DNA of 64,000 nt from Escherichia coli (GTDB lineage Bacteria > Pseudomonadota > Gammaproteobacteria > Enterobacterales > Enterobacteriaceae). The stretch lies in the NCBI RefSeq assembly GCF_046105845.1, contig NZ_CP151004.1, one strand, 5' to 3'. The notes beneath the pieces were generated by a model, which did not search any database, was not told where the DNA came from, and saw nothing but the letters and a program-made list of their open reading frames with translations. Both the position numbers and the translations under genes were made by a program. How positions within the stretch are numbered: the first letter of the stretch is position 1; the number at the start of each line of letters is the position of its first letter. This document shows, piece by piece, positions 1 to 64,000 of the stretch.

Positions 1-3000
1 GTGGTGTATTCCACATTGTTAATCGTAACGGTAAGCGGCGTGCCTTCAGCCAGCCCCGAGCTACTGCCGCTGACCACCAGCGCCTGCCCGTGCTCGATGA
101 TATTGACCACATCATCGCCTGCCACCGTATCGACCCGCAGACCGGGCAGATTGGCGTCGATGGTGATATCCCGCGTGCCGCTGCCGGTGTTGCCGTTTTG
201 ATTGGTGACCGAGGCGCTCACCGTTAAATCGCCATTACCCAGCGCCTGAATAGCGTCCGCCGGAATGCTCACGCTCCAGCTTAATCCCGGCTGTACGGTG
301 GTGGTGTAGGTATTGCCACCCAGCGTAACGGTTACCGCGTCGCCAACGGCGGCTCCAGTCACCTGCCCGCTGATGGTTTGCGCGACGCCCGCTTCGGCGG
401 CGTTAATAATATCGTCGGTTGCCACCGGGTTAATGGTCACGCCGGGCAGCGCGCTGTCAACCAGCACGTTATGGCTGGCGGTGGCGCTGTTGCCGATATT
501 ACTCGTCACCGCCGCCGTTACCGTGTAGTTGGCCTGGCCCAGTGCGGTTACCGCCGATGCCGGAACGGTGACGCTCCAGTTGCCGGAGGCGTCGGTCGTG
601 GTGGTGTAATTTTGCCCGTTCAGCGTCACGGTGATGGCGGTATTGGCTGGCTGATCGCTGGTACCGGTAATCTGGACATCAGCCCCTTTTTCGCTGGCGT
701 TTATCACATCATCGCCAGCAATGGTGTTAATACCAATTACTGGCGCGGCGGTATTGACCGTGACAGTCAGTGACTGGCTGCCCGTGTTTCCGGCGCGGTC
801 AGTCACTGACACGTTGATCGGATAACTGCCATCCACCAGTCCGCTGACAACGGAAGCCGGAACGCCCAGGCTCCAGTTGCCGGAACCATCCACCACCGTG
901 GTGTAATCCACATTATTCAGCGTCACGGTGACGATATCGCCCGCCTGAGCGCCAGTAACCGTGCCGCTGATGATTTGCGCCTGGGTGTGTTCCGGCGTGT
1001 TGATGACGTTATCGGTCGCCACCGGATTAATGGTTACCACCGGCGGCGTGGCATCGACCAGCGCCACGCGTGAGACGCTGGTCGGGTTACCGGCGATATC
1101 GTTCACGCTGGCGGTGACGGTGGCGTTGCCGTCAGCCAGTGCGCCAACGTTGGCGGCGGGAACGGTCACGCTCCAGGTGCCGTCTGGCTGCACGACGCCC
1201 TGGTACGTCTGCCCGTTCAGCGTCACCGTTACCGTCTGCCCCGGCTGGGCGTCGGTGGTGCCGGTGATTTGCAGATCCTGACCACTTTCGGCGGCGTTAA
1301 TGATGTTATCAGCGGTCAGTGGATCGATACTTAAGGCCGGGGCCTGGCTGTCGACGGTAATGGTGCGAGAGGTGTTGCCGGTATTGCCGCTGAGATCCGT
1401 CACAGAAGCGGTAATCGCCACCGCGCCGTCAGGCAGATTTCCCATCGCGGCGGCAGGTACCGTCAGACTCCAGGAGCCATCAGCCTGCACGGTAGTAGTA
1501 AAACTCTGTCCAGCCAGGGTTACTGTGACGGTTTGTCCTGTCTCGGCCTGTTGAGTGCTACCGGTAAGGGTCAGTGGCGCACCTTTTTCTGCGCCACTGA
1601 TAATGTCATCGCCGGAGACGGTGTTAATGGTGATTAACGGAGAGACACCGACCAGCGTGATTGCTCGAGACGCCGCGCCGGTATTTCCTGCAGTATCTGT
1701 CACGGTGACGAAAATCGTATTGGCTCCGCGATCCAGCGTGCGGGTTACCGCTGGGTCCAGCGCCACATTCCAGCTGCCATCTGCCAGCACAATGCCCGTC
1801 AGGACATGAGTGCCCAATTTCACCGTTACCGTATCGCCAGGAGAAGCACCGCTGACTTGTCCGGAGATGATCTGCGCGACGGCCTGCTCAGCATTATTAA
1901 GAATATCGTCGCCCGCTACGGTATTAACACTGACCACGGGTGCTGAGGTATCTACCGTGAAATTCGCGCTGTGGCTGGTGCTGTTCCCAGCCCGATCGCT
2001 GACACTGGCATTGACAGCGTAATTACCCTCCGCCAGCGCCTGGACTTCCGTGGCTGGCAGCGTCACTTGCCAGGTTCCGTCGCTACCGACGGTTGCTGTA
2101 TGGCTTTTCCCGTTGACGGTCAGTGTTACGGTTTGCCCCGCTTCTGCATTCGACGTGCCGCTCAGTACCAGCGCGACGTTATGTTCCGCAGCACTGATGA
2201 TGTTGTCCTGAGCGATGGTGTTGATGGCAAGCGTTGGCGGTTGGGTATCGACCGTTAAAAGCTGCGCGCCGGTGACCGTATTGCCTGTGGCGTCTTTCCC
2301 GCTGACCAGCACTGCCTGATTCCCTTCGCCTAACGCCTGTGCATCGGCGGTCGGCACCTGCACGCTCCAGGCACCGTTAGCGCCTACGCTGGTGGTGTAG
2401 GTTTTGCCGTTTAGCGTAACGGTGAGTTCTGTTCCCTGCGCCAGATGGCTACTGGTACCAGAAAGCGTAAACCCGGCGGCCTGTTCGCTGGCGTTAATAA
2501 TGTTATCGCCTGCGGTGGTGGCAACCTGCACGCTGGCCTGACTATTGTCGATGGTTAACGTTATCGAACCGGCGTCAGTGATGGTACTGCCGACAATTTG
2601 CACCACTGACCAGGTATGTTCACCTGCACTTTGCGTGGGTAACGAGACACTCCAGTGACCGTTGTTGTCTACCTGAGTACTGGCAATAGTATTGCCGTTA
2701 CTGTCTTTAATCTGAATAGTCGCCCCCGCCTGCCCGCTGCCGCTAAAGGTTGGCGTGGTATCATCGGTGATGTCATTGGTGGCGAGAATGCCGCGCTGAT
2801 CGCCCTGATTATCGATAACTAAAAATGATGGTGTGGCAACACCCGGTTCAGGCACAGGCTCAGCGGGTGGCGTAGGGTTATTAATCACTTCCGTTTTCGA
2901 GTCGCCATCACCACCGCTTGCCAGCAGTGCACCAAGCGCACCACCACCTACCGCCGCCCCCGCCAGCCAACCCCACGGGAAGGCGCTGGTCTGAGCAACG

Positions 3001-3368
3001 GTATCAAGAAATGGCGCAATGCTTTCAATCGCAGTGGTCTGGGCAGTCAGTTCTACGGGGGCTAATCCACCCGCAGCAGTATCGGCGAAGGTGACATGGG
3101 TTAGCTGTTGCCCATCGGCAAACACCAGTTCCGATTGTTCAGCTGTATTCGCCGCTTGCAGGAAATAACCGTTGCAGCGGATCACCGTGCCGTCCTGCAT
3201 ATAGATCAGCAGGTCATTTCCTTCACGGACGTAACGCGCAACGGCAGAGGCCTGAGCATGAACCTGCACCACGGAAGGCTCATAAATAACAACCGTGACG
3301 TCGCCAGGATTAATCAGCGTTTGTTTGACGGATGTTTTACGCGAAATAACATCAATAATCAGGCTCAT
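1..3368 (-). CDS. Giant tandem-repeat Ig-like adhesin, probable type I secretion substrate; 5' portion only, gene continues past window start
   Basis: Manual minus-strand translation from ATG at 3368-3366 (AGGAA 8 nt upstream) reads MSLIIDVISRKTSVKQTLINPGDVTVVIYEPSVVQVHAQA... with no stops over the stretch checked (3061-3368); downstream shows ~100-aa Thr/Val/Gly-rich repeats. Absent from ORF track because no stop lies in the window. Confidence 0.7.
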   Translation of the reverse strand, partial: MSLIIDVISRKTSVKQTLINPGDVTVVIYEPSVVQVHAQASAVARYVREGNDLLIYMQDGTVIRCNGYFLQAANTAEQSELVFADGQQLTHVTFADTAAGGLAPVELTAQTTAIESIAPFLDTVAQTSAFPWGWLAGAAVGGGALGALLASGGDGDSKTEVINNPTPPAEPVPEPGVATPSFLVIDNQGDQRGILATNDITDDTTPTFSGSGQAGATIQIKDSNGNTIASTQVDNNGHWSVSLPTQSAGEHTWSVVQIVGSTITDAGSITLTIDNSQASVQVATTAGDNIINASEQAAGFTLSGTSSHLAQGTELTVTLNGKTYTTSVGANGAWSVQVPTADAQALGEGNQAVLVSGKDATGNTVTGAQLLTVDTQPPTLAINTIAQDNIISAAEHNVALVLSGTSNAEAGQTVTLTVNGKSHTATVGSDGTWQVTLPATEVQALAEGNYAVNASVSDRAGNSTSHSANFTVDTSAPVVSVNTVAGDDILNNAEQAVAQIISGQVSGASPGDTVTVKLGTHVLTGIVLADGSWNVALDPAVTRTLDRGANTIFVTVTDTAGNTGAASRAITLVGVSPLITINTVSGDDIISGAEKGAPLTLTGSTQQAETGQTVTVTLAGQSFTTTVQADGSWSLTVPAAAMGNLPDGAVAITASVTDLSGNTGNTSRTITVDSQAPALSIDPLTADNIINAAESGQDLQITGTTDAQPGQTVTVTLNGQTYQGVVQPDGTWSVTVPAANVGALADGNATVTASVNDIAGNPTSVSRVALVDATPPVVTINPVATDNVINTPEHTQAQIISGTVTGAQAGDIVTVTLNNVDYTTVVDGSGNWSLGVPASVVSGLVDGSYPINVSVTDRAGNTGSQSLTVTVNTAAPVIGINTIAGDDVINASEKGADVQITGTSDQPANTAITVTLNGQNYTTTTDASGNWSVTVPASAVTALGQANYTVTAAVTSNIGNSATASHNVLVDSALPGVTINPVATDDIINAAEAGVAQTISGQVTGAAVGDAVTVTLGGNTYTTTVQPGLSWSVSIPADAIQALGNGDLTVSASVTNQNGNTGSGTRDITIDANLPGLRVDTVAGDDVVNIIEHGQALVVSGSSSGLAEGTPLTVTINNVEYT

Positions 3369-3470
3369 AATGGCATTCCTGATAAATGGCGCACATCCTT
3401 AGCGAGTCCATTTATCTAAATAAGACAAAGGTAATCACTTAACAACGGCCCACTATTAATAATGGCAGGA

Positions 3471-4826
3471 TTATTTCAAGTCGGGTAAGTCGTTGTATAA
3501 GCCCTGTTTAATTCCCGCTAATGGAATAAGGTTATTCACCGCAGCGGCATAATTTACGGCGGCGACCCAGCCATCATAATTGGCATTTATTTCAGCCGAT
3601 TGCGCCTGAAAGACATCTTGCTCGACGGTTAATAGATCATTCAGACTGCGTTTGCCCAATTTATATTCATTTTGGTACACTTCTCGCGTTTTGTGCGCAC
3701 TTTCGGATTGTGCTAAACCGGCTTCTTCGCGACCTCGTGCGCCGGTCCAGTTCGCATATGCCACAGACGCTCGTTGCAGCACATCCAGTTTTGCCTGTTC
3801 GACCTGCGAGGCAGAGATTTTTTGTTGCCCTTCAGCTTGTTGCACCTGGGCTGAAACTGCGCCGCCCTGATACAGCGGCGCGTTAACGTTCAGTTGTAAC
3901 TGATCATCCCAATACGAGCGGTCGCTGGTCTGGTAGCGCGTTTTGCCCCCCTGAATACTCAGCGTTGGCCAGTATTGCGCTTTCGTTTTTTCCACGCCGT
4001 ACTGTGCTGACTGGCGTAAGTTTTCTGCCGCCAGCACCAGCGGGATGGACTGGTAATCAATATTTTTCAGCGACACCGGCTGCTCGGCTAATTCAGCAGG
4101 TGGCGCGGCTATCGCCTCCGGCTGTACGCCAGTGAGCACCGCCAGTTGCGCTTTGGCGCTTGCCATCTGCGCCTGATATTGCTCCAGCGTTGAGCGCATT
4201 CCGGCAATGCGCGTCTGGGCTTGTAATTCATCCGACGATGAGTTCAGGCCAGCGTTAGCGCGCAATGCCGCCATGTTGTAGACGTTTTCCAGCGAGTGAA
4301 TATTGCGTTGAGCCGCATCGCACAAAGCCTGATAACGACTGACTTCCATATAGGCAGTCGCCGTTTTCTCTGCAACATCGGTTAAGGTTGCCATCAATTT
4401 AAAGCGGTAGCTGTCACGGGCGGCAGTTTGCAGATTGATATCGTTGTTTGTTTTACCAAAGTCATACACCAGCTGTGTCAGGGTTATGCCATACGAAACG
4501 TTGTTATCAAGCCTGCCGCTGGAATCCGTTTGTCGGGACGGCCCCGCGTTGCCGGTTAATCCAACGTGCGGATACCAGGCACTTTTGGCTTCATCAATTT
4601 GCGCTTCGCCAATGCCTATCTGCGCCGCCTGTTGAGTGACGTCGGGATTTCGCGCAAAGGCGCGTAATATACTTTCCTGTAAAGATAATCGGGCAACTGG
4701 CGTTACCGCTGGGGCGTTCGCCCATTGTGGCAGCGGTGCAGCAATTGTAGCTTCTCCCATCACCATAAAACTTATTAAAAAAATAAACCCATTATTTTTA
4801 CGGCTTTTAAACTGGAATCGCGCCAT
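3471..4826 (-). CDS. TolC-family outer membrane efflux protein, probable type I secretion outer-membrane component
   Basis: 451-aa ORF with N-terminal signal-like hydrophobic segment and TolC-like composition; sits directly upstream of the adhesin gene on the same strand. Confidence 0.75.
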   Translation of the reverse strand: MARFQFKSRKNNGFIFLISFMVMGEATIAAPLPQWANAPAVTPVARLSLQESILRAFARNPDVTQQAAQIGIGEAQIDEAKSAWYPHVGLTGNAGPSRQTDSSGRLDNNVSYGITLTQLVYDFGKTNNDINLQTAARDSYRFKLMATLTDVAEKTATAYMEVSRYQALCDAAQRNIHSLENVYNMAALRANAGLNSSSDELQAQTRIAGMRSTLEQYQAQMASAKAQLAVLTGVQPEAIAAPPAELAEQPVSLKNIDYQSIPLVLAAENLRQSAQYGVEKTKAQYWPTLSIQGGKTRYQTSDRSYWDDQLQLNVNAPLYQGGAVSAQVQQAEGQQKISASQVEQAKLDVLQRASVAYANWTGARGREEAGLAQSESAHKTREVYQNEYKLGKRSLNDLLTVEQDVFQAQSAEINANYDGWVAAVNYAAAVNNLIPLAGIKQGLYNDLPDLK

Positions 4827-5129
4827 AGATAAGTCACTTCCTTCCAGGTCATTATTTTAACTGGTTTTTATAACCAGTCTCATTTTATTAAGAAGGGTAA
4901 TAACTTGTGCATCTCTTTTGTCGATCATTGATATGGGCAAAGAAATGCAGCTAAAAAGCTTATACGTTATTTATTTAGAATACACTACGACTTTTAGATT
5001 ACCATCATACACATTAAGAATAATCCACGGTAATAAGTGATTAGCATCACAGATTTATCGCGTATATATCATTTTTTTGTGACTTATTTATTAAAGGAAT
5101 AAGAAAGGAAATTTGAATTAAAGACAAAG

Positions 5130-5152
5130 GCGCAGTACAGGCTGTACTGCGC
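5130..5152 (-). terminator. Hairpin downstream of ybaT
   Basis: Inverted repeat gcgcagtacag/ctgtactgcgc just 3' of the ybaT stop; weak U-tract. Confidence 0.4.
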
Positions 5153-5163
5153 ACAGAGAGGTG

Positions 5164-6456
5164 TTATACGGTTTTATTGCGCTTCATGACCATTGCCACA
5201 ATAAGGCTGAGTAAGATTGCACCAATAATCCATATCAACGCACGGCTGCCCTGGGACCACAGGCTGTAGATAAAGCCAACGATCACCAACAACATCACCA
5301 ACGTACCTACGATAAGAATCGGCAACGAGGCGTGAATATCATGACGCAGGCGGATCGCCACCACAAACACCGCCAGATAGCAAATCAAAAAGGTGGCGCT
5401 GGCAACGCTGGCGAGTGAGCCTAAATTTAGTGCCGCCGTCATCAGCATAATCAACACCACGACAATGATGTTGCCCCAGGTACTCTGCCGCCACAGGGAT
5501 TTATTCATTAGCTTCGGCAGTTCGCGTTCGCTGCCCATGTTGTCCATGATGTTAAACACGGCGAACAGGTTCGCGTTGATGGCTGAAGCCGTCGCCAGTA
5601 AAGCGCCGATGACGACGATCACATAACCCACATGCCCGAGCAGCGGAGAAGCAGCCTGCGCTACGGCGGTATCGGCATATTTTTCTAACTCTAATGCCGA
5701 TACATCGCTAAGCAAAACCAGCGCCAGCGAGATATAAAGCAATGTGGTAACGCCAATCGCCACCAGAAACGCCCGTGGCATAATGATCTGCGGATCTTTC
5801 ACTTTATCCGCCGCGTTCGCCATCATGCCAAAGCCCGCATAGGCAAGGAAGGTTATCCCGATACAGGAGAAGAACGCACCGGAGCTGGGGGGCGCAGAGA
5901 CGGAAATATGCGCCGGTTGCAGCGACCAGACACCGGCAATAATCAGCAATAACAGGATCATCATTTTAATGCCGACGAGGATCACTTCCAGCCGCCCTAC
6001 CGCATGGTTGCTTAAGGAGTTGAAAAGCGTCATCACCGCAATGATCCCCAACGCGTAGAGCAATATAAGGTGCTCCTCCTGACTGCCTTCATGCAAAAAC
6101 TGCACGGCATAAGCGCCAAAAGCACGGGCGACCATGGCGATGCTCACCGCCAGCGTCAACAGGTACAATAACGAGAGTGCCAGCGAAAAGACGCCGTTGC
6201 CTAATCCGCGACGAAAGAAGTCGATAATACCGCCATTGCTGGGATAGCTCGCCCCCAGGCGCGCATAGGCATAACCGGAAAACATCGCCACAATACCGCC
6301 AAAAGCAAAGGCGACCCAGGTCGAGGCTTCCATTAGCAACGCAGCCTGCCCCAGCAGCGCGAAGATCCCCGCCCCCACCATTGCCCCAATACCGATGGAA
6401 ACGACGTTCCATAGACCGAGGGGTTTGTTATCGTTATTACCTTCCGTGTTCATCAT
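5164..6456 (-). CDS. ybaT: APC-family amino acid transporter YbaT
   Basis: 430-aa polytopic membrane protein; matches recalled YbaT and is directly downstream of glsA. Confidence 0.9.
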   Translation of the reverse strand: MMNTEGNNDNKPLGLWNVVSIGIGAMVGAGIFALLGQAALLMEASTWVAFAFGGIVAMFSGYAYARLGASYPSNGGIIDFFRRGLGNGVFSLALSLLYLLTLAVSIAMVARAFGAYAVQFLHEGSQEEHLILLYALGIIAVMTLFNSLSNHAVGRLEVILVGIKMMILLLLIIAGVWSLQPAHISVSAPPSSGAFFSCIGITFLAYAGFGMMANAADKVKDPQIIMPRAFLVAIGVTTLLYISLALVLLSDVSALELEKYADTAVAQAASPLLGHVGYVIVVIGALLATASAINANLFAVFNIMDNMGSERELPKLMNKSLWRQSTWGNIIVVVLIMLMTAALNLGSLASVASATFLICYLAVFVVAIRLRHDIHASLPILIVGTLVMLLVIVGFIYSLWSQGSRALIWIIGAILLSLIVAMVMKRNKTV

Positions 6457-6458
6457 GA

Positions 6459-7391
6459 TCAGCCCTTAAACACGTTATAGCCGAGTTGCTTAGCGACCGA
6501 TGCCACCATTTTTTGACCGCGAACACTGTTGCCTTCTTCGTCCAGCGGTGGTGAGAACGCGGCAATTCCCATCACGCCAGGGACGACCGCCAGAATACCG
6601 CCACCTACACCGCTTTTGCCCGGTAAACCAACGCGATACGCCCAGTCACCGGAGCGACCATACAGCCCTTCCATCATCATTTCAGCCAGAATGTACGGCA
6701 CGTTGTCGGCCTGAAGAACGCGTTTATGCGTCAGCGGATTCACACCACCCGCCGCCAGCGTCGCGCCAAGCGTTGCCAGTTCAACAGTATTGATGAGCGT
6801 GGAGCACTGACGGGTGTACACGTCACAGGCTTCCATTGCATCACAATAGAGATATCCGGCGGAGTACAGCAGCCAGGCAATGGCCCGGTTATGGAAGTTG
6901 GTTGTTTGTTCCGACTGGTTTACTTCGTCAGAGAGCGCTACCTGCTCACCAGCCAGTTGTTGTTGGATATGTAAAATTCGCTGCCAGCGTTGTTCGGCAT
7001 TTTCAGCGTTAATCAGGCTGGTGGTGGCAATAGCGCCAGCATTTACCAGTGGCGACAGCGGTTTGCCGCCATGCAACTCTAAGGCGATAACTGAGTTAAA
7101 GGGCAATCCGGTCGGGTCAGCGCCAACTTTGTCCTGTACCGCCTGCGGGCCGACATCTTCTAACGCAAGGGCTAACGTACAGACTTTCGAGATGGATTCC
7201 AGCGCAAAGCGGTAATCACTATCACCCGCGCGATATATGTTGCCATCGCAGGTCACAATAGCCACTGCTGCCAGTTGACCAGGTACATTCGCCAGAAAGG
7301 GAATGTAGTCGGCATTTTGTCCGCCGTTAAGTGAGTGAAATTGGGTGTAAGCCTGATCCACTGCCTGCTGTAATTTGTTTGCATCTAACAT
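6459..7391 (-). CDS. glsA: Glutaminase 1
   Basis: 310-aa ORF matching recalled GlsA/YbaS (MLDANKLQQAVDQAYTQFHSL...). Confidence 0.92.
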   Translation of the reverse strand: MLDANKLQQAVDQAYTQFHSLNGGQNADYIPFLANVPGQLAAVAIVTCDGNIYRAGDSDYRFALESISKVCTLALALEDVGPQAVQDKVGADPTGLPFNSVIALELHGGKPLSPLVNAGAIATTSLINAENAEQRWQRILHIQQQLAGEQVALSDEVNQSEQTTNFHNRAIAWLLYSAGYLYCDAMEACDVYTRQCSTLINTVELATLGATLAAGGVNPLTHKRVLQADNVPYILAEMMMEGLYGRSGDWAYRVGLPGKSGVGGGILAVVPGVMGIAAFSPPLDEEGNSVRGQKMVASVAKQLGYNVFKG

Positions 7392-7582
7392 CTTTTGTTA
7401 ACTCCTTTTTATAGATGCGGGAGGTAATTCCTCACCCCGGTGCCGATTTTCAGGCATCCTGATTTAACTTAGCACCCGCAACTTAACTACAGGAAAACAA
7501 AGAGATAAATGTCTAATCCTGATGCAAATCGAGCCGATTTTTTAATCTTTACGGACTTTTACCCGCCTGGTTTATTAATTTC

Positions 7583-7613
7583 TTGACCTTCCCCTTGCTG
7601 GAAGGTTTAACCT
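7583..7613 (+). promoter_or_regulatory. copA promoter with CueR (MerR-type) operator
   Basis: -35 TTGACC at 7583-7588; dyad CCTTCC-N7-GGAAGG at 7587-7605; long MerR-style spacer before the -10 region. Confidence 0.75.
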
Positions 7614-7653
7614 TTATCACAGCCAGTCAAAACTGTCTTAAAAGGAGTGTTTT

Positions 7654-10158
7654 ATGTCACAAACTATCGACCTGACCCTGGACGGCCTGTCCTGCGGTCA
7701 CTGCGTTAAACGCGTGAAAGAAAGTCTCGAACAGCGCCCGGATGTTGAGCAGGCGGATGTGTCTGTCACTGAAGCGCACGTTACCGGGACTGCCAGTGCA
7801 GAACAGCTGATCGAAACCATCAAACAAGCGGGTTATGACGCATCTGTAAGCCACCCAAAGGCTAAACCGCTGGCGGAGTCATCAATCCCGTCGGAAGCAC
7901 TGACAGCGGTTTCTGAGGCGCTTCCGGCAGCGACCGCCGATGACGATGACAGCCAGCAGTTGCTGCTGAGCGGCATGAGCTGCGCCAGCTGTGTCACCCG
8001 CGTACAAAATGCGCTGCAAAGCGTACCGGGCGTCACTCAGGCACGGGTAAACCTGGCGGAGCGTACTGCGCTGGTGATGGGCAGTGCCTCCCCACAAGAT
8101 TTAGTGCAGGCGGTGGAAAAAGCGGGCTACGGCGCGGAAGCGATTGAAGATGACGCTAAACGCCGCGAGCGCCAGCAAGAAACCGCCGTCGCTACGATGA
8201 AGCGCTTCCGCTGGCAGGCGATTGTCGCACTGGCGGTGGGTATCCCGGTGATGGTCTGGGGGATGATCGGCGATAACATGATGGTCACCGCCGACAACCG
8301 CAGCCTGTGGTTGGTTATCGGCCTGATAACCCTGGCGGTAATGGTTTTCGCCGGCGGGCATTTTTACCGCAGCGCATGGAAAAGCCTGCTGAACGGTGCA
8401 GCGACGATGGATACGCTGGTGGCGCTAGGTACTGGCGTGGCGTGGCTCTATTCGATGAGCGTCAACCTGTGGCCGCAGTGGTTCCCGATGGAAGCGCGAC
8501 ATCTTTATTACGAAGCCAGTGCGATGATTATCGGTTTGATTAATCTCGGCCATATGCTGGAAGCACGCGCACGTCAGCGTTCTTCTAAGGCGCTGGAGAA
8601 ATTACTCGATTTAACCCCACCGACGGCGCGCCTGGTTACTGACGAAGGTGAAAAAAGCGTGCCTCTGGCAGAAGTGCAGCCAGGTATGTTGCTGCGCCTG
8701 ACGACCGGCGATCGCGTGCCGGTAGATGGCGAGATTACCCAGGGCGAAGCATGGCTGGATGAAGCGATGCTGACGGGCGAACCAATCCCGCAGCAAAAAG
8801 GCGAAGGCGATAGCGTCCATGCCGGGACAGTGGTACAGGACGGCAGTGTGCTGTTTCGTGCCAGTGCGGTCGGCAGCCATACTACGCTGTCACGAATCAT
8901 TCGCATGGTGCGCCAGGCCCAGAGCAGCAAGCCTGAAATCGGCCAACTGGCGGATAAAATCTCCGCTGTGTTTGTGCCGGTGGTGGTAGTCATTGCGCTG
9001 GTCAGTGCGGCAATCTGGTATTTCTTTGGCCCGGCACCGCAAATTGTTTATACCCTGGTGATTGCCACCACGGTGCTGATTATCGCCTGTCCGTGTGCGC
9101 TGGGACTGGCGACGCCGATGTCGATTATTTCGGGCGTCGGGCGGGCGGCTGAGTTTGGTGTGCTGGTGCGGGACGCCGACGCGCTGCAACGCGCCAGTAC
9201 GCTCGACACCGTGGTGTTCGATAAAACCGGGACGCTGACCGAAGGGAAGCCGCAGGTTGTCGCAGTAAAAACATTTGCTGATATTGATGAAGCGCAAGCA
9301 TTGCGTCTGGCGGCGGCGCTGGAGCAAGGTTCCAGCCACCCGCTGGCACGGGCGATCCTCGATAAAGCAGGTGATATGCAGCTACCGCAGGTCAACGGTT
9401 TCCGCACATTGCGCGGGCTGGGTGTGAGCGGTGAAGCTGAAGGTCATGCGGTATTGCTGGGCAATCAGGCGCTGTTAAATGACCAGCAAGTTGATACTAA
9501 AGCGATTGAGGCAGATATTTCAGCTCAGGCATCGCAAGGGGCAACGCCTGTGCTGCTGGCGGTTGACGGGAAAGCGGTGGCCTTGCTGGCAGTACGCGAT
9601 CCGTTGCGTAACGATAGCGTGGCGGCGCTGCAACGTCTGCATAAAGCGGGATATCGTCTGGTGATGTTGACCGGGGATAACCCAACCACCGCCAATGCGA
9701 TCGCCAAAGAAGCAGGGATTGATGAGGTGATCGCCGGGGTGCTGCCGGACGGTAAAGCCGAAGCGATCAAACGTCTGCAAAGTGAAGGACGTCAGGTGGC
9801 AATGGTGGGCGACGGCATTAACGACGCGCCAGCGCTGGCCCAGGCGGATGTCGGTATTGCGATGGGTGGCGGCAGTGATGTTGCCATTGAAACCGCGGCG
9901 ATTACCCTGATGCGCCATAGCCTGATGGGTGTTGCAGATGCGCTCGCGATTTCCCGCGCAACGCTGCGCAATATGAAGCAGAACCTGCTCGGTGCGTTTA
10001 TCTACAACAGCATTGGTATTCCGGTCGCCGCCGGTATTTTGTGGCCGTTCACTGGAACACTGCTTAACCCGGTGGTTGCCGGAGCGGCAATGGCGCTATC
10101 GTCGATTACCGTAGTGAGTAACGCCAACCGGTTACTGCGGTTTAAACCGAAAGAGTGA
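7654..10158 (+). CDS. copA: Cu(I)-translocating P-type ATPase
   Basis: 834-aa ORF with two N-terminal GMSCxxC metal-binding domains, CPC and DKTGT motifs. Confidence 0.96.
7854..7860 (+). other. copA: Programmed -1 ribosomal frameshift site in copA (slippery heptamer C CCA AAG) giving the CopA(Z) chaperone
   Basis: CCCAAAG lies in the 0 frame at codons 67-69; the -1 frame reads CCC AAA GGC TAA, terminating after ~70 aa. Confidence 0.7.
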
Positions 10159-10234
10159 TTGGTATTTACTTAATGCGTTTGTGAGATCCAGTTCTTGTTG
10201 CGCTCCTTTTATGAGTAATGCCATATAAAGTGAC

Positions 10235-10560
10235 TGGCGCAGGGAGCGCGCAGGGGGCGGCCAATCGCCGCCGCCCCCTGCCCCCCCGGGCTCTGGCGAA
10301 CAAAATCGCCGCTGCGCGGTACCCTCAGCTTATCCCTTGCGGCTACCGGGTCGGGCGCGAGGTAACATCCCTGTAAAACGCGCCCTCAGCCCACATCCAT
10401 GTGGGCTGCCCCGGCCTTCAGGGAACGCCTCGGCGATTTTGACGCCACCAACACCGGTGCAGTCTTTCGTTTCAAAGCAAAAACAATTTTTCGATCATAT
10501 TTAAGCTACCACTGAACAAGCCTCATAACTCCATTTGCGCCATCCCTCCCTGCGCGCTAG
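10235..10560. repeat. GC-rich intergenic element with nested inverted repeats, unknown function
   Basis: 10-bp inverted repeat gcgcagggag (10237-10246) / ctccctgcgc (10546-10555); inner inverted repeat aaaatcgccg (10302-10311) / cggcgatttt (10431-10440); perfect 11-bp GC stem 10251-10261 / 10270-10280; hairpin 10388-10407. No ORF of 60 aa or more. Confidence 0.4.
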
Positions 10561-10586
10561 CATGATATTTCACAAAGGGAGGTCGT

Positions 10587-11381
10587 ATGGATCTGTTGTA
10601 CCGGGTAAAAACGCTTTGGGCCGCGCTGCGCGGTAATCATTACACCTGGCCTGCTATCGATATCTCTCTTCCCGGCAATCGCCATTTTCATCTGCTCGGC
10701 AGTATTCATATGGGTAGCCACGATATGGCTCCCCTGCCCACCCGTTTGCTCAAAAAGCTCAAAAACGCCGATGCGCTGATCGTCGAGGCGGATGTTTCCA
10801 CCAGCGATACGCCTTTTGCTAATTTGCCTGCCTGCGAGGCGCTGGAAGAGCGCATTAGCGAGGAGCAACTCCAAAACCTGCAGCACATTAGCCAGGAGAT
10901 GGGCATTTCTACCTCACTCTTTTCTACCCAACCGCTGTGGCAAATCGCGATGGTTCTTCAGGCGACACAGGCGCAAAAACTGGGGCTGCGGGCAGAGTAT
11001 GGTATCGATTACCAGCTATTGCAGGCGGCGAAGCAACAACATAAATCCGTGATTGAACTGGAAGGGGCAGAAAACCAGATTGCCATGTTGCTCCAGCTCC
11101 CTGACAACGGACTGGCGCTGCTGGACGATACGCTGACCCACTGGCACACCAATGCACGGTTGCTGCAACAAATGATGAGCTGGTGGCTGAACACGCCGCC
11201 GCAAAATAATGAAATAACGCTGCCTAATACGTTCAGTCAGTCGCTGTACGATGTGTTGATGCATCAGCGAAATCTCGCCTGGCGGGATAAATTACGCGCC
11301 ATGCCGCCGGGGCGATATGTGGTCGCGGTCGGTGCACTACACCTGTATGGAGAAGGGAATTTACCGCAAATGTTGCGCTAA
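10587..11381 (+). CDS. ybaP: TraB-family protein YbaP
   Basis: 264-aa ORF matching recalled YbaP. Confidence 0.9.
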   Translation: MDLLYRVKTLWAALRGNHYTWPAIDISLPGNRHFHLLGSIHMGSHDMAPLPTRLLKKLKNADALIVEADVSTSDTPFANLPACEALEERISEEQLQNLQHISQEMGISTSLFSTQPLWQIAMVLQATQAQKLGLRAEYGIDYQLLQAAKQQHKSVIELEGAENQIAMLLQLPDNGLALLDDTLTHWHTNARLLQQMMSWWLNTPPQNNEITLPNTFSQSLYDVLMHQRNLAWRDKLRAMPPGRYVVAVGALHLYGEGNLPQMLR

Positions 11382-11463
11382 AAAAATGGCCAATATCGCT
11401 ATTGGCCCGTCAAAGAGGAATTTCATTTTTTTATTATTATGCCGTCACTTTAAGCGACGGTGT
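11381..11463 (-). ncRNA. chiX: ChiX (MicM/SroB) Hfq-dependent sRNA
   Basis: Minus strand reads ACACCGTCGCTTAAAGTGACGGCATAATAATAAAAAAATGAAATTCCTCTTTGACGGGCCAATAGCGATATTGGCCATTTTTTT, matching recalled ChiX including terminator hairpin and U-tract; in the ybaK-ybaP intergenic region as in K-12. Confidence 0.85.
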
Positions 11464-11569
11464 AACTCGATTGTCGCTCAATCTCACCATCCTGCCAATA
11501 CTCTTAGGCAAGATGACTCTTTTTTTTGGACCGCCATCAGGCGTATGCTTGCTTCGTTTTTTTGTTTAA

Positions 11570-12064
<495 letters not shown>

Positions 12065-12069
12065 GCATT

Positions 12070-12098
12070 GTGCCGGATGCGAACATCCGGCACTTTCG
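12070..12098. terminator. Hairpin between convergent ybaK and ushA
   Basis: Perfect palindrome gtgccggatg-cgaa-catccggcac. Confidence 0.5.
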
Positions 12099-12100
12099 GA

Positions 12101-13753
12101 TTACTGCCAGTTCACCTCACCTTTCGGTTCATAGACACTCACATCCAGCGGCGAGCTCTTCTGGATATACGCTTTCAGCACTTCGGCATCAATAAAGCCG
12201 GTATTCACATAGCCCGGTTTGTTATCAAGGCGCGGATAGCCATCACCGCCGGTGGCATTGAAGTTTAATGTCGCCATACGGTAAGTTTTCGCTGGATCGA
12301 CCGGTTCGCCTTTGATTTTAAGGTCGTTCAGTTTGCCGTCTTTCGCCACAAAGCTAACGTTGGCAAATTGCGGGTAGGCACCTGAATCTGGCTTCATTTG
12401 TGCGACGGCGGTCAGGTAATCAATCACCTCTTTACCGGTCATGTCGGCATACACCACCACATTGCCGAATGGCTGCACTTTCAGCACGTTTTTATAGCTG
12501 ATATCGCCTGCTTCGATAGAATCACGAATTCCGCCTCCACTCATCACCGCAAAGTCAGCACCAGTGCGATCCATTTGTGCTGCCAGAATTAACCGCCCCA
12601 TATTGGTCTGTACAAAACGCACTTTGTCACGATCGCCTTCCAGACGACCATTGGTTTCGCCTATTTTCACTTCCAGCTGCGCTTTGCCTTTGTTCTGGAA
12701 CGGCGATAACAGCGAGATCATTTGCTGGTTTTCAGCGATTTCAGGGGTGTACAGCACGCGCTCGCTTTTCCCGTCTTCCCAGGTCACTTTCTTCTTCAGG
12801 TTCACCGGAATCAGCTGGTAGTTAACCATTTTCATTTCGCCATTACGAAACTCAAAATCAGCCCGTCCCACGTATTTGCCCCACTCATGCGCCTGCACAA
12901 TCCAGATGCCGTTTTGTTGATCCGGTTTACATGGCGTACCCGGCACGTAATCGACCTGTTTTTTGTTTTCTGCCGCCATGCAGACCGGATCTTGCGAGTG
13001 ACCACCGACGATCATCGCCAGCGATCCGGCAGGCAGCGCGCGTGCCATCTCCACATCGCCCGGTGCGTTAGAGCCGTGCTCACCATTGTCGTAATGCCCC
13101 ATATGGGTCGCCGCGATAATAATGTCTGGCTTTTCTGTCTGTTGTAGCTCCTGAATCACCAGCTTCGCTTCATCGGCGGGCTTACGGAACTCAATATCGG
13201 TGAAGTTTTCTGGGTTGCCTAACTTCGCTGTGTCATCCGTCGTCAGGCCAATAACGGCAATTTTCAGATCCTGACGCTTAAACAGCGCCCACGGTTTAAA
13301 CAGGCGCTCGCCGGTACTTTTCTGGTAGATATTGGCAGAAAGCAACGGGAACTTTGCCCACTTTTCCTGCTGGCGTAATACGGTGAGCGGGTTATCAAAT
13401 TCATGATTACCGATTGCCATCGCGTCATAGCCCACCAGATTCATGCCGCGAAAATCAGGTTCGGCATCCTGTAAGTCGGACTCGGGCACGCCAGTATTAA
13501 TGTCGCCACCGGAAAGTAGCAGCACGCTACCGCCTTCAGCCGCAACCTCTTTGCGGATACCATCCACCAGCGTTTTTTGCGCCGCCAGACCATATTCGCC
13601 ATATTCATTGCGCCAAAAATGCCCATGATGATCATTGGTGTGCAGAACTGTAATTTTGTAGGTTTTATCCTGCTCATACGCCAGAGCAGTTTCACTCGCC
13701 AGTGTAAATGTGGTTAACAGTGCTAATGCCACGCCCCGCTGCAATAATTTCAT
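12101..13753 (-). CDS. ushA: UDP-sugar hydrolase / 5'-nucleotidase
   Basis: 550-aa ORF with signal peptide and metallophosphatase motifs (HTNDHHG). Confidence 0.95.
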   Translation of the reverse strand: MKLLQRGVALALLTTFTLASETALAYEQDKTYKITVLHTNDHHGHFWRNEYGEYGLAAQKTLVDGIRKEVAAEGGSVLLLSGGDINTGVPESDLQDAEPDFRGMNLVGYDAMAIGNHEFDNPLTVLRQQEKWAKFPLLSANIYQKSTGERLFKPWALFKRQDLKIAVIGLTTDDTAKLGNPENFTDIEFRKPADEAKLVIQELQQTEKPDIIIAATHMGHYDNGEHGSNAPGDVEMARALPAGSLAMIVGGHSQDPVCMAAENKKQVDYVPGTPCKPDQQNGIWIVQAHEWGKYVGRADFEFRNGEMKMVNYQLIPVNLKKKVTWEDGKSERVLYTPEIAENQQMISLLSPFQNKGKAQLEVKIGETNGRLEGDRDKVRFVQTNMGRLILAAQMDRTGADFAVMSGGGIRDSIEAGDISYKNVLKVQPFGNVVVYADMTGKEVIDYLTAVAQMKPDSGAYPQFANVSFVAKDGKLNDLKIKGEPVDPAKTYRMATLNFNATGGDGYPRLDNKPGYVNTGFIDAEVLKAYIQKSSPLDVSVYEPKGEVNWQ

Positions 13754-13970
13754 ACTTCTCTCCCTGACCTGATTTCAACGTGTTGAAAAATAGTATGACG
13801 CGACATCATAGACAAGTCTGCGTCCGGTGAAGATAAATCTGTATCCAGATTAGAAATTCTGTATTCAGCGTTGAGACTTCCTTCAGGGGGCGCATACAGG
13901 TATGTTAGTCGGGTAATAATCACAAATAAGATCATTCTTTACATCGCAACCCTGAAAAAGTGACTTTCCT

Positions 13971-15191
13971 ATGGCAATGAGTGAACAAACCCAGCCTGTG
14001 GCGGGCGCGGCTGCGTCAACGACCAAGGCCCGAACATCGTTTGGTATTTTAGGTGCTATCAGCCTCTCACATCTGCTGAACGACATGATCCAATCGCTGA
14101 TTCTGGCGATTTATCCTCTGCTTCAGTCAGAATTTTCTCTGACATTTATGCAGATTGGCATGATAACCCTCACCTTCCAGCTCGCCTCTTCGCTACTGCA
14201 ACCAGTGGTCGGCTACTGGACCGATAAATATCCGATGCCGTGGTCGTTGCCAATTGGCATGTGCTTTACCTTAAGTGGTCTGGTGCTGCTTGCGCTGGCG
14301 GGCAGTTTTGGCGCAGTTCTGCTGGCGGCGGCGCTGGTCGGTACCGGTTCATCGGTCTTTCATCCGGAATCTTCTCGCGTGGCCCGTATGGCTTCTGGCG
14401 GGCGTCATGGCCTGGCGCAATCTATCTTTCAGGTCGGCGGCAACTTTGGCAGTTCCCTGGGGCCCTTGCTGGCAGCGGTAATTATCGCGCCTTATGGCAA
14501 AGGCAACGTAGCCTGGTTTGTGCTTGCGGCACTGCTGGCGATCGTGGTGTTGGCGCAAATCAGCCGTTGGTACTCGGCACAGCATCGAATGAATAAAGGA
14601 AAACCAAAAGCGACGATTATCAATCCACTGCCGCGCAACAAAGTGGTACTGGCGGTCAGCATTCTGTTAATCCTCATTTTCTCGAAATATTTCTATATGG
14701 CGAGCATCAGCAGCTATTACACCTTTTATCTGATGCAAAAATTCGGATTATCTATCCAGAATGCCCAGCTTCATCTGTTTGCCTTCCTGTTTGCCGTTGC
14801 GGCAGGTACGGTGATCGGCGGGCCTGTAGGGGATAAAATTGGGCGAAAATATGTGATTTGGGGCTCTATCCTCGGCGTTGCGCCGTTTACGCTGATTTTA
14901 CCCTACGCCAGCCTGCACTGGACGGGGGTTTTAACGGTGATTATTGGATTTATCCTCGCTTCGGCATTCTCTGCCATTCTGGTCTACGCTCAGGAGCTGC
15001 TTCCGGGACGTATCGGTATGGTTTCTGGACTCTTTTTCGGTTTTGCTTTTGGCATGGGAGGTCTGGGAGCGGCAGTTCTGGGGCTTATCGCCGATCACAC
15101 CAGCATCGAGTTAGTCTATAAAATCTGTGCTTTCCTGCCACTATTGGGGATGTTGACCATATTCCTGCCTGATAACCGGCATAAAGAGTGA
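13971..15191 (+). CDS. fsr: Fosmidomycin resistance MFS transporter
   Basis: 406-aa MFS-type membrane protein in the conserved position. Confidence 0.9.
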   Translation: MAMSEQTQPVAGAAASTTKARTSFGILGAISLSHLLNDMIQSLILAIYPLLQSEFSLTFMQIGMITLTFQLASSLLQPVVGYWTDKYPMPWSLPIGMCFTLSGLVLLALAGSFGAVLLAAALVGTGSSVFHPESSRVARMASGGRHGLAQSIFQVGGNFGSSLGPLLAAVIIAPYGKGNVAWFVLAALLAIVVLAQISRWYSAQHRMNKGKPKATIINPLPRNKVVLAVSILLILIFSKYFYMASISSYYTFYLMQKFGLSIQNAQLHLFAFLFAVAAGTVIGGPVGDKIGRKYVIWGSILGVAPFTLILPYASLHWTGVLTVIIGFILASAFSAILVYAQELLPGRIGMVSGLFFGFAFGMGGLGAAVLGLIADHTSIELVYKICAFLPLLGMLTIFLPDNRHKE

Positions 15192-15198
15192 TTTCATT

Positions 15199-15223
15199 GC
15201 AGCCAAAGGCAAACTTTGGCTGC
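15199..15223 (+). terminator. Hairpin after fsr
   Basis: Inverted repeat gcagccaaagg/cctttggctgc. Confidence 0.45.
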
Positions 15224-15429
15224 ATCATTTTACAGTCGCCATAAGCCTTTCCTCTGTTAAACCGCCTTCAGTTTTCCGATCCGTGCTTTTTTTTGCAGCT
15301 AATTCCATTTTTCTGCAAAATTCAACAATTATTCATAAACATCATCAATGAAATTGTCATAAACTATTACCTGTAATTTTGGTTTTCCCGGCCAAAAATG
15401 GACAATAACCACCAGGAAAAGGAGACGGA

Positions 15430-17106
15430 ATGCATCACGCCACCCCGCTTATCACCACCATTGTTGGCGGCCTTGTGCTCGCCTTTATCCTCGGCATGCT
15501 GGCCAATAAACTACGTATTTCTCCTCTGGTGGGATATCTGTTAGCGGGTGTGCTGGCAGGACCATTCACTCCGGGCTTTGTTGCCGATACCAAGCTTGCG
15601 CCGGAACTGGCTGAACTGGGCGTCATTCTGTTGATGTTTGGCGTGGGTCTGCACTTTTCGCTGAAGGATTTGATGGCGGTAAAGGCCATCGCCATTCCCG
15701 GCGCGATCGCCCAGATAGCCGTGGCGACGCTGCTGGGTATGGCGCTCTCCGCCGTGCTGGGCTGGTCGTTAATGACCGGTATCGTGTTCGGCTTATGCCT
15801 TTCCACCGCCAGTACCGTGGTGTTACTGCGCGCACTTGAAGAACGGCAATTAATAGACAGTCAGCGTGGGCAAATCGCCATCGGTTGGTTGATTGTGGAA
15901 GACCTGGTAATGGTTCTGACGCTGGTGTTGCTGCCCGCAGTGGCAGGAATGATGGAACAAGGCGATGTGGGCTTTGCCACTCTTGCTGTCGATATGGGGA
16001 TCACCATCGGCAAGGTGATCGCATTTATCGCCATTATGATGCTGGTAGGTCGCCGTCTGGTGCCGTGGATTATGGCACGCAGCGCAGCAACCGGTTCCCG
16101 TGAGCTGTTTACCCTGTCGGTGCTGGCGCTGGCGTTAGGGATTGCCTTTGGTGCGGTGGAGCTGTTTGATGTCTCCTTTGCACTCGGTGCGTTCTTTGCC
16201 GGGATGGTACTGAACGAGTCTGAACTGAGTCACCGTGCCGCCCACGATACGCTGCCATTGCGCGATGCGTTTGCGGTGCTGTTTTTTGTCTCCGTCGGGA
16301 TGTTGTTTGATCCGTTAATTCTGATTCAGCAACCGCTGGCAGTGCTGGCGACGCTGGCAATTATTCTGTTTGGTAAATCGGTCGCGGCACTGTTCCTTGT
16401 GCGTCTGTTTGGTCACTCCCAGCGCACGGCGTTAACCATCGCCGCCAGCCTTGCGCAGATTGGTGAGTTCGCATTTATCCTGGCGGGACTGGGAATGGCA
16501 TTGAATTTACTGCCGCAGGCCGGACAAAACCTGGTACTGGCAGGGGCGATTTTGTCGATTATGCTCAACCCGGTCCTGTTTGCGCTGCTGGAGAAATATC
16601 TGGCGAAGACCGAAACGCTGGAAGAGCAGACGCTGGAAGAGGCTATCGAAGAAGAGAAGCAGATCCCAGTGGATATTTGCAACCATGCGCTACTGGTAGG
16701 TTACGGTCGTGTAGGCAGCCTGCTGGGGGAGAAATTGCTCGCCTCTGATATTCCGCTGGTGGTGATTGAGACGTCACGAACCCGTGTTGATGAACTGCGA
16801 GAGCGCGGGGTCCGCGCAGTATTGGGCAATGCGGCGAACGAAGAAATTATGCAACTGGCGCATCTGGAATGTGCAAAATGGCTGATCCTGACGATTCCCA
16901 ACGGTTATGAAGCGGGCGAGATTGTGGCGTCTGCCCGCGCGAAAAATCCGGATATTGAGATTATCGCCCGCGCCCATTATGACGATGAAGTGGCGTATAT
17001 CACCGAACGTGGCGCGAATCAGGTAGTGATGGGTGAGCGTGAAATTGCTCGTACTATGCTGGAACTGCTGGAAACACCACCGGCGGGTGAAGTGGTGACG
17101 GGGTAA
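15430..17106 (+). CDS. ybaL: CPA2-family cation/proton antiporter with C-terminal TrkA-N domain
   Basis: 558-aa ORF: membrane domain plus Rossmann-type GYGRVG motif. Confidence 0.92.
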   Translation: MHHATPLITTIVGGLVLAFILGMLANKLRISPLVGYLLAGVLAGPFTPGFVADTKLAPELAELGVILLMFGVGLHFSLKDLMAVKAIAIPGAIAQIAVATLLGMALSAVLGWSLMTGIVFGLCLSTASTVVLLRALEERQLIDSQRGQIAIGWLIVEDLVMVLTLVLLPAVAGMMEQGDVGFATLAVDMGITIGKVIAFIAIMMLVGRRLVPWIMARSAATGSRELFTLSVLALALGIAFGAVELFDVSFALGAFFAGMVLNESELSHRAAHDTLPLRDAFAVLFFVSVGMLFDPLILIQQPLAVLATLAIILFGKSVAALFLVRLFGHSQRTALTIAASLAQIGEFAFILAGLGMALNLLPQAGQNLVLAGAILSIMLNPVLFALLEKYLAKTETLEEQTLEEAIEEEKQIPVDICNHALLVGYGRVGSLLGEKLLASDIPLVVIETSRTRVDELRERGVRAVLGNAANEEIMQLAHLECAKWLILTIPNGYEAGEIVASARAKNPDIEIIARAHYDDEVAYITERGANQVVMGEREIARTMLELLETPPAGEVVTG

Positions 17107-17111
17107 ACGGT

Positions 17112-17914
<803 letters not shown>

Positions 17915-18018
17915 ATCAGCATACTTGTCCTTAGCCTTCTGCAGTGACAGCTGGTAGTACAGCGTGCTTCTGGCCAGCCCTGCAGCCTTTAACAGGTCAG
18001 ACTGGCAGTGTCCGCACC

Positions 18019-18549
18019 TCAGGCTCCGGATGACTTTCGTTTTTTCTCCAGCTCCTGGCGCTTTTTTTCCAGGAGATGCTCCTGCATGGCTTTCAGATAT
18101 GCATTTTCTGCGCGAAGATAACGCAGCTCATTCTTCATCTCTTCCGGCGTCATGTTTGCCTCGTTTTCATGGGTATCATCAGAACGGGTCATGCTTTTCT
18201 CCTTCCTGCGCCTGATAAAGGCCTCATTACCAGATTTGCGGTAGCCTTTTATCCAGTTTTTAACCGTGTTGTGGCTGGGAATGTTAAACCGGGCAGCTAC
18301 CCGGGGTAGAGACTCAGAATGCCCGAGAGCATAAAGAACCACGCAAAGTTTATCTTCAGGAGAATAGCTACGCTTGTGTCTGCAATCCAGTGCCCGAGGA
18401 CCGTGAAGAAGAAAAAGATTAATCCAGTGTGAGAGGCTGGTGTGAGAAAGTTGAAAGAGTTTTGCCGTAGAAATGATGCCTGCATGACCAGCCAGGTAAT
18501 GATTTACAGCGGCAAGTTTTACTTCAAATGAATGTTTCATAAACTGCAC
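18019..18549 (-). CDS. IS3-family transposase OrfA (HTH plus leucine zipper)
   Basis: 176-aa ORF; C-terminal heptad leucines (LRYLRAENAYLKAMQEHLLEKKRQELEKK). Confidence 0.85.
   Translation of the reverse strand: MQFMKHSFEVKLAAVNHYLAGHAGIISTAKLFQLSHTSLSHWINLFLLHGPRALDCRHKRSYSPEDKLCVVLYALGHSESLPRVAARFNIPSHNTVKNWIKGYRKSGNEAFIRRRKEKSMTRSDDTHENEANMTPEEMKNELRYLRAENAYLKAMQEHLLEKKRQELEKKRKSSGA
18061..18067 (-). other. A AAA AAG programmed -1 frameshift motif at the end of IS orfA
   Basis: Minus strand reads CTG GAA AAA AAG CGC in the orfA frame, the classical IS3-family slippery heptamer. Confidence 0.6.
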
Positions 18550-18591
18550 CTTCAGATGTCAGATTATGTCCAACATTTGGGGTGCAGTTCA

Positions 18592-18654
18592 GCCATCGCA
18601 TCAGGCATTGAGAGCAAAATGCCAGATGCGGCGTGAACGCCTTATCTGGCCTAC
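18592..18654. repeat. REP/BIME sequences: right half of the interrupted REP plus a second REP
   Basis: gccatcgcatcaggc completes the interrupted palindrome; gccagatgcggcgtgaacgccttatctggcctac (18621-18654) matches the REP consensus. Confidence 0.6.
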
Positions 18655-18668
18655 GAACCGACGATAAC

Positions 18669-19973
18669 TTAACGATCCCAGTAAGACTCTTCCAGGCTGT
18701 CTTCACGCTCCGGCAAGCCGCGCGTTAAACGAGGTGAATGCTGGTTCAGTACCTGATAGCTCACACGGTTAGCATATTTACACACCTGCGCTAACGATGA
18801 ATAAGTTAACCAGGTGAATTTATGTTTGCTGGAGTTTGGTACGTTGCTACGGTGGTAGCTGTTGGCGGTAATATCATGCAGCAACGCTGCCAATGCGCCA
18901 TCCCCTGCTCCGTTAGTGTTCATGATTTTTTCCGGCCCGCCCATGTACGGCGCAATGTGCGAATAGACACGCAGCGGATTCTGGCAATCCTTGTGGCGCA
19001 TGGCGCGGCTAAACTCATACTGGTTAAATTCCGCTATAGCGCCCGGCAGCAGTGGATGCTGGGTTTTACGTTTCGCTTCGTCTTCAGTAAAGCCCGCCAT
19101 ATACAAGCCGATTGGCCCGGCGGTGCACAGCACCAGATCAACCCAGTCCAGCGCCTTGTCAGATGCCAACAACGGATCGCTTTCTCCGGTCAACGCTTCG
19201 GCCTCATCTTCGTTCATCGCAAGGATAGAGACGTGATCTTTGAGGAATTGCTGCCACCACTGCGGATTCTCGGCAATGACAAACTTGGTGCCCAGCGTCA
19301 GCACCACCGGTACGTTATATTTCTTCGCGTACTCAATGGCTTTCATGGTTGCTTCCGGCATGGGTTCACCCGGCTTGCAACGCACCAGATAAGAAGTGAG
19401 AACCAGTGCCGAGGCTCCGGCAATCACATCTTCCGGAATACTTTCAGCCCGCAGCTGGTTCATGTGGCCAGGGCTGATAGCAAAGGTACGTTCCCCGGAC
19501 TCGCCAATCAGCGTAAAGCAACGACCAATCGGGCCATCCACGCCTTGTAGATAGTTAAGATCGGTACGGCTGGAGGTGTTACACAGGTAACGATAGGCAT
19601 AGCTGCCAATTTCAATATTGCTGCACATGACGCCCAGCAGCACCGAACGGTCGTCCGCGAGCACCGAGTAGTTGTGCATAGTGTTACCAATGGTGCCACC
19701 CGCAAATTGATGGGTAATCAGGTTTTTCTGTTTTAGTTCCTGATAAAGCGCTTCGGCTACGTCATCCTCAATCACCAGTGAATGCCCGGCGCTTAATCCA
19801 TAACGCTCAATGAATTCGTCATCCACTTTCGCTTCAATATCGACCAGCGTTTGATCGATACCCACTACCCAGGCGGCGCTGGTTTCGTTTTCTGGCTGGA
19901 ATTGCTGAAGCAGCGGATCGCGTGCATTTACAGGGAAGTAATGTTTGGATTTACGTTTGCCGGGAAATTTCAT
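18669..19973 (-). CDS. gsk: Inosine-guanosine kinase
   Basis: 434-aa ORF matching recalled Gsk. Confidence 0.95.
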   Translation of the reverse strand: MKFPGKRKSKHYFPVNARDPLLQQFQPENETSAAWVVGIDQTLVDIEAKVDDEFIERYGLSAGHSLVIEDDVAEALYQELKQKNLITHQFAGGTIGNTMHNYSVLADDRSVLLGVMCSNIEIGSYAYRYLCNTSSRTDLNYLQGVDGPIGRCFTLIGESGERTFAISPGHMNQLRAESIPEDVIAGASALVLTSYLVRCKPGEPMPEATMKAIEYAKKYNVPVVLTLGTKFVIAENPQWWQQFLKDHVSILAMNEDEAEALTGESDPLLASDKALDWVDLVLCTAGPIGLYMAGFTEDEAKRKTQHPLLPGAIAEFNQYEFSRAMRHKDCQNPLRVYSHIAPYMGGPEKIMNTNGAGDGALAALLHDITANSYHRSNVPNSSKHKFTWLTYSSLAQVCKYANRVSYQVLNQHSPRLTRGLPEREDSLEESYWDR

Positions 19974-20124
19974 GGTTGTTTTTACGGGTGGTTAACTGAG
20001 CGGCGAATGTTAACACAATCTGACGGGAGCGCGCGAGACACAGCCAGTTTCAATATCAGCAGGCGGGATCGCATTTTCATGGCAGTGGTTCCTTACAATG
20101 ACGTAATTTGAAAGGAGTTTTTGC

Positions 20125-21084
20125 ATGAAGCCGGAAAACAAATTACCCGTTCTGGACCTTATTTCTGCTGAAATGAAGACCGTTGTGAATACTCTTCAGC
20201 CGGATTTACCGCCCTGGCCCGCAACGGGAACGATTGCTGAGCAACGACAGTATTACACACTTGAGCGCCGATTCTGGAATGCGGGCGCTCCAGAAATGGC
20301 AACCAGAGCTTACATGGTTCCAACAAAATATGGGCAGGTGGAAACACGTCTCTTTTGTCCGCAGCCAGATAGTCCGGCGACGCTATTTTATTTGCATGGC
20401 GGCGGTTTTATTCTCGGCAATCTCGATACCCACGATCGCATCATGCGCCTGCTGGCAAGCTACAGCCAATGTACGGTGATTGGCATTGATTACACCCTTT
20501 CACCTGAAGCGCGTTTTCCGCAAGCAATAGAGGAAATTGTGGCTGCCTGTTGTTATTTCCACCACCAGGCGGAAGATTATCAAATCAATATGTCCCGCAT
20601 TGGCTTTGCCGGTGATTCCGCAGGTGCCATGCTGGCGCTCGCCAGTGCGTTGTGGTTGCGTGATAAACAGATCGATTGCGGTAAAGTTGCGGGCGTTTTG
20701 CTGTGGTATGGGCTTTACGGATTACGGGATTCCGTGACTCGTCGTCTGTTGGGCGGTGTCTGGGATGGCTTAACGCAACAGGATTTACAGATGTATGAAG
20801 AGGCGTATTTAAGCAACGACGCGGACCGCGAGTCGCCGTATTACTGCCTGTTTAATAATGATCTCACTCGCGAAGTTCCGCCCTGTTTTATTGCCGGGGC
20901 GGAGTTCGATCCGCTGCTGGATGACAGCCGTCTGCTTTACCAGACGTTAGCGGCGCATCAGCAGCCCTGTGAGTTCAAACTCTACCCAGGCACGCTGCAC
21001 GCCTTTTTGCATTATTCACGGATGATGAAAACCGCCGACGAGGCTCTTCGCGACGGCGCTCAGTTCTTTACCGCTCAGCTTTAA
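20125..21084 (+). CDS. aes: Acetyl esterase
   Basis: 319-aa ORF with HGGG and GDSAG motifs. Confidence 0.93.
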
Positions 21085-22043
21085 CGATACGCGGCAACAA
21101 GATTAGCCATCATCTCGATATGTTCCGGCATGGCATTAAGCGCCGGAATATATTCATATTTTTTCCCGCCCGCACCGAGGAAGACCTCACGGTTTTGCTC
21201 GGCAATCTCTTCCAGCGTCTCCAGACAATCCGCAGCAAAGCCCGGGCACATCACCTGAATATGACCTACGCCTTTTTCTCCGAGCATTTTCAGCGTTTCG
21301 TCGGTATAAGGCATCAGCCAGGGTTCCCGACCAAAGCGCGACTGAAAGGTCATCATCACTTTTTCCGGTGCCATCCCCAGTGCGGAAGCCAGTTCACGAG
21401 TCGTTGTGCGGCAACGTTGCGGATAATCATCGCCTTCATCTGCATAACGCTGGGGAATGCCATGATAAGAGAGCAGCAGCAGATCCGGCTCGCCATGTTT
21501 AGCGAAAGAAGCACGTACGCTGTTCGCCAGTGCATTAATGTAATCGTGGTTATCGGCGTAATCACGAATAAACGATATCCCCGGAATGCTACGTTTGCGC
21601 GCCAGAATGCGTGCCAGTTCATCCCATACCGCACCGACCGTTGAACAGGAGTATTGCGGATAAAGCGGCAGCACCACAATATGATCTACATGCTCTGCCA
21701 GGAGTTCATCTACGGCGCTTTCCAGTGATGGCGAGCCGTAGCTCATTCCCAGCGCTACGGGCGTCTCCGGTAAACGTTGTGCCAGCGCCTGCTGTTGCTG
21801 GCGGCTGTAAACCATCAGCGGCGAGCCACCTTCCATCCAGACAGAAGCATACAGCTTCGCCACACGCGGCGAGCGCAGTGGCAAAATCACGCCGCGCAGC
21901 AACGGCCACCATAACAACCGTGAGGTATCAACCACGCGTCTGTCGCTTAAAAATTGTTTCAGATAGCGTTTTACCGCTTCAGGTGTGGGGGCATCGGGCG
22001 TACCCAGGTTTGCCAGCAGGATACCGGTTTTAGTCTGACGCAT
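21081..22043 (-). CDS. hemH: Ferrochelatase
   Basis: 320-aa ORF matching recalled HemH. Confidence 0.95.
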
Positions 22044-22174
22044 TACCGCCTCTTATCGATTCAACTTGTTGATAATTGTAGCGGAAAAGTGAAGAAGAAG
22101 AACTAATTGCTGTGAGAGGTATTGTCTGAGGAGGATGAGCAGACCTGCCCGAAAGCAGATCTGCTGCGGCTTGA

Positions 22175-22891
<717 letters not shown>

Positions 22892-22961
22892 TCAAGAAAG
22901 GCACCTGGGGCTGAAACGGTTAATGGCGAGATAATTTGCGGAAAGTACAGATGATGAAAAG

Positions 22962-22995
22962 AAAAATGCCGGATGACACGAAGGTCATCCGGCAT
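22962..22995 (-). terminator. Intrinsic terminator after htpG
   Basis: On the minus strand, hairpin GCCGGATGAC...GTCATCCGGC followed by a U-tract. Confidence 0.6.
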
Positions 22996-22999
22996 GACA

Positions 23000-24874
23000 T
23001 CAGGAAACCAGCAGCTGGTTCATACGACGAATAAACAGGTTCGGATCTTCCAGCGTGCCGCGTTCTGCCAGCAGCGCCTGATCCAGTAGCAGTTCTACCC
23101 ACTCGCTGAACTTCGCTTCATCTTCAGTATCTGCCGCACGTTTCACCAGTACGTGATCCGGGTTCAGTTCGAAGATGTATTTCACTTCTGGCACTTTCTG
23201 GCCCGCCGCAGCGAACAGTTTCGCCATCTGAGTGCTCATTTCGTCCGCGTCGGTCGAAACGATCGCTGGCGTATCGGTCAGACGGTGAGTCAGACGGACA
23301 TCTTTCACGCGCTCGCCGAGCAGGGCTTTCACACGGTCGATGAACGGAGTCAGTGCTTTCTCCGCTTCTTTCGCGCTCTCATCAACTTCGTCAGCCAGTT
23401 TTTCCAGCGACTCGTCAACTTTAGACACCGACTGGAACGGTTTACCGTCGAACTCAGTCAGATAGTTCATCATCCACTCATCGATGCGGTCGGAAAGTAG
23501 CAGAACTTCGATGCCTTTCTTACGCAGCAGTTCCAGGTGCGGGCTGCTCTTCGCTGCCGCATAGCTGTCTGCAGTGATGTAGTAGATTTTCTCCTGCCCT
23601 TCTTTCATGCGGGAAACGTAGTCTTCCAGAGACACGGTCTGCGCAGAAGAATCGGTATGGGTAGAAGCAAAACGCAGCAGTTTGGCGATCGCTTCCTGGT
23701 TAGCGAAATCTTCCGCCGGACCTTCTTTCAGTACCAGGCCAAACTGTTGCCAGAAGGTCTGGTATTTTTCCGCGTCGTCTTTCGCCAGTTTTTCCAGCAT
23801 TTGCAGCACACGCTTGGTCAGCGCATTGCGCAGGTTACGCGTTACCGTGCTGTCCTGGAGGATTTCACGGGAAACGTTCAGCGGCAGATCGCTGGAGTCA
23901 ATCAGACCACGCACGAAGCGCAGATAGTTCGGCATGAACTGTTCTGCGTCGTCCATGATGAACACACGCTGGACGTACAGTTTCAGGCCATGTTTATGAT
24001 CGCGGTTCCACATATCCCACGGTGCCTGAGACGGAATGTACAGCAGGCTGGTGTACTCCTGCTTACCTTCAACGCGGTTGTGGCTCCAGGTCAGCGGATC
24101 GTTAAAGTCGTGGGCGATGTGTTTGTAGAACTCTTTGTACTCTTCATCGGTGATTTCCGACTTGTTACGAGTCCACAGCGCCTGCGCTTTGTTGATTTTC
24201 TCCCAGGAGATAACGGTTTCGCCGTCTTTCTCTTCGCGTTTTTCGATCTCTACCGGCAGCGCGATATGGTCGGAATATTTGCTGATGATGGAACGCACAC
24301 GCCAGTCATCGAGGAACTCGTCTTCGCCTTCACGCAGATGCAGGGTGATTTCAGTACCACGATCTTCTTTAGTGATGTCGGCAACGGTGTATTCACCTTC
24401 GCCAGCCGATTCCCAGAAGACGCCGTTTTCTGGTTTTTCGCCTGCCGCGCGAGTACGCACGGTCACTTTGTCAGCCACGATAAACGCAGAGTAGAAACCA
24501 ACACCAAACTGACCGATCAGCTGGCTGTCTTTCGCCTGGTCAGAACCCAGGGATTCGAGGAATGATTTGGTGCCGGATTTAGCGATAGTCCCCAGATGGT
24601 CAATCACTTCGTCGCGGGTCATCCCCACGCCGTTATCGGAGATGGTCAGCGTGCGCTTGTCTTTATCGAAAGAGACACGAACGCGCAGTTCGCCATCACC
24701 TTCGTACAGATCCGGGTTAGAGAGCGCACGGAAACGCAGCTTGTCCGCCGCATCGGAGGCGTTAGAGATAAGCTCACGCAGGAAGATTTCTTTATTGGAA
24801 TAGAGAGAATGGATCATCAGGTGCAGAAGCTGTTTCACTTCTGACTGAAAACCACGAGTTTCTTGTCCTTTCAT
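23000..24874 (-). CDS. htpG: Hsp90-family chaperone
   Basis: 624-aa ORF matching recalled HtpG. Confidence 0.97.
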
Positions 24875-24925
24875 GTAGGTCTACCTCAATAATGCCATTT
24901 TAAGGTTAAAAACAGGATGTGGGAG

Positions 24926-24954
24926 AGATGGGGACAAGGGAGAATAATTTCAAG
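24926..24954 (-). promoter_or_regulatory. sigma32 heat-shock promoter of htpG
   Basis: Minus strand reads CTTGAAA (-35) ... CCCCATCT (-10), matching the sigma32 consensus. Confidence 0.7.
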
Positions 24955-24983
24955 CGAGAGCAGGTGATCCTGCTCTCGTTTGC

Positions 24984-25588
24984 TTAAAAACGAATCTTAT
25001 GACGCCCGGCAAGGGAGTGTGACAGCGTGGTGCCATCGACCATTTCCAGCTCGCCGCCAACCGGTACGCCATGAGCGATTCGGCTGGCTTCCACGTCATA
25101 TTGCGCGCAAAGCTCGGCAATGTAGTTAGCGGTAGCTTCACCTTCAACCGTGGGGTTGGTGGCGAGGATCACTTCAGTGATTTTTTCCTCTGCCAGACGC
25201 TGTTCCAGACGATCAAGCCCGATATCATCCGGACCGATGCCGTCCAGCGGTGACAGGTGTCCCATCAACACAAAATAACGGCCTGAAAACTGCCCCGTCT
25301 GCTCAATGGCGTAGATGTCCGCCGGACTCTCCACCACGCAGATTTGACCGTTTTCCTGACGACGCGGATTCGAACAGATGTTACAGACTTCCTGTTCGGT
25401 GAAGGTGCGGCAATCGGCGCAGTGGCCGATTTCCGACATCGCCCGGGTGAGCGCCTGCGCCAGACGCATCCCGCCGCTACGATCGCGCTGAAGCAGCGTG
25501 AACGCCATACGCTGCGCCGACTTCGGGCCAACGCCCGGCAGACAGCGCAGTGCTTCCATAAGCTGTGTTAACAGCGGGCTGGTTTGCA

Positions 25589-25589
<1 letters not shown>
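24984..25589 (-). CDS. recR: Recombination protein RecR
   Basis: 201-aa ORF with C4 zinc finger and Toprim region; start overlaps the ybaB stop (TGATG). Confidence 0.95.
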
Positions 25590-25933
<344 letters not shown>

Positions 25934-25970
25934 TCACGTTAAGGATGACGAACGTAAGCTGTGCTTACGA

Positions 25971-27902
25971 TCAAATGGGGCGGATACTTTCTTCATCCAG
26001 CTCCGCATCGAAGAACCGACGCAGGGTCTGAATATTATTATCCGCAATAATGGACTCGCGCGCCTGCGCAAGTTTTTCTTCGTATATCGCCTGACGCCAT
26101 TCCAGCGGCGTACGCACCGCGGGATTATCATCTTCAACGATAGTCAGTTCAACCGTTGAACCTTTTAACGTGCTCAACGCTTCAGCCAGTTTTTGCTGTG
26201 CACCGCGGTTGTTCAAATGCCGCTGAGAGGAGCGCAAATGCAGACATACTGCGTTGTCGCTCTCCTCTTTCCAGGCATTTAGCGCCACCTGTTCGACCAG
26301 TTTTGGTAGCGAAAGTTGGCTCACCTGTGCCGCCCACGGGTCGCGCTCAATGGCTTCTGCCGCCAGCTTCGCCGCCAGTTCCGGCGTTTTTTCATGTTCC
26401 AGCGCTTTTTTTAGCGCCTTCGGCGTGGCGACCACTTCTTTTTGCTGCATCACTGGAGTGGTGGCCTTCCAGCGATACGCTTCTTTTTTGGCTGGCGCTT
26501 TTTCCAGCGCCGATGGCACCGGGCGCGCCTGAACGCGATCGGTGACCGAAGCCAGTCTTTCCAGCGCAGCGTTATTCACCGGCCGCGCGCGGGTAGCGGC
26601 TGCCGGTTCACTCTTTTTTGCTTTGGTTGCTCCCTGCACGCGCTGCAACTGCTGGCGCGCCGCCAGCACCTGGCTGGTGGTTTCCGGGAGCGGTACAGTC
26701 GGTGCCTGCTGCGGCGCTGATTGCGGTTGCGGCGGCACCTGTGTTGGCGTCATTACTGCCGTTGGCGCGACGGGCGCAAAGGACTGGCGTGGCACTTCTG
26801 GCTCAGGCAGCGGCATACGCGGATGGAACGCCAGCGCGCGAAGCAGCGTCATCTCAACGCCCATACGGCGGTCTGGCGCATACGGTAATTCTTTGCGACC
26901 AATCAACAGCGTCTGATAGTAAAGCTGAATATCCGTCGGCGGTATGGTGCGCGCCAGTTCACGCATCCGCAGCTCGATGGCAGCCATGTCGTTGCCAAGT
27001 GCAGCAGGCGAAAGTTGTACCATCGCAATACGATGCAACAGACCGAGCATTTCCACCAGCAACGCTTCCCACTCGATACCACGGGCAGCGGCTTCATTAA
27101 TCAGCGCCATTACGCGCTCGCCGTTGGCCTCGACCATCGCTTCAACCAGCGACAGCGCCTGATCGTCGTCAAGCGTACCCAGCATCGCACTGACCGCCTG
27201 AGTTGAAACCTGGCCGTCACCGCTGGCAATCGCCTGGTCGGTCAGACTTAAGGCATCTCGCAGGCTGCCTTCAGCGGCGCGTGCCAGCAATTGCAGCGCC
27301 CGCGGCTCGTGAGCGATATGTTCTTCGTTGAGGATGTGCTCAAGCTGATGGCGAATTTGCTCGACATCCAGCGCCTTGAGATGAAATTGCAGACAACGTG
27401 ACAAAATCGTCACCGGCAATTTCTGCGGATCGGTCGTCGCCAGCAGAAACTTAACGTGCTCCGGCGGCTCTTCAAGGGTTTTTAACAGTGCGTTAAAGCT
27501 GTGGCGCGACAGCATATGCACTTCGTCGATCAAATAAACTTTGAAACGACCACGCGCCGGAGCGTACTGGACGTTATCCAGCAGGTCGCGGGTATCTTCA
27601 ACTTTGGTGCGCGAGGCGGCGTCGATTTCAATCAGATCGACAAAGCGCCCCTGCTCGATTTCACGACAGTTATCGCACACGCCGCACGGCGTCGCGGTAA
27701 TGCCGGTTTCGCAGTTTAGCCCCTTCGCCAGCAGTCGGGCGATAGAGGTTTTTCCGACGCCACGGGTACCGGAAAAAAGATAAGCATGATGAATACGCCC
27801 TAACGACAAGCCGTTCGCCAGTGCGGTCAGCACATGTTCCTGGCCGACGACGTCAGCAAAGGTTTGTGGGCGCCATTTTCGGGCTAAGACCTGATAACTC
27901 AT
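25971..27902 (-). CDS. dnaX: DNA polymerase III subunits tau and gamma
   Basis: 643-aa ORF with AAA+ motifs (GTRGVGKT) and internal frameshift site. Confidence 0.97.
   Translation of the reverse strand: MSYQVLARKWRPQTFADVVGQEHVLTALANGLSLGRIHHAYLFSGTRGVGKTSIARLLAKGLNCETGITATPCGVCDNCREIEQGRFVDLIEIDAASRTKVEDTRDLLDNVQYAPARGRFKVYLIDEVHMLSRHSFNALLKTLEEPPEHVKFLLATTDPQKLPVTILSRCLQFHLKALDVEQIRHQLEHILNEEHIAHEPRALQLLARAAEGSLRDALSLTDQAIASGDGQVSTQAVSAMLGTLDDDQALSLVEAMVEANGERVMALINEAAARGIEWEALLVEMLGLLHRIAMVQLSPAALGNDMAAIELRMRELARTIPPTDIQLYYQTLLIGRKELPYAPDRRMGVEMTLLRALAFHPRMPLPEPEVPRQSFAPVAPTAVMTPTQVPPQPQSAPQQAPTVPLPETTSQVLAARQQLQRVQGATKAKKSEPAAATRARPVNNAALERLASVTDRVQARPVPSALEKAPAKKEAYRWKATTPVMQQKEVVATPKALKKALEHEKTPELAAKLAAEAIERDPWAAQVSQLSLPKLVEQVALNAWKEESDNAVCLHLRSSQRHLNNRGAQQKLAEALSTLKGSTVELTIVEDDNPAVRTPLEWRQAIYEEKLAQARESIIADNNIQTLRRFFDAELDEESIRPI
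26613..26619 (-). other. dnaX: dnaX programmed -1 frameshift site (A AAA AAG) producing gamma
   Basis: Minus strand reads GCAGGGAGCAACCAAAGCAAAAAAGAGTGAACCGGCAGCC...: SD-like AGGGAG upstream, heptamer, then a stem-loop; the -1 frame stops at GAG TGA. Confidence 0.85.
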
Positions 27903-28030
27903 TGGCAGGCTCTGAAACGCTGGAAGGTGGATTCACGAAGGGGTAATGCTAACACAGCCCCGTCAGAACGGCGAGGCTGAATGCACATCTTGTGCTGTCC
28001 GTAGCGTGGGCAGCACAAGACTGGCGATAA

Positions 28031-28582
28031 TTAATGGCCCGGGAACGGGACAAGGCTGTAGCTGGTAATGCCCTGTTTTTCGAGACGCTGTTCGCCGCCG
28101 AGATCGAACAGGTTGATAATGAACGCAGCGTCAGCCACTTCACCACCCAGACGACGGATCAGTTTAACGGTCGCTTCGATAGTGCCGCCGGTTGCCAGCA
28201 GATCGTCCACCACCAGTACTTTGTCGCCCGGTTTGATGGCATCAACGTGGATTTCCAGCTGATCGGTGCCGTATTCCAGATCGTAAGTTTCACTGATGGT
28301 TTCACGCGGCAGTTTGCCCGGTTTACGGACCGGTACAAAGCCAACGCCCAGACCCAGAGCTACCGGAGCGCCAAACAAGAAGCCACGCGCTTCGGTGCCG
28401 ACAACTTTGGTAATGCCCGCATTTTTGTAACGCTCAACCAGCAAGTCGATGCTGAGAGCGTAAGCTTTCGGGTCTTCCAGTAAGCTGGTGACATCACGGA
28501 AAAGAATGCCGGGTTTTGGGTAGTCCTGAATGCTTTTGATGCTATTTTTGAGATACTCAAGCTGCTGTGCAGTCGCGGTCAT
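28031..28582 (-). CDS. apt: Adenine phosphoribosyltransferase
   Basis: ORF trimmed to [25 protein letters not shown]... (183 aa). Confidence 0.95.
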
Positions 28583-28734
28583 AAGTGTATGCCTGCTTGT
28601 TACGGTGGTACTCACGGCGCGTTTTAAACGTATCAAAAGTAACAGTTGTTTAACCTTTGACCGCCTGCGCCTGTGCTCGAAAACGCCAGAATGTACTGGC
28701 TGTACGCAATAATTGCAACTGCGATTGTTGTGCT

Positions 28735-29112
28735 TCAGTGCTTTTCTTGCTTTTCATCAATCACCGGAATTCGCCACATATAAAAAAGCAAACAGGCGAG
28801 AATTACCAGCAACATGATGCGCACCCATGGCATCTGGACGAACCACAGAGAAATTGCAAACGTGAGCAAAATAAGCAAAATCGCCCGCGGTTTGACGCCG
28901 CGCGGCATCGCATGATGTTTCTGCCAGAAACGTAGATAGCTGCCAAACCATGAGCGGTACAGCAACCAGGCGTGAAAGCGCGGGGAAGAACGGGCAAAGC
29001 ACCAGGCCGCCAGCAGGATAAACGGCGTCGTCGGTAATACCGGTAATACCACGCCCAGCGTACCCAGCACTACCGCCAGCCAGCCAATGATGATTAAAAT
29101 GATTCGTTGCAT
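28735..29112 (-). CDS. ybaN: Inner membrane protein YbaN (DUF454)
   Basis: 125-aa hydrophobic ORF in the conserved position. Confidence 0.9.
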
Positions 29113-29181
29113 ATTGAGTGTTGTCAGCTTACAGAGTGGCTACTTTAGCATAACAATTATCATTTTCATTGAGGTCTTATC

Positions 29182-29709
29182 GTGAAAACCGCCCTGCTGC
29201 TGGAAAAACTGGAAGGACAGCTCGCTACGCTGCGTCAGCGTTGTGCCCCGGTAGCGCAATTTGCCACGCTAAGCGCCCGTTTTGACAGGCACCTTTTTCA
29301 GACTCGTGCGACAACACTGCAGGCTTGTCTCGATGAGGCGGGCGATAATCTGGCTGCGCTTCGTCATGCCGTTGAGCAACAGCAACTGCCGCAAGTCGCC
29401 TGGCTGGCAGAACATCTGGCGGCGCAACTGGAGGCTATAGCGCGTGAAGCCACAGCCTGGTCGCTACGCGAGTGGGACAGTGCGCCACCGAAAATTGCCC
29501 GCTGGCAGCGTAAACGTATTCAGCATCAGGATTTTGAGCGGCGGCTACGTGAGATGGTAGCCGAACGTCGAGCCCGCCTGGCGCGGGTGACCGATCTCGT
29601 GGAACAGCAAACGCTGCATCGTGAAGTGGAAGCCTATGAAGCGCGCCTGGCACGCTGCCGCCATGCGCTGGAAAAAATCGAAAACAGGTTAGCGCGTTTA
29701 ACCCGCTAG
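29182..29709 (+). CDS. priC: Primosomal replication protein N''
   Basis: 175-aa ORF matching recalled PriC. Confidence 0.92.
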
Positions 29710-29722
29710 CAATGGAGAAAGT

Positions 29723-29887
29723 ATGTCACTGGAAAATGCCCCTGACGATGTCAAACTGGCTGTCGATTTGATTGTGCTGCTGGAAGAAAATCAGATCCCA
29801 GCCCGCACCGTGCTGCGCGCGCTGGATATTGTGAAGCGTGATTATGAAAAGAAGTTACAGAGCGATGAGGCTTCGCAAAGCGAGTAA
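29723..29887 (+). CDS. ybaM: Small protein YbaM (DUF2496)
   Basis: 54-codon [57 protein letters not shown] read by hand; below the ORF-track cutoff; GGAGA 7 nt upstream. Confidence 0.8.
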
Positions 29888-29925
29888 AAAATAAAGGGCG
29901 GCATCACTGTCGCCCTTTATTGTCC

Positions 29926-32900
29926 TTACCCTACCGCTGGTGTCGGATCGTCGCCTTTGTAGTCGCGTTTGACTTCCGTCACCTCATCGCCCTTCTCGTT
30001 GTGCAGATGCACTTCAAGCTGGTTAAAGGCAATGTTGATATCGTTTTCACGGCACAGCTGATCGATAGTACGGTTCAGCTCATCGACAGTACGGCTACGG
30101 TCACGCAGTTCACGCACATACAGACGCAGCTCATGATCCAACGTGCTGGCACCAAACGCCGTAAAGAAGACTTCCGGCATTGGTTCGTGCATCACCCTTG
30201 GGTGCTCAGTCGCCGCCTTCAGTAACACTTTACGCACTTTTTCCAGATCGGAGCCATAGGCCACGCCGAGACGGATCACCAGACGCGTAGTAGTGTCAGT
30301 CAACGACCAGTTGATCAGACGCTCGGTAACAAACGCTTTATTCGGGATGATCACTTCTTTGCGATCGAAATCGGTAATCGTTGTCGCACGAATACGGATC
30401 TTACTTACTGTCCCCGAGAAGCTACCAATGGTTACCGTATCGCCAATACGCACCGGACGTTCGAACAGAATGATCAAACCGGAGACGAAGTTACCAAAAA
30501 TTTCTTGTAAACCAAAACCAAGACCTACGGATAATGCTGCGGCCAGCCACTGGAGTTTATCCCACGAGACGCCCAGCGATCCGAACACCGTCATCGCACC
30601 AACGGCAATAATGATGTAGTTAAGGATGGTAGTAATGGCATACGACGCGCCCTGGCGCATATTCAGTCGCGAGAGCACCAGCACTTCCAGCAAACCAGGC
30701 AGGTTGCGAATCAACGCCCAGGCCACCATTGAGGCGATAATCGCAAACAACAGACTGCCCATGGTGACGTTTTTCACCACCGCAGCACCAGCTTCAGTAC
30801 CGTTGTAATGCCAGAGCGTGATGCTGTCCAGATAGCTGAACACGGTGATCAAATCGGACCAAATTGCCCAGAACATGACACCGAACAGCGCAAACATCAG
30901 CAACATGGTAATACGCAGCGTCTGCTGGTTAACCTGCTCCAGTGCAATGGTGGGTTCTTCCGGCGGTTCGGCACCTTCTGCGCCCTCTTTCACCAGATTC
31001 TGCCGACGCGCCAGCGCACGACGCCAGGCGATACGCCGCGCCGCTACGCTTAAGCCGCGCAATACCGTCTGGTACAGCAGGTTCCAGATGATCACCAAAT
31101 AAACGGTTTCAATCCAACGCCCGGAGAGGCGCAGCGTGGTGTAGAAATAACCCGTGGCGGTCAGCACCATCAACGCAATCGGGATAATCGACAGTACGGT
31201 AATGGTGACCAGTCGCATGGTGTGCGACTCTTTATCACGCCAGCTTTCGCGGCACATCGGCCATACCAGGAAGGCAATCAGCAGCAGGTTGAAGAAAATC
31301 ATCGCCTGCCCCAGCACATCATCCATCAGATGCAGCGGGGAAAGTTCTGCCACCACAGACCAGAAATGGATAGGCAGCAATGCGAGACTGATGCGGACAA
31401 TTTGCCGACGCCAGTGGCTGGTCTGCTGTTCCGGCATACCAAAGTGACGCACGGCAACGCCGTTTTTCTCCAGTACCTTCCAGCACAGGCCAAACACCAG
31501 CCAGAAAATCGCCAGTTTTTTACTGAACGACCATAGCAGTTCGCTGATGTTGAGCTGCATGGTCAACAGAATCAGGCCAACCGCGAGAATAATCAGGCAC
31601 ACCGGCAGCGCACGGATCAGGTCGATAAGGATCGCTTTTGGTGTGTTGAGCTGGCTGTCGTTACGCAGGGAACCCACAGCGGAAGCCAGTTTTTGTTGAT
31701 ACGCTTTCAGCCAGCCCAGACGCCAGTGGATCAGCCCGGCAATCAACAGCAGCGGCAAACCGGCGAGGAAAGCGATAAAAACGGCAGGCCAGGCTTTTTC
31801 CCAGTTCACCGTGATTTTCATCGACTTAAATTCATCTTTCAGGCTTTGCGGGAACGCTTTGATCCAGTCCCAGTCCATTGGACGGTTACTGTTCACCCAA
31901 AAGATTTGCTGAGTCAGGATGGATTTCAGGTTTTTCGACACACTCATTAACTGCTGCTGGTTGATTTGCAGGTTAATGGCCATCATCAGCTGATTACCCA
32001 ACTGTTTGTTGAGTTGATCCAGCAATTCGCGACGCATATCAACCACTTGCAATAACGCATCGTGAACTTCGCTGTTGACTTCGTTGGCGTGACCTTCTTC
32101 CAGTTTGTTGACGAACGCATCGCTCTGGAAGAGTGCATCACGCTGCTGGTTGACTTCAAACTGTTCGAGACGCAAATCCGCGATGCGGTTGGTCATGTTT
32201 TCCAGTTCATCCGCCGAGGGCAGCGTTTGTTGTTGCTGGTAAAGGATACGAGACAACAGCAGGCTGCCCTTCAGGACGGCAATCTGCTCTTTAATATTGC
32301 GTTCCGATTGCAGCGCCCGCTCCAGCCAGTTTTTGACTTTAATGTTTTGCTGCATCAACTGATTACCGTTTTCAGTCGCGGTAATCAGACGCTGACTTAA
32401 CTGCTGGTTAATTTCCAGTTCCTGCTTCACCAGCGGATTAGCCTGAATACGCGCGGCTTCATCCGGGGAGACGGCTTCCTGCGCCGTTTTTTCGGTTAAA
32501 GTCAGGCGCTTGCTGTTTACTGCTTCTTGCAACAGCTGCAACTGGTGCTCCAGACGGGCGCTGTTCGCCGTCACGTAATCCCGTTGCTTTTGCAAGGTAT
32601 CCTGTAAGACTGTGTTCCCTTCCAGGCTTTTACGCTGTTGATCAATCTCGGCATTCAGCAAAGCCTGCTGAGCCTGCATTAACACTTTCTGGCTGGGACG
32701 TAAGGCAGTCTCGCCGACATCAGTCCCATCCAGACGACTGCGAATTTGTTGCAGCTGCTGCGAAGCGTTATACATCGCATTTTGCACGCGTTCGGGCTGC
32801 GTCTGTAACGAAACCAGCTGGCTGTTATAAGACGCCAGATCGTTTTGTGCGTTTTGCAAATCGTCCAGCGCCTGGGCAACGCGAGTTTCCAGCTGGCGCA

Positions 32901-33288
32901 ACGAAAGCGTGCTCAGAATTTTGCGCGTTTCTTCGTCGTTATCGACATCGCTAAGTGCTGTTAACGCTGCGGTCGCCTGGCGCATTTTTTCCGGCGCTTC
33001 AGCGACTTTTTGCCGTAGCTGAACTGTCTCTTCTTTTACGCGATCGATTTTATCGAGGGTGGCTAATGTATCTGTCAGATCCTGCTGCACCAGTTTGTCC
33101 TGAGCAGAAAGATCTTTTTGTTTATTTAGTGAGTCAAGTTGCGCCTGCAGGTCCGCTTTTGTCGGCAGATCACCATTCGATGACGCCCGCGCAAACGCCG
33201 TGTTCTGGCATAACAAGACAAAAACAAAAGCAATAAATGCTGAAAAAACAAAATGCCGTGATCGTTTGTAATACTGGAACATAGTCAT
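29926..33288 (-). CDS. mscK: Potassium-dependent mechanosensitive channel MscK
   Basis: 1120-aa ORF: signal peptide, long coiled-coil periplasmic region, C-terminal MscS-like domain. Confidence 0.95.
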   Translation of the reverse strand: MTMFQYYKRSRHFVFSAFIAFVFVLLCQNTAFARASSNGDLPTKADLQAQLDSLNKQKDLSAQDKLVQQDLTDTLATLDKIDRVKEETVQLRQKVAEAPEKMRQATAALTALSDVDNDEETRKILSTLSLRQLETRVAQALDDLQNAQNDLASYNSQLVSLQTQPERVQNAMYNASQQLQQIRSRLDGTDVGETALRPSQKVLMQAQQALLNAEIDQQRKSLEGNTVLQDTLQKQRDYVTANSARLEHQLQLLQEAVNSKRLTLTEKTAQEAVSPDEAARIQANPLVKQELEINQQLSQRLITATENGNQLMQQNIKVKNWLERALQSERNIKEQIAVLKGSLLLSRILYQQQQTLPSADELENMTNRIADLRLEQFEVNQQRDALFQSDAFVNKLEEGHANEVNSEVHDALLQVVDMRRELLDQLNKQLGNQLMMAINLQINQQQLMSVSKNLKSILTQQIFWVNSNRPMDWDWIKAFPQSLKDEFKSMKITVNWEKAWPAVFIAFLAGLPLLLIAGLIHWRLGWLKAYQQKLASAVGSLRNDSQLNTPKAILIDLIRALPVCLIILAVGLILLTMQLNISELLWSFSKKLAIFWLVFGLCWKVLEKNGVAVRHFGMPEQQTSHWRRQIVRISLALLPIHFWSVVAELSPLHLMDDVLGQAMIFFNLLLIAFLVWPMCRESWRDKESHTMRLVTITVLSIIPIALMVLTATGYFYTTLRLSGRWIETVYLVIIWNLLYQTVLRGLSVAARRIAWRRALARRQNLVKEGAEGAEPPEEPTIALEQVNQQTLRITMLLMFALFGVMFWAIWSDLITVFSYLDSITLWHYNGTEAGAAVVKNVTMGSLLFAIIASMVAWALIRNLPGLLEVLVLSRLNMRQGASYAITTILNYIIIAVGAMTVFGSLGVSWDKLQWLAAALSVGLGFGLQEIFGNFVSGLIILFERPVRIGDTVTIGSFSGTVSKIRIRATTITDFDRKEVIIPNKAFVTERLINWSLTDTTTRLVIRLGVAYGSDLEKVRKVLLKAATEHPRVMHEPMPEVFFTAFGASTLDHELRLYVRELRDRSRTVDELNRTIDQLCRENDINIAFNQLEVHLHNEKGDEVTEVKRDYKGDDPTPAVG

Positions 33289-33415
33289 GATGAATGAAGG
33301 TTTCTGAACCTGAAGAACGACCTGAAAAAGTCAAACCGCAAGAATATCACGACGCAGTGAACCAGAATAGCAACGACGAAAATGTCCAGGAAAAATCCTG
33401 GAGTCAGATTCAGGG

Positions 33416-34063
33416 TTATTCGGTAATGGCAGGGTTACGAAGCGTGGGACACAGGAGATACATCTCCAGTAAGATGGCGACGTAATCGCGGGCTTCTTTT
33501 TTAAGATCAAAAGATTGCGGGGCAAAGAGCCAGTTTTCCATCAGGCCGGAAATATAGCCGCGCATAATAATTGCTGCCCGACGCGTCATTAAATCCGCAG
33601 GCAACATTTTCGCTTCAATACAATGTTTTAACGTTTGTTCTATACGGTCATAACTTTCCAGACAGAGATTACGTTGTGCCTGTTGCACAACAGCCATTTC
33701 TCCGACAAATTCGCATTTGTGGAATATAATCTCCATCAATAATCGACGCCGTTCTTCTGTCACCGTGGATTCAAGAACATGAATTAATATCTCTCTTAAT
33801 ACTGAGAGTGGATCGCCAGGGAATTTTGCCTGATACTCAAGCTCTAGTTCACCAATATTGGATTCTGACAGTTCCCAGATCTCACTGAACAAATCCGACT
33901 TGTCTTTAAAATGCCAGTAGATTGCACCGCGCGTAACGCCAGCTGCTTTTGCAATCTCGCCCAGCGAGGTGGATGATACCCCCTGCTGTGAGAAAAGACG
34001 TAGAGCCACATCGAGGATGTGTTGGCGCGTTTCTTGCGCTTCTTGTTTGGTTTTTCGTGCCAT
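33416..34063 (-). CDS. acrR: TetR-family repressor of acrAB
   Basis: 215-aa ORF, divergent from acrA. Confidence 0.96.
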
Positions 34064-34091
34064 ATGTTCGTGAATTTACAGGCGTTAGATT

Positions 34092-34115
34092 TACATACAT
34101 TTGTGAATGTATGTA
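34092..34115. promoter_or_regulatory. AcrR operator palindrome in the acrR-acrA divergent promoter region
   Basis: 24-bp palindrome TACATACATTTGTGAATGTATGTA. Confidence 0.8.
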
Positions 34116-34204
34116 CCATAGCACGACGATAATATAAACGCAGCAATGGGTTTATTAACTTTTGACCATTGACCAATTTGAAATCGGACACTCGAGGTTT
34201 ACAT

Positions 34205-35398
34205 ATGAACAAAAACAGAGGGTTTACGCCTCTGGCGGTCGTTCTGATGCTCTCAGGCAGCTTAGCCCTAACAGGATGTGACGACAAACAGGCCCAACAA
34301 GGTGGCCAGCAGATGCCCGCCGTTGGCGTAGTAACAGTCAAAACTGAACCTCTGCAGATCACAACCGAGCTTCCGGGTCGCACCAGTGCCTACCGGATCG
34401 CAGAAGTTCGTCCTCAAGTTAGCGGGATTATCCTGAAGCGTAATTTCAAAGAAGGTAGCGACATCGAAGCAGGTGTCTCTCTCTATCAGATTGATCCTGC
34501 GACCTATCAGGCGACATACGACAGCGCGAAAGGCGATCTGGCGAAAGCCCAGGCTGCAGCCAATATCGCGCAATTGACGGTGAATCGTTATCAGAAATTG
34601 CTCGGTACTCAGTACATCAGTAAGCAAGAGTACGATCAGGCTCTGGCTGATGCGCAACAGGCGAATGCTGCGGTCACTGCGGCGAAAGCTGCCGTTGAAA
34701 CTGCGCGGATCAATCTGGCTTACACCAAAGTCACCTCTCCGATTAGCGGTCGCATTGGTAAGTCGAACGTGACAGAAGGCGCATTGGTACAGAACGGTCA
34801 GGCGACTGCGCTGGCAACCGTGCAGCAACTTGATCCGATCTACGTTGATGTGACCCAGTCCAGCAACGACTTCCTGCGCCTGAAACAGGAGCTGGCAAAT
34901 GGCACGCTGAAACAAGAGAACGGCAAAGCCAAAGTGTCGCTGATCACCAGTGACGGCATTAAGTTCCCGCAGGACGGTACGCTGGAATTCTCTGACGTTA
35001 CCGTTGATCAGACCACCGGGTCTATCACCCTACGCGCTATCTTCCCGAACCCGGATCACACTCTGCTGCCGGGTATGTTCGTGCGCGCACGTCTGGAAGA
35101 AGGGCTTAATCCAAACGCTATTTTAGTCCCGCAACAGGGCGTAACCCGTACGCCGCGTGGCGATGCCACCGTACTGGTAGTTGGCGCGGATGACAAAGTG
35201 GAAACCCGTCCGATCGTTGCAAGCCAGGCTATTGGCGATAAGTGGCTGGTGACAGAAGGTCTGAAAGCAGGCGATCGCGTAGTAATAAGTGGGCTGCAGA
35301 AAGTGCGTCCTGGTGTCCAGGTAAAAGCACAAGAAGTTACCGCTGATAATAACCAGCAAGCCGCAAGCGGTGCTCAGCCTGAACAGTCCAAGTCTTAA
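34205..35398 (+). CDS. acrA: Multidrug efflux membrane fusion lipoprotein AcrA
   Basis: ORF trimmed to MNKNRGFTPLAVVLMLSGSLALTGC... (397 aa) with lipobox. Confidence 0.97.
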   Translation: MNKNRGFTPLAVVLMLSGSLALTGCDDKQAQQGGQQMPAVGVVTVKTEPLQITTELPGRTSAYRIAEVRPQVSGIILKRNFKEGSDIEAGVSLYQIDPATYQATYDSAKGDLAKAQAAANIAQLTVNRYQKLLGTQYISKQEYDQALADAQQANAAVTAAKAAVETARINLAYTKVTSPISGRIGKSNVTEGALVQNGQATALATVQQLDPIYVDVTQSSNDFLRLKQELANGTLKQENGKAKVSLITSDGIKFPQDGTLEFSDVTVDQTTGSITLRAIFPNPDHTLLPGMFVRARLEEGLNPNAILVPQQGVTRTPRGDATVLVVGADDKVETRPIVASQAIGDKWLVTEGLKAGDRVVISGLQKVRPGVQVKAQEVTADNNQQAASGAQPEQSKS

Positions 35399-35417
35399 CT
35401 TAAACAGGAGCCGTTAA

Positions 35418-38570
<3,153 letters not shown>

Positions 38571-38587
38571 TACAACGTGTAATCACT

Positions 38588-38612
38588 AAGGCCGCGCAAG
38601 CGGCCTTTTTTA
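38588..38612 (+). terminator. Intrinsic terminator after acrB
   Basis: Hairpin aaggccgcgcaagcggcctt followed by TTTTTTAT. Confidence 0.7.
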
Positions 38613-39115
38613 TGCATAACCGACGAACATTAAGGAGTCATTGAACCACCAACTCAGGATCTCATACGAAAACCAGTATTAACCTCGCATAAAATTCATA
38701 AAAAATACTGATTGTTAGTTAATTTATATTAAGTAGCGCTAATAGATTTAATAATCCATAATCATTTAGAGGCTATTCTTAATTATTTGCGGTAATTCTT
38801 TATTCATTCCTCGGTTATTACGTCATATTCAGAGCAATCCTGGTATTAGTGCCACCAATTTCATCTGGCGATAATCCTGAAATGTTATGAATAGTTCGAG
38901 CAGACTGCTTTTACCTGCTGCGGGTTAGTGCTAGTATGAAAAAATGAGTCCTGTCCCGATTCCTTCCTAATTGTAATTTTTCGTAATAATGCGATGAAAA
39001 CCTGCAAAGAGTGGCTTATAGTTAAGCTAACAAACGAGAGGGCAAGTCCAGGTCAGTAAGTTTTTTCCATCCCGAAAGGTGTCCGTTAGTTCAACCACTA
39101 AGAAGGGGACGCGTT

Positions 39116-39490
39116 ATGGATGAATACTCACCCAAAAGACATGATATCGCACAGCTTAAGTTTCTCTGTGAAACCCTGTATCATGACTGTCTTGCAAACC
39201 TTGAAGAAAGCAATCATGGCTGGGTTAACGACCCAACCTCGGCGATCAACCTCCAGTTGAATGAACTGATTGAGCATATTGCGACCTTCGCACTTAATTA
39301 CAAAATTAAGTATAATGAAGACAATAAGCTCATTGAGCAGATCGACGAATATCTGGATGACACCTTTATGTTGTTCAGCAGTTATGGTATTAATATGCAG
39401 GATCTTCAGAAATGGCGGAAGTCAGGTAATCGACTATTCCGTTGTTTTGTCAATGCGACGAAAGAGAATCCTGCGAGTTTATCTTGTTAG
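39116..39490 (+). CDS. tomB: Hha toxicity modulator TomB
   Basis: 124-aa ORF matching recalled TomB/YbaJ. Confidence 0.93.
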
Positions 39491-39515
39491 AATTATTACA
39501 ACCATGGGTAGAAGT

Positions 39516-39734
39516 ATGTCCGAAAAACCTTTAACAAAAACCGATTATTTAATGCGTTTACGTCGTTGCCAGACAATTGACACGCTGGAGCGTGTTATCG
39601 AGAAAAATAAATACGAATTATCAGATAATGAACTGGCGGTATTTTACTCAGCCGCAGATCACCGCCTCGCCGAATTGACCATGAATAAACTGTACGACAA
39701 GATCCCTTCCTCAGTATGGAAATTTATTCGCTAA
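39516..39734 (+). CDS. hha: Haemolysin expression-modulating protein Hha
   Basis: ORF trimmed to [72 protein letters not shown] (72 aa). Confidence 0.95.
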
Positions 39735-39905
39735 TAAATAATTCGCTTTCGGAGCTATAACCGGCTGTTTATTAAGAATTTTATACTTTTTCGCCATGAA
39801 GACATACCCTATGTGATCTTTATCACACAGATGTAATGGGAACGTTCTCTTCACTGACTTTTCGTCTTACTGTGTTGCCGCATTTTCAGCAACCGGAGGT
39901 CAGTA

Positions 39906-40457
39906 ATGAGCACAGAAAAAGAAAAGATGATTGCTGGTGAGTTGTATCGCTCGGCAGATGAGACGTTATCTCGCGATCGCCTGCGCGCTCGTCAGCTTAT
40001 TCACCGATACAATCATTCCCTGGCGGAAGAGCACACATTACGCCAGCAAATTCTCGCTGATTTATTCGGTCAGGTGACAGAGGCTTATATTGAGCCAACG
40101 TTTCGCTGTGATTATGGCTATAACATTTTTCTCGGCAATAATTTTTTCGCCAACTTCGATTGCGTGATGCTTGATGTCTGCCCTATTCGCATCGGTGATA
40201 ACTGTATGTTGGCACCAGGCGTTCATATCTACACGGCAACACATCCCATCGACCCTGTAGCACGTAATAGCGGTGCTGAACTGGGGAAACCCGTCACCAT
40301 CGGTAATAACGTCTGGATTGGCGGACGCGCGGTCATTAACCCTGGTGTGACCATTGGTGATAACGTCGTGGTAGCCTCAGGTGCAGTTGTCACAAAAGAT
40401 GTCCCGGACAACGTTGTCGTGGGCGGTAATCCAGCCAGAATCATTAAAAAATTGTAA
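39906..40457 (+). CDS. maa: Maltose O-acetyltransferase
   Basis: 183-aa ORF with hexapeptide-repeat C-terminus. Confidence 0.93.
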
Positions 40458-40572
40458 CCAGTTTTTCGCAACTGTTATGCAAAATCGTGGCAAATCTGTT
40501 ACTTTCCCTCTACTATTCCCACGTTAAAATAGGGTGTTCCCTGGAAAGTTGCAGATACCACGAAGGCAAACG

Positions 40573-41043
40573 ATGACCGAAATACAACGCCTGCTGACCG
40601 AAACAATTGAGTCTCTAAATACCCGCGAAAAACGCGACAACAAACCCCGCTTTAGTATCAGTTTTATCCGTAAACATCCGGGGCTGTTTATCGGTATGTA
40701 TGTTGCTTTTTTTGCCACCCTGGCGGTGATGTTGCAGTCCGAAACGCTTTCAGGCTCTGTCTGGCTACTGGTTGTATTATTTATCCTGCTTAATGGTTTC
40801 TTCTTTTTCGATGTCTACCCACGCTACCGCTATGAAGATATCGACGTGCTGGATTTCCGCGTTTGCTATAACGGCGAATGGTACAACACGCGCTTTGTAC
40901 CTGCCGCGCTGGTTGAAGCCATCTTGAACTCTCCGCGTGTCGCGGATGTTCAAAAAGAACAACTGCAAAAAATGATCGTCCGTAAAGGTGAATTGTCTTT
41001 TTACGATATTTTTACTCTTGCTCGCGCCGAATCAACATCTTAA
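40573..41043 (+). CDS. ylaC: Inner membrane protein YlaC
   Basis: ORF trimmed to [15 protein letters not shown]... (156 aa). Confidence 0.85.
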
Positions 41044-41200
41044 GTTAGAGTTACATACCAGGCGTAAAGCTCTGCGCCTGGTCAAATGACAACGTTCGTT
41101 TCCACCCATCACTTGATGAAATACCGGCTCTACCTCCTTATCTCCTGCCAGCCTTTTTCCACAATCGGATATACTTTCTCTACACTGTGTTAATAAGGAT

Positions 41201-42757
41201 ATGCTGGTGAGAACACGACATCTGGTCGGCCTTATTTCGGGAGTACTGATTCTTTCAGTATTGCTGCCTGTCGGCTTAAGCATCTGGCTGGCCCATCAGC
41301 AGGTAGAAACATCATTTATTGAAGAGCTGAATACCTATTCCTCCCGCGTCGCTATTCGGGCCAATAAGGTGGCGATACAAGGGAAAGATGCACTGCAAGA
41401 GCTGGAAAGATGGCAAGGCGCTGCCTGTAGCGAAGCCCATCTCATGGAAATGCGTCGGGTATCTTACAGTTATCGCTATATTCAGGAAGTGGTTTATATC
41501 GATAACAACGTTCCCCAGTGTTCGTCTCTGGAGCATGAAAGCCCGCCCGATACCTTCCCCGAGCCAGGTAAAATTTCGAAAGATGGTTATCGTGTCTGGT
41601 TAACATCGCATAACGATTTAGGCATTATCCGTTACATGGTTGCCATGGGAACGGCACATTATGTCGTCATGATCGACCCCGCTTCCTTTATTGATGTCAT
41701 TCCCTATAGCTCATGGCAAATTGATGCCGCCATTATTGGCAATGCCCATAACGTTGTGATAACCAGCAGCGATGAAATTGCTCAGGGAATTATTACCAGA
41801 CTACAAAAAACACCCGGTGAGCATATCGAAAATAATGGAATCATTTACGATATCCTGCCCTTCCCGGAAATGAATATTTCGATCATCACCTGGGCTTCAA
41901 CGAAAATGTTGCAGAAAGGCTGGCATCGGCAAGTCTTTATTTGGTTACCGCTCGGGTTGGTGATTGGCCTGCTGGCAGCGATGTTTGTGCTGCGTATTTT
42001 GCGCCGTATCCAGTCACCGCATCATCGGCTGCAGGATGCTATCGAAAATCGTGATATTTGCGTGCACTATCAGCCGATTGTCTCCTTAGCCAATGGCAAA
42101 ATTGTCGGTGCTGAGGCACTGGCGCGCTGGCCGCAGACAGACGGTAGTTGGTTGTCACCAGATAGTTTTATTCCGCTGGCACAGCAAACGGGCCTTTCTG
42201 AGCCGTTGACGCTACTGATTATAAGAAGCGTCTTCGAAGATATGGGCGACTGGCTGCGTCAGCATCCGCAGCAGCATATTTCGATCAATCTTGAATCCAC
42301 CGTGCTCACCTCGGAAAAAATCCCGCAATTGCTGCGTGAAATGATCAATCACTATCAGGTTAATCCCAGACAGATCGCGCTTGAACTCACTGAACGCGAG
42401 TTTGCCGATCCGAAAACCAGCGCCCCGATAATTTCTCGCTACCGGGAGGCGGGCCATGAAATTTATCTTGATGATTTTGGTACGGGGTATTCAAGTTTAA
42501 GTTATTTACAGGATCTGGATGTCGACATTCTGAAGATCGATAAATCTTTCGTTGATGCGCTGGAATATAAAAATGTCACGCCGCATATCATCGAAATGGC
42601 AAAAACACTGAAACTGAAAATGGTAGCGGAGGGAATCGAAACCAGTAAACAAGAAGAGTGGTTACGCCAGCATGGCGTGCACTACGGTCAGGGCTGGCTC
42701 TACAGCAAGGCATTACCGAAAGAAGATTTCTTACGCTGGGCCGAGCAACATTTGTGA
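41201..42757 (+). CDS. pdeB: c-di-GMP phosphodiesterase PdeB (CSS-motif sensor plus EAL domain)
   Basis: 518 aa from the ATG; the annotated K-12 start may instead be the GTG at 41207 (516 aa). Confidence 0.9.
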   Translation: MLVRTRHLVGLISGVLILSVLLPVGLSIWLAHQQVETSFIEELNTYSSRVAIRANKVAIQGKDALQELERWQGAACSEAHLMEMRRVSYSYRYIQEVVYIDNNVPQCSSLEHESPPDTFPEPGKISKDGYRVWLTSHNDLGIIRYMVAMGTAHYVVMIDPASFIDVIPYSSWQIDAAIIGNAHNVVITSSDEIAQGIITRLQKTPGEHIENNGIIYDILPFPEMNISIITWASTKMLQKGWHRQVFIWLPLGLVIGLLAAMFVLRILRRIQSPHHRLQDAIENRDICVHYQPIVSLANGKIVGAEALARWPQTDGSWLSPDSFIPLAQQTGLSEPLTLLIIRSVFEDMGDWLRQHPQQHISINLESTVLTSEKIPQLLREMINHYQVNPRQIALELTEREFADPKTSAPIISRYREAGHEIYLDDFGTGYSSLSYLQDLDVDILKIDKSFVDALEYKNVTPHIIEMAKTLKLKMVAEGIETSKQEEWLRQHGVHYGQGWLYSKALPKEDFLRWAEQHL

Positions 42758-42798
42758 ATTGTAGGGCTGACGGCACGCCGCACAGCCCGTCACGCTAC

Positions 42799-43152
42799 CT
42801 ATTCGTCGATGATTGACTCGAATCCGCCATAGATCATTCGCTTACCATCAAACGGCATGGACTCGCCGAACTCTTTCATCCGTGGGTCCGACATCATCTT
42901 TTGATTAGCAGCGTCGCGGACCTCTTTTGAAGGGTATTCAATCCAGCTAAAGACAACCTCTTCATTCTCTTCAGCTTTTACCGCCATACGAAAATCGGTC
43001 ACTTTGCCATCCGGTACATCGCTGGCCCAGCATTCGACAATACGAAGCGCGCCAAACTCTTTAAACAATGGCGCAGCCTTAGCAGCCATTTCCCGATAGG
43101 CATCCTTTTTATCGGCAGGAACGGCAACCACAAAACCATCAACATACTTCAT
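42799..43152 (-). CDS. ybaA: DUF1428 protein YbaA
   Basis: 117-aa ORF in the conserved position. Confidence 0.9.
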   Translation of the reverse strand: MKYVDGFVVAVPADKKDAYREMAAKAAPLFKEFGALRIVECWASDVPDGKVTDFRMAVKAEENEEVVFSWIEYPSKEVRDAANQKMMSDPRMKEFGESMPFDGKRMIYGGFESIIDE

Positions 43153-43262
43153 CAGACATACCTCCGAAGCGTACTGCGCAGCCAGACAATTCTTGCGACG
43201 TCAGTTGTGGTTAAAGTTTAGCCATATTGGGATTTTTTGACGAAACGGGGGGAGGCAGAAAT

Positions 43263-43376
43263 GGGTGGGGGCCCTGCCAGCTACATCCCGGCACACGCGT
43301 CATCTGCCTTGGCTGCTTCCTTCCGGACCTGACCTGGTAAACAGAGTAGCGTTGCGGGAGAACCAACAGAGCCCCC
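43263..43376 (-). ncRNA. ffs: 4.5S RNA (signal recognition particle RNA)
   Basis: Minus strand reads GGGGGCTCTGTTGGTTCTCCCGCAACGCTACTCTGTTTACCAGGTCAGGTCCGGAAGGAAGCAGCCAAGGCAGATGACGCGTGTGCCGGGATGTAGCTGGCAGGGCCCCCACCC, matching recalled 114-nt ffs. Confidence 0.95.
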
Positions 43377-43452
43377 ATTGAGAGCGTTGAGAACCAACGC
43401 GCAGGCGCATTATCACTGCAGCCCCGGCTAATTGCAACCCATTGCGTACCGG

Positions 43453-43842
43453 ATGCTGGTTTCTTGCGCAATGCGACTTCACTCGGGCGTTTTTCCAGAT
43501 TATGCTGAAAAATTACCTCAGGAAGAAAAGATGGAAAAAGAAGATTCATTTCCCCAACGCGTCTGGCAAATCGTCGCCGCTATTCCCGAAGGCTATGTCA
43601 CCACTTACGGTGATGTGGCGAAACTGGCAGGATCGCCCCGCGCCGCGCGCCAGGTGGGCGGTGTGTTAAAGCGTCTCCCTGAAGGCAGCACCTTGCCCTG
43701 GCATCGGGTGGTTAATCGCCACGGCACAATTTCGCTAACCGGACCGGATTTACAGCGTCAACGACAGGCATTACTGGCAGAAGGTGTGATGGTATCGGGA
43801 AGCGGGCAAATCGACTTGCAGCGTTATCGCTGGAACTACTAA
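43453..43842 (+). CDS. atl: Alkyltransferase-like DNA base-flipping protein Atl (YbaZ)
   Basis: ORF trimmed to MLVSCAMRLHSGVF... (129 aa). Confidence 0.88.
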   Translation: MLVSCAMRLHSGVFPDYAEKLPQEEKMEKEDSFPQRVWQIVAAIPEGYVTTYGDVAKLAGSPRAARQVGGVLKRLPEGSTLPWHRVVNRHGTISLTGPDLQRQRQALLAEGVMVSGSGQIDLQRYRWNY

Positions 43843-43872
43843 CCCTCTCCGGGCGGAGAGGGTTAACTGCGC

Positions 43873-44445
43873 TTAATATTGCGTAGGAGCTGGAACTGCC
43901 GAAGACGGATTCACCTGAGTTGGTGAAGTCGAAGGTACGGTAGTCGTTGCGCCACCGCTGGCCTGAACCGGCACGGCGGTTTGCTGCACCGGCACCAATG
44001 TCAGGTCGGCTTTAGTTCCGCCCTTGTTGATAACCGGCTGAACGGTATCGGTAATAAATACCAGTTTGTCATTCACGGTAATCGCCGCACTCAACAGAAT
44101 ACGCGCGTTCGGCTGAACATCTGCCGGGTTAAATGGCAGAACAAAGCTAAATGGTGACTGTTTACCTTCGGTACGCACCGCTTTCTGCGCCAGCACTTTT
44201 GACGGTGCATCGGCTAACGACGCGTCAGAAAGTGTCACGGTCAGCACAGCATCAGGCGGCAGTGCGACTTTCTGACGGATCCAGACGGTACCGGAGACAT
44301 TCGGTTGCTGGATAGCAGGTTGTTGTGTTGCTGAAATAGACGTATTTGCAGCCGGTGCTGGCGTCTGAATATCCGCGCTTTTATCTGCGCAAGCCGCCAA
44401 CGCAATCGCAACCGCTAAACCACTGGCCATGTGCACGAGTTTCAT
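43873..44445 (-). CDS. ybaY: Lipoprotein YbaY
   Basis: 190-aa ORF with lipoprotein signal (LAACADK). Confidence 0.9.
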   Translation of the reverse strand: MKLVHMASGLAVAIALAACADKSADIQTPAPAANTSISATQQPAIQQPNVSGTVWIRQKVALPPDAVLTVTLSDASLADAPSKVLAQKAVRTEGKQSPFSFVLPFNPADVQPNARILLSAAITVNDKLVFITDTVQPVINKGGTKADLTLVPVQQTAVPVQASGGATTTVPSTSPTQVNPSSAVPAPTQY

Positions 44446-44662
44446 TCACTTCTCCTTATTATCAATGCACCAGCGGGCTAACTTTCCTCGCCGGAAGAGT
44501 GGTTAACAAAATAGTAACGTCAACAAGTGTGGCACACATCACGCATTTCTGCCTTTAATTAGCCCGTAATTCAGACCATTGCACCCATCGGACCAGTGGC
44601 AAATTTGCGTTATACTCAACTCACTTTGGCTTGCTGCGGCAGCTTTGTTACTGGAGAGTTAT

Positions 44663-45523
44663 ATGAGTCAGGCGCTAAAAAATTTACTGACATTGTTAAA
44701 TCTGGAAAAAATTGAGGAAGGACTCTTTCGCGGCCAGAGTGAAGATTTAGGTTTACGCCAGGTGTTTGGCGGCCAGGTCGTGGGTCAGGCCTTGTATGCT
44801 GCAAAAGAGACCGTCCCTGAAGAGCGGCTGGTACATTCGTTTCACAGCTACTTTCTTCGCCCTGGCGATAGTAAGAAGCCGATTATTTATGATGTCGAAA
44901 CGCTGCGTGACGGTAACAGCTTCAGCGCCCGCCGGGTTGCTGCTATTCAAAACGGCAAACCGATTTTTTATATGACTGCCTCTTTCCAGGCACCAGAAGC
45001 GGGTTTCGAACATCAAAAAACAATGCCGTCCGCGCCAGCGCCTGATGGCCTGCCTTCGGAAACGCAAATCGCCCAATCGCTGGCGCACCTGCTGCCGCCA
45101 GTGCTGAAAGATAAATTCATCTGCGATCGTCCGCTTGAAGTCCGTCCGGTGGAGTTTCATAACCCACTGAAAGGGCACGTCGCAGAACCGCATCGTCAGG
45201 TGTGGATCCGCGCAAATGGTAGCGTGCCGGATGATCTGCGCGTTCATCAGTATCTGCTCGGTTACGCTTCTGATCTTAACTTCCTGCCGGTAGCTCTACA
45301 GCCGCACGGCATCGGTTTTCTCGAACCAGGAATTCAGATTGCCACCATTGACCATTCCATGTGGTTCCATCGCCCGTTTAATTTGAATGAATGGCTGCTG
45401 TATAGCGTGGAGAGCACCTCGGCGTCCAGCGCTCGCGGCTTTGTGCGCGGTGAGTTTTATACCCAGGACGGCGTGCTGGTTGCCTCGACCGTTCAGGAAG
45501 GGGTAATGCGTAATCACAATTAA
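44663..45523 (+). CDS. tesB: Acyl-CoA thioesterase II
   Basis: ORF trimmed to [30 protein letters not shown]... (286 aa). Confidence 0.95.
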
Positions 45524-45561
45524 AAAAATAGCCGGAGGTGAAAACCGTCCGGCTGTTTTTT
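45523..45561. terminator. Bidirectional intrinsic terminator between tesB and amtB
   Basis: Hairpin gccggaggtgaaaaccgtccggc flanked by an A-tract on one side and a T-tract on the other. Confidence 0.65.
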
Positions 45562-45571
45562 GCAGTGCTTA

Positions 45572-46858
45572 TTACGCGTTATAGGCATTTTCGCCGTGGC
45601 TGTTGACGTCCAACCCTTCTCGCTCCTGTTCTTCCGGCACACGCAGGCCAACCGTCAGATCCGCCAGTTTGTAGCCAATAAATGCCACCACACCGGACCA
45701 GACGATCGTAATGGCGATGCTTTCCAGCTGTACCAGCAACTGATGGCCCATCGTCACACCTTCAGCTAAGCCCACGCCACCCAGCGAACTGGCGGCAAAA
45801 ATCCCGGTCATGATACAGCCGACAATGCCACAAACGCCGTGCACACCGAAGACATCGCAGGGATCATCCACCCGCAGCAAGCGTTTGAGCATGGTAACGC
45901 CCCACAAGCCCGCCAGACCAGCTACCACGCCGATAATCAACGCGCCGCCAACCCCAATGTAGCCACAGGCTGGCGTCACGCCGACCAGACCGGCAATCGC
46001 GCCTGAACACGCTCCCAGCAGTGAAGGCTTACCACGCAGCGCCCATTCACCGAAGATCCAGCCAAGAATTGCCGCCGCCGTTGCGACCACAGTATTCACA
46101 AATGCCAGTGCTGCGATTTCATTCGCCGTGCCCGCTGACCCGGCGTTAAAGCCAAACCAACCGATATAGAGAATGGCAGTCCCGGTGAAGACCATCGGCA
46201 GGTTGTGCGGTTTAAACGCCTCTTTGCCGAAGCCCACGCGTTTGCCTATCAGATATGCGCCCACCAGACCGGCGATTGCGGCGTTAATGTGCACCACCGT
46301 GCCACCCGCGAAATCCAGCGCACCGTGAGAAGCCAGCAAACCACCGCCCCACACCATATGCGCAATCGGAATGTAGGAGAGCGTCAGCCATACCACCACG
46401 AAAATCAACACAGCTGAGAAGCGGATTCGTTCCGCCAGCGCCCCAACTATCAAGCCTACGGTAATGCAGGCAAACGATCCCTGAAACGCTACGTGAATAT
46501 ACTGATAAATGCTGCCCATCACCGCCGTCAGTTCGATGTTTTTCAGCATCAACCAGTTAATATTGCCGAAGAAGTTGTTTCCCTCACCAAACGCCAGCGA
46601 GTAACCGTAAACCACCCAGAGAATACAGACCAGTGCAAACGTCACCGTCACCTGCGTCAGCATCGACAGCACGTTTTTGCCGCGAATCAACCCACCGTAA
46701 AACAGGGCAATCCCCGGAATAGTCATAAACAGCACCAGCGCAGTACAGATCATCATAAACGCATTGTCGGCTTTATCGGCCACCGCAGGTGCAGCCATTA
46801 CCAGTCCCGGCAGCATCGCCAGTGAAGCAAGCCCAGTTTTTATCGTCGCTATCTTCAT
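45572..46858 (-). CDS. amtB: Ammonium transporter AmtB
   Basis: 428-aa ORF with signal peptide and 11 TM segments. Confidence 0.97.
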   Translation of the reverse strand: MKIATIKTGLASLAMLPGLVMAAPAVADKADNAFMMICTALVLFMTIPGIALFYGGLIRGKNVLSMLTQVTVTFALVCILWVVYGYSLAFGEGNNFFGNINWLMLKNIELTAVMGSIYQYIHVAFQGSFACITVGLIVGALAERIRFSAVLIFVVVWLTLSYIPIAHMVWGGGLLASHGALDFAGGTVVHINAAIAGLVGAYLIGKRVGFGKEAFKPHNLPMVFTGTAILYIGWFGFNAGSAGTANEIAALAFVNTVVATAAAILGWIFGEWALRGKPSLLGACSGAIAGLVGVTPACGYIGVGGALIIGVVAGLAGLWGVTMLKRLLRVDDPCDVFGVHGVCGIVGCIMTGIFAASSLGGVGLAEGVTMGHQLLVQLESIAITIVWSGVVAFIGYKLADLTVGLRVPEEQEREGLDVNSHGENAYNA

Positions 46859-46887
46859 TTTTCGTTCCTGTTGCTGTGTGCCAGAGA

Positions 46888-47226
46888 TTACAGCGCCGCT
46901 TCGTCGGCTTCGCCGGTACGAATACGAATGACGCGTTGCAATTCAGCGACAAAGATTTTGCCGTCGCCAATTTTTCCGGTGTAAGCCGCCTTACTGACGA
47001 TATCGATCACTTCATCGAGTTGGTCATCAGCAATCGCCACATCAATTTTTACTTTTGGCAGAAAGTTGACGCTGTATTCCGCTCCCCGGTACAGCTCGGC
47101 ATGCCCTTTCTGACGCCCGAAACCTTTCACTTCGGTGACGGTCAGGCCCTGAATACCAATGGAAGATAACGCTTCACGAACGTCTTCCAGCTTGAATGGT
47201 TTGATTATCACGGTCACCAGCTTCAT
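46888..47226 (-). CDS. glnK: PII nitrogen regulatory protein GlnK
   Basis: ORF trimmed to MKLVTVIIKPFKLEDVREAL... (112 aa); GGAGGGG RBS. Confidence 0.97.
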   Translation of the reverse strand: MKLVTVIIKPFKLEDVREALSSIGIQGLTVTEVKGFGRQKGHAELYRGAEYSVNFLPKVKIDVAIADDQLDEVIDIVSKAAYTGKIGDGKIFVAELQRVIRIRTGEADEAAL

Positions 47227-47278
47227 AGATCCCCTCCGGTCAGAATTCGGTAATGGTTCTGCTACACGAAGAAGGTAT

Positions 47279-47294
47279 TGCAAGCGGTGTGCCA
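47279..47294 (-). promoter_or_regulatory. sigma54 (-24/-12) promoter of glnK-amtB
   Basis: Minus strand reads TGGCAC-ACCGC-TTGCA, the sigma54 consensus, ~55 nt upstream of the glnK ATG; NtrC-like palindromes at ~47345-47395. Confidence 0.7.
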
Positions 47295-47406
47295 GAAATG
47301 AAAAACGAGAAGGAGAGCAGGAAGTTAAGAAGATTGAAAACAAAAACGCACTATGACAGTGCACAGTGCGTTACATTTTTGCACCAACGATGAAATATTG
47401 CGCTAT

Positions 47407-50953
<3,547 letters not shown>

Positions 50954-50982
50954 GCGTTGTGTCCTGACCTGATTCTGGATAT

Positions 50983-51441
50983 TTATTCGATGGGTAAAGA
51001 AGTGGTGTATTTAATCTGTTCCATCGCGAAGCTGGAAGTGACGTCCGACAGCCCCGGCACGCTGTTTACCAGACGCTTATAAAACTCGTCGTAGCGTTTC
51101 ATGTCGGCAACCTGGACGCGCATCAGATAATCGTATTCACCAGCCATGCGCCAGAACCCCAGCACTTCTGGCATTTCGGTAACCACCGTGACAAAGCGGC
51201 AATACCATTCGCTGCTGTGATGTTGCGTTTTTATCAGCACAAAGGCGGTCAGGCCGAGGCCTATTTTTTCCGGATCCAGCAGGGCGACTTTGCCGATAAG
51301 AATACCGTCGTCCTCCAGCCGTTTCAGACGCTTCCAGCAGGGGGTAGTTGTCAGATTAACGGCTTCAGCCAGTGCCTGCAAAGAGAGGGTGCAATCCTGC
51401 TGTAGTAAGGCCAGCAGCTTACGGTCAATTTTATCTAACAT
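50983..51441 (-). CDS. ybaO: Lrp/AsnC-family transcriptional regulator YbaO (DecR)
   Basis: ORF trimmed to [16 protein letters not shown]... (152 aa). Confidence 0.88.
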
Positions 51442-51593
51442 AGCCCTTCCACGGAGAATTTTTTTCTCTTTTAATTCTATTTTAAAGGTGAAATCGCGAC
51501 AATTTATTCTGTGCGGTTTAAACACCACGGCACAAAATGACAAATTCAACGCAAAAAAAACCGGGCAATTGCCCGGTGCTGGAAGGGATCTCG

Positions 51594-52412
51594 TTATTCG
51601 GGGGAATAAGGTAGATGTGGATAGTCCAGCCAGTGCGTCAAATAGTGAGAGACAGCCTGATTTCGGCAATGTCCAATCACCGGTAAATGCGGGAGCTCCG
51701 CGCGCAATTGCGGCATCGCATTGCCCATAATAAATCCGCTACCGACGCTGCCTAACATTTCGCGATCGTTCATCGCATCACCAAAGGCCATGCAATCGCG
51801 CAACGATAAACCTAAATGTTGGGTCAGCACCGTCAATGCAGCGCCTTTATTGCAGCCCACCGGCAGCACTTCGAGGCAATCCGTGGCGGAAAAACACAAA
51901 TGTGCACGCTCGCCTAATGCTTCGTATAGCTGGATCTGCAAGCGTGTAAGATCGTCGTGATCGCCACAGAAGCAGATCTTGGTGACGCTGCCGAGTGGCA
52001 TTTTTTTGACATCGATTATCTGATAACGAAAACCGCTATAGACAAATGCCTGCAACAACGCAGGGATCTCTTTCCCGGTAAACCAACCGTCGTCATTGAA
52101 GATATGCATGCTGGCTCGGGTATCCCATTGCTGATACAGCACCAGCTCCGCGACATCCGCAGGTAAATCATCACGATGTAAAAGTTCACCTTCCAGAGAA
52201 TGCACGCGCGTTCCGTTGCCGGTAATCAAATATGCATCCAGCGATAGCGCCCCGAGAATATGCTGCATCTCCAGCGCATGACGCCCCGTGGCAAAAGTGA
52301 GGGTAATGTCGCGTTCACGCAGTCGCGCCAAAGTAGAGAGGGTTTTATCACCTAAATGATGGTCAGGCATCAATAAAGTGCCATCCATATCAAATGCTGC
52401 CAGACGAGCCAT
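51594..52412 (-). CDS. cof: HAD-family HMP-PP phosphatase Cof
   Basis: ORF trimmed to [14 protein letters not shown]... (272 aa). Confidence 0.9.
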
Positions 52413-52511
52413 TTCTTTCTCCACTCTGTGACACGGTTAATGGTGATTGAGTATCACCTGATATATACGGAAGTAATAGTGAATAGTTAAATAATATTGT
52501 TCCGGGTTTAT

Positions 52512-54212
52512 ATGCGACTGCTCAACCGTCTTAACCAGTATCAACGTCTGTGGCAACCTTCCGCCGGAAAGCCGCAAACCGTCACCGTCAGCGAACTGGC
52601 CGAACGCTGTTTTTGCAGCGAACGCCATGTTCGTACGCTGTTGCGTCAGGCACAGGAGGCGGGATGGCTGGAGTGGCAGGCGCAGTCAGGACGCGGAAAG
52701 CGCGGACAATTACGCTTTCTGGTCACGCCAGAATCGCTACGCAATGCGATGATGGAACAGGTACTGGAAACCGGAAAGCAGCAAGATGTGCTGGAGCTGG
52801 CGCAACTGGCCCCAGGTGAGCTGCGCACTCTGTTACAGCCGTTTATGGGCGGACAATGGCAAAACGATACACCCACGTTGCGTATTCCCTACTATCGCCC
52901 GCTCGAACCGCTACAACCGGGCTTTTTGCCCGGCCGTGCCGAGCAGCATCTCGCCGGGCAGATATTTTCCGGCCTGACCCGCTTCGATAATAATACCCAG
53001 CGCGCGATTGGCGATTTAGCGCATCACTGGGAAACCTCTGCTGACGGGTTACGCTGGGACTTTTATCTTCGTTCAACCCTACACTGGCATAACGGCGATG
53101 CAGTAAAAGCCTCACACTTACACCAGCGATTATTGATGCTGTTACAACTGCCAGCACTGGATCAATTATTTATTAGCGTGAAGCGTATTGAAGTCACCCA
53201 TCCGCAGTGTCTGACCTTCTTTTTACATCGCCCTGATTACTGGCTTGCGCACCGGCTGGCGAGCTATTGCAGCCATCTGGCGCATCCGCAATTCCCACTG
53301 ATCGGCACGGGTCCTTTTCGCTTAACACAATTCACAGCGGAGCTGGTGCGCCTGGAGAGTCATGATTATTACCATTTACGTCATCCGCTGCTTAAAGCGG
53401 TTGAGTACTGGATAACTCCGCCGCTTTTCGAAAAAGATTTGGGAACCAGTTGTCGGCATCCCGTGCAAATCACCATCGGCAAACCGGAGGAGCTGCAACG
53501 GGTCAGCCAGGTCAGTAGTGGCATCAGTTTAGGTTTTTGCTATTTAACGTTGCGCAAAAGTCCCCGACTGTCCCTCTGGCAGGCGCGAAAAGTGATCTCC
53601 ATTATTCATCAATCCGGTTTATTACAAACGTTAGAAGTCGGAGAAAACCTGATCACCGCCAGTCATGCATTACTGCCAGGCTGGACTATTCCGCAATGGC
53701 AAGTACCGGATGAGGTCAAACTACCGAAAACCTTGACACTGGTTTATCACCTACCGATAGAACTTCATACCATGGCAGAACGTCTACAGGCGACACTGGC
53801 AGCGGAAGGCTGTGAACTCACAATTATTTTTCATAACGCAAAAAACTGGGACGACACGACCCTACTGGCACACGCAGACCTCATGATGGGCGACAGATTA
53901 ATTGGCGAAGCACCGGAATATACCCTGGAGCAATGGCTGCGTTGCGATCCACTATGGCCACATGTTTTCGACGCTCCAGCATATGCACATTTGCAATCGA
54001 CACTGGACGCGGTGCAAATAATGCCTGATGAGGAAAACCGATTTAATGCCCTAAAAGCGGTTTTTAGCCAGTTAATGGCAGACGCGACGCTGACGCCGCT
54101 ATTCAACTATCACTATCGCATTAGTGCCCCTCCCGGCGTGAACGGTGTGCGACTGACACCGCGCGGCTGGTTTGAATTTACCGAAGCCTGGCTTCCCGCG
54201 CCGTCGCAATGA
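52512..54212 (+). CDS. ybaE: Uncharacterised protein YbaE (N-terminal HTH plus solute-binding-like domain)
   Basis: ORF trimmed to MRLLNRLNQYQRLWQ... (566 aa). Confidence 0.88.
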   Translation: MRLLNRLNQYQRLWQPSAGKPQTVTVSELAERCFCSERHVRTLLRQAQEAGWLEWQAQSGRGKRGQLRFLVTPESLRNAMMEQVLETGKQQDVLELAQLAPGELRTLLQPFMGGQWQNDTPTLRIPYYRPLEPLQPGFLPGRAEQHLAGQIFSGLTRFDNNTQRAIGDLAHHWETSADGLRWDFYLRSTLHWHNGDAVKASHLHQRLLMLLQLPALDQLFISVKRIEVTHPQCLTFFLHRPDYWLAHRLASYCSHLAHPQFPLIGTGPFRLTQFTAELVRLESHDYYHLRHPLLKAVEYWITPPLFEKDLGTSCRHPVQITIGKPEELQRVSQVSSGISLGFCYLTLRKSPRLSLWQARKVISIIHQSGLLQTLEVGENLITASHALLPGWTIPQWQVPDEVKLPKTLTLVYHLPIELHTMAERLQATLAAEGCELTIIFHNAKNWDDTTLLAHADLMMGDRLIGEAPEYTLEQWLRCDPLWPHVFDAPAYAHLQSTLDAVQIMPDEENRFNALKAVFSQLMADATLTPLFNYHYRISAPPGVNGVRLTPRGWFEFTEAWLPAPSQ

Positions 54213-54276
54213 ATAGCTGGTCCGGGTTAATCGCAGGCGTTACCATAACGCTTTTATTGTTCAAGCAGGATTATCT

Positions 54277-54972
54277 ATGAAACGTGCTGTCGTTGTGTTC
54301 AGTGGAGGTCAGGATTCCACCACCTGTCTGGTGCAGGCATTACAACAATATGATGAAGTCCATTGCGTGACGTTCGATTACGGTCAGCGGCATCGCGCAG
54401 AAATCGACGTGGCACGCGAACTGGCGCTGAAACTGGGGGCACGCGCGCATAAGGTGCTGGATGTCACCCTGCTCAACGAGCTGGCGGTCAGTAGCCTGAC
54501 GCGTGACAGCATTCCGGTGCCTGATTATGAACCTGAAGCCGATGGTATCCCGAATACGTTTGTCCCAGGGCGTAATATTTTGTTCCTGACGCTGGCGGCA
54601 ATATATGCGTATCAGGTAAAAGCAGAAGCCGTAATTACTGGCGTCTGCGAAACGGATTTCTCCGGCTACCCGGATTGCCGCGATGAGTTTGTGAAAGCAC
54701 TAAACCATGCCGTCAGTTTGGGCATGGCGAAAGATATTCGTTTTGAAACGCCGCTGATGTGGATTGATAAAGCGGAAACCTGGGCGCTGGCAGATTATTA
54801 CGGCAAACTGGATTTAGTCCGTAACGAAACGTTGACCTGCTATAACGGCATTAAAGGCGACGGTTGCGGTCATTGTGCGGCATGTAATTTACGCGCCAAC
54901 GGTTTGAATCATTATCTGGCCGATAAACCGACGGTGATGGCAGCGATGAAGCAGAAAACCGGGTTGAGGTAA
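54277..54972 (+). CDS. queC: 7-cyano-7-deazaguanine synthase
   Basis: 231-aa ORF with SGGQDS PP-loop and C-terminal Cys cluster. Confidence 0.95.
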
Positions 54973-54984
54973 TTATTCCGGGTG

Positions 54985-55012
54985 TCGCCGGATGCGGCTT
55001 GAGCATCCGGCA
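54985..55012. terminator. REP-like hairpin between convergent queC and fadM
   Basis: Inverted repeat gccggatgc / gcatccggc. Confidence 0.4.
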
Positions 55013-55023
55013 CCACAAAACGT

Positions 55024-55422
55024 TTACTTAACCATCTGCTCCAGCTTTTCGCGCAATTCCCCTTCCAGAGCTAATGCTTTCTGCGTTTTAAGATCAATAC
55101 AAACAAACGTAATAAGCGCATCCGCTACCACCTGCCCTTCCGGCTCCAGTGTAATGACCTGGCTTAAGATGCCGCTTTTACCGTTTAATTGCTGCAACTG
55201 ACTGGTAATGGTTAACAGGTCGCTTAATACCGCCGGGCGACGATAGTTAATATTGATATTGACCACCACGAAAGCGATGTTATGGGCCGTCATCCACTGA
55301 AAACTGTCGCTATTTTCCAACCCATCCCAGCGGGCTTCTTCGAGAAACTCAAGGTAGCGAGCGTTGTTAACGTGCTGGTAAACATCGAGATGATATCCAC
55401 GAACTTTGATTTGTGTTTGCAT
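55024..55422 (-). CDS. fadM: Long-chain acyl-CoA thioesterase III
   Basis: 132-aa ORF matching recalled FadM/YbaW. Confidence 0.92.
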   Translation of the reverse strand: MQTQIKVRGYHLDVYQHVNNARYLEFLEEARWDGLENSDSFQWMTAHNIAFVVVNININYRRPAVLSDLLTITSQLQQLNGKSGILSQVITLEPEGQVVADALITFVCIDLKTQKALALEGELREKLEQMVK

Positions 55423-55485
55423 AGCGCAATAACCTTACGTTGTTGTTATAAGTACAGAGGCCATAACTGGTATGACCTCTTTAGC

Positions 55486-57909
<2,424 letters not shown>

Positions 57910-58100
57910 GGTGTAACAACACTCCGCTGTAGATGACTGTGTACCTCACGCAACGTATCGATGCGCGCAAAGGCCTATTGTGACAAGAAACGGGGGCAAT
58001 TGTCAGCCCACAAGACGCAGAAAGTCACCGAATACAAATAAAAAAGGCACATCAGTAGATGCGCCCTTGAACTTCGTCACATCCCCACTGGGGACAACGC

Positions 58101-58373
58101 TTAGTTTACCGCGTCTTTCAGTGCTTTACCTGCACGGAAGCTCGGTACTTTAGCGGCAGCGATGGTGATCTCTTTACCGGTCTGCGGGTTGCGGCCAGTA
58201 CGGGCAGCACGCTCTTTAACGGCAAAAGTACCAAAACCTACCAGTGCTACATCATCCCCTTCTTTCAGAGATTCAGTTACGGAAGCAATAATAGCATCTA
58301 ACGCACGGCCAGCCGCAGCTTTAGAGATATCAGCCCCTGCAGCAATCTTGTCGATCAATTGAGATTTATTCAC
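58101..58373 (-). CDS. hupB: DNA-binding protein HU-beta
   Basis: 90-aa [30 protein letters not shown]... Confidence 0.97.
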
Positions 58374-58512
58374 TCTTCTCTTCCTCTTTATAATTTATAT
58401 CGCACTTGAATCCTTCAAGGTACGAACGCGCAGCAGTTATATCAGGCCAGCCATCCCCTTACAACACCCCTTAATAAGGGCAAGCCCGATCCGCCATCTA
58501 ACTTAGCGAGAC

Positions 58513-58560
58513 AAAAAAAGGCTGGCAAGCCCGAATTAGCCTGCCAGCCCTGTTTTTATT
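58513..58560 (-). terminator. Intrinsic terminator after lon
   Basis: On the minus strand, hairpin GGCTGGCA...TGCCAGCC followed by UUUUUUU. Confidence 0.65.
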
Positions 58561-58581
58561 AGTGCATTTTGCGCGAGGTCA

Positions 58582-60936
58582 CTATTTTGCAGTCACAACC
58601 TGCATGCCAGACGGTTCATTTTGCAGCGCCAGAGTCAGAACTTCCTCAATGCGCTTCACAGGATGAATATCCAGATCGGCAATTACGTTGTCAGGAATCT
58701 CTTCCAGATCGCGTTTATTTTCGAACGGAATTAGCACTGTTTTAATCCCGCCGCGATGCGCTGCCAGTAGTTTTTCTTTCAAACCACCGATCGGCAGTAC
58801 CTGACCACGCAGAGTGATCTCACCGGTCATTGCCACATCAGCACGAACCGGGTTACCGGTCAGGCAAGAAACCAGCGCGGTGCACATAGCAATACCGGCA
58901 CTCGGACCATCTTTCGGCGTCGCACCTTCCGGTACGTGGACGTGGATGTCGCGTTTTTCGTAAAAATCAGGGTTGATCCCCAGTTTTTCCGCACGCGCAC
59001 GAACCACCGTTAACGCCGCCTGAATAGACTCCTGCATCACTTCGCCGAGCGAACCGGTATAGGTCAGTTTGCCTTTACCCGGAACACATGCGGTTTCAAT
59101 GGTCAGCAAGTCACCGCCCACTTCCGTCCACGCCAGACCGGTTACCTGACCGACACGGTTTTCGTTATCAGCGCGACCATAGTCGAAACGCTGAACACCG
59201 AGATAGTCATGCAGGTTATCGCCGTTAATTTCGATATGTTTTAATGACTTATCGAGCAGTAACTGCTTAACCGCTTTGCGACACAGTTTGGAGATTTCAC
59301 GCTCCAGACCACGCACGCCCGCCTCACGGGTGTAATAACGAATAATGCCGATAATGGCGCTATCGTCGACGGTCAGCTCACCTTTTTTCAGTGCATTACG
59401 TTCAATCTGCTTCGGCAGCAGGTGACGTTTGGCGATGTTCAGTTTTTCATCTTCGGTATAACCGGAGAGGCGAATCACTTCCATACGATCCAGCAGCGGT
59501 GCCGGAATGTTCATGGAGTTCGACGTAGCGACAAACATTACGTCGCTGAGATCGTAATCCACTTCCAGGTAGTGGTCGCTGAACGCTACGTTCTGCTCTG
59601 GATCCAGCACTTCAAGCAGTGCGGAGGCCGGATCGCCACGCATGTCAGAAGACATTTTGTCGATCTCATCGAGCAGGAACAGCGGGTTTTTCACGCCCAC
59701 TTTCGCCATTTTCTGGATCAGTTTACCCGGCATAGAACCGATGTAAGTACGGCGGTGACCACGGATTTCCGCTTCATCACGCACGCCGCCCAGCGCCATA
59801 CGGACATATTTACGCCCGGTGGCTTTGGCAATGGACTGACCAAGAGAGGTTTTACCTACCCCCGGCGGCCCTACCAGGCAGAGGATCGGTCCTTTGATTT
59901 TGTTGACACGGCTTTGAACCGCAAGATACTCAAGGATACGATCTTTCACGCGCTCCAGACCATAATGGTCGGTATCAAGGATTTCCTGCGCCTGACGCAG
60001 GTCTTTTTTGACCTTGCTACGCGCATTCCACGGCACCTGTACCATCCAGTCGATATAACCACGCACTACGGTCGCTTCTGCCGACATCGGAGACATCATT
60101 TTCAGCTTCTGCAACTCTGCTTCCGCTTTCTCTTTTGCCTCTTTCGGCATTTTCGCCGCGTCGATTTTGCGCTTCAGGGCTTCGTTTTCGTCCGGCGCGT
60201 CGTCCATTTCACCGAGTTCTTTCTGAATAGCTTTCATTTGCTCGTTCAGATAGTACTCACGCTGGGATTTCTCCATCTGCTTTTTAACGCGGTTGCGAAT
60301 GCGTTTCTCAACCTGCAGCAGATCGATTTCCGATTCCATCATTGCCATCAGATATTCCAGACGTTCGTTAACGTCGGACATCTCCAGAACGGACTGTTTG
60401 TCAGCCAGTTTCAGCGGCATATGTGCAGCAATGGTATCCGCCAGACGCGCCGGGTCGTCGATGCTATTCAGCGACGTCAGCACTTCTGGTGGGATTTTTT
60501 TGTTCAGCTTGATGTAGCCTTCGAACTGGCTGATTGCAGTACGCACCAGCACTTCCTGTTCCCGCTCATCAATGGTCGGCGACTCCAGATACTCCGCCTT
60601 CGCAGAAAAGTGTTCGCCATTGTCAGAGAGCGCAGAAATACGCGCGCGCTGTAACCCCTCGACCAGCACTTTGACGGTGCCGTCAGGCAGTTTCAGCATC
60701 TGCAATATAGAGGCCACGGTCCCGACGGTGAAAAGATCGTTTACACCCGGCTCATCCGTTGAAGCTTCTTTCTGCGCGACCAGCATAATTTTTTTATCAT
60801 GGTCCATCGCCGCTTCCAGACAACGGATGGATTTTTCCCGCCCGACAAATAAGGGGATGACCATGTGCGGATAAACCACCACATCGCGCAGCGGCAATAC
60901 GGGGATTTCAATGCGTTCAGAACGCTCAGGATTCAT
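58582..60936 (-). CDS. lon: ATP-dependent Lon protease
   Basis: ORF trimmed to [37 protein letters not shown]... (784 aa). Confidence 0.97.
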
Positions 60937-61018
60937 AGAGCTCTCTCTTAGTTTAATTTCCGCCAGGTAATCAGATGACACGACTGTGCTTCACGCCATC
61001 TATTAACATGTACGTCAG

Positions 61019-61046
61019 TATATGGGGATGTTTCCCCCACATTCAA
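61019..61046 (-). promoter_or_regulatory. Heat-shock (sigma32-type) promoter of lon
   Basis: Minus strand reads TTGAAT (-35), 13-nt spacer, CCCCATATA (-10). Confidence 0.55.
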
Positions 61047-61123
61047 CGCCGAGAATAGAGGAAAAATTAAAGGGGAGATAAAATCCCCCCTTTTTGGTTA
61101 ACTAATTGTATGGGAATGGTTAA

Positions 61124-62398
61124 TTATTCACCAGATGCCTGTTGCGCTTCCGGCTTGCCATAAATCAGCAACGGCTTGCTTTGACCATCAATTACCGATT
61201 CGTCGATAACCACTTTTTCGACGTCTTCCATGGACGGCAGATCGTACATGGTATCGAGCAGTGCGGCTTCTACGATGGAACGCAGGCCACGGGCACCGGT
61301 TTTACGCGCCATCGCTTTCTTAGCGATAGCATCCAGCGCCTCGTCACGGAATTCCAGATCCACGCCTTCCAGATTAAACAGCGCCTGATACTGCTTGGTC
61401 AGGGCGTTTTTCGGCTCTTTGAGGATCTGAATCAGAGCTTCTTCGCTCAGTTCATTCAACGTTGCTACAACCGGCAGACGACCAATGAACTCAGGGATCA
61501 GACCAAACTTGATCAGATCTTCCGGTTCAACCTGCGCCAGCAGCTCGCCTTCACTTGCTTTGTCAGATTTCGCTTTTACCGTCGCGCCAAAACCAATGCC
61601 GGAGCCGGTTTCTACACGATGGGAAATCACTTTATCCAGACCAGCGAACGCACCACCACAAATAAACAGGATCTTAGAGGTATCTACCTGCAAGAACTCT
61701 TGCTGCGGGTGTTTACGCCCGCCCTGCGGTGGAACGGCGGCAACCGTACCTTCAATCAGTTTCAACAGTGCCTGCTGTACGCCTTCACCGGAAACGTCTC
61801 GGGTAATGGACGGGTTGTCTGACTTACGAGAAATCTTGTCGATTTCATCGATGTAGACAATCCCGCGCTGCGCTTTCTGTACGTCGTAATCGCACTTTTG
61901 CAACAGCTTCTGAATGATGTTTTCAACGTCTTCGCCCACATAACCAGCTTCGGTCAGCGTGGTTGCGTCGGCCATGGTGAACGGGACGTCCAGCAGGCGC
62001 GCCAGCGTTTCAGCCAGCAGCGTTTTACCGGAACCGGTCGGACCGATCAGCAGAATGTTACTTTTACCCAACTCGACACCATTGCTGGTATCGCCGTTGC
62101 GCAGACGTTTGTAATGGTTGTATACCGCGACCGCCAGCACTTTTTTCGCCTGTTCCTGGCCGATAACGTAATCGTCCAGGTGGTTGCGAATTTCATGCGG
62201 CGTCGGTAGCGCACTGCGTTCACGATGCGGTGCAACTTCTTTAATCTCTTCGCGAATGATGTCGTTACATAAATCAACACATTCGTCGCAGATATACACG
62301 GATGGACCGGCAATCAGCTTGCGCACTTCATGCTGGCTTTTGCCGCAAAAAGAGCAATACAGCAATTTGCCTGAGCCATCTTTGCGTTTATCTGTCAT
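61124..62398 (-). CDS. clpX: ATP-dependent Clp protease ATP-binding subunit ClpX
   Basis: 424-aa ORF with N-terminal zinc-binding C4 motif and AAA+ domain. Confidence 0.97.
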
Positions 62399-62523
62399 GG
62401 GTCAAAACCTCTTCTTTGTTCTTTGTGCCGCACACGACGACGCAAATGCCATTCTCAGGCGCAAGCCGCTTACAGCGTTGTGCCGCCCTGGATAAGTATA
62501 GCGGCACAGTTGCGCCTCTGGCA

Positions 62524-63147
62524 TCAATTACGATGGGTCAGAATCGAATCGACCAGACCGTATTCCACCGCTTCAGGGGCGGAAAGGAAGCGATCGCGCT
62601 CGGTATCACGTTCAATCTGTTCTAATGATTGACCCGTATGAAGCGCCATAAGTTCATTCATGCGCCCTTTAACTTTCAGAATTTCACGGGCATGAATTTC
62701 GATATCGGTCGCCTGGCCCTGGTAGCCGCCCAACGGCTGGTGAATCATCACGCGCGAATTCGGCAGGCAGAAACGTTTACCTTTTGCCCCTGCAGTCAGC
62801 AAGAAAGCGCCCATCGAAGCCGCCTGGCCCATACAGATGGTGCTGACATCAGGCTTGATAAACTGCATGGTGTCATAGATAGACATCCCGGCAGTGATCA
62901 CCCCGCCTGGGGAGTTAATGTACAGATAGATATCTTTTTCTGGGTTTTCTGCTTCCAGGAACAGCATCTGCGCCACAATCAGGTTAGCCATGTGGTCTTC
63001 AACCTGGCCAGTCAGAAAAATGACGCGTTCCTTAAGTAGACGAGAATAGATATCAAAAGAGCGCTCACCTCGTGAGGTCTGTTCAATGACCATCGGCACC
63101 AGCGCCATATGGGGTGCAAAGTTATCTCGTTCGCCGCTGTATGACAT
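62524..63147 (-). CDS. clpP: ATP-dependent Clp protease proteolytic subunit ClpP
   Basis: 207-aa ORF matching recalled ClpP precursor. Confidence 0.97.
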
Positions 63148-63392
63148 TTCCGTCTCCTGGATAAAATTGAAAAAACCTGCTGTACCGATTGTAACCTTAT
63201 GGACGGATTATCAGCTAGTCCCTGTGTTATGGGTACGGCATCACCATATTTCAAGCATAACAATCTTTTGTTGTTACGCTAACACCGAAAGAGGCTTTTC
63301 GCACGGTTCCATGCAAAATTCATGACAAAAAAAAGCCCACCACCTGGCGGTGACGGGCCTTTGTGCGAATTTAGCGCGTTATGCTGCGTAAA

Positions 63393-64000
<608 letters not shown>

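Follow-up and report, generated by a model that had tools for sequence, protein, structure and literature searches.

The minus strand of the window, by which we mean the whole 64-kb stretch of Escherichia coli DNA that was analyzed, almost certainly carries at positions 11380..11463 the gene chiX (sroB/rybC/micM), which would encode the 84-nt Hfq-dependent, trans-acting small RNA (sRNA) ChiX; SroB, RybC, MicM and ChiX are names of one RNA (PMC4098024; PMC5006887). This identity, proposed in the original prediction from the letters of the DNA, is borne out by both a family model and a curated gene. In an Rfam 15 scan of the whole window at the gathering threshold, the family RF00368 (sroB) matched 11463..11380 (-) over its full length (model positions 1-83 of 83) with 82.1 bits and an E-value of 1.8e-10, well above its gathering score of 44. 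Direct alignment to the chiX gene of E. coli K-12 (b4585; NC_000913.3 507204..507287) gave 84 identical positions out of 84, and what had been described as a near-exact match is in fact an exact one. The minus-strand sequence from 11463 to 11380 is ACACCGUCGCUUAAAGUGACGGCAUAAUAAUAAAAAAAUGAAAUUCCUCUUUGACGGGCCAAUAGCGAUAUUGGCCAUUUUUUU. The identity continues beyond the RNA: the roughly 120 nt upstream of chiX, with the promoter and the whole spacer toward ybaK, are the same as in K-12, and the first mismatch is a synonymous-looking T/C difference within ybaP. There is thus no significant divergence from K-12 chiX. Our own covariance model (R1) returned a single match in the window, with 104.5 bits. 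A chance match is excluded by the Rfam E-value, the complete agreement with a curated gene and the single R1 match taken together.

Every sequence-level property of ChiX and RF00368 that was tested was found here, namely model score, identity to b4585, synteny, architecture, complementarity to chiP and chb, and class II Hfq motifs, and no sequence evidence against a ChiX identity was found in the window segment. The gene is therefore best regarded as one already known, neither a new member of the family nor a variant. Of 5,426 complete E. coli genomes, 5,422 contain the 84-mer, each in a single copy, and in 5,011 of them the identity is at least 99%.

The gene lies between ybaP (10587..11381 (+), TraB/GumN family, 264 aa), which is convergent with it, and ybaK (11585..12064 (+), Cys-tRNA(Pro)/Cys-tRNA(Cys) deacylase, 159 aa), which is divergent from it. 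The reading frame of ybaP is in the ORF list and in the RefSeq annotation; a search of the YbaP protein against NCBIfam returned no family, and its identity comes from the RefSeq and K-12 annotation of near-identical DNA. YbaK is assigned by the K-12 annotation and by the NCBIfam equivalog NF007951 (329.9 bits, cut-off 243). The predicted ybaP-ybaK intergenic location is thus supported by the RefSeq annotation of matching records and by the YbaK equivalog. The curated K-12 record likewise places chiX b4585 between ybaK (b0481) and ybaP (b0482), with a 2-nt overlap with the 3' end of ybaP, and Salmonella ChiX is also found between ybaK and ybaP (PMC3384567). UshA and CopA flank the locus as in K-12.

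In position and orientation, promoter, seed, AAN linker and terminator the window gene is the same as ChiX of K-12 (RF00368), without any difference in the RNA or its promoter, whereas the strain background differs. Identity to K-12 falls to 97-98% in the DNA flanking chiX, and the neighborhood lacks ybaQ; the strain is therefore not K-12-like. Set against neighboring coding DNA that has diverged by 2-3%, chiX and its promoter are 100% conserved.

The 5' end at 11463 agrees with the original prediction, while the 3' end is 11380 and not 11381, one base beyond the proposed span, since the seven-U tract that the prediction itself named requires it. Nor does the tail merely abut the ybaP stop codon, as had been claimed: the last two U of the ChiX tail (11380..11386) share 2 nt with the TAA of ybaP (11379..11381).

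Folding, a terminator scan and covariation together revealed a two-hairpin architecture, consisting of a 5' stem-loop, a single-stranded linker with the seed, and a terminator stem-loop with a U-tail (RNA positions are numbered so that the window coordinate equals 11464 minus the RNA position). The RNA folds with -24.1 kcal/mol (z = -3.9 against dinucleotide shuffles). A 5' hairpin of 8 bp, CCGUCGCU-UAA-AGUGACGG, appears in both the minimum-free-energy and the centroid fold at 11442..11460 (-), nt 4-22. It is followed by an unstructured A/U-rich linker (11420..11441 (-), nt 23-44) that contains four consecutive AAN triplets, and by the seed UCCUCUUUGACG (11408..11419 (-), nt 45-56), the complement of the chiP leader. 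The Rho-independent terminator called by the scan occupies 11380..11407 (-); its 8-bp stem GGCCAAUA/UAUUGGCC with the loop GCGA (11407..11388, nt 57-76) precedes an A and U7 (11386..11380), so that the GC hairpin and U7 tract reported for the minus strand are indeed present. Upstream, a consensus scan located a sigma-70-like promoter at 11470..11498 (-), with a -35 box TTGGCA (11498..11493), a 17-nt spacer and a -10 box GACAAT (11475..11470). The annotated ChiX 5' end at 11463 is the 7th nucleotide past the -10 box, and we infer that this TTGGCA-17-GACAAT element is active as a promoter.

We recruited homologues by a plain-pattern scan of species-representative genomes with a 19-base Rfam-invariant core, AAATTCCTCTTTGACNGGCC, which yielded at least 120 loci spanning Escherichia, Citrobacter, Klebsiella, Enterobacter, Kluyvera, Serratia, Yersinia, Rahnella, Pantoea, Erwinia, Hafnia, Proteus and others. 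Among the matches listed, the upstream divergent ybaK and the downstream convergent ybaP both flank the core in 108 of 120 loci, and most of the others are cut by locus ends. One match, in a Candidatus Lindowbacteria metagenome-assembled genome (L061), was rejected as a chance match to the 19-base pattern, having no ybaK, ybaP, U-tail or covariance-model match. In Proteus-type loci (L066, Proteus faecis, at about 9456..9533; L092 at about 609..670), a ChiX-like seed and terminator are accompanied by another 5' hairpin; here ybaP and ybaK are neighbors, and the element is 1.5-1.9 kb away from the pair and not between both genes.

Over about 100 Enterobacterales species, among the matches listed, the seed and terminator hardly change, and the sequence of the 5' hairpin varies by genus with its pairing kept. 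The element AAATTCCTCTTTGAC is invariant in an alignment of 107 sequences (among the matches listed), but it is also the search pattern, and because the seed sequence served to recruit the set, seed invariance within it is partly circular. TTGGCA and TTTGAGCGACAAT are kept in the Enterobacteriaceae homologues. Homologues outside Enterobacteriaceae sensu stricto (Serratia, Yersinia and Rahnella; L008, L013, L016, L019, L020, L024, L034, L035 and others) are without TTGGCA/GACAAT and share the upstream motif GTTGCTACCCTGT, which suggests that the same module of seed and terminator is controlled differently at the level of transcription.

Alignment by MAFFT followed by RNAalifold, for all 107 homologues or for the 63 that share the GACAAT promoter, recovered the terminator helix only and did not register the 5' hairpin; such sequence-only alignments miss it because variable loop lengths shift its 5' arm. 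The covariance model R1 was therefore built from 14 Escherichia/Citrobacter-type sequences, and 99 matches were realigned to it. The resulting alignment is fitted to the structure of the model and favors that structure, a bias that the fold test and the slid-partner controls lessen without removing. In this alignment 95.0% of cells are standard pairs, compared with 80.3% in shuffles and 20-50% with slid partners. Helix 1, the 5' hairpin, shows changes on both sides at all eight of its pairs, with 89.7% of cells paired (97 distinct homologues, among the matches listed); helix 2, the terminator, has 99.4% of cells paired and both-side changes from A-U to G-C at 3 pairs. In the alignment-free fold, 89% of 107 distinct homologues (among the matches listed) form a hairpin with a dG of at most -5 kcal/mol within the 34 nt before the linker.

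These patterns bear on two explanations that would dispense with an RNA gene. According to the first, the hairpin and T-run are only a terminator, possibly bidirectional, of the convergent ybaP. Such a reading would account for the overlap of the ybaP stop with the T-run, whose exact 2-nt form is kept in 88 of 111 loci (1-2 nt in 92 of 111; among the Enterobacterales loci listed, L004-L123), and the hairpin, being palindromic, also forms on the plus strand. What follows it on that strand, however, is CGTCAAAGAGG instead of a T-run, and the scan detected no plus-strand terminator at this place. Moreover, conservation in the 45 nt before the hairpin, which hold the seed and the AAN linker, equals that of the hairpin. 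Ahead of them come the covarying 5' hairpin and the conserved promoter, and a terminator requires none of these. The identical K-12 sequence, finally, is a curated ncRNA with published targets. We consider the probability of a mere ybaP terminator to be negligible.

According to the second explanation, the region codes for protein as part of a 94-aa ORF at 11317..11601 (+) that runs antisense through chiX and does appear in the mechanical ORF list. This ORF overlaps the 3' end of ybaP and extends into the start of ybaK, and it is annotated neither in the curated K-12 record nor in PGAP records. In Enterobacteriaceae the homologous segment measures 77-87 nt, with lengths in all three mod-3 classes (24, 21 and 18 sequences, among the matches listed), and the conservation follows paired helices, not codons. 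With no reading frame preserved among the homologues, the ORF was rejected as coding, and there is hardly any chance that the segment belongs to a protein-coding gene. The reading as chiX, by comparison, is in line with what is known: the seed is invariant, the 5' hairpin covaries and the overlap with the ybaP stop is conserved, all of which agrees with the known biology of this RNA and poses no challenge to it.

The arrangement of stop codon and U-tail varies far less among these loci than does the YbaP protein, whose identity spans 53-97% (among the matches listed). A plus-strand terminator scan downstream of ybaP found none before 11538..11551; transcripts of ybaP could therefore run antisense through chiX. 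It is conceivable, if rather unlikely, that the conserved overlap reflects more than compaction, and that read-through from ybaP would yield an RNA antisense to the whole of ChiX, with an effect as a cis-encoded sponge or through transcriptional interference. If this were true, ChiX levels would be linked to ybaP expression. Our literature search found no paper on the overlap of the ybaP stop with the ChiX U-tail or on ybaP-ChiX coupling; one RIL-seq study merely relabels 'ybaP.EST3UTR' as ChiX. The terminator-like site consists of a hairpin, CAGGCGTATGCTTG, followed by CTTCGTTTTT, and occupies 11538..11561 (+), some 25 nt ahead of the start codon of ybaK.

ChiX has been described as a class II sRNA with four AAN motifs that binds both the proximal and the distal face of Hfq (PMC7987339). 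Both class II motifs are present in the window gene: the U7 tract at 11386..11380, and the four triplets AAU-AAU-AAA-AAA at nt 26-37 (11438..11427), which correspond to the distal-face motif of class II sRNAs. This ChiX would thus be expected to bind Hfq with its U-tail on the proximal face and its AAN repeats on the distal face. Among the matches listed, a run of at least three ARN triplets occurs at the linker in 57 of 99 homologues and of at least two in 95 of 99. MgrR, the other well-studied class II sRNA, shares this mode of binding through a proximal U-tail and distal A-rich repeats (PMC7987339, PMC6239178), but its sequence, locus, regulator and targets are unrelated and it gave no sequence or family match here, so that it is a mechanistic analogue only. 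The A7 of the linker at 11427..11433 (nt 31-37) is uninterrupted in the window and in K-12 (UAAAAAAAUG). In E. albertii and three other Escherichia representatives (L005, L036, L108, L113) the corresponding sequence is UAAAAAUAUG, a single-base difference within the AAN/Hfq distal-face region.

It has been reported that ChiX is constitutive and represses the chitoporin mRNA chiP, and that chitobiose induces the chb operon, whose transcript forms base pairs with ChiX; ChiX is thereby titrated and its decay promoted, with the result that chiP is de-repressed (PMC4098024; PMC5006887). Pairing was computed against the chiP and chb sequences of K-12, the loci of this strain lying outside the window. 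Full-length ChiX in RNAduplex gave -38.8 and -37.8 kcal/mol against the chiP and chb leaders, respectively; these duplexes were over-extended with long interior loops, and 10 of 500 and 2 of 500 shuffles did as well, so that the values discriminate poorly and were replaced by those of a linker-restricted duplex together with the longest Watson-Crick run. By this procedure the seed forms a perfect 12-nt Watson-Crick run with the K-12 chiP (ybfM) leader, CGUCAAAGAGGA, at -21.0 kcal/mol. The run lies 8-19 nt upstream of the ATG and therefore covers the Shine-Dalgarno sequence. With the K-12 chbB-chbC spacer, nt 47-58 and nt 38-44 form 12+7 bp at -25.0 kcal/mol, the spacer sites that pair with ChiX being CCCGUCAAAGAG..AUUUCA. 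The 5' leader of chiP also corresponds to a K-12 sRNA, chiZ (b4808; L002 3237..3334, K-12 708236..708333), which holds the ChiX target site at L002 3316..3327.

Since neither the RNA nor its promoter differs from K-12, we infer that the properties described for K-12 and Salmonella ChiX carry over to this strain, including a discrete transcript of about 84 nt and the repression of chiP. Constitutively made ChiX would pair its seed with the chiP Shine-Dalgarno sequence and silence the chitoporin in the absence of chitosugars. Upon induction by chitobiose, the chbB-chbC spacer would act as a decoy that pairs with ChiX, leading to ChiX decay and de-repression of chiP. The presence of ChiX thus predicts the standard chitosugar-uptake circuit in this strain; the RNA is a textbook case of an sRNA that silences a porin gene, is controlled by an mRNA decoy and binds Hfq in the class II mode. 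In the pair formed by GcvB and its mRNA-derived sponge SroC, a competing transcript likewise pairs with the seed and thereby sets the activity of the sRNA, a part that the chbBC spacer plays for ChiX (PMC4098024). The RNAs and the regulons are others, and ChiX has as its decoy a spacer inside a polycistronic mRNA.

A genuine chiX gene could also sit in a broken circuit, for example if chiP or chb were lost or mutated in this strain, in which case ChiX would mainly compete for Hfq or act on other targets. The location of chiP and chb beyond the 64-kb window and the background unlike K-12 leave room for this, and overexpressed ChiX is reported to titrate Hfq (PMC5006887; PMC7987339). On the other hand, the full conservation of chiX and its promoter amid diverged neighbors argues for continued selection, and no sign of target loss was found in the 64 kb covered. 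We regard a broken circuit as very unlikely, and an intact chiX serving the standard circuit remains the favored reading.

The original prediction had noted that an RNA gene would be invisible to the ORF track, and PGAP-annotated RefSeq E. coli records that match the 1 kb around the gene do show ybaP and ybaK only at this place. Automated PGAP records (RefSeq E. coli H1-H27) leave chiX unmarked, whereas the curated K-12 record annotates it; under automated annotation the gene would be unmarked in thousands of E. coli genomes. The significance of the present case beyond annotation is small, and lies in a known sRNA being recognizable from raw sequence without tools.

Several further observations concern the surroundings of the gene. 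In K-12, ybaQ (b0483, an HTH regulator) is situated between ybaP and copA, and it is absent in the window. The copA-ybaP spacer here, 10159..10586, comprises 428 nt and contains a palindromic, GC-rich repeat with 2-8 matching places in each E. coli genome. This ybaQ-less copA-ybaP arrangement was found at a query coverage of at least 80% in 346 of 5,426 E. coli genomes, the best match being 99.6%, in swine ETEC strains. Elsewhere in the window, Rfam matches above the gathering score were obtained for the sraA sRNA (61008..61103 (+), 106.7 bits), the dnaX programmed frameshift element (26574..26638 (-), 96.8 bits) and the 4.5S/SRP RNA (43272..43368 (-), 68.1 bits).

Follow-up and report, generated by a model that had tools for sequence, protein, structure and literature searches.

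Insertion sequences of the IS3 family are approximately 1.2–1.6 kb long, have TG...CA inverted repeats and overlapping orfA and orfB genes, and duplicate 3–4 bp of their target. For IS150, frameshifting at A AAA AAG has been established experimentally (Vogele et al. 1991, as referenced in PMC4066793). The survey of Sharma et al. 2014 (NAR, Tables S4/S8; PMC4066793) includes a cluster named A_AAA_AAG_5, 'Fam IS3/grpIS150/IS1397', in which the SD frequency and the hairpin frequency are both 1.00 and the hairpin is 38 nt long, with a 3-nt spacer and a first stem of 4 bp; -1 programmed ribosomal frameshifting (PRF) of this IS1397 cluster is described there as 'safely inferred', as opposed to demonstrated. 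In that survey's IS table only IS911 and IS1397 are scored Y/Y for SD and structure (PMC4066793). IS911, an IS3-group element, shares with IS1397 the A AAA AAG, an upstream SD-like sequence and a downstream structure; it belongs to another subgroup, and its stimulatory structure measures 57 nt and follows after a 6-nt spacer (PMC4066793). IS1397 is also known for its habit of inserting into REP sequences (palindromic units).

The DNA analysed here, a stretch of 64,000 nucleotides from an Escherichia coli genome (the window; contig NZ_CP151004.1), carries a complete IS1397 copy on its minus strand at 17160..18591 (1432 bp, with 5'-TG...CA-3' ends). It matches annotated IS1397 copies over 1432/1432 bp with 99.9% identity, and RefSeq labels the matching copies 'IS3-like element IS1397 family transposase, programmed frameshift'. 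Nucleotide identity above 95% is the usual ISfinder convention for the same element, and by this sequence measure the element is IS1397, of the IS150 group of the IS3 family. A single base, 17699, separates it from the E. coli 042 copy, and the difference falls at the third position of a CGA/CGG codon, where it is apparently synonymous. The ends read TGAACTG...CAGTTCA; end-to-end comparison places the left terminal inverted repeat, which is imperfect and about 25 bp long, at 18567..18591 (-) and the right one at 17160..17184 (-), and the two match at positions 1-7, 9-16 and 20-25. The length, the TG...CA ends, the overlapping ORFs with orfB in the -1 frame, the in-phase A6G motif and the DDE and HTH domains are all those of an IS3 family member. 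The element is common in the species: 3496 of 5426 complete E. coli genomes contain some part of IS1397 and 1707 contain a near-complete copy, copies with at least 80% coverage number 1711 records, and many E. coli copies are annotated as pseudogenes.

The insertion is intergenic, with gsk (18669..19973, minus strand) on one side and ybaL (15430..17106, plus strand) on the other, and it occupies the loop of a REP palindrome of the Z type. Put together, its flanks give GCCTGATGCGA-TGGC-GCGTCTTATCAGGC, a REP insertion typical of IS1397, and TGGC stands on both sides, at 18592..18595 (-) inside the REP/PU palindrome and at 17156..17159 (-). When the element and one TGGC are subtracted, the site becomes the uninterrupted intergenic region that is found in one piece in 4659 genomes; IS1397 occupies this gsk/ybaL spot in only 34 of the 5426 complete E. 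coli genomes, and these match the window at 99.2%. The empty site (L094, 150-153) reads GACGCGCCAGCGTCGCATC, and the window's REP half next to the left IS end (18592-18598) is without the 3 nt GCG. Because these bases are missing beside the left TGGC, the 4-bp target duplication is apparent and not established to the base; either the insertion hit a REP variant that was already shorter, or it was accompanied or followed by a small deletion. A second REP adjoins the insertion, where sub-threshold Rfam naRNA4 matches lie at 18591-18651, and the REP-flank regions as a whole extend over 17120-17159 and 18592-18660. An Rfam search of 17100..18700 in E-value mode returned no frameshift-element family, only the sub-threshold naRNA4 on the flanking REP and noise.

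The orfA gene occupies 18019..18540 (-), from an ATG at 18540 to a TGA at 18021..18019, and encodes 173 amino acids. OrfA has an HTH DNA-binding part, with Pfam matches to HTH_28 (9e-18) and HTH_Tnp_1 (1.7e-8), and a leucine-zipper-like C-terminus (LRYLRAENAYLKAMQEHLLEKK). The orfB-frame part of OrfAB, at 17192..18061 (-), has 289 codons and a stop, and contains HTH_21 (1.3e-17) and the rve core (rve 1.3e-21, rve_2 6.1e-21); the catalytic triad in OrfAB is D295/D355/E391, with spacings of 60 and 36, and K398 stands at E+7. The initial annotation had taken this gene pair for the standard IS3 family arrangement for making an OrfAB transposase, and the HTH domains, rve, the DDE triad and the 'programmed frameshift' label of the RefSeq copies all bear that out. 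A protein search with the OrfAB fusion was dominated by 120 IS1397 clusters that are almost identical to one another, and yielded no diversity; the clusters carry the name 'IS3-like element IS1397 family transposase' or 'IS3 family transposase', almost every one is 449 aa long, and in nearly all of them the frames are joined at the heptamer site. Five other proteins of 420-620 aa (P0132, P0133, P0150, P0173 and P0175) match the OrfA N-terminal HTH (roughly residues 4-118) repeatedly, in 4-5 stretches that lie in tandem and have 24-30% identity, and from their sequences look like multi-copy OrfA-like HTH arrays.

In the orfA frame the minus strand reads CTG GAA AAA AAG CGC at 18072..18058, so that an A AAA AAG heptamer occupies 18061..18067 (-) in the X XXY YYZ phase of orfA, 39 nt from the orfA stop. 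The heptamer that had been reported there from the letters of the DNA, in the orfA frame and near the end of orfA, is thus correct to the base. The -1 (orfB) frame is free of stop codons from 18127 down to the stop at 17194..17192 on the minus strand, and both frames are open over an overlap of 109 nt. The first orfB start in the ORF listing is a GTG at 17914, and the frame is open upstream of it; an orfB-frame stop between the heptamer and 17914, which would have contradicted the initial reading, is absent, and none occurs beyond 17914 before the stop at 17194..17192. Translation of the -1 frame across the heptamer gives one unbroken OrfAB of 449 aa. Bare AAAAAAG is frequent in the window, with 23 copies on both strands where 13.9 +/- 3.5 are expected, so its presence alone says little, and it is the phase and the place in the 109-nt overlap that count; by our own arithmetic the chance of an in-phase heptamer in the overlap is about 0.007 (~36 positions x ~1.8e-4 per position).

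Two further signals flank the heptamer. An SD-like AGGAG lies at 18079..18083 (-), 11 nt upstream of the heptamer's first base and 12 nt before its second base, which fits the SD rule of Sharma et al. 2014 (PMC4066793). Of the window's 23 AAAAAAG sites only two, the IS1397 site and that in dnaX, have an SD-like element 10-11 nt upstream. The downstream stem-loop that the initial annotation had suggested looking for is also present: a predicted stimulatory hairpin of 38 nt at 18020..18057 (-), separated from the heptamer by a 3-nt spacer (CGC). CAGG pairs with CCUG in its closing stem, an internal loop (AG/AG) follows, and a second stem, CUGGAGA/UC-UCCGG, carries a loop of 11 nt. Its minimum free energy is -12.4 kcal/mol (z -3.43, with 2 of 200 shuffles as good), and it is also present in longer folds. 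Longer windows of 102 nt and 111 nt give insignificant folding z values of -0.86 and -1.29, the 38-47-nt hairpin alone being conspicuous. When the 23 AAAAAAG sites are ordered by the raw energy of the downstream fold, the IS1397 site comes only 8th. The survey's rule for IS3 hairpins asks that the hairpin measure 17-140 nt, start 4-10 nt downstream of the motif with a G-C pair and three or more additional pairs, and have an unfolding free energy of at least 7.6 kcal/mol (PMC4066793). The IS1397 hairpin fits this rule in length (38 nt), in its C-G start, in its 4 pairs and in its 12.4 kcal/mol, and its 3-nt spacer is one short; the survey's authors themselves give the IS1397 spacer as 3 and score the hairpin as present (PMC4066793). 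Our independent values for the hairpin, SD-like sequence and heptamer agree with every figure given there for IS1397, and the same heptamer, SD-like sequence, hairpin and REP insertion are found as in the described element (RefSeq; A_AAA_AAG_5, PMC4066793), with no difference of substance. The match to the survey, together with the RefSeq annotation, means that the IS1397 site is already known. A literature search that did not include the original IS1397 papers found no direct IS1397 frameshifting experiment, and IS1397 frameshifting is seemingly still without direct experimental proof.

We note that the 3' arm of the hairpin (CCUG, 18020-18023) overlaps the orfA stop UGA (18021-18019), so non-shifting ribosomes would have to melt the predicted hairpin before terminating. 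A widespread IS1397 variant, present in L090 from E. coli UPEC129 and in some 1050 further records, departs from this copy at two to three points of the frameshift window, CTCCTGG to CTTCTGG, TCCGG to TCCAG (by which a U-G of the hairpin becomes U-A) and GGTGCGG to GGTACGG; the L090 copy of this variant is annotated as a frameshifted pseudogene.

The window contains its own positive control. The A AAA AAG at 26613..26619 (-) lies inside the ORF at 25971-27902 (-), whose 643-aa product begins MSYQVLARKWRPQTF, and it is the classical E. coli dnaX tau/gamma -1 frameshift site. Like the IS1397 site it combines A AAA AAG with an upstream GGAG (10 nt away) and a stem-loop a few nt downstream. The two differ in outcome, since the dnaX shift leads to an early stop and a shorter protein (gamma), whereas the IS1397 shift extends the product into the catalytic domain. 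The 48-nt fold after the heptamer is stronger in dnaX (-19.7 vs -14.6 kcal/mol in IS1397), and the dnaX hairpin begins about 6 nt after the heptamer, as read from the fold, against 3 nt in IS1397.

A scan of species-representative genomes gave 80 loci that were kept; a single partial IS1397 copy of E. coli aside, their OrfB identities are 50-58%. Represented among them are Bacillota, Pseudomonadota (Enterobacterales including Klebsiella, and Burkholderiales), Bacteroidota and others, and the Klebsiella element, L016, is probably ISKpn1. Intermediates of 60-95% identity were found neither in plasmids nor among these 80 loci. In nearly all of the 80 the stretch shared by orfA and orfB contains A AAA AAG or A AAA AAA in the orfA phase. 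Alignment of 60 distinct frameshift windows (59 from relatives, and IS1397) has the consensus GGAGAATGCCTAYTT AAAAAAG TTGAATGCCTTAGTTCA...TGAAYTAAGGCAT, and 36 of the 60 have a GGAG that likewise lies 11 nt upstream. A 13-bp helix is formed by columns 27-39 with 90-102, and in the relatives it starts 4-6 nt after the motif; its columns are 89% paired, compared with 23-42% when the partners are slid by 1-3 columns. Compensatory changes affecting both sides occur at 6 pairs, one of which is G-C in 26 windows, A-U in 16 and G-U in 16, and the covariation score of the helix was reached by no shuffle; both arms are also coding, so this conservation partly reflects the proteins. The IS150-group relatives thus resemble IS1397 in the orfA/orfB layout, the in-phase A AAA AAG, a helix and, in most, GGAG 11 nt upstream, and they differ in slipping on the codons of AYL-KK and in having a loop of ~50 nt as against 11 nt in IS1397.

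The position of the slip site is where IS1397 parts from these relatives. In the OrfA alignment the slippery Lys-Lys lies at ...ENAYL-KK-L.AL... in 18 of 18 aligned relatives, whereas IS1397 OrfA reads ...ENAYLKAMQEHLLE-KK-RQ..., with AYLKA at the old position and KK 9 codons later. The nucleotides homologous to the relatives' heptamer, 18088..18094 (-), are G AAA GCC (Y-L-K-A; the context is CTG AAA GCC at 18096..18088), and are not slippery. Since this region of OrfA is equal in nucleotide length, the slip site itself has been displaced, by 27 nt (9 codons) downstream. A 27-column gap in the MAFFT alignment, in which the IS1397 A-runs were mismatched, was rejected as an artefact of that alignment by the equal length seen in the OrfA protein alignment. 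The moved site is common to IS1397 and four other elements of 46-57% OrfA identity, L085, a plasmid copy of Pantoea sp. SO10 whose OrfA tail is DYLKVMQEIILEKK, and L089, L092 and L093, which are contigs from public sequencing-run assemblies (Logan). We describe this subclade by the OrfA pattern AYLK[AVTG].Q..L.EKK and the DNA pattern CAGGAGNNNNNNNNNNNAAAAAAAGCGCC. The other sampled relatives (59 distinct windows, and 89 OrfA cluster representatives in a regex screen) keep the old site.

Within the subclade A AAA AAG CGC CRG G is kept, in phase, in 5 of 5 members, and CAGGAG stands 11 nt upstream in 4 of 5. The hairpin architecture varies. In IS1397, L092 and L093, a CCUG at +38..+41 (in the Leu codon of OrfB S/E-L-R) can pair with one of the two tandem CRGG motifs that directly follow the heptamer; in L089 and L085 no more than 3 of the 5 pairs of that CCUG/CRGG register are kept. 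Two pairing registers are each partly compatible with the five members and neither is decisive, no clean case of covariation for IS1397's own stem was found among the five, and the region downstream of the heptamer in the Pantoea relative L085 is not more structured than shuffles (z +0.46); with five sequences and two possible registers, the comparison is not proof of the hairpin. We consider it likely that in the IS1397 lineage the whole cassette moved, in that the AYL-KK site was lost and an in-phase A AAA AAG arose 27 nt downstream together with new stimulators. A new AGGAG would have formed at the unchanged 11-nt upstream spacing, and a new 5' hairpin arm would pair with a 3' arm that has stayed on its OrfB codons (S/E-L-R); with a new 5' arm and an unmoved 3' arm, the loop would have shrunk from ~50 nt to 11 nt. 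No earlier description of the moved slip site of the IS1397 subclade was found, and it may be undescribed.

Taken with the phase, the open frames and the flanking signals, the heptamer at 18061..18067 is very probably, as judged from sequence, the programmed -1 ribosomal frameshift site of IS1397. Most ribosomes on orfA would pass the site and stop at the UGA at 18021..18019, giving the 173-aa OrfA. A fraction would pause with two tRNA-Lys on AAA AAG, probably because 16S rRNA pairs with the AGGAG that lies 11 nt upstream and because the 38-nt hairpin begins 3 nt downstream. Each tRNA-Lys would then re-pair one base back (AAA AAA), and reading would go on in the orfB frame. The product of this tandem slippage (...LLEKK|APGAGEK...) would be the 449-aa OrfAB, with the junction ...LLEKK-APGAGEKTKVIRSLR... 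joining the HTH/zipper part to the DDE core; the ratio of OrfA to OrfAB would be set in this way, and transposition thereby limited. From these signals we infer both the shift by ribosomes, whatever its efficiency, and its stimulation by the SD-like sequence and the hairpin.

An improbable alternative is transcriptional slippage, in which the polymerase would stutter on the A7 run (18068..18062) and add one A, so that OrfAB would be made without any ribosomal slip. The A7 run is kept in 5 of 5 members of the IS1397 subclade, and seven is the minimum reported as sufficient for transcriptional slippage in the IS3 family element IS1447. The A8 transcript would encode an identical protein (LEKKAPG), so by our reasoning protein data would read the same for transcriptional as for ribosomal slippage. 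Nine A, however, is the length usually quoted for transcriptional slippage, and the relatives with the canonical site have only A6 (TT AAAAAA G) and yet hold to the strict X XXY YYZ phase, with a last base of G or A. Such strict phase is not needed by a polymerase and so argues against slippage during transcription, and the SD-like sequence and hairpin are signals directed at the ribosome.

If ribosomes do shift, a still less probable reading makes A AAA AAG incidental and places most of the shifting at another point of the 109-nt overlap, above all at the second A-rich stretch, G AAA AAA C (18046..18040). The G AAA AAA (18040..18046, minus strand) shares the orfA phase and lies in the overlap ahead of the orfA stop, and by our own arithmetic either A-rich site would yield a fusion of equal length. 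It is an imperfect heptamer, however, as its first base is G, which prevents full re-pairing of the P-site tRNA; the stretch falls within the loop of the predicted hairpin, and there is no structure at the right distance downstream of it. It is also not kept in the subclade (L085 has GAG AAA AAG CCG and L093 has GAG AAA AAG CAA), in which A AAA AAG is found in 5 of 5 members, and G AAA AAA is unlikely as the main slip site. Hardly credible is the reading in which the element is decaying, its heptamer arose by chance, nothing is recoded and OrfB is made from an internal start or not at all: AAAAAAG is frequent in the window and pseudogene annotations are many among E. coli copies, but this copy has intact ends, an intact orfA and a stop-free orfB frame with its one apparently synonymous difference from E. 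coli 042, the motif is kept in phase across phyla, there is no ATG or SD near the opening of orfB, and a start at GTG 17914 would lose ~50 residues homologous to relatives, which align from query residue 2-7.

Ribosomal slippage on A AAA AAG also bears on the reference protein of IS1397. The heptamer predicts the junction KKA-PGAG, whereas 108 of the 120 database clusters have KKP-PGAG. A different heptamer behind this frequent KKP junction was ruled out, as the DNA is identical to that of the window, and the position of the pipeline's join explains it. The RefSeq/PGAP join (window 18060-18061, minus strand; also in L082-L084) re-reads the C one base 3' of the heptamer, and a join drawn 1 nt past the heptamer gives Pro instead of Ala at residue 161. 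Pro161 of the IS1397 reference protein is thus probably an artefact.

The IS1397 site represents the usual IS3 family way of dosing transposase, and in this respect adds little that is new; with the classical dnaX site in the same window, it indicates that a sequence scan picks out real recoding sites. The moved site, if it is undescribed, would be a natural case of a recoding signal rebuilt piecewise without breaking the gene, and so a small evolutionary curiosity that bears on the modularity of frameshift cassettes.

Follow-up and report, generated by a model that had tools for sequence, protein, structure and literature searches.

Where do two convergent mRNAs end when no DNA separates the genes that encode them? 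The question is raised by aes and hemH, which meet tail to tail in a 64,000-nucleotide stretch of Escherichia coli DNA (RefSeq assembly GCF_046105845.1, contig NZ_CP151004.1), referred to here as the window. From the lack of intergenic space, the initial annotation concluded that there was no room for a terminator and that antisense read-through may arise. Our comparisons, together with published transcription data from strain MG1655, very probably identify the locus as a tail-to-tail YTAR junction, at which the overlapping transcript ends are short, the 3'-end signals lie in the coding sequence (CDS) of the partner gene and the hemH transcript is cut by Rho.

The junction and its two genes

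The window reads C TT TAA CG at 21079–21086 (in the broader context of 21070–21092, ...ACC GCT CAG CTT TAA CGA TAC GCG...). The aes gene ends in ...ACC GCT CAG CTT TAA (protein ...TAQL), with its TAA stop at 21082–21084, and hemH ends on the minus strand in ...GCC GCG TAT CGT TAA (protein ...AAYR), its stop being read from the TTA at 21081–21083; the two stop codons interlock and have 2 nt in common (21082–21083). The overlap of these convergent genes at their stop codons had been placed at 21081–21084, and the sequence and the ORFs confirm those coordinates exactly. Were the overlap an artefact of annotation or ORF calling, one of the proteins would truly stop earlier or elsewhere, and nothing was found in favor of this beyond the general caution that a mis-called frame can yield a 4-nt overlap. 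Both products match curated equivalog models up to the last residue (Aes with NCBIfam NF007547, 630 bits over residues 1–319 of 319; HemH with TIGR00109, 447 bits over residues 1–319), the C-terminus of Aes is that of the crystal structures PDB 4KRX and 4KRY, and the stop positions of both genes are kept in more than 20 distinct orthologous loci. A comparison of HemH with solved structures returned no close match. We give the artefact practically no credence; aes and hemH are real, intact genes that both end at this junction.

A 600-nt segment spanning the junction was found in 5424 of 5426 complete E. coli genomes, and the annotation was always aes beside hemH. The identical 4-nt overlap is annotated in a K-12-like RefSeq chromosome (aes 498238..499197, hemH 497279..498241) and in strain 118UI (RefSeq), the closest complete genome, which is ~99% identical to the window. 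Nearly all other E. coli, and every other Escherichia locus compared, carry TTAG rather than TTAA at the four junction positions. A G at 21084 gives a TAG stop for aes and CGC as the last Arg codon of hemH, the A of the window gives TAA and CGT, and each allele preserves both stops. The TTAA allele is rare within E. coli, with an exact match to the 61-mer in at most 1 of 5147 complete genomes. A sequencing error or an oddity specific to the window was considered and rejected, given the ordinary substitution spectrum relative to 118UI (~1% differences) and the occurrence of TTAA in Salmonella as well.

In the orthologous loci compared, Escherichia, Salmonella and the aes-bearing Citrobacter all keep the flush junction. 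The overlap measured 4 nt in Escherichia sp., E. whittamii, Salmonella enterica (TTAA, with Aes 4 residues longer), C. sedlakii and C. freundii, 0 nt in one Citrobacter MAG and 26 nt in E. marmotae and E. albertii; in C. amalonaticus the genes were separated by a gap of 2 nt. None of the junctions compared had a spacer between aes and hemH big enough for a terminator. The 26-nt overlap results from loss of the aes stop through a 13-nt deletion in the 3' end of the gene (regions 3133–3141 and 3445–3470 in L010, E. albertii NBRC 107761, and 3444–3469 in L014, E. marmotae). In the E. albertii type strain NBRC 107761, aes also appears frameshifted near residue 212, which may mark a pseudogene or an assembly error. 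The aes gene is missing in C. koseri, Scandinavium and several metagenome contigs, where hemH and gsk are co-directional and 63–76 nt apart. Loci L017 and L018, with L026, L033, L058 and L110 from metagenomes, show that enterobacteria differ in whether aes occupies this site. The gene is found at unrelated loci in Enterobacter lignolyticus and Edwardsiella, adjoining a gene of the CaiF/GrlA family.

Several observations concern other parts of the window. About 1.4 kb at 17160–18595 is missing from 118UI and holds a pair of overlapping ORFs on the minus strand (176 aa and 240 aa), the longer of which matches an IS3-family transposase model at 300 bits (cutoff 160). This segment looks like an IS150-like insertion in the convergent ybaL-gsk spacer, and the repeat search returned no inverted repeats there. 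Some 380 nt near the copA/ybaP spacer (10154–10533) did not align to 118UI (gap there ~120 nt), a difference that is probably a repeat element. The adk-hemH spacer (22044–22174) is 131 nt long in the window and in 118UI versus 235 nt in a K-12-like sequence (L001 3764–3998), and the extra ~104 nt could be a REP-type insertion. MG1655 has a listed 3' end from Term-seq, given as 116 nt upstream of hemH, with a printed coordinate, 497939, that does not fit the offset (PMC7815308 supplementary file 3). A small hairpin and T-run overlap the adk stop codon (22167–22181, plus strand), and immediately downstream of htpG the minus strand carries a strong terminator-like hairpin of 12 bp with 7 GC pairs (22966–22995), after which comes TTTTCTTTTC. 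An Rfam scan of the whole window, which returned no RNA family at or near the junction, gave gathering-score matches to the sraA sRNA (61008–61103, plus strand), the small SRP RNA ffs (43272–43368, minus strand), the DnaX frameshifting element (26574–26638, minus strand) and the sroB sRNA (11380–11463, minus strand), all of them expected residents of this E. coli region.

Candidate 3'-end signals inside the partner genes

With no intergenic space, full-length aes and hemH mRNAs must be complementary at their 3' ends; the 3' UTR of each would be antisense to the last codons of the other, and 3'-end signals would be written into coding sequence. The earlier statement that a terminator has no room is correct as far as an intergenic or bidirectional terminator is concerned. 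It goes too far with respect to termination itself, which does occur, with its signals probably in the partner CDS. A bidirectional intergenic terminator was rejected as a candidate on two grounds, namely that there is no spacer and that each of the hairpins described below has a U-run on one side only. The features of the junction are collected in Table 1.

Table 1. Coding sequences and predicted signals at the aes-hemH junction, in window positions.
Feature	Positions	Strand	Location and basis
aes (acetyl esterase) CDS, 319 aa	20125..21084	+	ORF list, NF007547, PDB 4KRX, RefSeq
hemH (ferrochelatase) CDS, 320 aa	21081..22043	-	ORF list, TIGR00109, RefSeq
TTAA tetranucleotide, 4-nt CDS overlap of aes and hemH	21081..21084		Window sequence
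Terminator-like hairpin and T-run	21118..21164	+	Inside hemH codons ~294-309; fold, scan, conservation
Weaker terminator-like hairpin	21020..21057	-	Inside aes codons ~299-311; fold
C-rich, G-poor stretch, C/G 1.5-2.6; candidate rut region	20620..20840	-	Composition profile
C-rich, G-poor stretch, C/G up to 2.2; candidate rut region, back-up termination	21144..21304	+	Composition profile

On the aes strand, arms at 21118–21129 and 21142–21153 form a stem of 13–15 bp whose core pairs CCGGC with GCCGG. The tail TCATATTTTTT comes after it (T6 at 21159–21164), and the element as a whole lies 34–80 nt beyond the aes stop. It is a stable, G+C-containing stem-loop of the kind that defines terminators, with a folding energy of -19.0 kcal/mol in the window and -23.3 kcal/mol in the K-12-like sequence. 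In the latter, the consensus terminator scan flagged the hairpin (15 pairs, 6 of them G-C, with a loop of 8 and the tail CATATTTTTT); the tail UCAUAUUUUUU passes the scan rule of 5 T in 8, but the U6 run begins 5 nt after the stem. In the window the scan flagged nothing at the junction, since A in place of G at 21130 (HemH T305M) enlarges the loop of this hairpin. Met305 is also found in HemH of Escherichia sp. MOD1-EC7003 (L003). The T-run is broken in the C. freundii group (CATATTGCTT). In Term-seq data from three conditions no RNA 3' end maps to the U-tract (PMC7815308), for which low aes expression may be the explanation, and the element thus remains a prediction; the predicted site of 3'-end formation for the aes mRNA is here, ~75–80 nt beyond the aes stop.

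In the arms of this hairpin, 10 orthologues shared 7 of 7 synonymous codons and Salmonella kept 5 of 6, against a gene-wide codon identity of 0.52–0.57. Compared with synonymous recodings of the same peptide, the hairpin was more stable than 99.5% in K-12 and than 96–99% in Salmonella, Citrobacter and E. marmotae; the window version surpassed only 90%.

The hairpin was also compared between loci with and without aes, using distinct 60-mers from a metagenome scan for the HemH motif YEYIPALNA and from the loci fetched earlier. An enterobacterial C-terminus (...YR*/YC*) was required, which removed distant ferrochelatases and unrelated proteins carrying the motif YEYIPAFNA. The stem was present in all 24 distinct aes-adjacent 60-mers (-16.4 to -26.1 kcal/mol, median -21.4), whereas it was absent from all 7 distinct aes-less ones (-7.0 to -18.0 kcal/mol, median -10.4), a difference in stability with a Mann-Whitney p of 5e-5, as calculated without phylogenetic correction. 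The 5' arm is encoded by HemH Pro306-Glu307-His-Ile (Pro306-Glu307 being CCGGAA), and aes-less genomes read AAH, TAH, AEH or PQH. It may be, though we rate this as less likely than not, that the hairpin and T-run are a selected 3'-end element for the aes mRNA, either a terminator or a protective stem-loop. If so, selection on the aes RNA would constrain hemH codons and even the residues Pro306-Glu307, and the association would offer a small, testable case of dual coding, in which the same bases specify a protein and an RNA signal of the neighboring gene.

On the hemH strand, the GC-rich stem (21057–21031) starts 24 nt beyond the hemH stop and is followed by the tail UUUUCAUCAU. Its folding energy of -17.6 kcal/mol compares with -10.1 +/- 3.0 kcal/mol for synonymous recodings (fraction 0.011). 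The hairpin is kept within Escherichia, and its U-run decays in Salmonella and some Citrobacter; the consensus terminator scan of the window did not flag it. Further into aes, hemH read-through RNA contains a C-rich stretch at +240 to +460 nt from the hemH stop, thus providing the C-rich, G-poor untranslated RNA upstream of the release region that characterizes Rho-dependent terminators. As a candidate rut region, it is consistent with a bicyclomycin-sensitive drop centred at MG1655 position 498060 (see below). The corresponding stretch in aes read-through RNA lies +60 to +220 nt beyond the aes stop.

Transcription across the junction in strain MG1655

Strand-specific RNA-seq over the 3' ends had been proposed as the check on antisense read-through, and published MG1655 data already supply the answer: the hemH and aes transcripts overlap, the pair being among 165 convergent transcript overlaps (excludons) detected in at least half of 58 RNA-seq samples from MG1655 (ExcludonFinder, PMC12288877). 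The "may" of the earlier claim is therefore outdated. Inclusion in that list is almost automatic for this pair, since the CDSs overlap and any two full-length mRNAs must overlap with them.

The extent of hemH read-through is addressed by the Rho data of Adams et al. (2021; PMC7815308 supplementary file 2), in which Rho terminates hemH-strand transcription in a region peaking at 498060 (+), equivalent to window position 21262 (Rho score 4.02, p = 1.1e-17). Over the 800 nt on either side, DirectRNA-seq gave upstream/downstream counts of 163/51 without bicyclomycin and 425/535 with it; hemH-strand coverage thus falls to ~31% across the junction, and the fall disappears when Rho is inhibited by bicyclomycin, which indicates that hemH read-through is limited by Rho. 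The hemH stop is 181 nt downstream of the peak, which derives from 800-nt windows and so does not give the exact place of termination; some termination may be intragenic. A second Rho region, antisense to aes, peaks at 499332 (+), or window position 19990, with counts of 79/24 without and 422/522 with bicyclomycin (PMC7815308). It falls in the divergent aes-gsk spacer (window 19974–20124, minus strand), just upstream of the gsk start. It may reflect the place where RNA reading through antisense to aes is terminated, or else attenuation within the leader of gsk. On the aes strand, no Rho termination region is listed for LB between 484378 and 501016 (PMC7815308), possibly owing to low aes expression. 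Term-seq 3' ends assigned to hemH or aes are likewise absent from the three growth conditions of the same study (supplementary file 1); low efficiency of the embedded hairpins, or gene expression too weak for detection, may account for this. A search of the TERMITe supplements for hemH and aes returned no entries.

Antisense RNA over the two genes can be gauged from the entries for these genes in Table S1c of Huang et al. (PMC7373196). Wild-type sense/antisense values were 12.3/8.0 RPM for aes and 34.3/2.5 RPM for hemH, compared with 200.6/3.4 for adk and 212.4/5.0 for htpG. On these values, antisense RNA amounts to 65% of sense over aes and 7% over hemH, and for each gene it equals ~20–25% of the sense level of its partner. 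Part of these antisense reads could come from internal antisense promoters rather than from read-through.

If the missing terminator left read-through unrestricted, each transcript would run far into or across its partner and yield full-length antisense RNAs. Some antisense signal is indeed present over both genes in the entries of Huang et al., no canonical terminator was flagged near the junction in the window, and with bicyclomycin hemH-strand coverage is undiminished across aes (425/535 and 422/522). With Rho active, however, that coverage falls to 31%; antisense RNA over hemH, again in the entries of Huang et al., reaches only 7% of hemH sense and ~20% of aes sense; and terminator-like hairpins and C-rich stretches lie just beyond each stop. 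Full-length read-through is thus very improbable as the usual outcome. The prediction of antisense read-through is borne out by the published overlap (PMC12288877) and the antisense reads (PMC7373196), but the read-through is limited, the hemH strand being cut by Rho to ~31%. Termination inside the coding regions had been held to contradict read-through; it does not, as an RNA that ends within the partner ORF is itself a short antisense read-through.

A further question is whether the overlap has a regulatory role, that is, whether the pair acts as a functional convergent excludon in which transcription of one gene, for instance stress-induced hemH, represses the other through polymerase collision or through cutting of the 3' duplex by RNase III, making the expression of the two mutually exclusive. 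Besides the listing of the pair among the 165 excludons of MG1655 and the retention of the flush junction from Escherichia to Salmonella, the entries of Huang et al. offer antisense RNA over aes at 65% of sense and p19-captured dsRNA for both genes (hemH 45–77 RPM, aes 6–29 RPM). These dsRNA levels are moderate and unremarkable, however, short of the 100 RPM that the top 13.5% of genes attain (PMC7373196). Among the rows listed there, the only perfect RNase III duplex for hemH lies at 497319–497340, at the 5' end of the gene and not at the junction, and the rnc mutants show no increase in the sense RNA of aes (12.3, 13.7 and 8.2 RPM). The dsRNA tables, to the extent that they list these genes, do not suggest excludon function for hemH-aes. 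Further points against such a role are the near-automatic nature of the listing, a literature search that found no report of reciprocal hemH-aes expression, and the existence of related genomes without aes at this site. We regard a regulatory excludon as unlikely, if somewhat less so than unrestricted read-through.

We therefore return to short overlaps with 3'-end signals in the partner CDS, for which the following course of events may be proposed. Transcripts of hemH enter aes in antisense and are ended mainly by Rho, as the bicyclomycin data show at coarse resolution. The embedded hemH-strand hairpin and U-run may help, backed by Rho loading on the C-rich stretch further in. For aes, the signal would be the hairpin and T-run in hemH, acting as an intrinsic terminator or as a stem-loop that protects the 3' end; that aes transcripts end at this hairpin, or are trimmed back to it, is a possibility to which we assign somewhat less than even chances. 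The outcome would be a 3' antisense overlap or duplex of tens to a few hundred nt, at a low level.

Comparison with known overlaps, excludons and terminators

The aes-hemH overlap is already known, from the RefSeq annotation and the published excludon list, and is of a common kind; with the transcript overlap already catalogued, it carries little weight in itself. Its value is modest and lies in providing a clean, conserved case of spacer-less genes that form their 3' ends through Rho and through structures in the partner CDS. The sole item that appears mildly new, on the basis of the sequences compared, is that the embedded aes-strand hairpin tracks the presence of aes, which amounts to a modest prediction. 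Among 8 convergent pairs in ~65 kb around the locus in strain 118UI, aes-hemH alone lacks a spacer; the rest are 30–129 nt apart.

Convergent stop codons can interlock only as YTAR tetranucleotides, the modal class of convergent overlaps (PMC2174442), and across 58 genomes the 4-nt CTAA, TTAA, CTAG and TTAG overlaps stand out as a discontinuity (mode) among convergent overlaps (Lillo & Krakauer 2007, PMC2174442). With interlocked convergent stops (TTAA) and two real protein-coding genes, aes-hemH belongs to this class. The terminators of such overlapping genes have to sit in coding sequence, and of the 58 convergent overlaps counted in E. coli, 21 had a predicted embedded rho-independent terminator, for one gene in 19 cases and for both in 2 (PMC2174442). 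The aes-hemH pair is the same in kind, in that its termination signals must fall in the partner CDS; within E. coli, the TTAA allele of the window is rare and TTAG is the norm. The 26-nt variant of E. marmotae and E. albertii shows in nature how an overlap can lengthen through stop loss, a route considered in the same study.

With respect to convergent excludons (PMC12288877), the exact hemH-aes pair is listed and fits the stated tendency to short spacers. The outcome that defines excludons is mutually exclusive expression with RNase III processing, whereas hemH-aes is documented for transcript overlap only. Bidirectional intrinsic terminators share with this locus the need to end two convergent transcripts in little space; they do so through a single spacer hairpin with an A-tract on one side and a U-tract on the other, while aes-hemH would employ two one-directional hairpins, each in the ORF of the partner. 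The suppression of antisense and read-through transcription by Rho (PMC7815308) has in common with aes-hemH the bicyclomycin-sensitive drop of the hemH strand at the junction and over antisense aes, as well as a C-rich, G-poor stretch in the untranslated read-through RNA of hemH. The locus differs in that its release sites are known only coarsely and that no Rho region was detected on the aes strand.

Follow-up and report, generated by a model that had tools for sequence, protein, structure and literature searches.

Sigma-32 heat-shock promoters upstream of htpG and lon in a 64,000-nucleotide stretch of Escherichia coli DNA

The stretch of DNA considered here (64,000 nucleotides, hereafter the window) aligns in reverse orientation, with about 98% identity, to positions 455,824-513,896 of Escherichia coli K-12 MG1655, and shows 100% identity to that genome across the recR-htpG and clpX-lon intergenic regions. 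The htpG region was matched in 5,424 of 5,426 complete E. coli genomes. The genes bordering these two regions, together with clpP, are as follows:

23000-24874, minus strand: htpG coding sequence, 624 aa (ORF list; NCBIfam NF003555 at full length, 862 bits; RefSeq annotation)
24984-25589, minus strand: recR, ORF encoding RecR
58582-60936, minus strand: lon coding sequence, 784 aa, from ATG 60936 (NCBIfam NF008053 aligned over 1-784 of 784, 1818 bits; MG1655 annotation)
61124-62398, minus strand: clpX, ORF encoding ClpX
62524-63147, minus strand: clpP, ORF encoding ClpP

The Lon reading frame matches the Lon equivalog model end to end. When called mechanically, it comprises 799 aa, opening at GTG 60981; both the K-12 annotation and the family model point instead to ATG 60936 and a protein of 784 aa, and this ATG is the true start codon. 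Elsewhere in the window, positions 1-5136 form an accessory region that is absent next to ybaT in K-12 MG1655 and that 957 of 5,426 E. coli genomes carry in full. It contains a TolC-family outer-membrane gene (3471-4826, minus strand) and part of a giant adhesin gene, annotated in other genomes as the BapA-related adhesin SiiEA (siiEA). Additionally, about 1.4 kb lacking in K-12 is inserted between gsk and ybaL, at about 17160-18596; its two ORFs, both on the minus strand, encode transposase HTH and rve integrase domains, which identify the insertion as an IS3-family element.

E-sigma-32 reads a -35 element, (C)TTGAAA, and a -10 element, CCCCATNT, situated 13-14 bp downstream of it, and starts transcription a few nucleotides further on. 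The features of this type in the window, along with those lying next to or across them, are given below:

24948-24954, minus strand: htpG -35 element CTTGAAA, 7/7 to the sigma-32 consensus
24926-24933, minus strand: htpG -10 element CCCCATCT, 14 nt after the -35, read from the sequence
24918, minus strand: htpG transcription start site (TSS), an A located 8 nt past the -10 octamer, with the ATG 44 nt further on (two published datasets)
24948-24989, minus strand: recR-htpG hairpin, RNA fold of -22.6 kcal/mol, z = -5.5
61041-61046, minus strand: lon -35 element TTGAAT, 5/6 to TTGAAA, common to the sigma-32 and sigma-70 readings
61019-61027, minus strand: lon sigma-32 -10 element CCCCATATA, 13 nt after the -35, read from the sequence
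61017-61022, minus strand: sigma-70-like -10 element TATACT, 18 nt after TTGAAT and overlapping the sigma-32 -10 (consensus scan, 9/12)
61009-61011, minus strand: lon TSS, A61011 by RACE-seq and A61009 by Cappable-seq
61069-61093, minus strand: clpX intrinsic terminator (terminator scan), an 11-bp stem with a trailing AATTTTT, 22 nt ahead of the lon -35
63227-63255, minus strand: clpP sigma-32-type promoter CTTGAAA-N14-ACCCATAA (relaxed scan), with its TSS at A63219

Read along the minus strand from 24954 to 24926, the htpG promoter is CTTGAAA TTATTCTCCCTTGT CCCCATCT, with a spacer of 14 and a -10 element ending 52 nt upstream of ATG 24874. Its counterpart at lon, from 61046 to 61019, is TTGAAT GTGGGGGAAACAT CCCCATATA, with a spacer of 13 and a -10 element ending 83 nt upstream of ATG 60936. 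When the -35 of lon is extended to the heptamer GTTGAAT, it agrees with the consensus at 5/7 positions, leaving two mismatches, and the octamer CCCCATAT is matched at all specified positions. A preliminary description of this DNA had placed the two motifs at 24926-24954 and 61019-61046. These coordinates are exact, and both motifs lie on the minus strand, i.e., the strand of both genes, which had been left unstated. The same description had allowed a spacer of either 13 or 14 after the CTTGAAA of htpG; the motif is present, with a spacer of 14 and not 13. The similar promoter that it had noted upstream of lon is likewise found, in the form TTGAAT-N13-CCCCATATA.

A search of the 64 kb on both strands for exact matches to TTGAA-N12-17-CCCCAT recovers two sites, those of htpG and lon, against 0.15 expected, and a count of two was reached by 2 of 100 shuffles. 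The full 15-position consensus CTTGAAA-N13/14-CCCCATNT, as present at htpG, arose in none of 200 dinucleotide-preserving shuffles. On its own, CCCCATNT is not enriched in the window (8 found versus 6.7 expected); hence, the signal resides in the bipartite arrangement and its position, and the octamer by itself is no evidence. With up to two mismatches permitted, three sites are obtained where 0.9 would be expected, and three are likewise attained in 11 of 200 shuffles; the lon site, with its two mismatches, is not significant on sequence alone. All three of these sites are on the minus strand, upstream of the heat-shock genes htpG, lon and clpP and in the correct orientation for them. The other sites, with three mismatches, fall within genes or have the wrong orientation; they were set aside.

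With respect to the third of these sites, a clpP start has been published at U00096.2 455829, the 51-mer printed for it ends 8 nt past ACCCATAA, and sigma-32 is among the sigma factors bound there. A second, stronger clpP start (455801) lies 28 nt upstream of 455829. A separate start is located inside the 3' end of clpP, upstream of clpX, at U00096.2 456426, which corresponds to about 62622 of the window on the minus strand; it is recorded with 827 reads and with binding of sigma factors H and E, and no obvious sigma-32 consensus is apparent in its printed 51-mer.

Published maps of transcription starts in K-12, whose sequence is identical in these regions, agree with the two promoters. Cappable-seq (Ettwiller et al. 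2016, PMC4782308) places a start for htpG at U00096.2 494300 on the plus strand with a score of 125, and one for lon at U00096.2 458039, again on the plus strand, with a score of 189; these are the dominant starts upstream of the two genes, their neighbors scoring 3-10. Sequencing of 5'-triphosphate RACE products (Cho et al. 2014, PMC3923258) yields 494300 for htpG and 458037 for lon, and the 51-mers printed in that study contain both elements and can be matched directly to the window, where their last bases are A24918 and A61011, respectively. The published starts thus fall on the gene strand, 8 nt past the -10 octamer at htpG and 9 or 11 nt past it at lon. As tabulated in the RACE-seq study (PMC3923258), the heat-shock sample yielded the lon start, and the htpG start is represented by just 29 reads and flagged for stationary phase only, not heat shock.

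The preliminary description had proposed such a comparison with mapped starts. It has now been carried out, with 494300 and 458037/458039 all fitting the -10 elements and no inconsistency found. That description had also regarded the two promoters as a sanity check on strand and start calls, which is valid for the strand but not for the start codon of lon: the mapped lon start is upstream of both GTG 60981 and ATG 60936, so the choice between them is not settled by it.

Sigma-factor occupancy points in the same direction. By ChIP-chip, H (RpoH) is bound at the htpG start, and both D and H are bound at the lon start (PMC3923258); further, RpoH was found by ChIP-exo in a separate study to occupy htpG at one predominant site, despite several annotated promoters. 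Neither promoter appears in the tables of a genomic SELEX screen performed in vitro with the RpoH holoenzyme, which recovered 20 of 322 RegulonDB RpoH promoters (PMC5493296). The same paper never mentions htpG and refers to lon in passing only, as Lon protease. The absence of both promoters from that screen might be counted, at most weakly, as a negative for sigma-32 recognition.

Conservation of the htpG element was examined in a sample with one genome per species, assembled by means of a degenerate pattern for a coding motif (14 protein letters) and hence independent of the promoter. In the 112 proteobacterial species with enough upstream sequence, CTTGAAA-N12-16-CCCCATNT was sought within 260 nt, with 6,591 windows from the same loci as controls. 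The site is perfect in 46 species, has one mismatch in 40 and two mismatches in 18, so that 104 of the 112 species (93%) carry it with up to two mismatches, versus 0.15% of the controls; spacers of 13 and 14 bp are the commonest. In an alignment of 15 taxa (Enterobacterales, Shewanella, Pseudomonas, Halomonas and a Burkholderiales MAG), CTTGAAA and the A of the htpG start are invariant, with surroundings that are not alignable. For lon, 114 distinct loci were collected from metagenome contigs by means of a coding motif, and in the 300 nt upstream of the gene a site with up to two mismatches is present in 42% of them, against 0.38% of controls. In the enterobacterial-like contigs of this set, TTGAA and CCCCATATA stand out as invariant islands, with the spacer and the 5' UTR having diverged. 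These patterns of sequence conservation indicate that both elements have been kept by selection over long evolutionary distances.

Within E. coli, a lon 45-mer is identical in 5,411 of 5,417 genomes. The corresponding 44-mer of htpG differs at one position in 3,277 of the 4,925 E. coli genomes that match it. The window and K-12 share an A at 24920 (position -2; CCCACA), and both of the variant genomes examined, along with most other genera, have a T there (CCCTCA). This A24920T change, which lies outside the -35 and the -10, is the only common variant of the htpG 44-mer within E. coli, a species in which most genomes other than the window and K-12 probably have the T.

Taken together, the sequence, the identity of the genes, the identity to K-12, the published starts, sigma-factor occupancy and deep conservation support the reading that the two sites are the native promoters through which sigma-32 (RpoH) drives the heat-shock expression of htpG and lon in E. 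coli, and we consider this almost certain. The preliminary description had expected heat-shock promoters at both places, an expectation that is borne out by the HtpG and Lon ORFs, the K-12 identity, the published starts and the binding of sigma-32. Heat or misfolded protein would raise the level of sigma-32, and with it the levels of HtpG, Lon and ClpP. In mechanistic terms, RNA polymerase with sigma-32 would initiate at a purine 8-9 nt past the -10 octamer, and a temperature upshift or misfolding, on raising sigma-32, would be expected from established knowledge to raise transcription of htpG and lon.

The situation at lon calls for closer consideration on account of TATACT. The lon starts are 9 or 11 nt past CCCCATAT, slightly further from the -10 than the 8 nt seen at htpG and clpP, and they fit TATACT equally well, lying 6 and 8 nt beyond it. 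It could accordingly be argued that the lon site is essentially a sigma-70 promoter, TTGAAT-N18-TATACT, with an incidental match to CCCCAT. In favor of such an argument are the 9/12 score of the consensus scan with an 18-bp spacer, the binding of sigma-70 in ChIP-chip, the distances of 61011 and 61009 from TATACT, which are typical for sigma-70, and a strong Cappable-seq signal in an entry with no heat-shock condition evident. However, this argument has to contend with the fact that sigma-32 is bound there as well and that the start is seen under heat shock. Moreover, the CCCC is dispensable for a sigma-70 -10, yet it is invariant among enterobacterial-like relatives that have diverged in both the spacer and the 5' UTR, and sigma-32-like sites are enriched about 100-fold upstream of lon across proteobacteria. 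Additionally, an 18-bp spacer with a -35 of 5/6 and a -10 of 4/6 amounts to a mediocre sigma-70 promoter. We hence regard exclusive use by sigma-70 as unlikely, and dual use as the more likely of the two. Since TATACT overlaps CCCCATATA and binding of sigma-70 is recorded there, lon probably has a dual sigma-70/sigma-32 promoter, in which the shared -35 TTGAAT together with TATACT would probably sustain a basal level of sigma-70 expression, beginning at essentially the same position. A literature search on overlapping sigma-32 and sigma-70 use at lon found no paper treating it directly.

The lon promoter is also a site of recurrent disruption. Its G5-N6-C4 spacer is a known hot spot for insertion of IS186, according to the citation of SaiSree et al. 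(J Bacteriol 2001) in PMC3045373. In the window, the hot-spot region (61024-61038, minus strand), comprising spacer and -10, retains an intact G5-N6-C4, and the promoter is uninterrupted. The lon promoter region is split in about 55 of 5,424 complete E. coli genomes. In one isolate, FELIX_MS533, an IS421/IS186 end joins between GAAACATCCC and ATAAGCGC, inside the CCCC of the lon -10, and a deletion fuses clpX to entD with the loss of lon and the intervening genes. Derivatives of E. coli B, unlike the window, have an interrupted lon promoter.

At htpG, the structural context of the promoter raises a different set of questions. The hairpin between recR and htpG has a core stem, GAGAGCAGG/CCTGCTCTC, at 24977-24956, and an outer stem in which the region of the recR stop codon is paired with a G plus CTTGAAA, i.e., with the -35 of htpG itself, such that the hairpin directly abuts that element. 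At this position, other enterobacterial genera possess a hairpin that differs in sequence, and in several of them it abuts CTTGAAA. In a consensus fold, 6 of 11 pairs display a compensatory change and several are broken, a result that is indicative only, as the alignment was ungapped and genera with a 13-bp spacer are one base off register in it. The terminator scan did not call this hairpin, and a poor U-tract follows it (CUUGAAAUUAUUCU). The hairpin is probably the terminator of recR adjoining the -35 of htpG. Alternatively, it could couple read-through from recR to the expression of htpG, or shape the promoter DNA for the binding of sigma-32; such a role is very unlikely, and a compact terminator-promoter junction, as the ordinary reading, is far more likely.

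The same features also bear on the proposal that htpG is mainly expressed by read-through from the dnaX-ybaB-recR operon, with the consensus match contributing little. The poor U-tract and the failure of the terminator scan to call the hairpin make some read-through plausible. Nevertheless, Cappable-seq captures only primary 5'-triphosphate ends, and its score of 125 at 494300 contrasts with 10 at the nearest upstream start, 493189; sigma-32 occupancy is recorded at htpG; and conservation of the promoter extends to species whose upstream context differs. Read-through as the main source of htpG expression is thus extremely improbable. A scan of the htpG promoter for sigma-70-type sites found no sigma-70-like site, which argues against a housekeeping promoter there. 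Finally, the notion that both matches are functionless chance occurrences of a short consensus, for which one might invoke the chance frequency of CCCCATNT alone and the insufficiency of the two-mismatch lon site by sequence statistics, has practically no probability left, as the window contains the bipartite pattern nowhere else and both sites, correctly oriented, precede heat-shock genes by 50-85 nt, and as the notion is refuted by mapped starts at the expected distance and strong cross-species enrichment upstream of htpG and lon.

The promoters and their start sites are already in the literature, as are the IS186 hot spot and the binding of both sigma factors at lon, and nothing in them is new. 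The value of the exercise lies in calibration: the window is E. coli in reverse orientation, with htpG, lon and clpP on the minus strand, and a simple bipartite search of the 64 kb, run at the strict setting, recovers known heat-shock promoters and no false positives.

In comparison with known systems, the sigma-32 consensus, as cited in PMC9104697 from Nonaka et al. (Genes Dev 2006), consists of a -35 TTGAAA, a spacer of 13-14 bp and a -10 CCCCATNT. The htpG promoter fits all of its specified positions, and the lon promoter all except the last base of the -35 hexamer, where it has T instead of A; lon further differs in having G rather than C before TTGAA. The spacers, 14 at htpG and 13 at lon, are both within the 13-14 bp range. 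The agreement has a historical side, in that the htpG and lon promoters are themselves among those from which the sigma-32 consensus was derived. Specifically, promoter P1 of htpG (C62.5) was reportedly used for this purpose by Cowing et al. in PNAS in 1985. The promoter in the window is identical in sequence to the htpG P1 of K-12, with the A24920 allele common to both, and the lon promoter is likewise identical to that of K-12 lon (capR), no difference being present in either case. The promoter of clpP, in the clpPX operon, is said to be sigma-32 dependent according to work of Kroh and Simon from 1990. It shares the architecture of the htpG and lon promoters, with its start 8 nt downstream, and differs from them in its weaker -10 (ACCCATAA), in the binding of several sigma factors and in its second start.

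Follow-up and report, generated by a model that had tools for sequence, protein, structure and literature searches.

Stop/start overlap of ybaB and recR in Escherichia coli and the probable coupling of their translation

In E. coli the last nucleotide of the ybaB stop codon is at the same time the first of the recR start codon, and we infer, at a probability of roughly 0.7, that recR is translated by termination–reinitiation coupled to the translation of ybaB. The junction was examined in the window, i.e. the whole 64,000-nt stretch of DNA analyzed here (contig NZ_CP151004.1), and the overlap found there is a real, conserved, textbook-type and ordinary arrangement. Both the overlap and its interpretation as coupling are already known, from work of 1989–1990 and from recent genome-wide surveys. 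As represented in the review PMC9610160, the overlap, the missing ribosome-binding site of recR and the coupling interpretation go back to Mahdi & Lloyd (1989) and Yeung et al. (1990). The published K-12 locus has the same genes (ybaB, also orf12, b0471, and recR, b0472), the same TGATG overlap, no recR ribosome-binding site and the same dnaX–ybaB–recR–htpG order, so that nothing of substance differs except that the strain is another one; the K-12 pair is catalogued as '>NGHB#452 -1 ... b0471 ybaB / b0472 recR' in the supplement of PMC10666635. What our survey across species adds is that the tight overlap is limited to one order of bacteria and that short spacing is the general rule.

The features of the locus are collected in Table 1. 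Base 25589 is common to the ybaB stop codon TGA (25591..25589) and the recR start codon ATG (25589..25587), and the RefSeq annotation has the two genes share the same coordinate. The preliminary description of this DNA had placed a TGATG pentamer with one shared nucleotide at these positions, and sequence and RefSeq coordinates agree with it; its coordinates and its description of the feature were correct, but it omitted that the feature lies on the minus strand. The gene names that it used, ybaB, recR and dnaX, are borne out by family profile matches and by RefSeq, as is the gene order that it gave, dnaX–ybaB–recR, on which the open reading frames agree too. In the NCBIfam profiles, YbaB matches TIGR00103 (YbaB/EbfC) over positions 2–104 of 104 with 142.3 bits (cutoff 49.45), and residues 2–197 of RecR match positions 2–196 of 196 in TIGR00615 at 282.4 bits against a cutoff of 162.55, both being full-length matches above the curated cutoff. 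In the window dnaX, ybaB and recR follow each other on one strand with no gene between them, and RefSeq places apt–dnaX upstream and htpG–adk–hemH downstream of the pair. A 1151-nt stretch across the junction has at least 95% identity in 5424 of 5426 complete E. coli genomes, 5010 of the 5424 have 99% identity or more over the 71-nt junction itself, and the overlap is retained in the most divergent E. coli copy of the junction examined.

Table 1. Positions of the junction, the flanking genes and other features in the window
Feature	Position	Strand	Length or product	Basis or remark
TGATG stop/start overlap, ybaB/recR	25587..25591	−		+ strand reads CATCA
ybaB CDS	25589..25918	−	109 aa, YbaB/EbfC nucleoid-associated protein	ORF and TIGR00103
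recR CDS	24984..25589	−	201 aa, recombination mediator RecR	ORF and TIGR00615
dnaX CDS	25971..27902	−	643 aa, DNA polymerase III tau/gamma	Upstream gene of the cluster; NF005942, 982 bits
dnaX–ybaB spacer	25919..25970	−	52 nt
recR–htpG spacer	24875..24983	−	109 nt	109 also in the published catalogue
TAA in recR frame	25602..25604	−		Five codons 5′ of the recR ATG
Sigma-70-like promoter match, 3′ end of dnaX	26124..26152	−		TTGAAC-17-GATAAT
DnaX programmed −1 ribosomal frameshifting element	26574..26638	−		Inside dnaX; Rfam RF00382, 96.8 bits, full length
aes	20125..21084	+
hemH	21081..22043	−
aes/hemH 3′ overlap	21081..21084		4 nt	Same in RefSeq
mdlA	50953..49181	−
mdlA/mdlB overlap	49181..49188	−	8 nt	mdlB start (~49188) derived from RefSeq gene length

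The TGATG pentamer occurs 261 times in the window, versus about 151 copies expected from shuffles; by itself it is meaningless, and what counts is that this copy lies where two verified genes meet. With exactly one base shared, ybaB–recR belongs to the −1 nt class of stop/start overlapping unidirectional pairs (TGATG/TAATG), and both reading frames are coding up to the junction, as seen from the profile matches and the periodicity of substitutions. Such close spacing is common in E. coli, where 707 of 2,987 unidirectional pairs (24%) are spaced by −8 to +6 nt (PMC10666635) and −1 is the second commonest overlap, behind −4 (PMC10666635, PMC12548453). In the reference segment matching the window, 3 of the 34 same-strand CDS pairs have a spacing of +6 or less, namely mdlA–mdlB (−8), ybaB–recR (−1) and glsA–ybaT (+2). 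The mdlA–mdlB pair, of the −8 class, encodes two ABC-transporter halves and is likely to be another coupled pair in the window.

The annotated start of recR is correct and is well supported by comparison with other RecR sequences. Since no ATG, GTG or TTG occurs between the in-frame TAA and the ATG at 25589, no canonical start further upstream than this ATG is possible. The closest solved RecR structure (PDB 5z2v) aligns N-terminus to N-terminus, residues 1–199 to 1–197, with E = 7e-81, and the RecR family profile does likewise. In E. coli RecR, 16 residues precede the LPG motif; at 43 unrelated recR loci that offer a single possible start, the number preceding LPG[IV]GPK is 14–21, and it is 14–18 in 42 of the 43. 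When E. coli, Klebsiella, Yersinia, Proteus, Morganella and Edwardsiella are compared, 12 of the 17 variable sites 5′ of the junction fall at third positions of ybaB codons and 17 of the 26 variable sites 3′ of it at third positions of recR codons, and the peptide MQTSPLL is invariant across these six Enterobacterales genera. This switch in third positions at the junction, together with the invariant peptide, argues that translation in the recR frame starts at or just after this ATG. It could also be that the recR start is mis-assigned and that the real start is the in-frame ATG of Met11 (25559..25557), 10 codons downstream, in which case the overlap would be non-functional. This is hardly credible, as codons 2–10 show recR-frame third-position substitutions, alignment to both the family profile and the solved homolog starts at RecR residue 1–2, and the 16 residues before the LPG motif fit the single-start loci; the pattern of third-position substitutions and the invariance of MQTSPLL lead us to reject it.

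recR has no recognizable ribosome-binding signal. In the 20 nt upstream that were searched, the best pairing with the anti-Shine-Dalgarno (anti-SD) sequence amounts to −1.5 kcal/mol at a spacing of 16 nt, which is non-functional; ybaB has an SD-like site (UGAGAGAGA) 5 nt 5′ of its ATG with a pairing of −5.3 kcal/mol, and the values for the neighboring htpG, adk and hemH are −6.9, −8.3 and −8.5 kcal/mol, respectively. No SD sequence was found for recR in E. coli or in any of five Enterobacterales relatives (Klebsiella, Yersinia, Proteus, Morganella and Edwardsiella). The 20 nt that precede the recR start code for the conserved C-terminus of YbaB, GFKMPF, and since this C-terminus is conserved up to the stop, the region in which an SD for recR would lie is under coding constraint, presumably leaving little room for one. 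Among the 66 ybaB–recR loci of the survey described below, the YbaB C-terminus reads K-[ML]-P-F followed by the stop in Proteobacteria and P-G-[ML]-F followed by the stop in many other phyla. Nor is the mRNA unusually folded at the junction: over 121 nt the z-score is −0.88, with 31 of 200 shuffles folding equally well or better. Opening the recR start from −18 to +12 costs 11.1 kcal/mol, within the 7–14 kcal/mol range of six neighboring genes, and the mean probability of being unpaired in the start region, 0.53, is among the highest of the seven genes tested. In the minimum-free-energy fold, a weak 3-bp stem pairs U73–C75, i.e. the last two bases of the AUG and the one that follows.

The combination of a missing SD and an overlapping upstream stop is the classic signature of reinitiation. 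A ribosome ending YbaB synthesis at the UGA would already sit on the AUG, which has its A in common with that stop, and some of the ribosomes terminating at ybaB may then restart on recR. RecR would most likely be made mainly by such reinitiation, as recR presumably cannot recruit ribosomes efficiently on its own, and its synthesis would thereby be tied to the translation of ybaB. Termination–reinitiation is favored because recR has neither an SD nor unusual mRNA structure. The spacing of −1 lies inside the range of efficient reinitiation (about −8 to +10 nt), the distance dependence being taken from PMC10666635; experiments in E. coli have demonstrated coupling for −1 and −4 overlaps in general, and reinitiation falls steeply with distance (PMC6728339, PMC10666635, PMC12548453). 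For the ybaB–recR pair itself, no experiment on coupling was found in the literature searched, to which the 1989 and 1990 primary papers were external, and the literature search likewise brought up no pertinent ribosome-profiling data for these two genes. Neither gene is named in the supplements of Mori et al. (2021), which were searched for abundances and synthesis rates, and the pair is not mentioned in the supplements of Huber (2019).

Coupling might instead come about through mRNA unfolding, if ribosomes translating ybaB melted a structure masking the recR start, at which new 30S subunits would then initiate. Unfolding is a recognized general model of coupling (PMC12548453), and the weak stem over the AUG would be in keeping with it, but the structure at the junction is not significant when compared with shuffles, the cost of opening the recR start is ordinary among neighboring genes, and recR has no SD with which to capture a free 30S subunit. 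Because the start region is of ordinary structure the unfolding model is not favored, and as the main mechanism it is rejected on the grounds of the ordinary fold and opening cost; we regard it as very improbable. With unfolding unsupported, what remains is termination–reinitiation or, less likely, SD-less de novo initiation. In the latter case recR would initiate independently of ybaB, with the 30S subunit binding an accessible AUG, and the overlap would be neutral or a by-product of genome compaction that adds little to expression. Consistent with this, the recR start is relatively unpaired, the one-base overlap is lineage-specific, and recR lacks an SD elsewhere despite lying 14–62 nt from ybaB (loci L097, L071 and L103); moreover, bioF, an overlapping E. 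coli gene with a very weak SD, is translated independently of its upstream gene (PMC6728339). On the other hand, of the native −1 and −4 pairs tested in E. coli the majority show coupling, the recR start bears the features expected of reinitiation, and the published reading of exactly this pair is also one of coupling (PMC9610160), so that independent initiation seems to us unlikely, though distinctly less so than unfolding.

A programmed −1 frameshift producing a YbaB–RecR fusion was also considered and rejected. The last ybaB codons (...CCG CCT GGC TTT AAG ATG CCG TTC TGA) contain no X XXY YYZ heptamer, the recR frame is interrupted by the TAA five codons 5′ of the ATG, and Rfam finds a frameshift element in dnaX only. 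That element is the known site yielding the gamma subunit, and RefSeq annotates it too. Rare YbaB–RecR fusions of 311–312 aa are nevertheless present in E. coli and Klebsiella assemblies (P0001–P0003, P0007, P0010 and others). In the E. coli examples (L130–L132, positions ~1820–1840), a single T insertion, ccgTTTctgatg versus ccgTTctgatg, turns the ybaB TGA into a CTG leucine codon in frame with recR. Since dnaX or htpG is also fragmented in the fusion-bearing contigs, the fusions are probably assembly indels rather than genuine fusions or frameshift products, although three samples, including GCA_900449805.1, carry the identical insertion. A one-base insertion at the junction fuses both open reading frames and accounts for the occasional 311-aa 'RecR' entries in databases.

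There is a phage coupling system with direct experimental proof in which the downstream start, like that of recR, has no ribosome-binding signals of its own and adjoins the upstream stop. In E. coli, a parallel in spacing is trpE–trpD of the trp operon, the first demonstrated case of translational coupling, which also has a −1 nt overlap and in which the downstream gene is expected to depend on upstream translation, as for ybaB–recR (PMC12548453). The two cases differ in that coupling of trpE–trpD was shown genetically and its products form a complex, whereas coupling of ybaB–recR has been deduced and a complex of its products is not known. The pair is flagged 'CMPLX not' in the catalogue (supplement of PMC10666635), and with no YbaB–RecR complex known, the usual stoichiometry rationale for coupling does not apply. 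The ybaB/ebfC–recR pairs of other bacteria have the same order and usually a short spacing; most of them have a short spacer rather than an overlap, and −1 is rare (3 of 66), being confined, among the relatives named below, to most Enterobacterales.

These figures come from a scan for the RecR helix-hairpin-helix motif pattern, which returned 120 loci from many phyla, 101 of them encoding RecR; start codons were chosen by a rule calibrated on loci with a single candidate. ybaB lies immediately upstream on the same strand in 66 of the 101 RecR loci, and 24 others, whose upstream flank covers 700 nt or more, lack ybaB there. The spacing of the 66 pairs is −2 or less in 3, −1 in 3, 0 to +3 in 7, +4 to +20 in 25, +21 to +50 in 12, +51 to +200 in 12 and more than +200 in 4. 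The median is 13–14 nt with quartiles of about 7 and 50, and 42 of the 66 pairs are spaced by +30 nt or less, in agreement with the published figures for COG0718–COG0353 pairs (n = 997, median +13, quartiles +3.5 and +46.9; Table S4 of PMC10666635). Closer to E. coli, the dnaX–ybaB–recR order recurs in Klebsiella, Yersinia, Proteus, Morganella, Edwardsiella, Plesiomonas and Photobacterium. The junction is TGATG, at a spacing of −1, in Klebsiella, Yersinia, Morganella and Edwardsiella, and in Proteus (L125, ~1496–1503) the ybaB stop has changed from TGA to TAA with the one-base overlap retained as TAATG. In Plesiomonas (L126, 1363–1501), counted among the Enterobacterales, the overlap is lost and the spacing is +137. 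Photobacterium (L127, 1495–1503) has a spacing of +3 (TGATAAATG), with two stops followed by the start and no SD; the spacing is +14 in Vibrio, and +60 and +62 in two Pasteurellaceae. Tight linkage of ybaB and recR is thus general, and the exact one-base overlap typical of most Enterobacterales. Since the overlap is absent outside the Enterobacterales and in Plesiomonas, recR can evidently be expressed without it, and often without a clear SD. In two Pasteurellaceae loci, from Rodentibacter (L071) and Haemophilus haemolyticus (L103), the 60–62-nt spacers contain a perfect-looking inverted repeat just 3′ of the ybaB stop (e.g. GCGTGAAGCGGGTTTCACGC), recR there being without an SD; the repeat could be a terminator, an attenuator or another regulatory hairpin.

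The conservation of the pentamer has to be read with care. The stop and the start codon, both essential, together take up all of its bases, so that its conservation is largely forced and constitutes weak evidence of selection on coupling, and it is partly trivial because a change in spacing requires an indel. One might speculate that the one-base overlap is an adaptive innovation of most Enterobacterales, locking RecR to a fixed small fraction of YbaB output. If this were true, RecR output would also be locked, via the shared transcript, to the expression of the clamp loader (dnaX), and RecFOR-mediated gap repair would have an unrecognized connection, functional or by dosage, to the nucleoid protein YbaB. 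The observation that would speak for such an innovation is conservation, itself largely forced by codon constraints, and we consider this reading very improbable.

ybaB and recR are presumably carried on a common transcript. No terminator-like site was found on the minus strand in the dnaX–ybaB spacer, at the ybaB–recR junction or in the recR–htpG spacer, and the dnaX–ybaB–recR operon structure has been reported (PMC9610160, PMC10287930). A functional promoter inside dnaX has been reported as well (PMC9610160), so that ybaB–recR is transcribed without dnaX as well. The sigma-70-like match at the 3′ end of dnaX (Table 1) is a candidate for this published internal promoter; it is the one match found, versus 1.8 expected from shuffles, and so is not significant alone, its −35 hexamer is kept only in Klebsiella, and its −10 hexamer lies within the conserved EDDNP codons. 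Nonsense, frameshift and insertion alleles of ybaB can be expected to exert translational polarity on recR, and repair phenotypes attributed to ybaB therefore need complementation controls, a point made in PMC9610160.

Elsewhere in the window, aes and hemH converge and their 3′ ends overlap. In the reference NZ_CP076709.1, an IS200C transposase gene (606760–607218) separates mscK from rsmS; the window appears to lack it, with downstream coordinates offset by about 700 nt.

Follow-up and report, generated by a model that had tools for sequence, protein, structure and literature searches.

Anatomy and conservation of the dnaX ribosomal frameshifting element in an Escherichia coli genome

Tau and gamma are clamp-loader subunits of the DNA polymerase III holoenzyme. 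Their ratio in this replicative clamp loader is set by the dnaX cassette, one of the principal models in the study of -1 ribosomal frameshifting. Tandem -1 slippage requires a heptamer in the X_XXY_YYZ register. On dnaX, about 50% of ribosomes shift in vivo and terminate one codon later, and the ratio of gamma to tau is about 1:1 (PMC5009743). An upstream AGGGAG acts as a 5' stimulator, and in model mRNAs mutation of this Shine-Dalgarno (SD) sequence lowers frameshifting from 84% to 50%, deletion of the hairpin leaves 20%, and a non-slippery heptamer leaves 2% (PMC5389563). Slippage takes place mainly during translocation of two tRNA-Lys, and when aminoacyl-tRNA is limiting a slow route with one tRNA comes into play (PMC6771820). 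Positioned 11-12 nt from the P-site codon, the dnaX hairpin inhibits both translocation and A-site tRNA binding (PMC7282821).

Related systems share parts of this arrangement. IS3-family OrfAB elements (for example IS911, IS150 and the IS1397 copy in the DNA analysed here) have A_AAA_AAG and tandem tRNA-Lys slippage in common with dnaX (PMC5009743), but their shift joins two open reading frames (ORFs), usually at low efficiency, and so yields the transposase as a longer protein, whereas dnaX makes a shorter protein at about 50%, its shifted frame ending after one codon. In copA, as in dnaX, the -1 shift is followed by a near-immediate stop and a short N-terminal product, CopA(Z), stands beside the full-length protein; unlike in dnaX, the heptamer is C_CCA_AAG, in another gene. 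The dnaX genes of Thermus thermophilus and Caulobacter crescentus likewise give tau and a shorter gamma from one gene at about 1:1, as would be the case here (PMC5009743).

The dnaX gene and the elements of its cassette

The window, by which we mean the whole stretch of 64,000 nucleotides of E. coli DNA that was analysed, is collinear with positions 455824..513896 of K-12 MG1655 save for a few indels, and its gene order apt-dnaX-ybaB-recR-htpG-adk is that of K-12. Among complete E. coli genomes, the nearest has an identity of only 99.2-99.3%. At one end the window holds part of a siiEA island (Table 1), which K-12 lacks and 959 of 5426 genomes carry. The only long ORF at the site under study matches NCBIfam NF005942 (DNA polymerase III subunit gamma/tau) over residues 1-643 at 982.5 bits against a cut-off of 613, and TIGR02397 at 445 bits against a cut-off of 250. 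Among PDB chains, tau (8gj0_B) is matched over residues 1-643, a 431-aa chain (8giy_B) over residues 1-430 and gamma (1jr3_A) over residues 1-373. The match to the DnaX family is thus full-length and includes the AAA+ clamp-loader N-terminal module. The genes ybaB and recR, both identified with NCBIfam, follow dnaX downstream on its strand.

Table 1. Positions, in window coordinates, of the dnaX gene, the parts of its cassette and other features of the window
Feature	Position	Strand	Remarks
dnaX zero-frame ORF, tau of DNA polymerase III	25971..27902	minus	643 codons, ATG start; only long ORF at the site
Predicted gamma coding region	26608..27902	minus	zero frame through AAG (26615..26613), then -1 slip
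End of gamma after the slip, GAG	26613..26611	minus	
End of gamma after the slip, UGA stop	26610..26608	minus	
Full Rfam RF00382 match	26574..26638	minus	gene nt 1265-1329; same gene coordinates as the RefSeq sequence_feature
Shine-Dalgarno-like AGGGAG	26630..26635	minus	from sequence; inside the RF00382 match
Slippery heptamer A_AAA_AAG	26613..26619	minus	gene nt 1284-1290; Lys429-Lys430
Purine-rich linker AGUGA, heptamer to stem	26608..26612	minus	5 nt; holds the -1 frame UGA stop
3' stem-loop, GC-rich	26578..26607	minus	11 bp with bulges; ViennaRNA and Rfam consensus structure
Stem-loop, 5' arm	26607..26596	minus	
Stem-loop, loop UACCC	26595..26591	minus	
Stem-loop, 3' arm	26590..26578	minus	
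copA	7654..10158	plus	C_CCA_AAG at 7854..7860; -1 frame then GGC UAA
IS1397 (IS3-family) insertion	17160..18595		between gsk and ybaL
siiEA giant-adhesin and TolC-family type I secretion island, part	1..5135		

An earlier note on this DNA had described an SD-like AGGGAG, an A AAA AAG heptamer and a downstream GC-rich stem-loop on the minus strand. Each of the three is present with the right register and spacing, and the heptamer lies exactly where the note had placed it. Read from the window, the minus-strand sequence around the site is GUGCAGGGAGCAACCAAAGCAAAAAAGAGUGAACCGGCAGCCGCUACCCGCGCGCGGCCGGUGAAU, and the minus strand of positions 26500..26740 contains CGUGCAGGGAGCAACCAAAGCAAAAAAGAGUGAACCGGCAGCCGCUACCCGCGCGCGGCCGGUGAAUAAC. 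The heptamer falls in codons 428-430 of the 643, and its first base, gene nt 1284, is the third of a codon, so that the zero frame reads GC[A AAA AAG] AGU GAA and the register is X_XXY_YYZ. From the known rRNA sequence we derive that AGGGAG can base-pair with 3'-UUCCUC-5', close to the 3' end of 16S rRNA; a whole-window Rfam scan detected no rRNA genes in the window. The spacer between AGGGAG and the heptamer is 10 nt, and the first nucleotide of the stem (26607) is at +12 from the first base of the P-site AAA codon (26618). The linker is the AGUGA quoted for the wild type (PMC7282821).

Translation bore out the claim that the -1 frame terminates at once. From the first A of the heptamer it reads K K E stop, and the -1 product has 431 aa, a C-terminus of ...ATKAKKE and Glu as its last residue. 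All the sequence-level features that define an E. coli-type dnaX cassette, or RF00382, were found at this site.

The earlier note had also called for alignment with K-12 dnaX, and a disrupted heptamer or stem-loop would have counted against its reading. We found the 140 nt centred on the cassette to be identical to K-12 MG1655, with no disruption of either element. The two cassettes have in common their SD and 10-nt spacer, heptamer, AGUGA linker and 11-bp bulged hairpin, as well as a UGA in the -1 frame and a gamma of 431 aa; no difference falls inside the element, and its position in the gene (nt 1265-1329) is the same. Over the whole of dnaX, 23 of 1932 nt differ from K-12 (98.81% identity), 22 of them synonymous and one changing an amino acid, M578T. 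The differences nearest to the cassette are at gene nt 1161 and 1380. We rejected the substitution-free stretch between them (gene nt 1162-1379) as evidence: computed from 23 differences in 1932 nt, a 60-nt segment with none has a chance of about 48%.

In K-12, the annotation comprises tau (NP_415003.1) and a joined gamma CDS of 1295 nt (YP_009518751.1). The latter maps to 27902..26608 of the window, the same extent as the gamma region here. The note had concluded that the early stop gives the gamma subunit, and the comparison of sequences supports this reading: the host gene is dnaX, and K-12, with an identical site, has both tau and gamma CDSs annotated.

Chance, folding and conservation of the stem-loop

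A slippery heptamer is easily found in this DNA. The window contains 23 copies of AAAAAAG where 13.9 are expected, so the heptamer by itself is uninformative, and we rejected its count as evidence. Three copies lie inside dnaX, of which one is in register; in the other two, AAAAAAG itself begins at a first codon position and so misses the register. The abundance of the motif would speak for a rival reading, in which the site is a chance combination within a Lys-Lys coding stretch, without recoding, and dnaX makes tau only. The composite AGGGAG-N10-AAAAAAG, however, has one occurrence in the window, with one mismatch allowed, against 0.05 expected.

Folding energy bears on the same question. 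Folding of the RNA downstream of the heptamer, a check that the earlier note had proposed, gave a bulged hairpin at 26607..26578 with the structure ((((((.(((((.....))).)).)))))) at -18 kcal/mol (ViennaRNA). Compared with dinucleotide shuffles its z-score was -2.1 to -2.4, with 5-8 of 200 shuffles equally good, and by length z was -1.0 for an 81-nt context and -2.35 for 40 nt. These values are only modest because the region is GC-rich, and a z of only about -2 is also compatible with a chance combination. We therefore did not take free energy (z = -1.0 to -2.35) to prove the hairpin and relied on covariation and the Rfam model; thermodynamics provides modest supporting evidence that alone would not prove the structure. 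Rfam RF00382 (DnaX ribosomal frameshifting element) matched over its full model, 1-65, at 96.8 bits (gathering score 35) with E = 1.9e-21, and its consensus structure is the minimum free energy fold of the hairpin; a second scan, of the whole window, gave the match again.

Within E. coli the element is far more constant than the gene that carries it. The gene dnaX is present in 5424 of 5426 complete genomes, but is at least 99% identical over its whole length in only 234 of the 5424. By contrast, 5372 of 5423 complete genomes have the 65-nt element without any change, the threshold of at least 99% identity permitting no mismatch at this length. RefSeq routinely annotates a 'DnaX frameshifting element' at gene nt 1265-1329.

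The stem-loop was examined across Enterobacterales by scanning one genome per GTDB species for AGGGAG-N10-AAAAAAGAGTGA. Since this pattern fixes everything upstream of the stem, conservation there is by construction and the stem-loop alone is an independent test. The scan yielded 75 dnaX-type Enterobacterales cassettes with enough flanking sequence to extract, representing 63 distinct 70-mers with the window's own counted in, from genera that include Citrobacter, Enterobacter, Kosakonia, Pluralibacter, Pantoea, Erwinia, Mixta, Serratia and Buttiauxella. It also gave about 45 non-dnaX matches, mostly in Collinsella, which were left out of the alignment; by their translated sequence (MPKKSES...), the Collinsella matches are the ribosome-binding site and GTG start of an RpoD-like sigma factor.

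In the covariation alignment of 38 distinct Enterobacterales sequences, the outer helix CCGGC/GCCGG was retained, with 6/6 pairs in essentially all 38. Overall, 86% of alignment cells were paired, compared to 28-53% when the 3' partner was slid by 1-3 columns, and the covariation score was 0.134 against 0.064 for shuffles, with 0 of 500 shuffles reaching 0.134. The closing pair (32-61) is A-U in 22 sequences and G-C in 15, and single double changes from G-C to A-U occur at 36-57 (Mixta) and 42-50 (Enterobacter ENT03). At the closing pair, the A-to-G change in column 32 is synonymous (GAA/GAG), but the U-to-C change of its partner replaces Val with Ala, which points to selection on RNA pairing rather than on the protein. 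The covariation of this pair probably reflects few evolutionary events, separating Enterobacteriaceae from Erwiniaceae and Buttiauxella.

The inner helix behaves differently. Sequences of Enterobacter and of the Pantoea type fit an alternative register of the inner stem (41-52, 42-51) more closely than that of E. coli, so the inner helix varies between genera while the outer helix is constant. In a sliding conservation profile of 68 Enterobacterales loci, the cassette scored 0.88-0.98, the stem arms 0.91, the loop 0.73 and the upstream linker region 0.50-0.66, a contrast that is modest and partly a consequence of the search pattern.

Taken together with the rarity of the composite motif and the RF00382 E-value, the identity of the site with the experimentally characterised K-12 site, the invariance of the element in 99% of E. 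coli genomes while the whole gene varies and the compensatory changes in the stem leave a chance combination with negligible probability; it is refuted for practical purposes. The case is carried by the combination of elements, by homology and by covariation. Anatomy, register, fold, K-12 identity, conservation and covariation are shown directly by the sequence data, none of which speaks against the identification, and we assign a probability of about 0.97 to the site being the canonical E. coli dnaX programmed -1 ribosomal frameshift cassette.

Proposed mechanism and other routes to gamma

By analogy with K-12, where the experiments in the literature were done, the frameshift itself, its efficiency of about 50% and its kinetic mechanism would be expected to hold here. 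On a ribosome that reaches A_AAA_AAG, tRNA-Lys would be bound to the P-site codon AAA and to the A-site codon AAG, while the upstream AGGGAG would then be paired with the 3' end of 16S rRNA and the downstream 11-bp stem-loop, at a distance of 11-12 nt from the P-site codon, would face the mRNA entrance. With the hairpin slowing EF-G-driven translocation and the SD duplex adding strain, both tRNAs could move back by one base and pair again, on AAA AAA. The slip would be made by about half of the ribosomes, which would then read GAG and stop at UGA to give gamma, a protein of 431 aa with domains I-III and one extra Glu. Ribosomes that do not slip would stay in frame and make tau, 643 aa long, with the DnaB-binding and polymerase-alpha-binding domains.

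Gamma could also arise by transcriptional slippage on the A run or by proteolysis of tau, with the cassette being incidental. Both routes exist, the first in Thermus thermophilus and the second in Caulobacter crescentus (PMC5009743). Where those species use them, the present locus has ribosomal-frameshift signals: the -1 stop comes directly after the heptamer, and the SD and hairpin lie at spacings that stimulate ribosomal slippage. Efficient bacterial transcriptional slippage has been described for about nine A or T (PMC5009743), and a Thermus-type run of about nine or more at the recoding site is not found here, the run being of six A. Moreover, in K-12, which has the identical sequence, a synonymous non-slippery heptamer reduces the -1 product to 2% (PMC5389563), and proteolysis of the Caulobacter type is unnecessary given the identical K-12 cassette. 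We therefore regard these routes as extremely improbable at this locus and retain programmed ribosomal frameshifting as the probable source of gamma.

The cassette is already known and is textbook material; it opens no new biological question. That it is intact matters only for annotation, in which dnaX should have a tau CDS of 643 aa and, as its second product, a joined CDS for the 431-aa gamma with the -1 slip at 26613.

Other candidate and known shift sites in the window

A synonymous CTG-to-CTA change at dnaX codon 497 creates a run of seven A at 26412..26406. The run reads A_AAA_AAA in the -1 register and lies 208 nt downstream of the canonical site. The CTA allele is an E. coli minority, with the exact 61-mer found in 329 of 4791 matched genomes, and runs of seven A are reported to be under-represented in E. 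coli genes (PMC4066793). After the run, the -1 frame continues for four codons, SAGT-stop. Were ribosomes or RNA polymerase to slip there at a low level, the product would be a DnaX of about 503 aa lacking exactly the alpha-binding domain V, which in PDB chains begins at residue 499-500; if it accumulated, it would be a third DnaX isoform in the lineage. We consider such a hypothetical isoform very unlikely. No stimulatory signals were seen there, and the change is most likely a neutral synonymous variant.

Two further -1 frameshift sites were noted in the window, in copA and in the IS1397 transposase (Table 1). The copA region is identical to K-12, where its -1 product, the 70-aa CopA(Z), is annotated. 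In IS1397, orfA has A_AAA_AAG in register (18067..18061) and orfB lies in the -1 frame; the same insertion carries a 'programmed frameshift' annotation in another genome.

Additional -1 frameshift sites in the window, and a run of seven A in dnaX

Within the stretch between gsk and ybaL, comparison with K-12 revealed an insertion of IS1397 that K-12 lacks. The element carries its own slippery heptamer in orfA, and the -1 frame of orfA holds orfB, such that a -1 shift would yield an OrfAB fusion of ~450 aa. In strain WP8-S18-ESBL-07, an IS1397 insertion at the identical site is annotated with 'programmed frameshift'.

The copA site counts as a third -1 frameshift site within the window. After C_CCA_AAG, the -1 frame reads GGC UAA, giving the 70-aa soluble product CopA(Z). 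Gene nucleotides 150-330 are identical in sequence to those of K-12, whose annotation includes CopA(Z) as a second product of copA.

Downstream of the canonical heptamer, dnaX contains a run of seven A residues generated by a CTG-to-CTA change that is synonymous relative to K-12. Slippage into the -1 frame here would lead to a stop after SAGT and a product of ~503 aa. We identified no stimulatory signals for this run. Of the 4791 E. coli genomes that gave a match, 329 carry the 61-mer around it without any change. The predicted end at ~503 aa coincides with the start of tau domain V.

Coordinates of features in the window
Feature	Position	Strand	Remarks
TolC-family outer-membrane protein gene	3471..4826	minus	within window 1..5135
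copA	7654..10158	+	
copA heptamer	7854..7860	+	C_CCA_AAG, in register
sroB (ChiX)	11380..11463	-	Rfam, gathering-level match
IS1397 insertion	17160..18595	minus	IS3-family, 1436 bp, between gsk and ybaL
IS1397 orfA heptamer	18061..18067	minus	A_AAA_AAG, X_XXY_YYZ register
dnaX 7-A run	26406..26412	minus	codons 497-499, A_AAA_AAA in -1 register
4.5S SRP RNA	43272..43368	-	Rfam, gathering-level match
sraA	61008..61103	+	Rfam, gathering-level match

The frameshift pattern in other species

The scan pattern AGGGAG-N10-AAAAAAGAGTGA also matched in many Collinsella species (loci L005, L006, L015, L016, L037 and ~30 more). We rejected these as frameshift sites, as the pattern there consists of a true ribosome-binding site followed by a GTG start codon. 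Judged from its translated sequence, the gene that begins at this GTG is a 448-aa RpoD-like sigma factor (MPKKSES...). The Collinsella matches show that the motif by itself is not diagnostic of a frameshift site.

In Candidatus Pantoea persica (L055), the dnaX cassette retains the SD-like element, the heptamer and the -1 UGA, but has either a shorter stem-loop or none (GCCGGCAGCGUCGGC...). The stimulator may be weakened in this symbiont.

Differences from K-12 and relation to sequenced E. coli

K-12 has no counterpart, adjoining ybaT, of window 1..5135. Besides the TolC-family gene, this segment matches the end of a siiEA gene, encoding a BapA-related giant adhesin, that extends past the window edge. 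Of 5426 complete E. coli genomes, 959 carry the segment, the closest copy being 98.1% identical. A second segment of 360 bp (10155..10514), in which we found no convincing ORF, stands in place of 727 bp of K-12 (508152..508878) that include ybaQ. Two intergenic regions, adk-hemH (22121..22173) and mscK-rsmS/ybaM (29869..29925), are short and did not align to the longer K-12 sequences (157 and 227 bp, respectively), differences that probably reflect REP/BIME variation. Strain EC556 carries IS200C inside the mscK-rsmS gap.

Among the 5426 complete RefSeq E. coli genomes, none exceeded 99.2% identity to the 25 kb of window 19001..44000 or 99.3% identity to dnaX, and the source lineage is therefore not closely represented among them. 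The window positions of sraA, sroB (ChiX) and the 4.5S SRP RNA agree with those expected from K-12.

Follow-up and report, generated by a model that had tools for sequence, protein, structure and literature searches.

The short open reading frame behind priC is rsmS (ybaM), a small Escherichia coli gene that probably assists CsrA

The open reading frame at 29723..29887 on the plus strand of the window, the 64,000-nucleotide stretch of E. coli DNA that we analysed, is rsmS (ybaM, b0466 in K-12), and it is practically certain both that this identity is correct and that the frame is a genuine protein-coding gene. The assignment draws on family models, the annotation of the same locus in strain KE55, a frame-specific dN/dS comparison and an AlphaFold2 prediction. 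The gene already has its name (rsmS is the current one), its RefSeq annotation and its publications, so its occurrence here is no discovery; the sequence-only reading that singled out the frame was correct, and what it found is ordinary. We place the probability of our overall explanation, in which rsmS is a small gene of E. coli whose product helps the global regulator CsrA (RsmA), at roughly 0.9.

The frame spans 165 nt, with an ATG at 29723..29725, 54 sense codons and a TAA at 29885..29887. Its ATG is the 14th base beyond the priC stop, in agreement with the earlier description of a 54-codon ORF that starts 14 bp past priC, and the SD-like GGAGA reported upstream is present at 29714..29718. 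The predicted protein matches Pfam PF10689 (DUF2496) at 84.7 bits, where the gathering score is 25, residues 2–44 aligning with positions 1–43 of the 43-position profile, and it matches NCBIfam NF008266, the RsmS equivalog model titled “pleiotropic regulatory protein RsmS,” at 94 bits, the cutoff being 76, with residues 1–46 covering the full 46-position profile. By megablast, window DNA from 29150 to 29950 is 100% identical to E. coli KE55, in which the identical 165-nt CDS bears the gene name rsmS in RefSeq and the same product title as the NCBIfam model (WP_000051143.1). The same query found the locus once each in 5,424 of 5,426 complete E. coli genomes, always annotated in the order priC, rsmS, mscK. 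The window gene thus has every property of an RsmS/YbaM (DUF2496) family member that can be read from its sequence.

In K-12 MG1655, ybaM (b0466) occupies the same position after priC and encodes a product of 53 aa. The two proteins share 85% identity in alignment: residues 1–45 are the same save for S28R, whereas the C-terminal tails differ (QSDEASQSE in the window, TRDDEAEK in K-12 YbaM). The spacer to mscK differs as well, measuring 38 bp in the window versus 211 bp with REP-like repeats in K-12. The identification of the peptide as YbaM in the sequence-only reading is therefore borne out by genomic position, family models and RefSeq annotation alike. That reading also called the gene missed, which is right for the ORF track that accompanied the DNA and wrong for the public records, which annotate rsmS. 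Its absence from the track is explained by the 60-residue cutoff, since the ORF is listed when the minimum is set to 30 aa and absent at the 60-aa default. The surrounding 40 kb (copA ... htpG, recR, ybaB, dnaX, apt, ybaN, priC, rsmS, mscK, acrR, acrAB, tomB-hha ...) is ordinary E. coli core chromosome.

The size of the ORF alone does not lift it above chance, because 45 ORFs of at least 30 aa occur within 3.5 kb around rsmS in our ORF listing; frames of this length are common, and that abundance is what would favor a chance frame in the priC 3′ untranslated region that makes no protein. rsmS does stand above chance, because purifying selection is specific to its frame, its Shine-Dalgarno sequence is conserved and its family scores exceed curated cutoffs. 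We compared codons 1–46 across ten orthologous loci, which besides the window and K-12 were those of E. albertii, Klebsiella, Salmonella, Trabulsiella, two Citrobacter lineages and two relatives from metagenomes. In the rsmS frame, the mean pairwise dN/dS was 0.116, and variable alignment columns were distributed 19/10/42 over codon positions 1/2/3, while the two other frames of the same DNA gave dN/dS values above 2 and contained 22–27 stops. All ten loci keep the N-terminus MSLENAP, carry GGAG 4–7 nt ahead of the ATG and have the priC stop 11–16 nt ahead of rsmS. Within the species, 1,600 E. coli genomes show only 90–95% DNA identity to the window across the 151-nt rsmS core, and despite this divergence the E. 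coli RsmS protein variants that we retrieved are almost invariant over the core. Purifying selection confined to the rsmS frame, together with a conserved start codon and Shine-Dalgarno sequence, a start peptide retained across genera, stops in the other frames, passage of the curated family models and a confident AlphaFold2 fold obtained from the alignment, leaves a chance frame with a negligible probability, and the frame-specific dN/dS comparison effectively excludes a non-coding reading.

Folding gives less structure for the initiation region (29695–29735) than for shuffled versions of it (dG −1 kcal/mol, z +2.1), as expected for an accessible rsmS start. The same lack of structure (z +2.1) ruled out a structured CsrA-type leader at the Shine-Dalgarno sequence. 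Some metagenomic RsmS calls carry a 3-residue N-terminal extension (MES-MSLEN...) that begins at an ATG within the Shine-Dalgarno stretch; the corresponding ATG of the window (29713) lies 10 nt ahead of the rsmS ATG and out of frame, so the extension is impossible here. Neither ribosome profiling nor direct evidence at the protein level turned up for E. coli YbaM in the literature that we searched. Judged by sequence comparison, the evolutionary evidence that rsmS is translated is strong, and the active species would be the protein rather than the RNA, the formal proof of which is evolutionary only.

RsmS is a protein of 54 aa and 6.1 kDa with a pI of 4.5, containing 12 acidic versus 7 basic residues for a net charge of −5, and AlphaFold2 predicts helices at residues 8–22 and 27–52 with a pLDDT of 92. 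The earlier description of an acidic helical peptide accordingly holds for both its composition and its predicted structure. With high confidence, the predicted fold is an acidic antiparallel two-helix hairpin. An alignment of 91 diverse family members shows A13, A33, and D40 to be invariant and L3, A6, L12, V14, D15, L16, I17, L20, E21, L34, and K44 to be at least 90% conserved, all of which the window protein carries; the charged positions D15, E21, D40, and K44 vary little or not at all. These residues fall within a highly conserved core (residues 3–45) with the motif KLAVDLIxLLE...ALxIVxxD and a later K, and the C-terminal tail past residue 45 is variable, polar, and unconserved. Acidity is shared by the family, 99% of the 91 members being net negative. 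A search of PDB sequences with the single protein and with the 91-sequence profile returned no meaningful match (the best, at E 0.23, was the JIP3 coiled coil), and the PDB copy searched holds no solved structure for any sequence relative of RsmS. The model has no specific structural relative and appears as a generic helical hairpin, which is uninformative about a binding partner.

The gene lies in an apparent transcription unit with priC. ybaN starts at 29112 on the minus strand and priC at 29182 on the plus strand, leaving a divergent intergenic region (29113..29181) that is the presumed location of the priC-rsmS promoter. priC (29182..29709, plus strand; primosomal replication protein N′′) is annotated as such in KE55 and K-12 and scores 174.8 bits with Pfam PF07445 and 334.7 bits with NCBIfam NF007500. 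Its TAG at 29707..29709 is followed on the same strand by a 13-nt spacer to rsmS, within which the Shine-Dalgarno GGAGA ends 4 nt before the ATG. A consensus scan of 28900–30100 found no plus-strand sigma-70-like promoter, neither ahead of priC nor inside it; this negative is weak evidence against an internal promoter, because the promoter of priC itself also escaped the scan. Published genetics in relatives point to co-transcription of rsmS with priC from a promoter ahead of priC: when a transposon carrying a terminator sits in priC of Pectobacterium atrosepticum, it has a polar effect on rsmS, and rsmS complements the defect while priC does not (PMC6418279). A promoter upstream of priC is accordingly presumed for E. 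coli by analogy with the Pectobacterium genetics and with an E. coli complementation cited in the same paper (PMC6418279), and reviews of replication restart list a priC-ybaM operon (PMC5778457).

At the other end of the gene, a hairpin with a 14-bp stem (29890..29921) begins three nt past the rsmS stop. It folds with a dG of −21.0 kcal/mol on the plus strand (z −5.4) and −20.6 kcal/mol on the minus strand (z −4.5), where a U-run follows the stem, and a terminator scan placed a terminator-like site at 29897–29911. mscK, on the minus strand, converges on the hairpin with its stop at 29926, and the hairpin looks like a bidirectional intrinsic terminator common to convergent rsmS and mscK. An Rfam scan of 28600–30300 gave three matches, two to MicX and one to SR1 antisense, none of which reached its gathering score (18–20 bits versus 45–75); each lies over the terminator hairpin and was taken as chance. 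A second hairpin, across the priC stop (29688–29710), was no better than shuffles in context; the scan also scored it as terminator-like on the minus strand, giving two such sites versus 1.4 expected.

Homologues, whose absence the sequence-only reading had named among the grounds for refutation, do exist: one search recovered 377, and a scan through an entire library of 1.84 billion 50%-identity cluster representatives recovered 179 representatives at E ≤ 1e-3, a number that marks RsmS as a small family. Named members occur in the Enterobacterales (Escherichia, Citrobacter, Klebsiella, Salmonella, Trabulsiella, Yokenella, Pragia, and Arsenophonus) and beyond them in Pseudoalteromonas and Moritella. 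Adjacency of priC and rsmS was seen at ten loci in at least six named genera, Moritella included, with rsmS directly after priC on the same strand in K-12, KE55, Citrobacter, Klebsiella, Salmonella, E. albertii, Trabulsiella, and Moritella. The linkage thus reaches outside the Enterobacterales, the two Moritella genes being adjacent at 2318–3165 of their locus. In Pseudoalteromonas, priC and rsmS belong to one co-directional cluster (1200–3177) with a gene of the histone-deacetylase family and a ComFB gene between them, and in one uncultured lineage, an rsmS homologue (3001–3219) stands alone beside a divergent TetR gene, and priC is absent from the 3 kb around it. The far side of the gene is more variable. 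The spacer between rsmS and mscK is occupied in Citrobacter (locus 2238–3161) by an Rpn-type gene (Transposase_31/HTH_Rpn_C) of 307 aa and in Klebsiella (locus 2547–2732) by an HTH_Rpn_C remnant of 61 aa; in Salmonella (locus 2169–3202) it runs to about 1 kb without a called gene, and in Trabulsiella (locus 2236–3207) it contains a 323-aa ORF that matches no Pfam family.

Within E. coli, the 3′ end of rsmS and the spacer to mscK (29858–29925 in the window) exist in two forms. The form in the window, with a tail of QSDEASQSE or QSDETSQSE and the 38-bp spacer, is present in 1,345 of 5,426 complete genomes (∼25%), and the K-12 form, with the tail TRDDEAEK and ∼170 extra bases that include two REP-like palindromes, in 4,056 (∼75%). 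Comparison of the K-12 locus (5400–5640) with that of E. albertii (2130–2400) showed that E. albertii carries the K-12 form, and the window-type tail resembles its counterparts in Citrobacter and Salmonella, whose last residues are SQTD and SQTE. Given these distributions, both forms look old, or else look to have been swapped by recombination. priC is likewise unusually diverse in E. coli: 29 of 5,424 genomes carry an allele at least 99% identical to that of the window, 1,869 fall at 90–95%, and the nearest alleles, strain 042 among them, are ∼99.1% identical. Across all 801 bases of the query, identity of 99% is reached by only 2 genomes. That the two tail and spacer forms might be alleles that set CsrA activity differently by lineage, or that the priC-rsmS pair might couple replication-restart capacity to the Csr regulon, are speculations to which we attach very little weight.

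What is known of RsmS function comes from relatives. Monson et al. (2019) isolated rsmS (ECA1172) in P. atrosepticum as a suppressor of an rsmB mutation, and both transposon and clean rsmS mutants suppress rsmB (PMC6418279). In rsmS rsmB double mutants, production of plant-cell-wall-degrading enzymes and of the quorum-sensing signal is partly restored, as is that of carbapenem in P. carotovorum, and rsmS single mutants overproduce the same outputs and are hypervirulent; loss of rsmS thus partially bypasses the loss of a CsrB-type sRNA and de-represses RsmA-repressed targets (PMC6418279). Overexpression of rsmS likewise raises these outputs, even in an rsmB mutant, so the dosage of the gene matters (PMC6418279). 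As a tentative model, Monson et al. proposed that RsmS makes the binding of RsmA (CsrA) to target mRNAs efficient (PMC6418279). In Serratia, expression of type I and type III cas genes is raised in an rsmS mutant; the rsmA mutation is epistatic to that in rsmS, and the action of RsmS depends neither on RsmB nor on PigX/CsrD (PMC8450108). For the E. coli proteins, PMC6418279 cites a single high-throughput yeast two-hybrid match between YbaM and CsrA, which it calls unvalidated, and a ybaM mRNA half-life that is shorter in csrA51. The Serratia paper describes the interaction as “shown in Pectobacterium” (PMC8450108), a wording that overstates its source, which contains only the cited E. coli two-hybrid match (PMC6418279). 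Tests of RsmS/YbaM function come from Pectobacterium and Serratia, and our literature search found no experiment in E. coli itself that ties ybaM to Csr outputs. By analogy with these relatives, a role for rsmS in the Csr pathway of E. coli is probable.

To account for these observations, we propose that RsmS could be an acidic adaptor of two helices in direct contact with the CsrA/RsmA dimer. At the right stoichiometry, it would make CsrA repression of target mRNAs more efficient, and at levels too low or too high, CsrA activity would be lowered. Direct binding to CsrA as the mechanism is a tentative proposal that we hold at somewhat less than even odds. FliW in Bacillus and Campylobacter and CesT in EPEC are protein antagonists of CsrA. 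If the two-hybrid match is real, RsmS would resemble them in tuning CsrA by contact rather than by sRNA titration, a resemblance in the way of working only; we looked for similarity of RsmS to FliW or CesT in sequence or fold and found none. A further comparison can be made with Hha/YmoA acting on H-NS, which, like the proposed RsmS, are small helical modulators of global regulators.

The parallel with FliW and CesT could be taken further, such that the acidic hairpin of RsmS mimics RNA, occupies the basic RNA-binding surface of CsrA, and antagonizes it. The almost uniform acidity of the family and the near invariance of D15, E21, and D40 are what such an RNA mimic might be expected to display, and the rise of RsmA-repressed outputs upon rsmS overexpression, seen even in the rsmB mutant, fits as well; nevertheless, the rsmS deletion phenotype runs in the same direction as loss of rsmA, which makes an antagonist unlikely. 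We consider it still less likely that RsmS works mainly outside Csr, with PriC in replication restart or in envelope stress, and that the Rsm phenotypes are indirect. The persistence of the priC-rsmS linkage from the Enterobacterales to Moritella, and in looser form to Pseudoalteromonas, would suit a partnership with PriC, but in P. atrosepticum a priC plasmid fails to complement while rsmS alone succeeds (PMC6418279), and the homologue of the uncultured lineage does without a priC within 3 kb. As for the envelope, a ybaM mutant of E. coli reportedly has a fitness defect when the envelope is stressed (Hobbs 2010, as cited in PMC6418279), and ybaM appears in the gene table of a Keio-collection Congo-red (curli) screen. 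Altered CsrA activity would also produce envelope-stress and curli phenotypes, however, and the epistasis of rsmA over rsmS in Serratia (PMC8450108) argues against a function mainly outside Csr. We therefore retain the reading of rsmS as a helper of CsrA/RsmA.

At the level of annotation, a 60-residue ORF cutoff hides genuine conserved small-protein genes such as this one, and a short ORF close behind a gene and equipped with its own Shine-Dalgarno sequence is worth checking. For the biology of E. coli and its relatives, RsmS/YbaM would represent an under-studied input to the global regulator CsrA.

Follow-up and report, generated by a model that had tools for sequence, protein, structure and literature searches.

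The AcrR operator between acrR and acrA of Escherichia coli: an intact, widely conserved site and a possible two-dimer register

Introduction

Among the intrinsic multidrug efflux pumps of Escherichia coli, AcrAB-TolC is the main one, and it is recognised that drug resistance can rise when repression by AcrR is lost. The repressor is a named example of the type I members of the TetR family, which are found with a divergent target (PMC6790063). Its operator in the acrAB promoter goes back to Su, Rutherford and Yu (2007), as cited in PMC10597343 and PMC9769551, and has been described as two 10-bp inverted repeats, 4 bp apart (PMC10597343). Purified AcrR shifts a fragment of the acrAB promoter (EMSA) and is released from the DNA by ethidium, putrescine, cadaverine and spermidine; moreover, an acrAB reporter is induced by deletion of acrR, and autoregulation of acrR was reported (PMC9769551).

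Three kinds of described systems are available for comparison. The Tet operator and its repressor TetR, the textbook case to which the original prediction referred, resemble the AcrR system in the divergent repressor gene, in the inverted-repeat operator, which for AcrR too is predicted to lie over the promoter, and in the release by a ligand, but in tetO a single dimer occupies a core of 15 bp, with a spacing of about 3 bp within the site, whereas the AcrR site has a length of 24 bp and is probably occupied by two dimers. The operators of QacR (IR1), CgmR, CprB and SlmA, which take up two dimers, resemble the AcrR site in the length of the repeat; for AcrR, two dimers have been suggested, and a 4-bp spacing would hold within each of its putative dimer sites. 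In such two-dimer complexes of the TetR family the angle between the dimers amounts to 130-145 degrees and the spacing within a dimer site to 4 bp (PMC6018408). The AcrR repeat differs from that of QacR in its total length (24 versus 28 bp) and in its central segment (4 versus 6 bp). Finally, for MtrR of Neisseria gonorrhoeae a consensus was derived from structures, MCRTRCR-N4-YGYAYGK, which is bound by one dimer (PMC8053128), and the DNA contacts seen in the crystal structures are made by T11, T43, R44, G45, Y48, W49 and H50 (PMC8053128, PDB 7ju3 and related entries).

Here, we compare with these systems the inverted repeat that lies between acrR and acrA in a stretch of 64 kb from an E. coli chromosome, in the following called the window. 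The added value is small: the fixation of the site across Enterobacterales is documented, and a reading register borrowed from the MtrR-DNA structures is put forward, which is testable.

Results and Discussion

Setting, sequence and identity of the site

The repeat is located in a gap of 141 bp, which separates acrR (33416-34063, minus strand) from the divergently transcribed acrA (34205-35398, plus strand). The intact ORF of acrR encodes a TetR-family repressor of 215 amino acids with the Pfam domains TetR_N (PF00440, 1.2e-19) and TetR_C_2 (PF08361, 2.3e-53), which matches the solved AcrR structures PDB 2qop (5e-140) and 3bcg. The first gene of the repressed operon, acrA, encodes the periplasmic adaptor and is followed by acrB (35421-38570, plus strand) encoding the RND (resistance-nodulation-division) pump subunit with the Pfam domain ACR_tran; beyond acrR the gene mscK is found. 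The names acrR, acrA and acrB were taken from the annotation of matching E. coli records and from Pfam. Two features of a TetR-family repressor with a divergent target, the TetR N-terminal helix-turn-helix and a gap within about 200 bp, are present here, and ORFs, annotation of the matching records and Pfam agree with the original prediction, which had positioned the site between divergent acrR and acrAB.

The 24-mer TACATACATTTGTGAATGTATGTA occupies positions 34092-34115 (K-12 485709-485732), exactly where it had been predicted, and its distance to the start codons is 28 bp for acrR and 89 bp for acrA. Comparison with its own reverse complement revealed an inverted repeat of the architecture 10 + 4 + 10, to which no strand is assigned: the left arm TACATACATT (34092-34101) and the right arm AATGTATGTA (34106-34115), corresponding to positions 1-10 and 15-24 of the 24-mer, are symmetric, and between them lies the non-symmetric spacer TGTG (34102-34105). 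As this spacer is not self-complementary, only 20 of the 24 positions are symmetric, and the description as a perfect 24-bp palindrome had to be corrected. The symmetry ends at 34092 and 34115 and does not extend outwards.

The inverted repeat exceeds what is expected by chance. When the 141-bp intergenic region was shuffled 20,000 times, only 38 of the shuffled sequences yielded any repeat with perfect arms of 10 bp and a spacer of at most 10 bp, and TACATACATTTGTGAATGTATGTA is present in a single copy within the 64-kb window even if three mismatches are permitted, with none of 100 shuffles containing a match. The whole window contains 12 repeats of this class versus 0.78 expected, and those besides the operator are mostly G+C-rich. 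They include the repeats at 12070-12093 and 22966-22995, which belong to the GCCGGATG...CATCCGGC types, those at 29891-29920 and 43840-43865 and several more, and one is positioned directly 3' of the mscK stop codon; these remaining repeats look like REP elements and terminators.

Letter for letter, the 24-mer of the window agrees with the AcrR-binding site published for the acrAB promoter (PMC9769551, PMC10597343), and it shares with the published operator the position between acrR and acrA as well as the 141-bp intergenic sequence. This identity, the acrR/acrA context, the intact AcrR, the conservation of the site described below and the published binding and derepression all speak for the AcrR operator that had been predicted, and we consider it almost certain that this inverted repeat of 24 bp serves as the operator of AcrR. 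The AcrR operator of acrAB is already known, and it is intact and ordinary in this window. AcrR, encoded 28 bp away on the opposite strand, binds to the operator via its N-terminal helix-turn-helix; in this position it should exclude RNA polymerase and lower the transcription of acrAB, and it probably also reduces the divergent transcription of its own gene. Binding of ligands such as ethidium, putrescine and cadaverine to the C-terminal domain releases AcrR from the operator, and MarA, SoxS and Rob act from the marbox, which is situated 27 bp upstream.

Comparison with K-12 and the E. coli population

The window was compared with E. coli K-12 MG1655 over the segment between the stop codon of acrR and the start codon of acrA. 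Six base differences were detected, all of them within acrR, and the 141-bp intergenic region is the same as in MG1655. Relative to the K-12 system with its published operator, differences are found only in proteins: AcrR carries the exchanges T213I and N214T (codons 213-214, 33423-33434) and no others, both at the extreme C-terminus and outside the two Pfam domains, and AcrB carries solely H596N; the AcrA protein is that of K-12. T213I and N214T of AcrR have been reported in fluoroquinolone-resistant isolates, always beside other substitutions of the lineage type, and a literature search for a functional test of these two exchanges gave no result. Residue R45 of AcrR, which is aligned to the essential arginine of MtrR, is intact; a mutation at this position is reportedly treated in one paper together with ciprofloxacin resistance. 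With respect to mutations that might derepress acrAB, which the original prediction had suggested to look for in the vicinity, no deviation from the wild type was seen in the operator, anywhere else in the intergenic region or in the part of AcrR that binds DNA, and therefore nothing in the window predicts a derepression of acrAB. The result is useful as a negative one, with a wild-type operator in wild-type surroundings and no new biology.

The strains 042, 118UI and others carry the 1 kb surrounding the site with 100% identity, and this stretch was found in 5423 of 5426 complete genomes. Of the 5423 complete E. coli genomes with the 141-bp region, 5419 show an identity of at least 99%, and the identity was 100% in 38 out of 40 rows taken at even intervals from the genome ranking.

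In 43 of the 5423 matching genomes the 1-kb acrR region is not covered to 80% in one piece; judged from their sequences, these genomes are candidates for a disruption of acrR by insertion or deletion. Two matches to the 1-kb region are located on plasmids. A particular case is the chicken isolate E. coli Z1323CEC0008 (L123, NZ_CP148461.1), in which an IS481-family element of about 1.1 kb is inserted at the positions corresponding to 34085-34090 of the window, that is between marbox/acrR and the -35 hexamer, with a 6-bp duplication TTAGAT. Operator and acrAB are intact on one side of the element and acrR lies on the other, and the insertion may uncouple acrR from its promoter.

Conservation across Enterobacterales

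Orthologous loci were sampled by means of a degenerate pattern representing the 5' end of acrR (first 20 bases), with one genome per species and without selection on the operator. Because it served as anchor pattern, the stretch 34044-34063 is conserved by construction. The scan gave at least 120 hits, and among the matches listed about 80 encode an AcrR homologue with an identity of 98% to 37%. About 40 hits were discarded as unrelated, since they derived from outside Enterobacterales or represented short chance ORFs; L041 and L007 are two of these and do not represent envR loci. The divergent acrA start could be placed for 76 loci, which together with the window make up the 77 loci among the matches listed that are evaluated here. 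They are phylogenetically related to one another and stem from Escherichia, Citrobacter, Enterobacter, Klebsiella, Serratia, Yersinia, Erwinia, Pantoea, Dickeya, Edwardsiella, Photorhabdus, Xenorhabdus, Providencia, Morganella and Arsenophonus, and conservation is expressed as the share of these loci bearing the base of the window. The identity of AcrR within the 77 loci among the matches listed goes down to 40%, with 48% or more in all but one locus.

Across these 77 loci among the matches listed, the arms of the operator are the most conserved part of the acrR-acrA intergenic region. Mean conservation is 0.994 for the left arm (34092-34101) and 0.94 for the right arm (34106-34115), compared to 0.695 for the spacer (34102-34105), 0.57 for the segment between acrR and the site (34064-34087) and 0.70 for the remaining intergenic positions (34064-34204 without 34088-34123). 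The arms have zero to two mismatches in 75 of the 77 loci among the matches listed, and the operator is found at a distance of 28 bp from the acrR ATG in 62 and of 27-29 bp in 71 of them. The recognition helix of AcrR (12 residues) is present in 75 of 76 orthologues among the matches listed.

The conservation of the operator is asymmetric and the spacer is not free at 34104-34105: all 77 loci among the matches listed have G at 34105 and all but one (76/77) a pyrimidine at 34104, whereas 34102 and 34103 vary freely. In the commonest operator variant among these loci after that of E. coli, the spacer reads TATG, with a change from G to A at the equivalent of 34103 and unchanged arms; it occurs in the close Escherichia relatives L042, L111 and L008 (labelled Escherichia coli/E. 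albertii). As for the arms, variation among the listed loci is nearly restricted to the acrA-proximal one, mainly in the form of A-to-T exchanges at 34106 and 34111 in Photorhabdus, Xenorhabdus, Providencia and Morganella; hardly any variation is seen in the acrR-proximal arm, with which the inferred -35 hexamer overlaps. The 28 bp at 34064-34091 vary in sequence, yet their length is fixed at 28 bp in 62 of the 77 loci among the matches listed, which suggests a constraint on the spacing or phasing from the marbox to the -35 hexamer.

Promoter elements around the operator

In a promoter scan of 33900-34300, the sole sigma-70 match on the plus strand was TTTACA-18-TACCAT, which brackets the operator. 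The inferred -35 hexamer of acrAB, TTTACA (34090-34095, plus strand), overlaps the left arm by 4 bp, and the inferred -10 hexamer, TACCAT (34114-34119, plus strand), overlaps the last 2 bp of the right arm. Position by position, conservation in the 77 loci among the matches listed is 0.87, 0.99, 1.0, 1.0, 1.0 and 1.0 for TTTACA, and 1.0, 0.97, 0.73, 0.77, 0.99 and 0.99 for TACCAT, which is thus conserved as TAnnAT. As far as can be judged from sequence, this is the pattern expected of real hexamers, and the predicted location of the operator over the acrAB promoter gains support from these conserved putative elements on either side of the site. Since the operator fills the promoter spacer and overlaps both hexamers, bound AcrR would block RNA polymerase directly. 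The implied start of acrAB transcription lies near 34126, 79 nt upstream of the acrA ATG; its equivalent in K-12 is position 485698, in agreement with what we take to be the database start site for acrAp. Mapped transcription starts of acrAB or acrR were not found in a literature search, in which a paper on Yersinia offered predicted elements only.

Upstream of the operator, at a distance of 27 bp, lies the marbox/soxbox ATGGCACGAAAAACCAAACA (34045-34064, minus strand; -160 to -141 relative to the acrA ATG), a site for the activators MarA, SoxS, Rob and RamA which overlaps the acrR start codon. In Salmonella, the identical 20-mer was shown to be the site of RamA, located there at -161 to -142 of acrA (PMC2527123).

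The block CCATAGCA (34116-34123) just outside the operator is conserved to 0.73-0.99 in the loci among the matches listed. Within it, positions 34118-34123 reach 0.90-0.99 in the 77 loci among the matches listed, for which no other explanation was found than a candidate promoter element of acrR: TGcTATGGT (34115-34123, minus strand, reading from 34123 to 34115) might, with low confidence, represent an extended -10 element of acrR, which would stand face to face with the -10 hexamer of acrAB. The acrR promoter offered by the scan on the minus strand (34158-34129), composed of TTAATA (34158-34153) with TATATT or TATTAT, was rejected, as its -35 element is unconserved (0.12-0.58 in the loci among the matches listed).

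Reading of the operator by AcrR

AcrR can be aligned with N. gonorrhoeae MtrR (sequence of PDB 6of0, identical) without gaps over 207 residues with 35% identity, residue n of AcrR corresponding to n-1 of MtrR. All seven equivalents of the residues contacting DNA in MtrR, namely T12, T44, R45, G46, Y49, W50 and H51 of AcrR, are identical. The similarity extends to the DNA: the half-sites ACATACA (34093-34099) and TGTATGT (34108-34114) of the AcrR operator each agree with the MtrR half-site consensus in 7 of 7 positions, and together in 14 of 14, at a distance of N8. While the half-sites bound by the one MtrR dimer are 4 bp apart, the perfect half-sites of the AcrR operator are thus 8 bp apart and have imperfect inner partners at N4. 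Two inferred dimer sites result from this pairing. Site A, ACATACA-N4-TGAATGT (34093-34110, plus strand), agrees with the MtrR consensus in 13 of 14 positions and includes the YG at 34104-34105; site B, ACATTTG-N4-TGTATGT (34097-34114, plus strand), with an offset of 4 bp from site A, agrees in 12 of 14 and is without an inner YpG in E. coli. Within the loci among the matches listed, the register of site A shows zero or one mismatch in 76 of 77, and that of site B one to three mismatches in 76 of 77, site B being less conserved. Across the window the MtrR consensus was hit four times with at most one mismatch versus 2.4 expected; as this is chance level, the register is founded on context and conservation and not on statistics.

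On this basis, we tentatively propose that the operator may consist of two overlapping MtrR-like sites of 18 bp, 34093-34110 and its weaker mirror 34097-34114, each of which would accommodate one AcrR dimer, so that the two dimers would sit on different faces of the helix. The site closer to acrR, of the form ACATACA-N4-YGWATGT, would be the primary and evolutionarily fixed one, and the YG at 34104-34105 would be the YpG step contacted by the inner arginine R45, which would render the "spacer" a part of the recognition site. Two such registers would explain both the invariant YG and the asymmetric conservation of the operator. The offset of 4 bp corresponds to about 137 degrees, which is inside the range of 130-145 degrees reported for two-dimer complexes. 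If true, this arrangement gives a concrete structural register for AcrR, which in the PDB entries searched was present only without DNA, no AcrR-DNA structure being among them.

According to the classical TetR picture, a single AcrR dimer would be expected instead, with one monomer on each 10-bp arm and the 4 bp in between as a passive spacer, and MtrR, the closest relative with a DNA complex, indeed binds as one dimer. We consider this improbable for AcrR. The perfect half-sites are 8 and not 4 bp apart, and with half-site centres at a distance of 15 bp compared to 11 bp for MtrR a single dimer, whose recognition helices are about 34-37 Å apart, is too short. A spacer that is merely passive is at odds with the invariant G34105 and the pyrimidine at 34104 in 76 of the 77 loci among the matches listed, and binding of AcrR as a dimer of dimers has been suggested in the literature (PMC10597343).

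Other regulators and hairpin formation

The site could also mainly be the target of another regulator, such as the paralogue EnvR/AcrS or OmpR, with AcrR binding being secondary. EnvR is said to bind to the same site as AcrR (PMC6790063), and for Yersinia a putative OmpR site has been described that overlaps with that of AcrR. Sharing of the site with EnvR would, however, add to the role of AcrR and not replace it, and binding of AcrR as well as acrR-dependent derepression have been demonstrated (PMC9769551). Furthermore, the site keeps its distance of 27-29 bp to acrR in 71 of the 77 loci among the matches listed, and the recognition helix of AcrR is conserved alongside it, which makes a mainly foreign use of the site very improbable.

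Selection of the repeat as a nucleic-acid hairpin, be it an RNA stem-loop in the acrR leader or a DNA cruciform controlling transcription or mRNA stability, is very improbable: the minus-strand RNA forms a stem of 10 bp closed by a loop of 4 nt (-9.2 kcal/mol, z-score -3.08, no shuffle folding as well), but any inverted repeat folds well by its nature, the stem is not followed by a T-run, no Rfam family matches the repeat, and all 26 arm changes in 23 distinct operator variants (77 loci among the matches listed) are one-sided with none compensated, which argues for a protein site with independent constraint on each half-site. A structured RNA element and an intrinsic terminator were rejected for the same three reasons, i.e., the missing compensation, Rfam match and T-run. 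The Rfam search covered 33900-34400, including the operator and the acrA leader, and gave no match for this region. In the acrA leader, the stretches 34137-34153 and 34178-34201 are conserved in places to 0.7-1.0 across the Enterobacterales loci among the matches listed, and these conserved parts of the 5' untranslated region include AAACGCAGCAATGGGTTT and a GGA-bearing stretch upstream of the GAGG ribosome-binding site.

Follow-up and report, generated by a model that had tools for sequence, protein, structure and literature searches.

The acrB-tomB spacer of Escherichia coli as a probable cis-regulatory region of the tomB-hha operon

What is the function of the long, AT-rich and apparently gene-free DNA that separates acrB from tomB in Escherichia coli, and could it conceal a gene of its own? 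The initial annotation of this locus suggested four things: the tomB-hha promoter, a long leader, a region under H-NS/Hha control, and perhaps a small RNA or micro-ORF. The first and third of these hold, while the long leader and the hidden gene do not. Hha tunes the H-NS silencing of virulence genes and of horizontally acquired genes, and it therefore matters how its own level is set.

We consider it very probable that the spacer, following the acrB terminator, is the cis-regulatory region of tomB-hha and encodes neither a small RNA nor a small protein; this judgement covers the explanation as a whole, including its inferred parts. A single σ70 promoter (ATGAAA, TATAGT) starts transcription at 39029 and gives an 87-nt leader, as is shown mostly by published data. 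During envelope stress, phosphorylated CpxR would activate this promoter through a GTAAT-N5-GTAAT site in a class-I-like position. The AT-rich DNA of about 350 bp further upstream would be the place of H-NS/Hha nucleation and spreading, resulting in negative autoregulation by Hha.

Boundaries, composition and distribution of the spacer

Throughout positions 34169–42757 of the window (the whole 64,000-nucleotide stretch of E. coli DNA analysed here), the ORF list and RefSeq annotation place acrA, acrB, tomB, hha, maa, ylaC and pdeB on the plus strand, in the order and with the sizes of E. coli K-12. The acrB stop codon ends at 38570 and the tomB ATG is at 39116, leaving a spacer of 545 bp (38571–39115); its K-12 counterpart is of equal length, with zero annotated features in RefSeq. 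At its head, the terminator scan identified a GC-rich stem-loop at 38588–38607 (AAGGCCGCGCAAGCGGCCTT), followed by a T-run to about 38613. The coordinates of this and the other features are given in Table 1.

Table 1. Features of the acrB-tomB spacer and of the operon downstream of it, in window coordinates
Feature	Position	Strand	Basis and remarks
acrB 3' UTR and intrinsic terminator	38571–38613	+	Terminator scan; hairpin and T-run kept in all aligned genera
Distal AT-rich spacer, GC about 0.31	38614–38970		Length and AT-richness kept across genera, sequence mostly not
Segment of E. coli and its closest relatives, 68 bp	38617–38684		Alignments; no counterpart in other genera
RcsAB-box-like palindrome, TCAGAGCAATCCTG	38829–38842		Candidate; centred about -193 from the TSS
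TTGTAATTTTTCGTAAT, tandem GTAAT-N5-GTAAT (putative CpxR box)	38971–38987	+	Repeats 38973–38977 and 38983–38987; -58 to -42
-35 hexamer ATGAAA	38994–38999	+	Promoter scan; [AG]TGAAA across genera
-10 hexamer TATAGT	39017–39022	+	Promoter scan; invariant; 17-bp spacing to -35
tomB-hha TSS (A)	39029	+	TSS table of Kim et al. (2012); 7 nt after -10
tomB leader, 87 nt	39029–39115	+	TSS table of Kim et al. (2012); 16% of the spacer
CCATCCC leader motif	39067–39073	+	Nearly invariant; alignment of 72 distinct leaders
Small hairpin UUAGU / ACUAA just 5' of the Shine-Dalgarno (SD) sequence	39086–39101	+	Covariation
Shine-Dalgarno AAGGGGA	39103–39109	+	6 nt before the tomB ATG (39116); invariant in 72 leaders
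tomB-hha operon served by the spacer	39116–39734	+	tomB 39116–39490, hha 39516–39734; ORF list, RefSeq

The initial description of an AT-rich gap without any ORF of at least 60 aa is borne out by these boundaries and by composition. All ORFs in the spacer are shorter than 60 aa, the longest being one of 40 aa on the minus strand (38885–39007), and GC content is 0.38 over the whole spacer and 0.30–0.32 over 38600–38900, as against 0.52–0.57 in acrB and 0.52 in the window. The tomB and hha genes are themselves AT-rich, with GC of 0.37–0.44. On a gene map borrowed from the annotation of the closest complete genome, an approximate proxy that is not fully colinear with the window, the spacer ranks longest among the 52 intergenic gaps of the 64 kb (median 127.5 bp); by the same approximate map, its GC lies below the mean of 0.445 for gaps of at least 100 bp. 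Positions 38689–38988 form the second-lowest-GC stretch of 300 bp in the 64 kb. The long AT-rich gap is thus confirmed as a genuine feature of the locus, above chance. A search of the spacer for repeats, MITE or REP elements returned only short matches at chance level.

The window also contains a stretch of 300 bp with GC even lower than that of the tomB spacer, and the lowest of all, at 4825–5124 (0.29). The proxy map puts this stretch close to the ybaT / TolC-family pseudogene gap.

Among 5426 complete E. coli genomes, 5423 have a match to the spacer; it is core DNA of the species. In 5408 of them a single place accounts for 80% or more of its length, and at most 15 of the 5423 are without an uninterrupted spacer. 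Relative to the tomB-hha region of K-12 there are strain-level substitutions only, and identity is 95–99% in 5163 of the 5423 genomes. To look beyond the species, we scanned for TomB in one genome per species, which yielded 80 loci in about 20 genera. acrB lies directly upstream in 76 of those loci, where the spacer measures 435–559 bp with GC of 0.35–0.40. Length and composition are therefore held within narrow limits, while the sequence itself is conserved very unevenly: in a 26-genus alignment the acrB terminator is conserved, 38685–38960 is close to unalignable, and high conservation sets in from 38968 onward. Cross-genus identity in the distal spacer ranges from 0.03 to 0.60 per 20-bp bin. 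The segment at 38617–38684 is intact in E. coli, including K-12, and in Escherichia sp. MOD1-EC7003; E. albertii, E. whittamii and Escherichia sp. E1V33 have a rearranged version of it that has lost 8 bp.

Insertions into the spacer are on record. In E. coli TUM13773, a human faecal isolate (NZ_CP128912.1, 419–1182), an IS1 element stands in place of 380 bp corresponding to window positions 38679–39058; this replacement removes the putative CpxR box, both promoter hexamers, the TSS and the leader's first 30 nt. In this strain, transcription of tomB-hha must come from IS1 or from read-through. Among the clones selected in a 700-generation competition there was one carrying a DARS1 mini-transposon in the tomB-acrB spacer of K-12 (PMC5010248), and its presence among selected clones implies that insertions in the spacer are tolerated or even favoured.

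Promoter, upstream box and leader of tomB-hha

The expectation that the spacer holds the tomB-hha promoter agrees with both the consensus scan and published data. ATGAAA-17-TATAGT (38994–39022) is the sole σ70-like site on the tomB strand in the spacer, matching the consensus at 9 of 12 positions; across 51 distinct sequences there is no variation in its -10 hexamer and almost none in the -35 core TGAAA. Shimada et al. (2014) give these two hexamers for the constitutive RpoD promoter of tomB-hha, and found by SELEX that RpoD holoenzyme alone binds this promoter in vitro. Kim et al. (2012) reported one tomB TSS (NC_000913.2 position 480019, minus strand, 53 reads) with a 5' UTR of 87 nt, the entry quoted next in their table being acrA. 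As the 51-mer given there for the upstream region ends in TATAGTTAAGCTA, the TSS is placed at the A in position 39029. The same promoter is used in Klebsiella pneumoniae, with a 97-nt UTR (Kim et al., 2012), and the native-end tomB/hha transcript of Clarke et al. (2014) begins at 39027. A published σS ChIP peak maps over the promoter, to about 38933–39128.

Reporter data narrow the region further. In Salmonella, the 1 kb upstream has three predicted promoters, of which only the proximal one is active, and in E. coli GFP is expressed from a fragment that covers -198 to -1 and begins at 38917. Promoter function maps entirely to the last 150 bp or so of the spacer. By analogy with TSS1 of Yersinia, a second promoter, TTTACC-17-TAGTAT near 38910–38937, was considered and rejected: its 8 matches out of 12 fall short of the scan threshold, it is not conserved, and it has no reported TSS.

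Three further observations concern the surroundings of the promoter. Within its spacer, GAGT at 39009–39012 (-20 to -17) is almost invariant across genera. Further downstream, the table of Kim et al. (2012) contains two weaker hha TSSs inside tomB, 115 and 16 nt before the hha start (about 39401 and about 39500), and our scan found a promoter-like TTCGCA-18-TATAAT at 39287–39316 (10 of 12 positions), which precedes the hha ATG (39516). The expression of hha may thus be partly uncoupled from that of tomB.

Just upstream of the promoter lies the most prominent feature of the comparison across genera, a 17-bp block. Of 77 loci from about 20 genera, 74 contain the exact 17-mer, A or G being allowed at one position, and in 70 of the 71 loci with TATAGT its distance to the -10 is fixed, its centre falling near -50, upstream of the -35. 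Within it, GTAAT-TTTTC-GTAAT (38973–38987) matches each half of the CpxR consensus GTAAA-N5-GTAAA at four of five positions, with the same 10-bp pitch. The K-12 cpxP promoter, which we checked for comparison, reads GTAAA-ACAAC-GTAAA and is consistent with that consensus. The pattern GTAAW-N5-GTAAW occurs twice in the 64-kb window, where 0.38 matches are expected.

Published data on the Cpx response bear on the block from several sides. According to Choudhary et al. (2020), tomB and hha appear in RegulonDB among the targets of CpxR, and tomB falls within the CpxR iModulon; tomB is absent from the direct CpxR targets detected by their ChIP-exo in E. coli, which leaves the RegulonDB entry and the ortholog as the grounds for direct binding of CpxR in E. 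coli. For the latter, a 2026 study of Yersinia pseudotuberculosis described a CpxR motif 162 bp upstream of ymoB and 56 bp upstream of TSS2; in that work CpxR~P shifted a ymoBA fragment in EMSA, and activation of Cpx raised promoter activity in a reporter. In RNA-seq after LolCDE inhibition, tomB was up 5.9-fold (a second value in the same table row being 11.2), which we read as an envelope-stress response. Taking its sequence together with the database and ortholog support, we infer that 38971–38987 is best read as a CpxR box.

The block could instead be an UP element contacted by the alpha subunit of RNA polymerase, or a site for another member of the OmpR family, for example OmpR itself, an alternative that we regard as improbable. 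It does overlap the position of an UP element, lying at -58 to -42 with a T5 run, and RpoD holoenzyme binds alone in vitro in spite of a -35 that matches at only 4 of 6 positions; its other strand reads TTAC-N6-TTAC, which we take to resemble the OmpR F1/C1 sites. The missing ChIP-exo call would also be accounted for if CpxR were not the ligand. We give these readings less weight since the block is also invariant at its G and C positions, a pattern more in keeping with base-specific contacts by a protein than with a generic A/T-rich UP element; in addition, a direct repeat of GTAA with 10-bp pitch is the signature of CpxR, CpxR~P binds and activates the Yersinia ortholog, and the interaction is listed in RegulonDB. 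CpxR thus remains our preferred candidate for the protein that would recognise the block.

The only other GTAAW-N5-GTAAW match in the 64 kb, GTAAAAGTCCGTAAA at 7548–7562 on the minus strand, agrees perfectly with the CpxR consensus and precedes the copA start (ATG 7654) by about 95 bp. Copper is linked to the Cpx response, and a CpxR consensus upstream of copA fits this link.

Transcription from 39029 leaves a leader that takes up a small share of the spacer (Table 1), and the suggestion of a long leader has to be given up accordingly. The leader does not seem to be a structured regulatory RNA either. The fold of the E. coli leader has a z-score of -0.05 against shuffles, and the RNAalifold consensus comprises 4 pairs, all invariant, at -2.4 kcal/mol; by fold stability, consensus fold and SD pairing, we found no indication of a riboswitch, a thermometer or an SD-sequestering structure. 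The CCATCCC motif has complements in GGGATG at the SD and in GGATG at codons 1–2, and many minimum free energy folds pair it with them. An anti-SD role for it was rejected, the SD pairing probability being 0.66 as against 0.63 in dinucleotide shuffles, with only the invariant pairs and near-zero z-score just given. The only covarying structure in the leader is the hairpin of 4–5 bp at 39086–39101. For the four pairs tested, 84.6% of cells are paired compared with 74.7% in shuffles, a level that none of 500 shuffles reached; a double change from U-A to G-C is seen in 24 sequences, and slid controls score far lower.

The distal spacer: silencing, further operators and the hidden-gene question

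That the spacer is regulated by H-NS and Hha, as the initial annotation had thought plausible, is already known. Shimada et al. (2014) marked it by genomic SELEX as containing H-NS binding site(s), and according to published work the loss of hha raises promoter activity, measured with GFP, and Hha occupies its own promoter in vivo. Loss of ymoA in Yersinia increases the ymoB transcript 81-fold. The composition of the spacer is also that of an H-NS/Hha silencing region, which is expected to be AT-rich relative to its surroundings (GC of 0.30–0.38 against 0.52 for the window).

The roughly 350 bp upstream of the promoter may act as a platform for H-NS/Hha nucleation and spreading, which would explain why length and AT-richness have been kept despite the drift in sequence. 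Two observations speak against such a platform: the -198 fragment is already active and Hha-responsive, and a natural strain, the IS1-bearing TUM13773, lacks 38679–39058. It is possible, although unlikely in our estimation, that the distal 350 bp are instead a functionless relic, left by acquisition of an AT-rich tomB-hha cassette and by AT-biased drift, and that the binding of H-NS there is inconsequential for tomB-hha. The near-background identity across genera over 38685–38960 would be expected of such a relic, as would the sufficiency of the -198 fragment for expression and Hha response, the tolerance of transposon and IS insertions, and the AT-rich composition that tomB and hha share with the spacer. 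Unconstrained spacers are, however, expected to shrink, whereas this one has kept its length and its GC content in the 76 loci with acrB upstream, in about 20 genera, despite turnover of sequence; moreover, a 14-bp palindrome in the distal part is conserved well above shuffles. We therefore continue to favour a silencing platform, as the possible role of the distal DNA, over an absence of function.

The palindrome in question is the RcsAB-box-like sequence TCAGAGCAATCCTG. It shares 9 positions with the 14-bp RcsAB-box consensus TaAGaatatTCcta (PMC4325325), among them all five of the core; a functional RcsAB box of Yersinia scores the same 9 of 14 (PMC4325325). At the orthologous position, -205 to -230 from the TSS, most non-Escherichia genera read TA[AG]GAATATTCCT[AG]. 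Sites with at most two mismatches to the consensus are found in 53 of 77 loci, compared with 7 of 900 shuffled spacers, and the match ranges from 14 of 14 in Kluyvera ascorbata to the weakened 9 of 14 in Escherichia. The distal DNA may accordingly carry one further operator, a predicted RcsAB-type palindrome near -193. A literature search for a link between RcsB or Rcs and tomB found none. The cross-genus alignment also reveals a weaker element, CTAAC-N3-ATGAA-N3-TAAGG, near -140. A PdhR SELEX entry for the locus was disregarded, as its sequence, matching at 8 of 14 positions, was not located in the spacer.

A more far-reaching proposal can be built on the palindrome. It might be a conserved second control module, which nearly all Enterobacteriaceae have somewhere between about -190 and -230, and through it Rcs or another regulator of the FixJ/NarL type would work against H-NS/Hha silencing at long range. 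Cpx, through the proximal site, and Rcs, through the distal one, would then both feed into tomB-hha, with CCATCCC as a point of post-transcriptional control. We offer this tentatively and consider it unlikely. If it were true, two envelope-stress pathways, Cpx and Rcs, would set the level of an H-NS co-repressor.

It is very improbable, finally, that the spacer conceals a small RNA or a translated micro-ORF. A small-RNA gene should have its own promoter and terminator, and an RNA family match or a conserved structure. The scans found no promoter/terminator pair inside the spacer, only the tomB promoter and the acrB terminator. At permissive E-values, every Rfam hit to the spacer is sub-threshold and falls on the acrB terminator, the best of them (0.24) far below the gathering score, and the distal spacer is barely alignable between genera. 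No additional TSS in the spacer appears in the E. coli or Klebsiella tables of Kim et al. (2012), a dataset of a few thousand TSSs from a few conditions which weak or H-NS-silenced transcripts would escape. A short tomB leader with no other transcript was the outcome that the initial annotation had named as speaking against its idea, and it is essentially what this dataset contains.

The best case for a micro-ORF is a TTG ORF of 13 codons at 38641–38682, behind AAGGAG, which has the best SD-like score in the spacer (-8.0 kcal/mol, all remaining ORFs scoring -4.1 kcal/mol or weaker) and which the window shares in intact form with K-12 and Escherichia sp. MOD1-EC7003. Its TTG start is only 3 nt past the SD, however, and it lies downstream of a strong terminator without a promoter of its own; E. 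albertii, E. whittamii and E1V33 have lost or altered its SD and part of its sequence, the segment is missing in other genera, and neither K-12 RefSeq annotation nor a TSS nor an Rfam match supports it. When 890 ORFs with a length of 10 aa or more, drawn from 77 spacers, were compared all against all, no small ORF with a conserved frame or conserved ends emerged. Apparent cross-genus peptide families were rejected, their clusters being translations of the invariant CpxR-box, promoter or terminator DNA, with ORF lengths and ends that vary. Also rejected was a GTG uORF in the leader (39079–39123) that overlaps the tomB start: its RBS is weak and it lacks conservation, other genera reading GTG TTC GGT TAG. 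The idea of a hidden small RNA or micro-ORF can be dropped, and the reading of the spacer as control DNA of tomB-hha is left as the one that we favour.

Relation to known systems

The promoter, the TSS, the autoregulation by H-NS/Hha and the Cpx input are already in the literature or in databases, and the window adds nothing new to them. What the comparative data leave is two modest leads, the RcsAB-like palindrome and the CCATCCC motif of the leader. The closest point of reference is E. coli K-12 as described in RegulonDB and EcoCyc, which is alike in locus, promoter hexamers, TSS, H-NS-marked spacer, autorepression by Hha and listing as a CpxR target.

With the H-NS-silenced bgl, proU and hilA, the locus shares AT-rich promoter flanks, published H-NS binding and the involvement of an Hha-family co-repressor. 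It differs from them in that tomB-hha encodes the co-repressor itself, and in having no mapped high-affinity nucleation site or downstream regulatory element. CpxR-activated promoters of the cpxP type likewise carry tandem GTAA-containing pentamers with a 10-bp pitch upstream of the -35; cpxP has the consensus GTAAA-N5-GTAAA, whereas both tomB pentamers end in T, and their orientation to the gene is opposite. A further close counterpart is the orthologous operon ymoB-ymoA of Yersinia pseudotuberculosis. Yersinia has a second TSS, 188 bp upstream of ymoB, for which the table of Kim et al. (2012) has no E. coli or Klebsiella counterpart. The two operons have in common a CpxR motif, putative in E. 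coli, about 55 bp before the proximal TSS, through which CpxR~P binds and activates the Yersinia promoter, and negative autoregulation by the Hha-family product, YmoA in the case of Yersinia.
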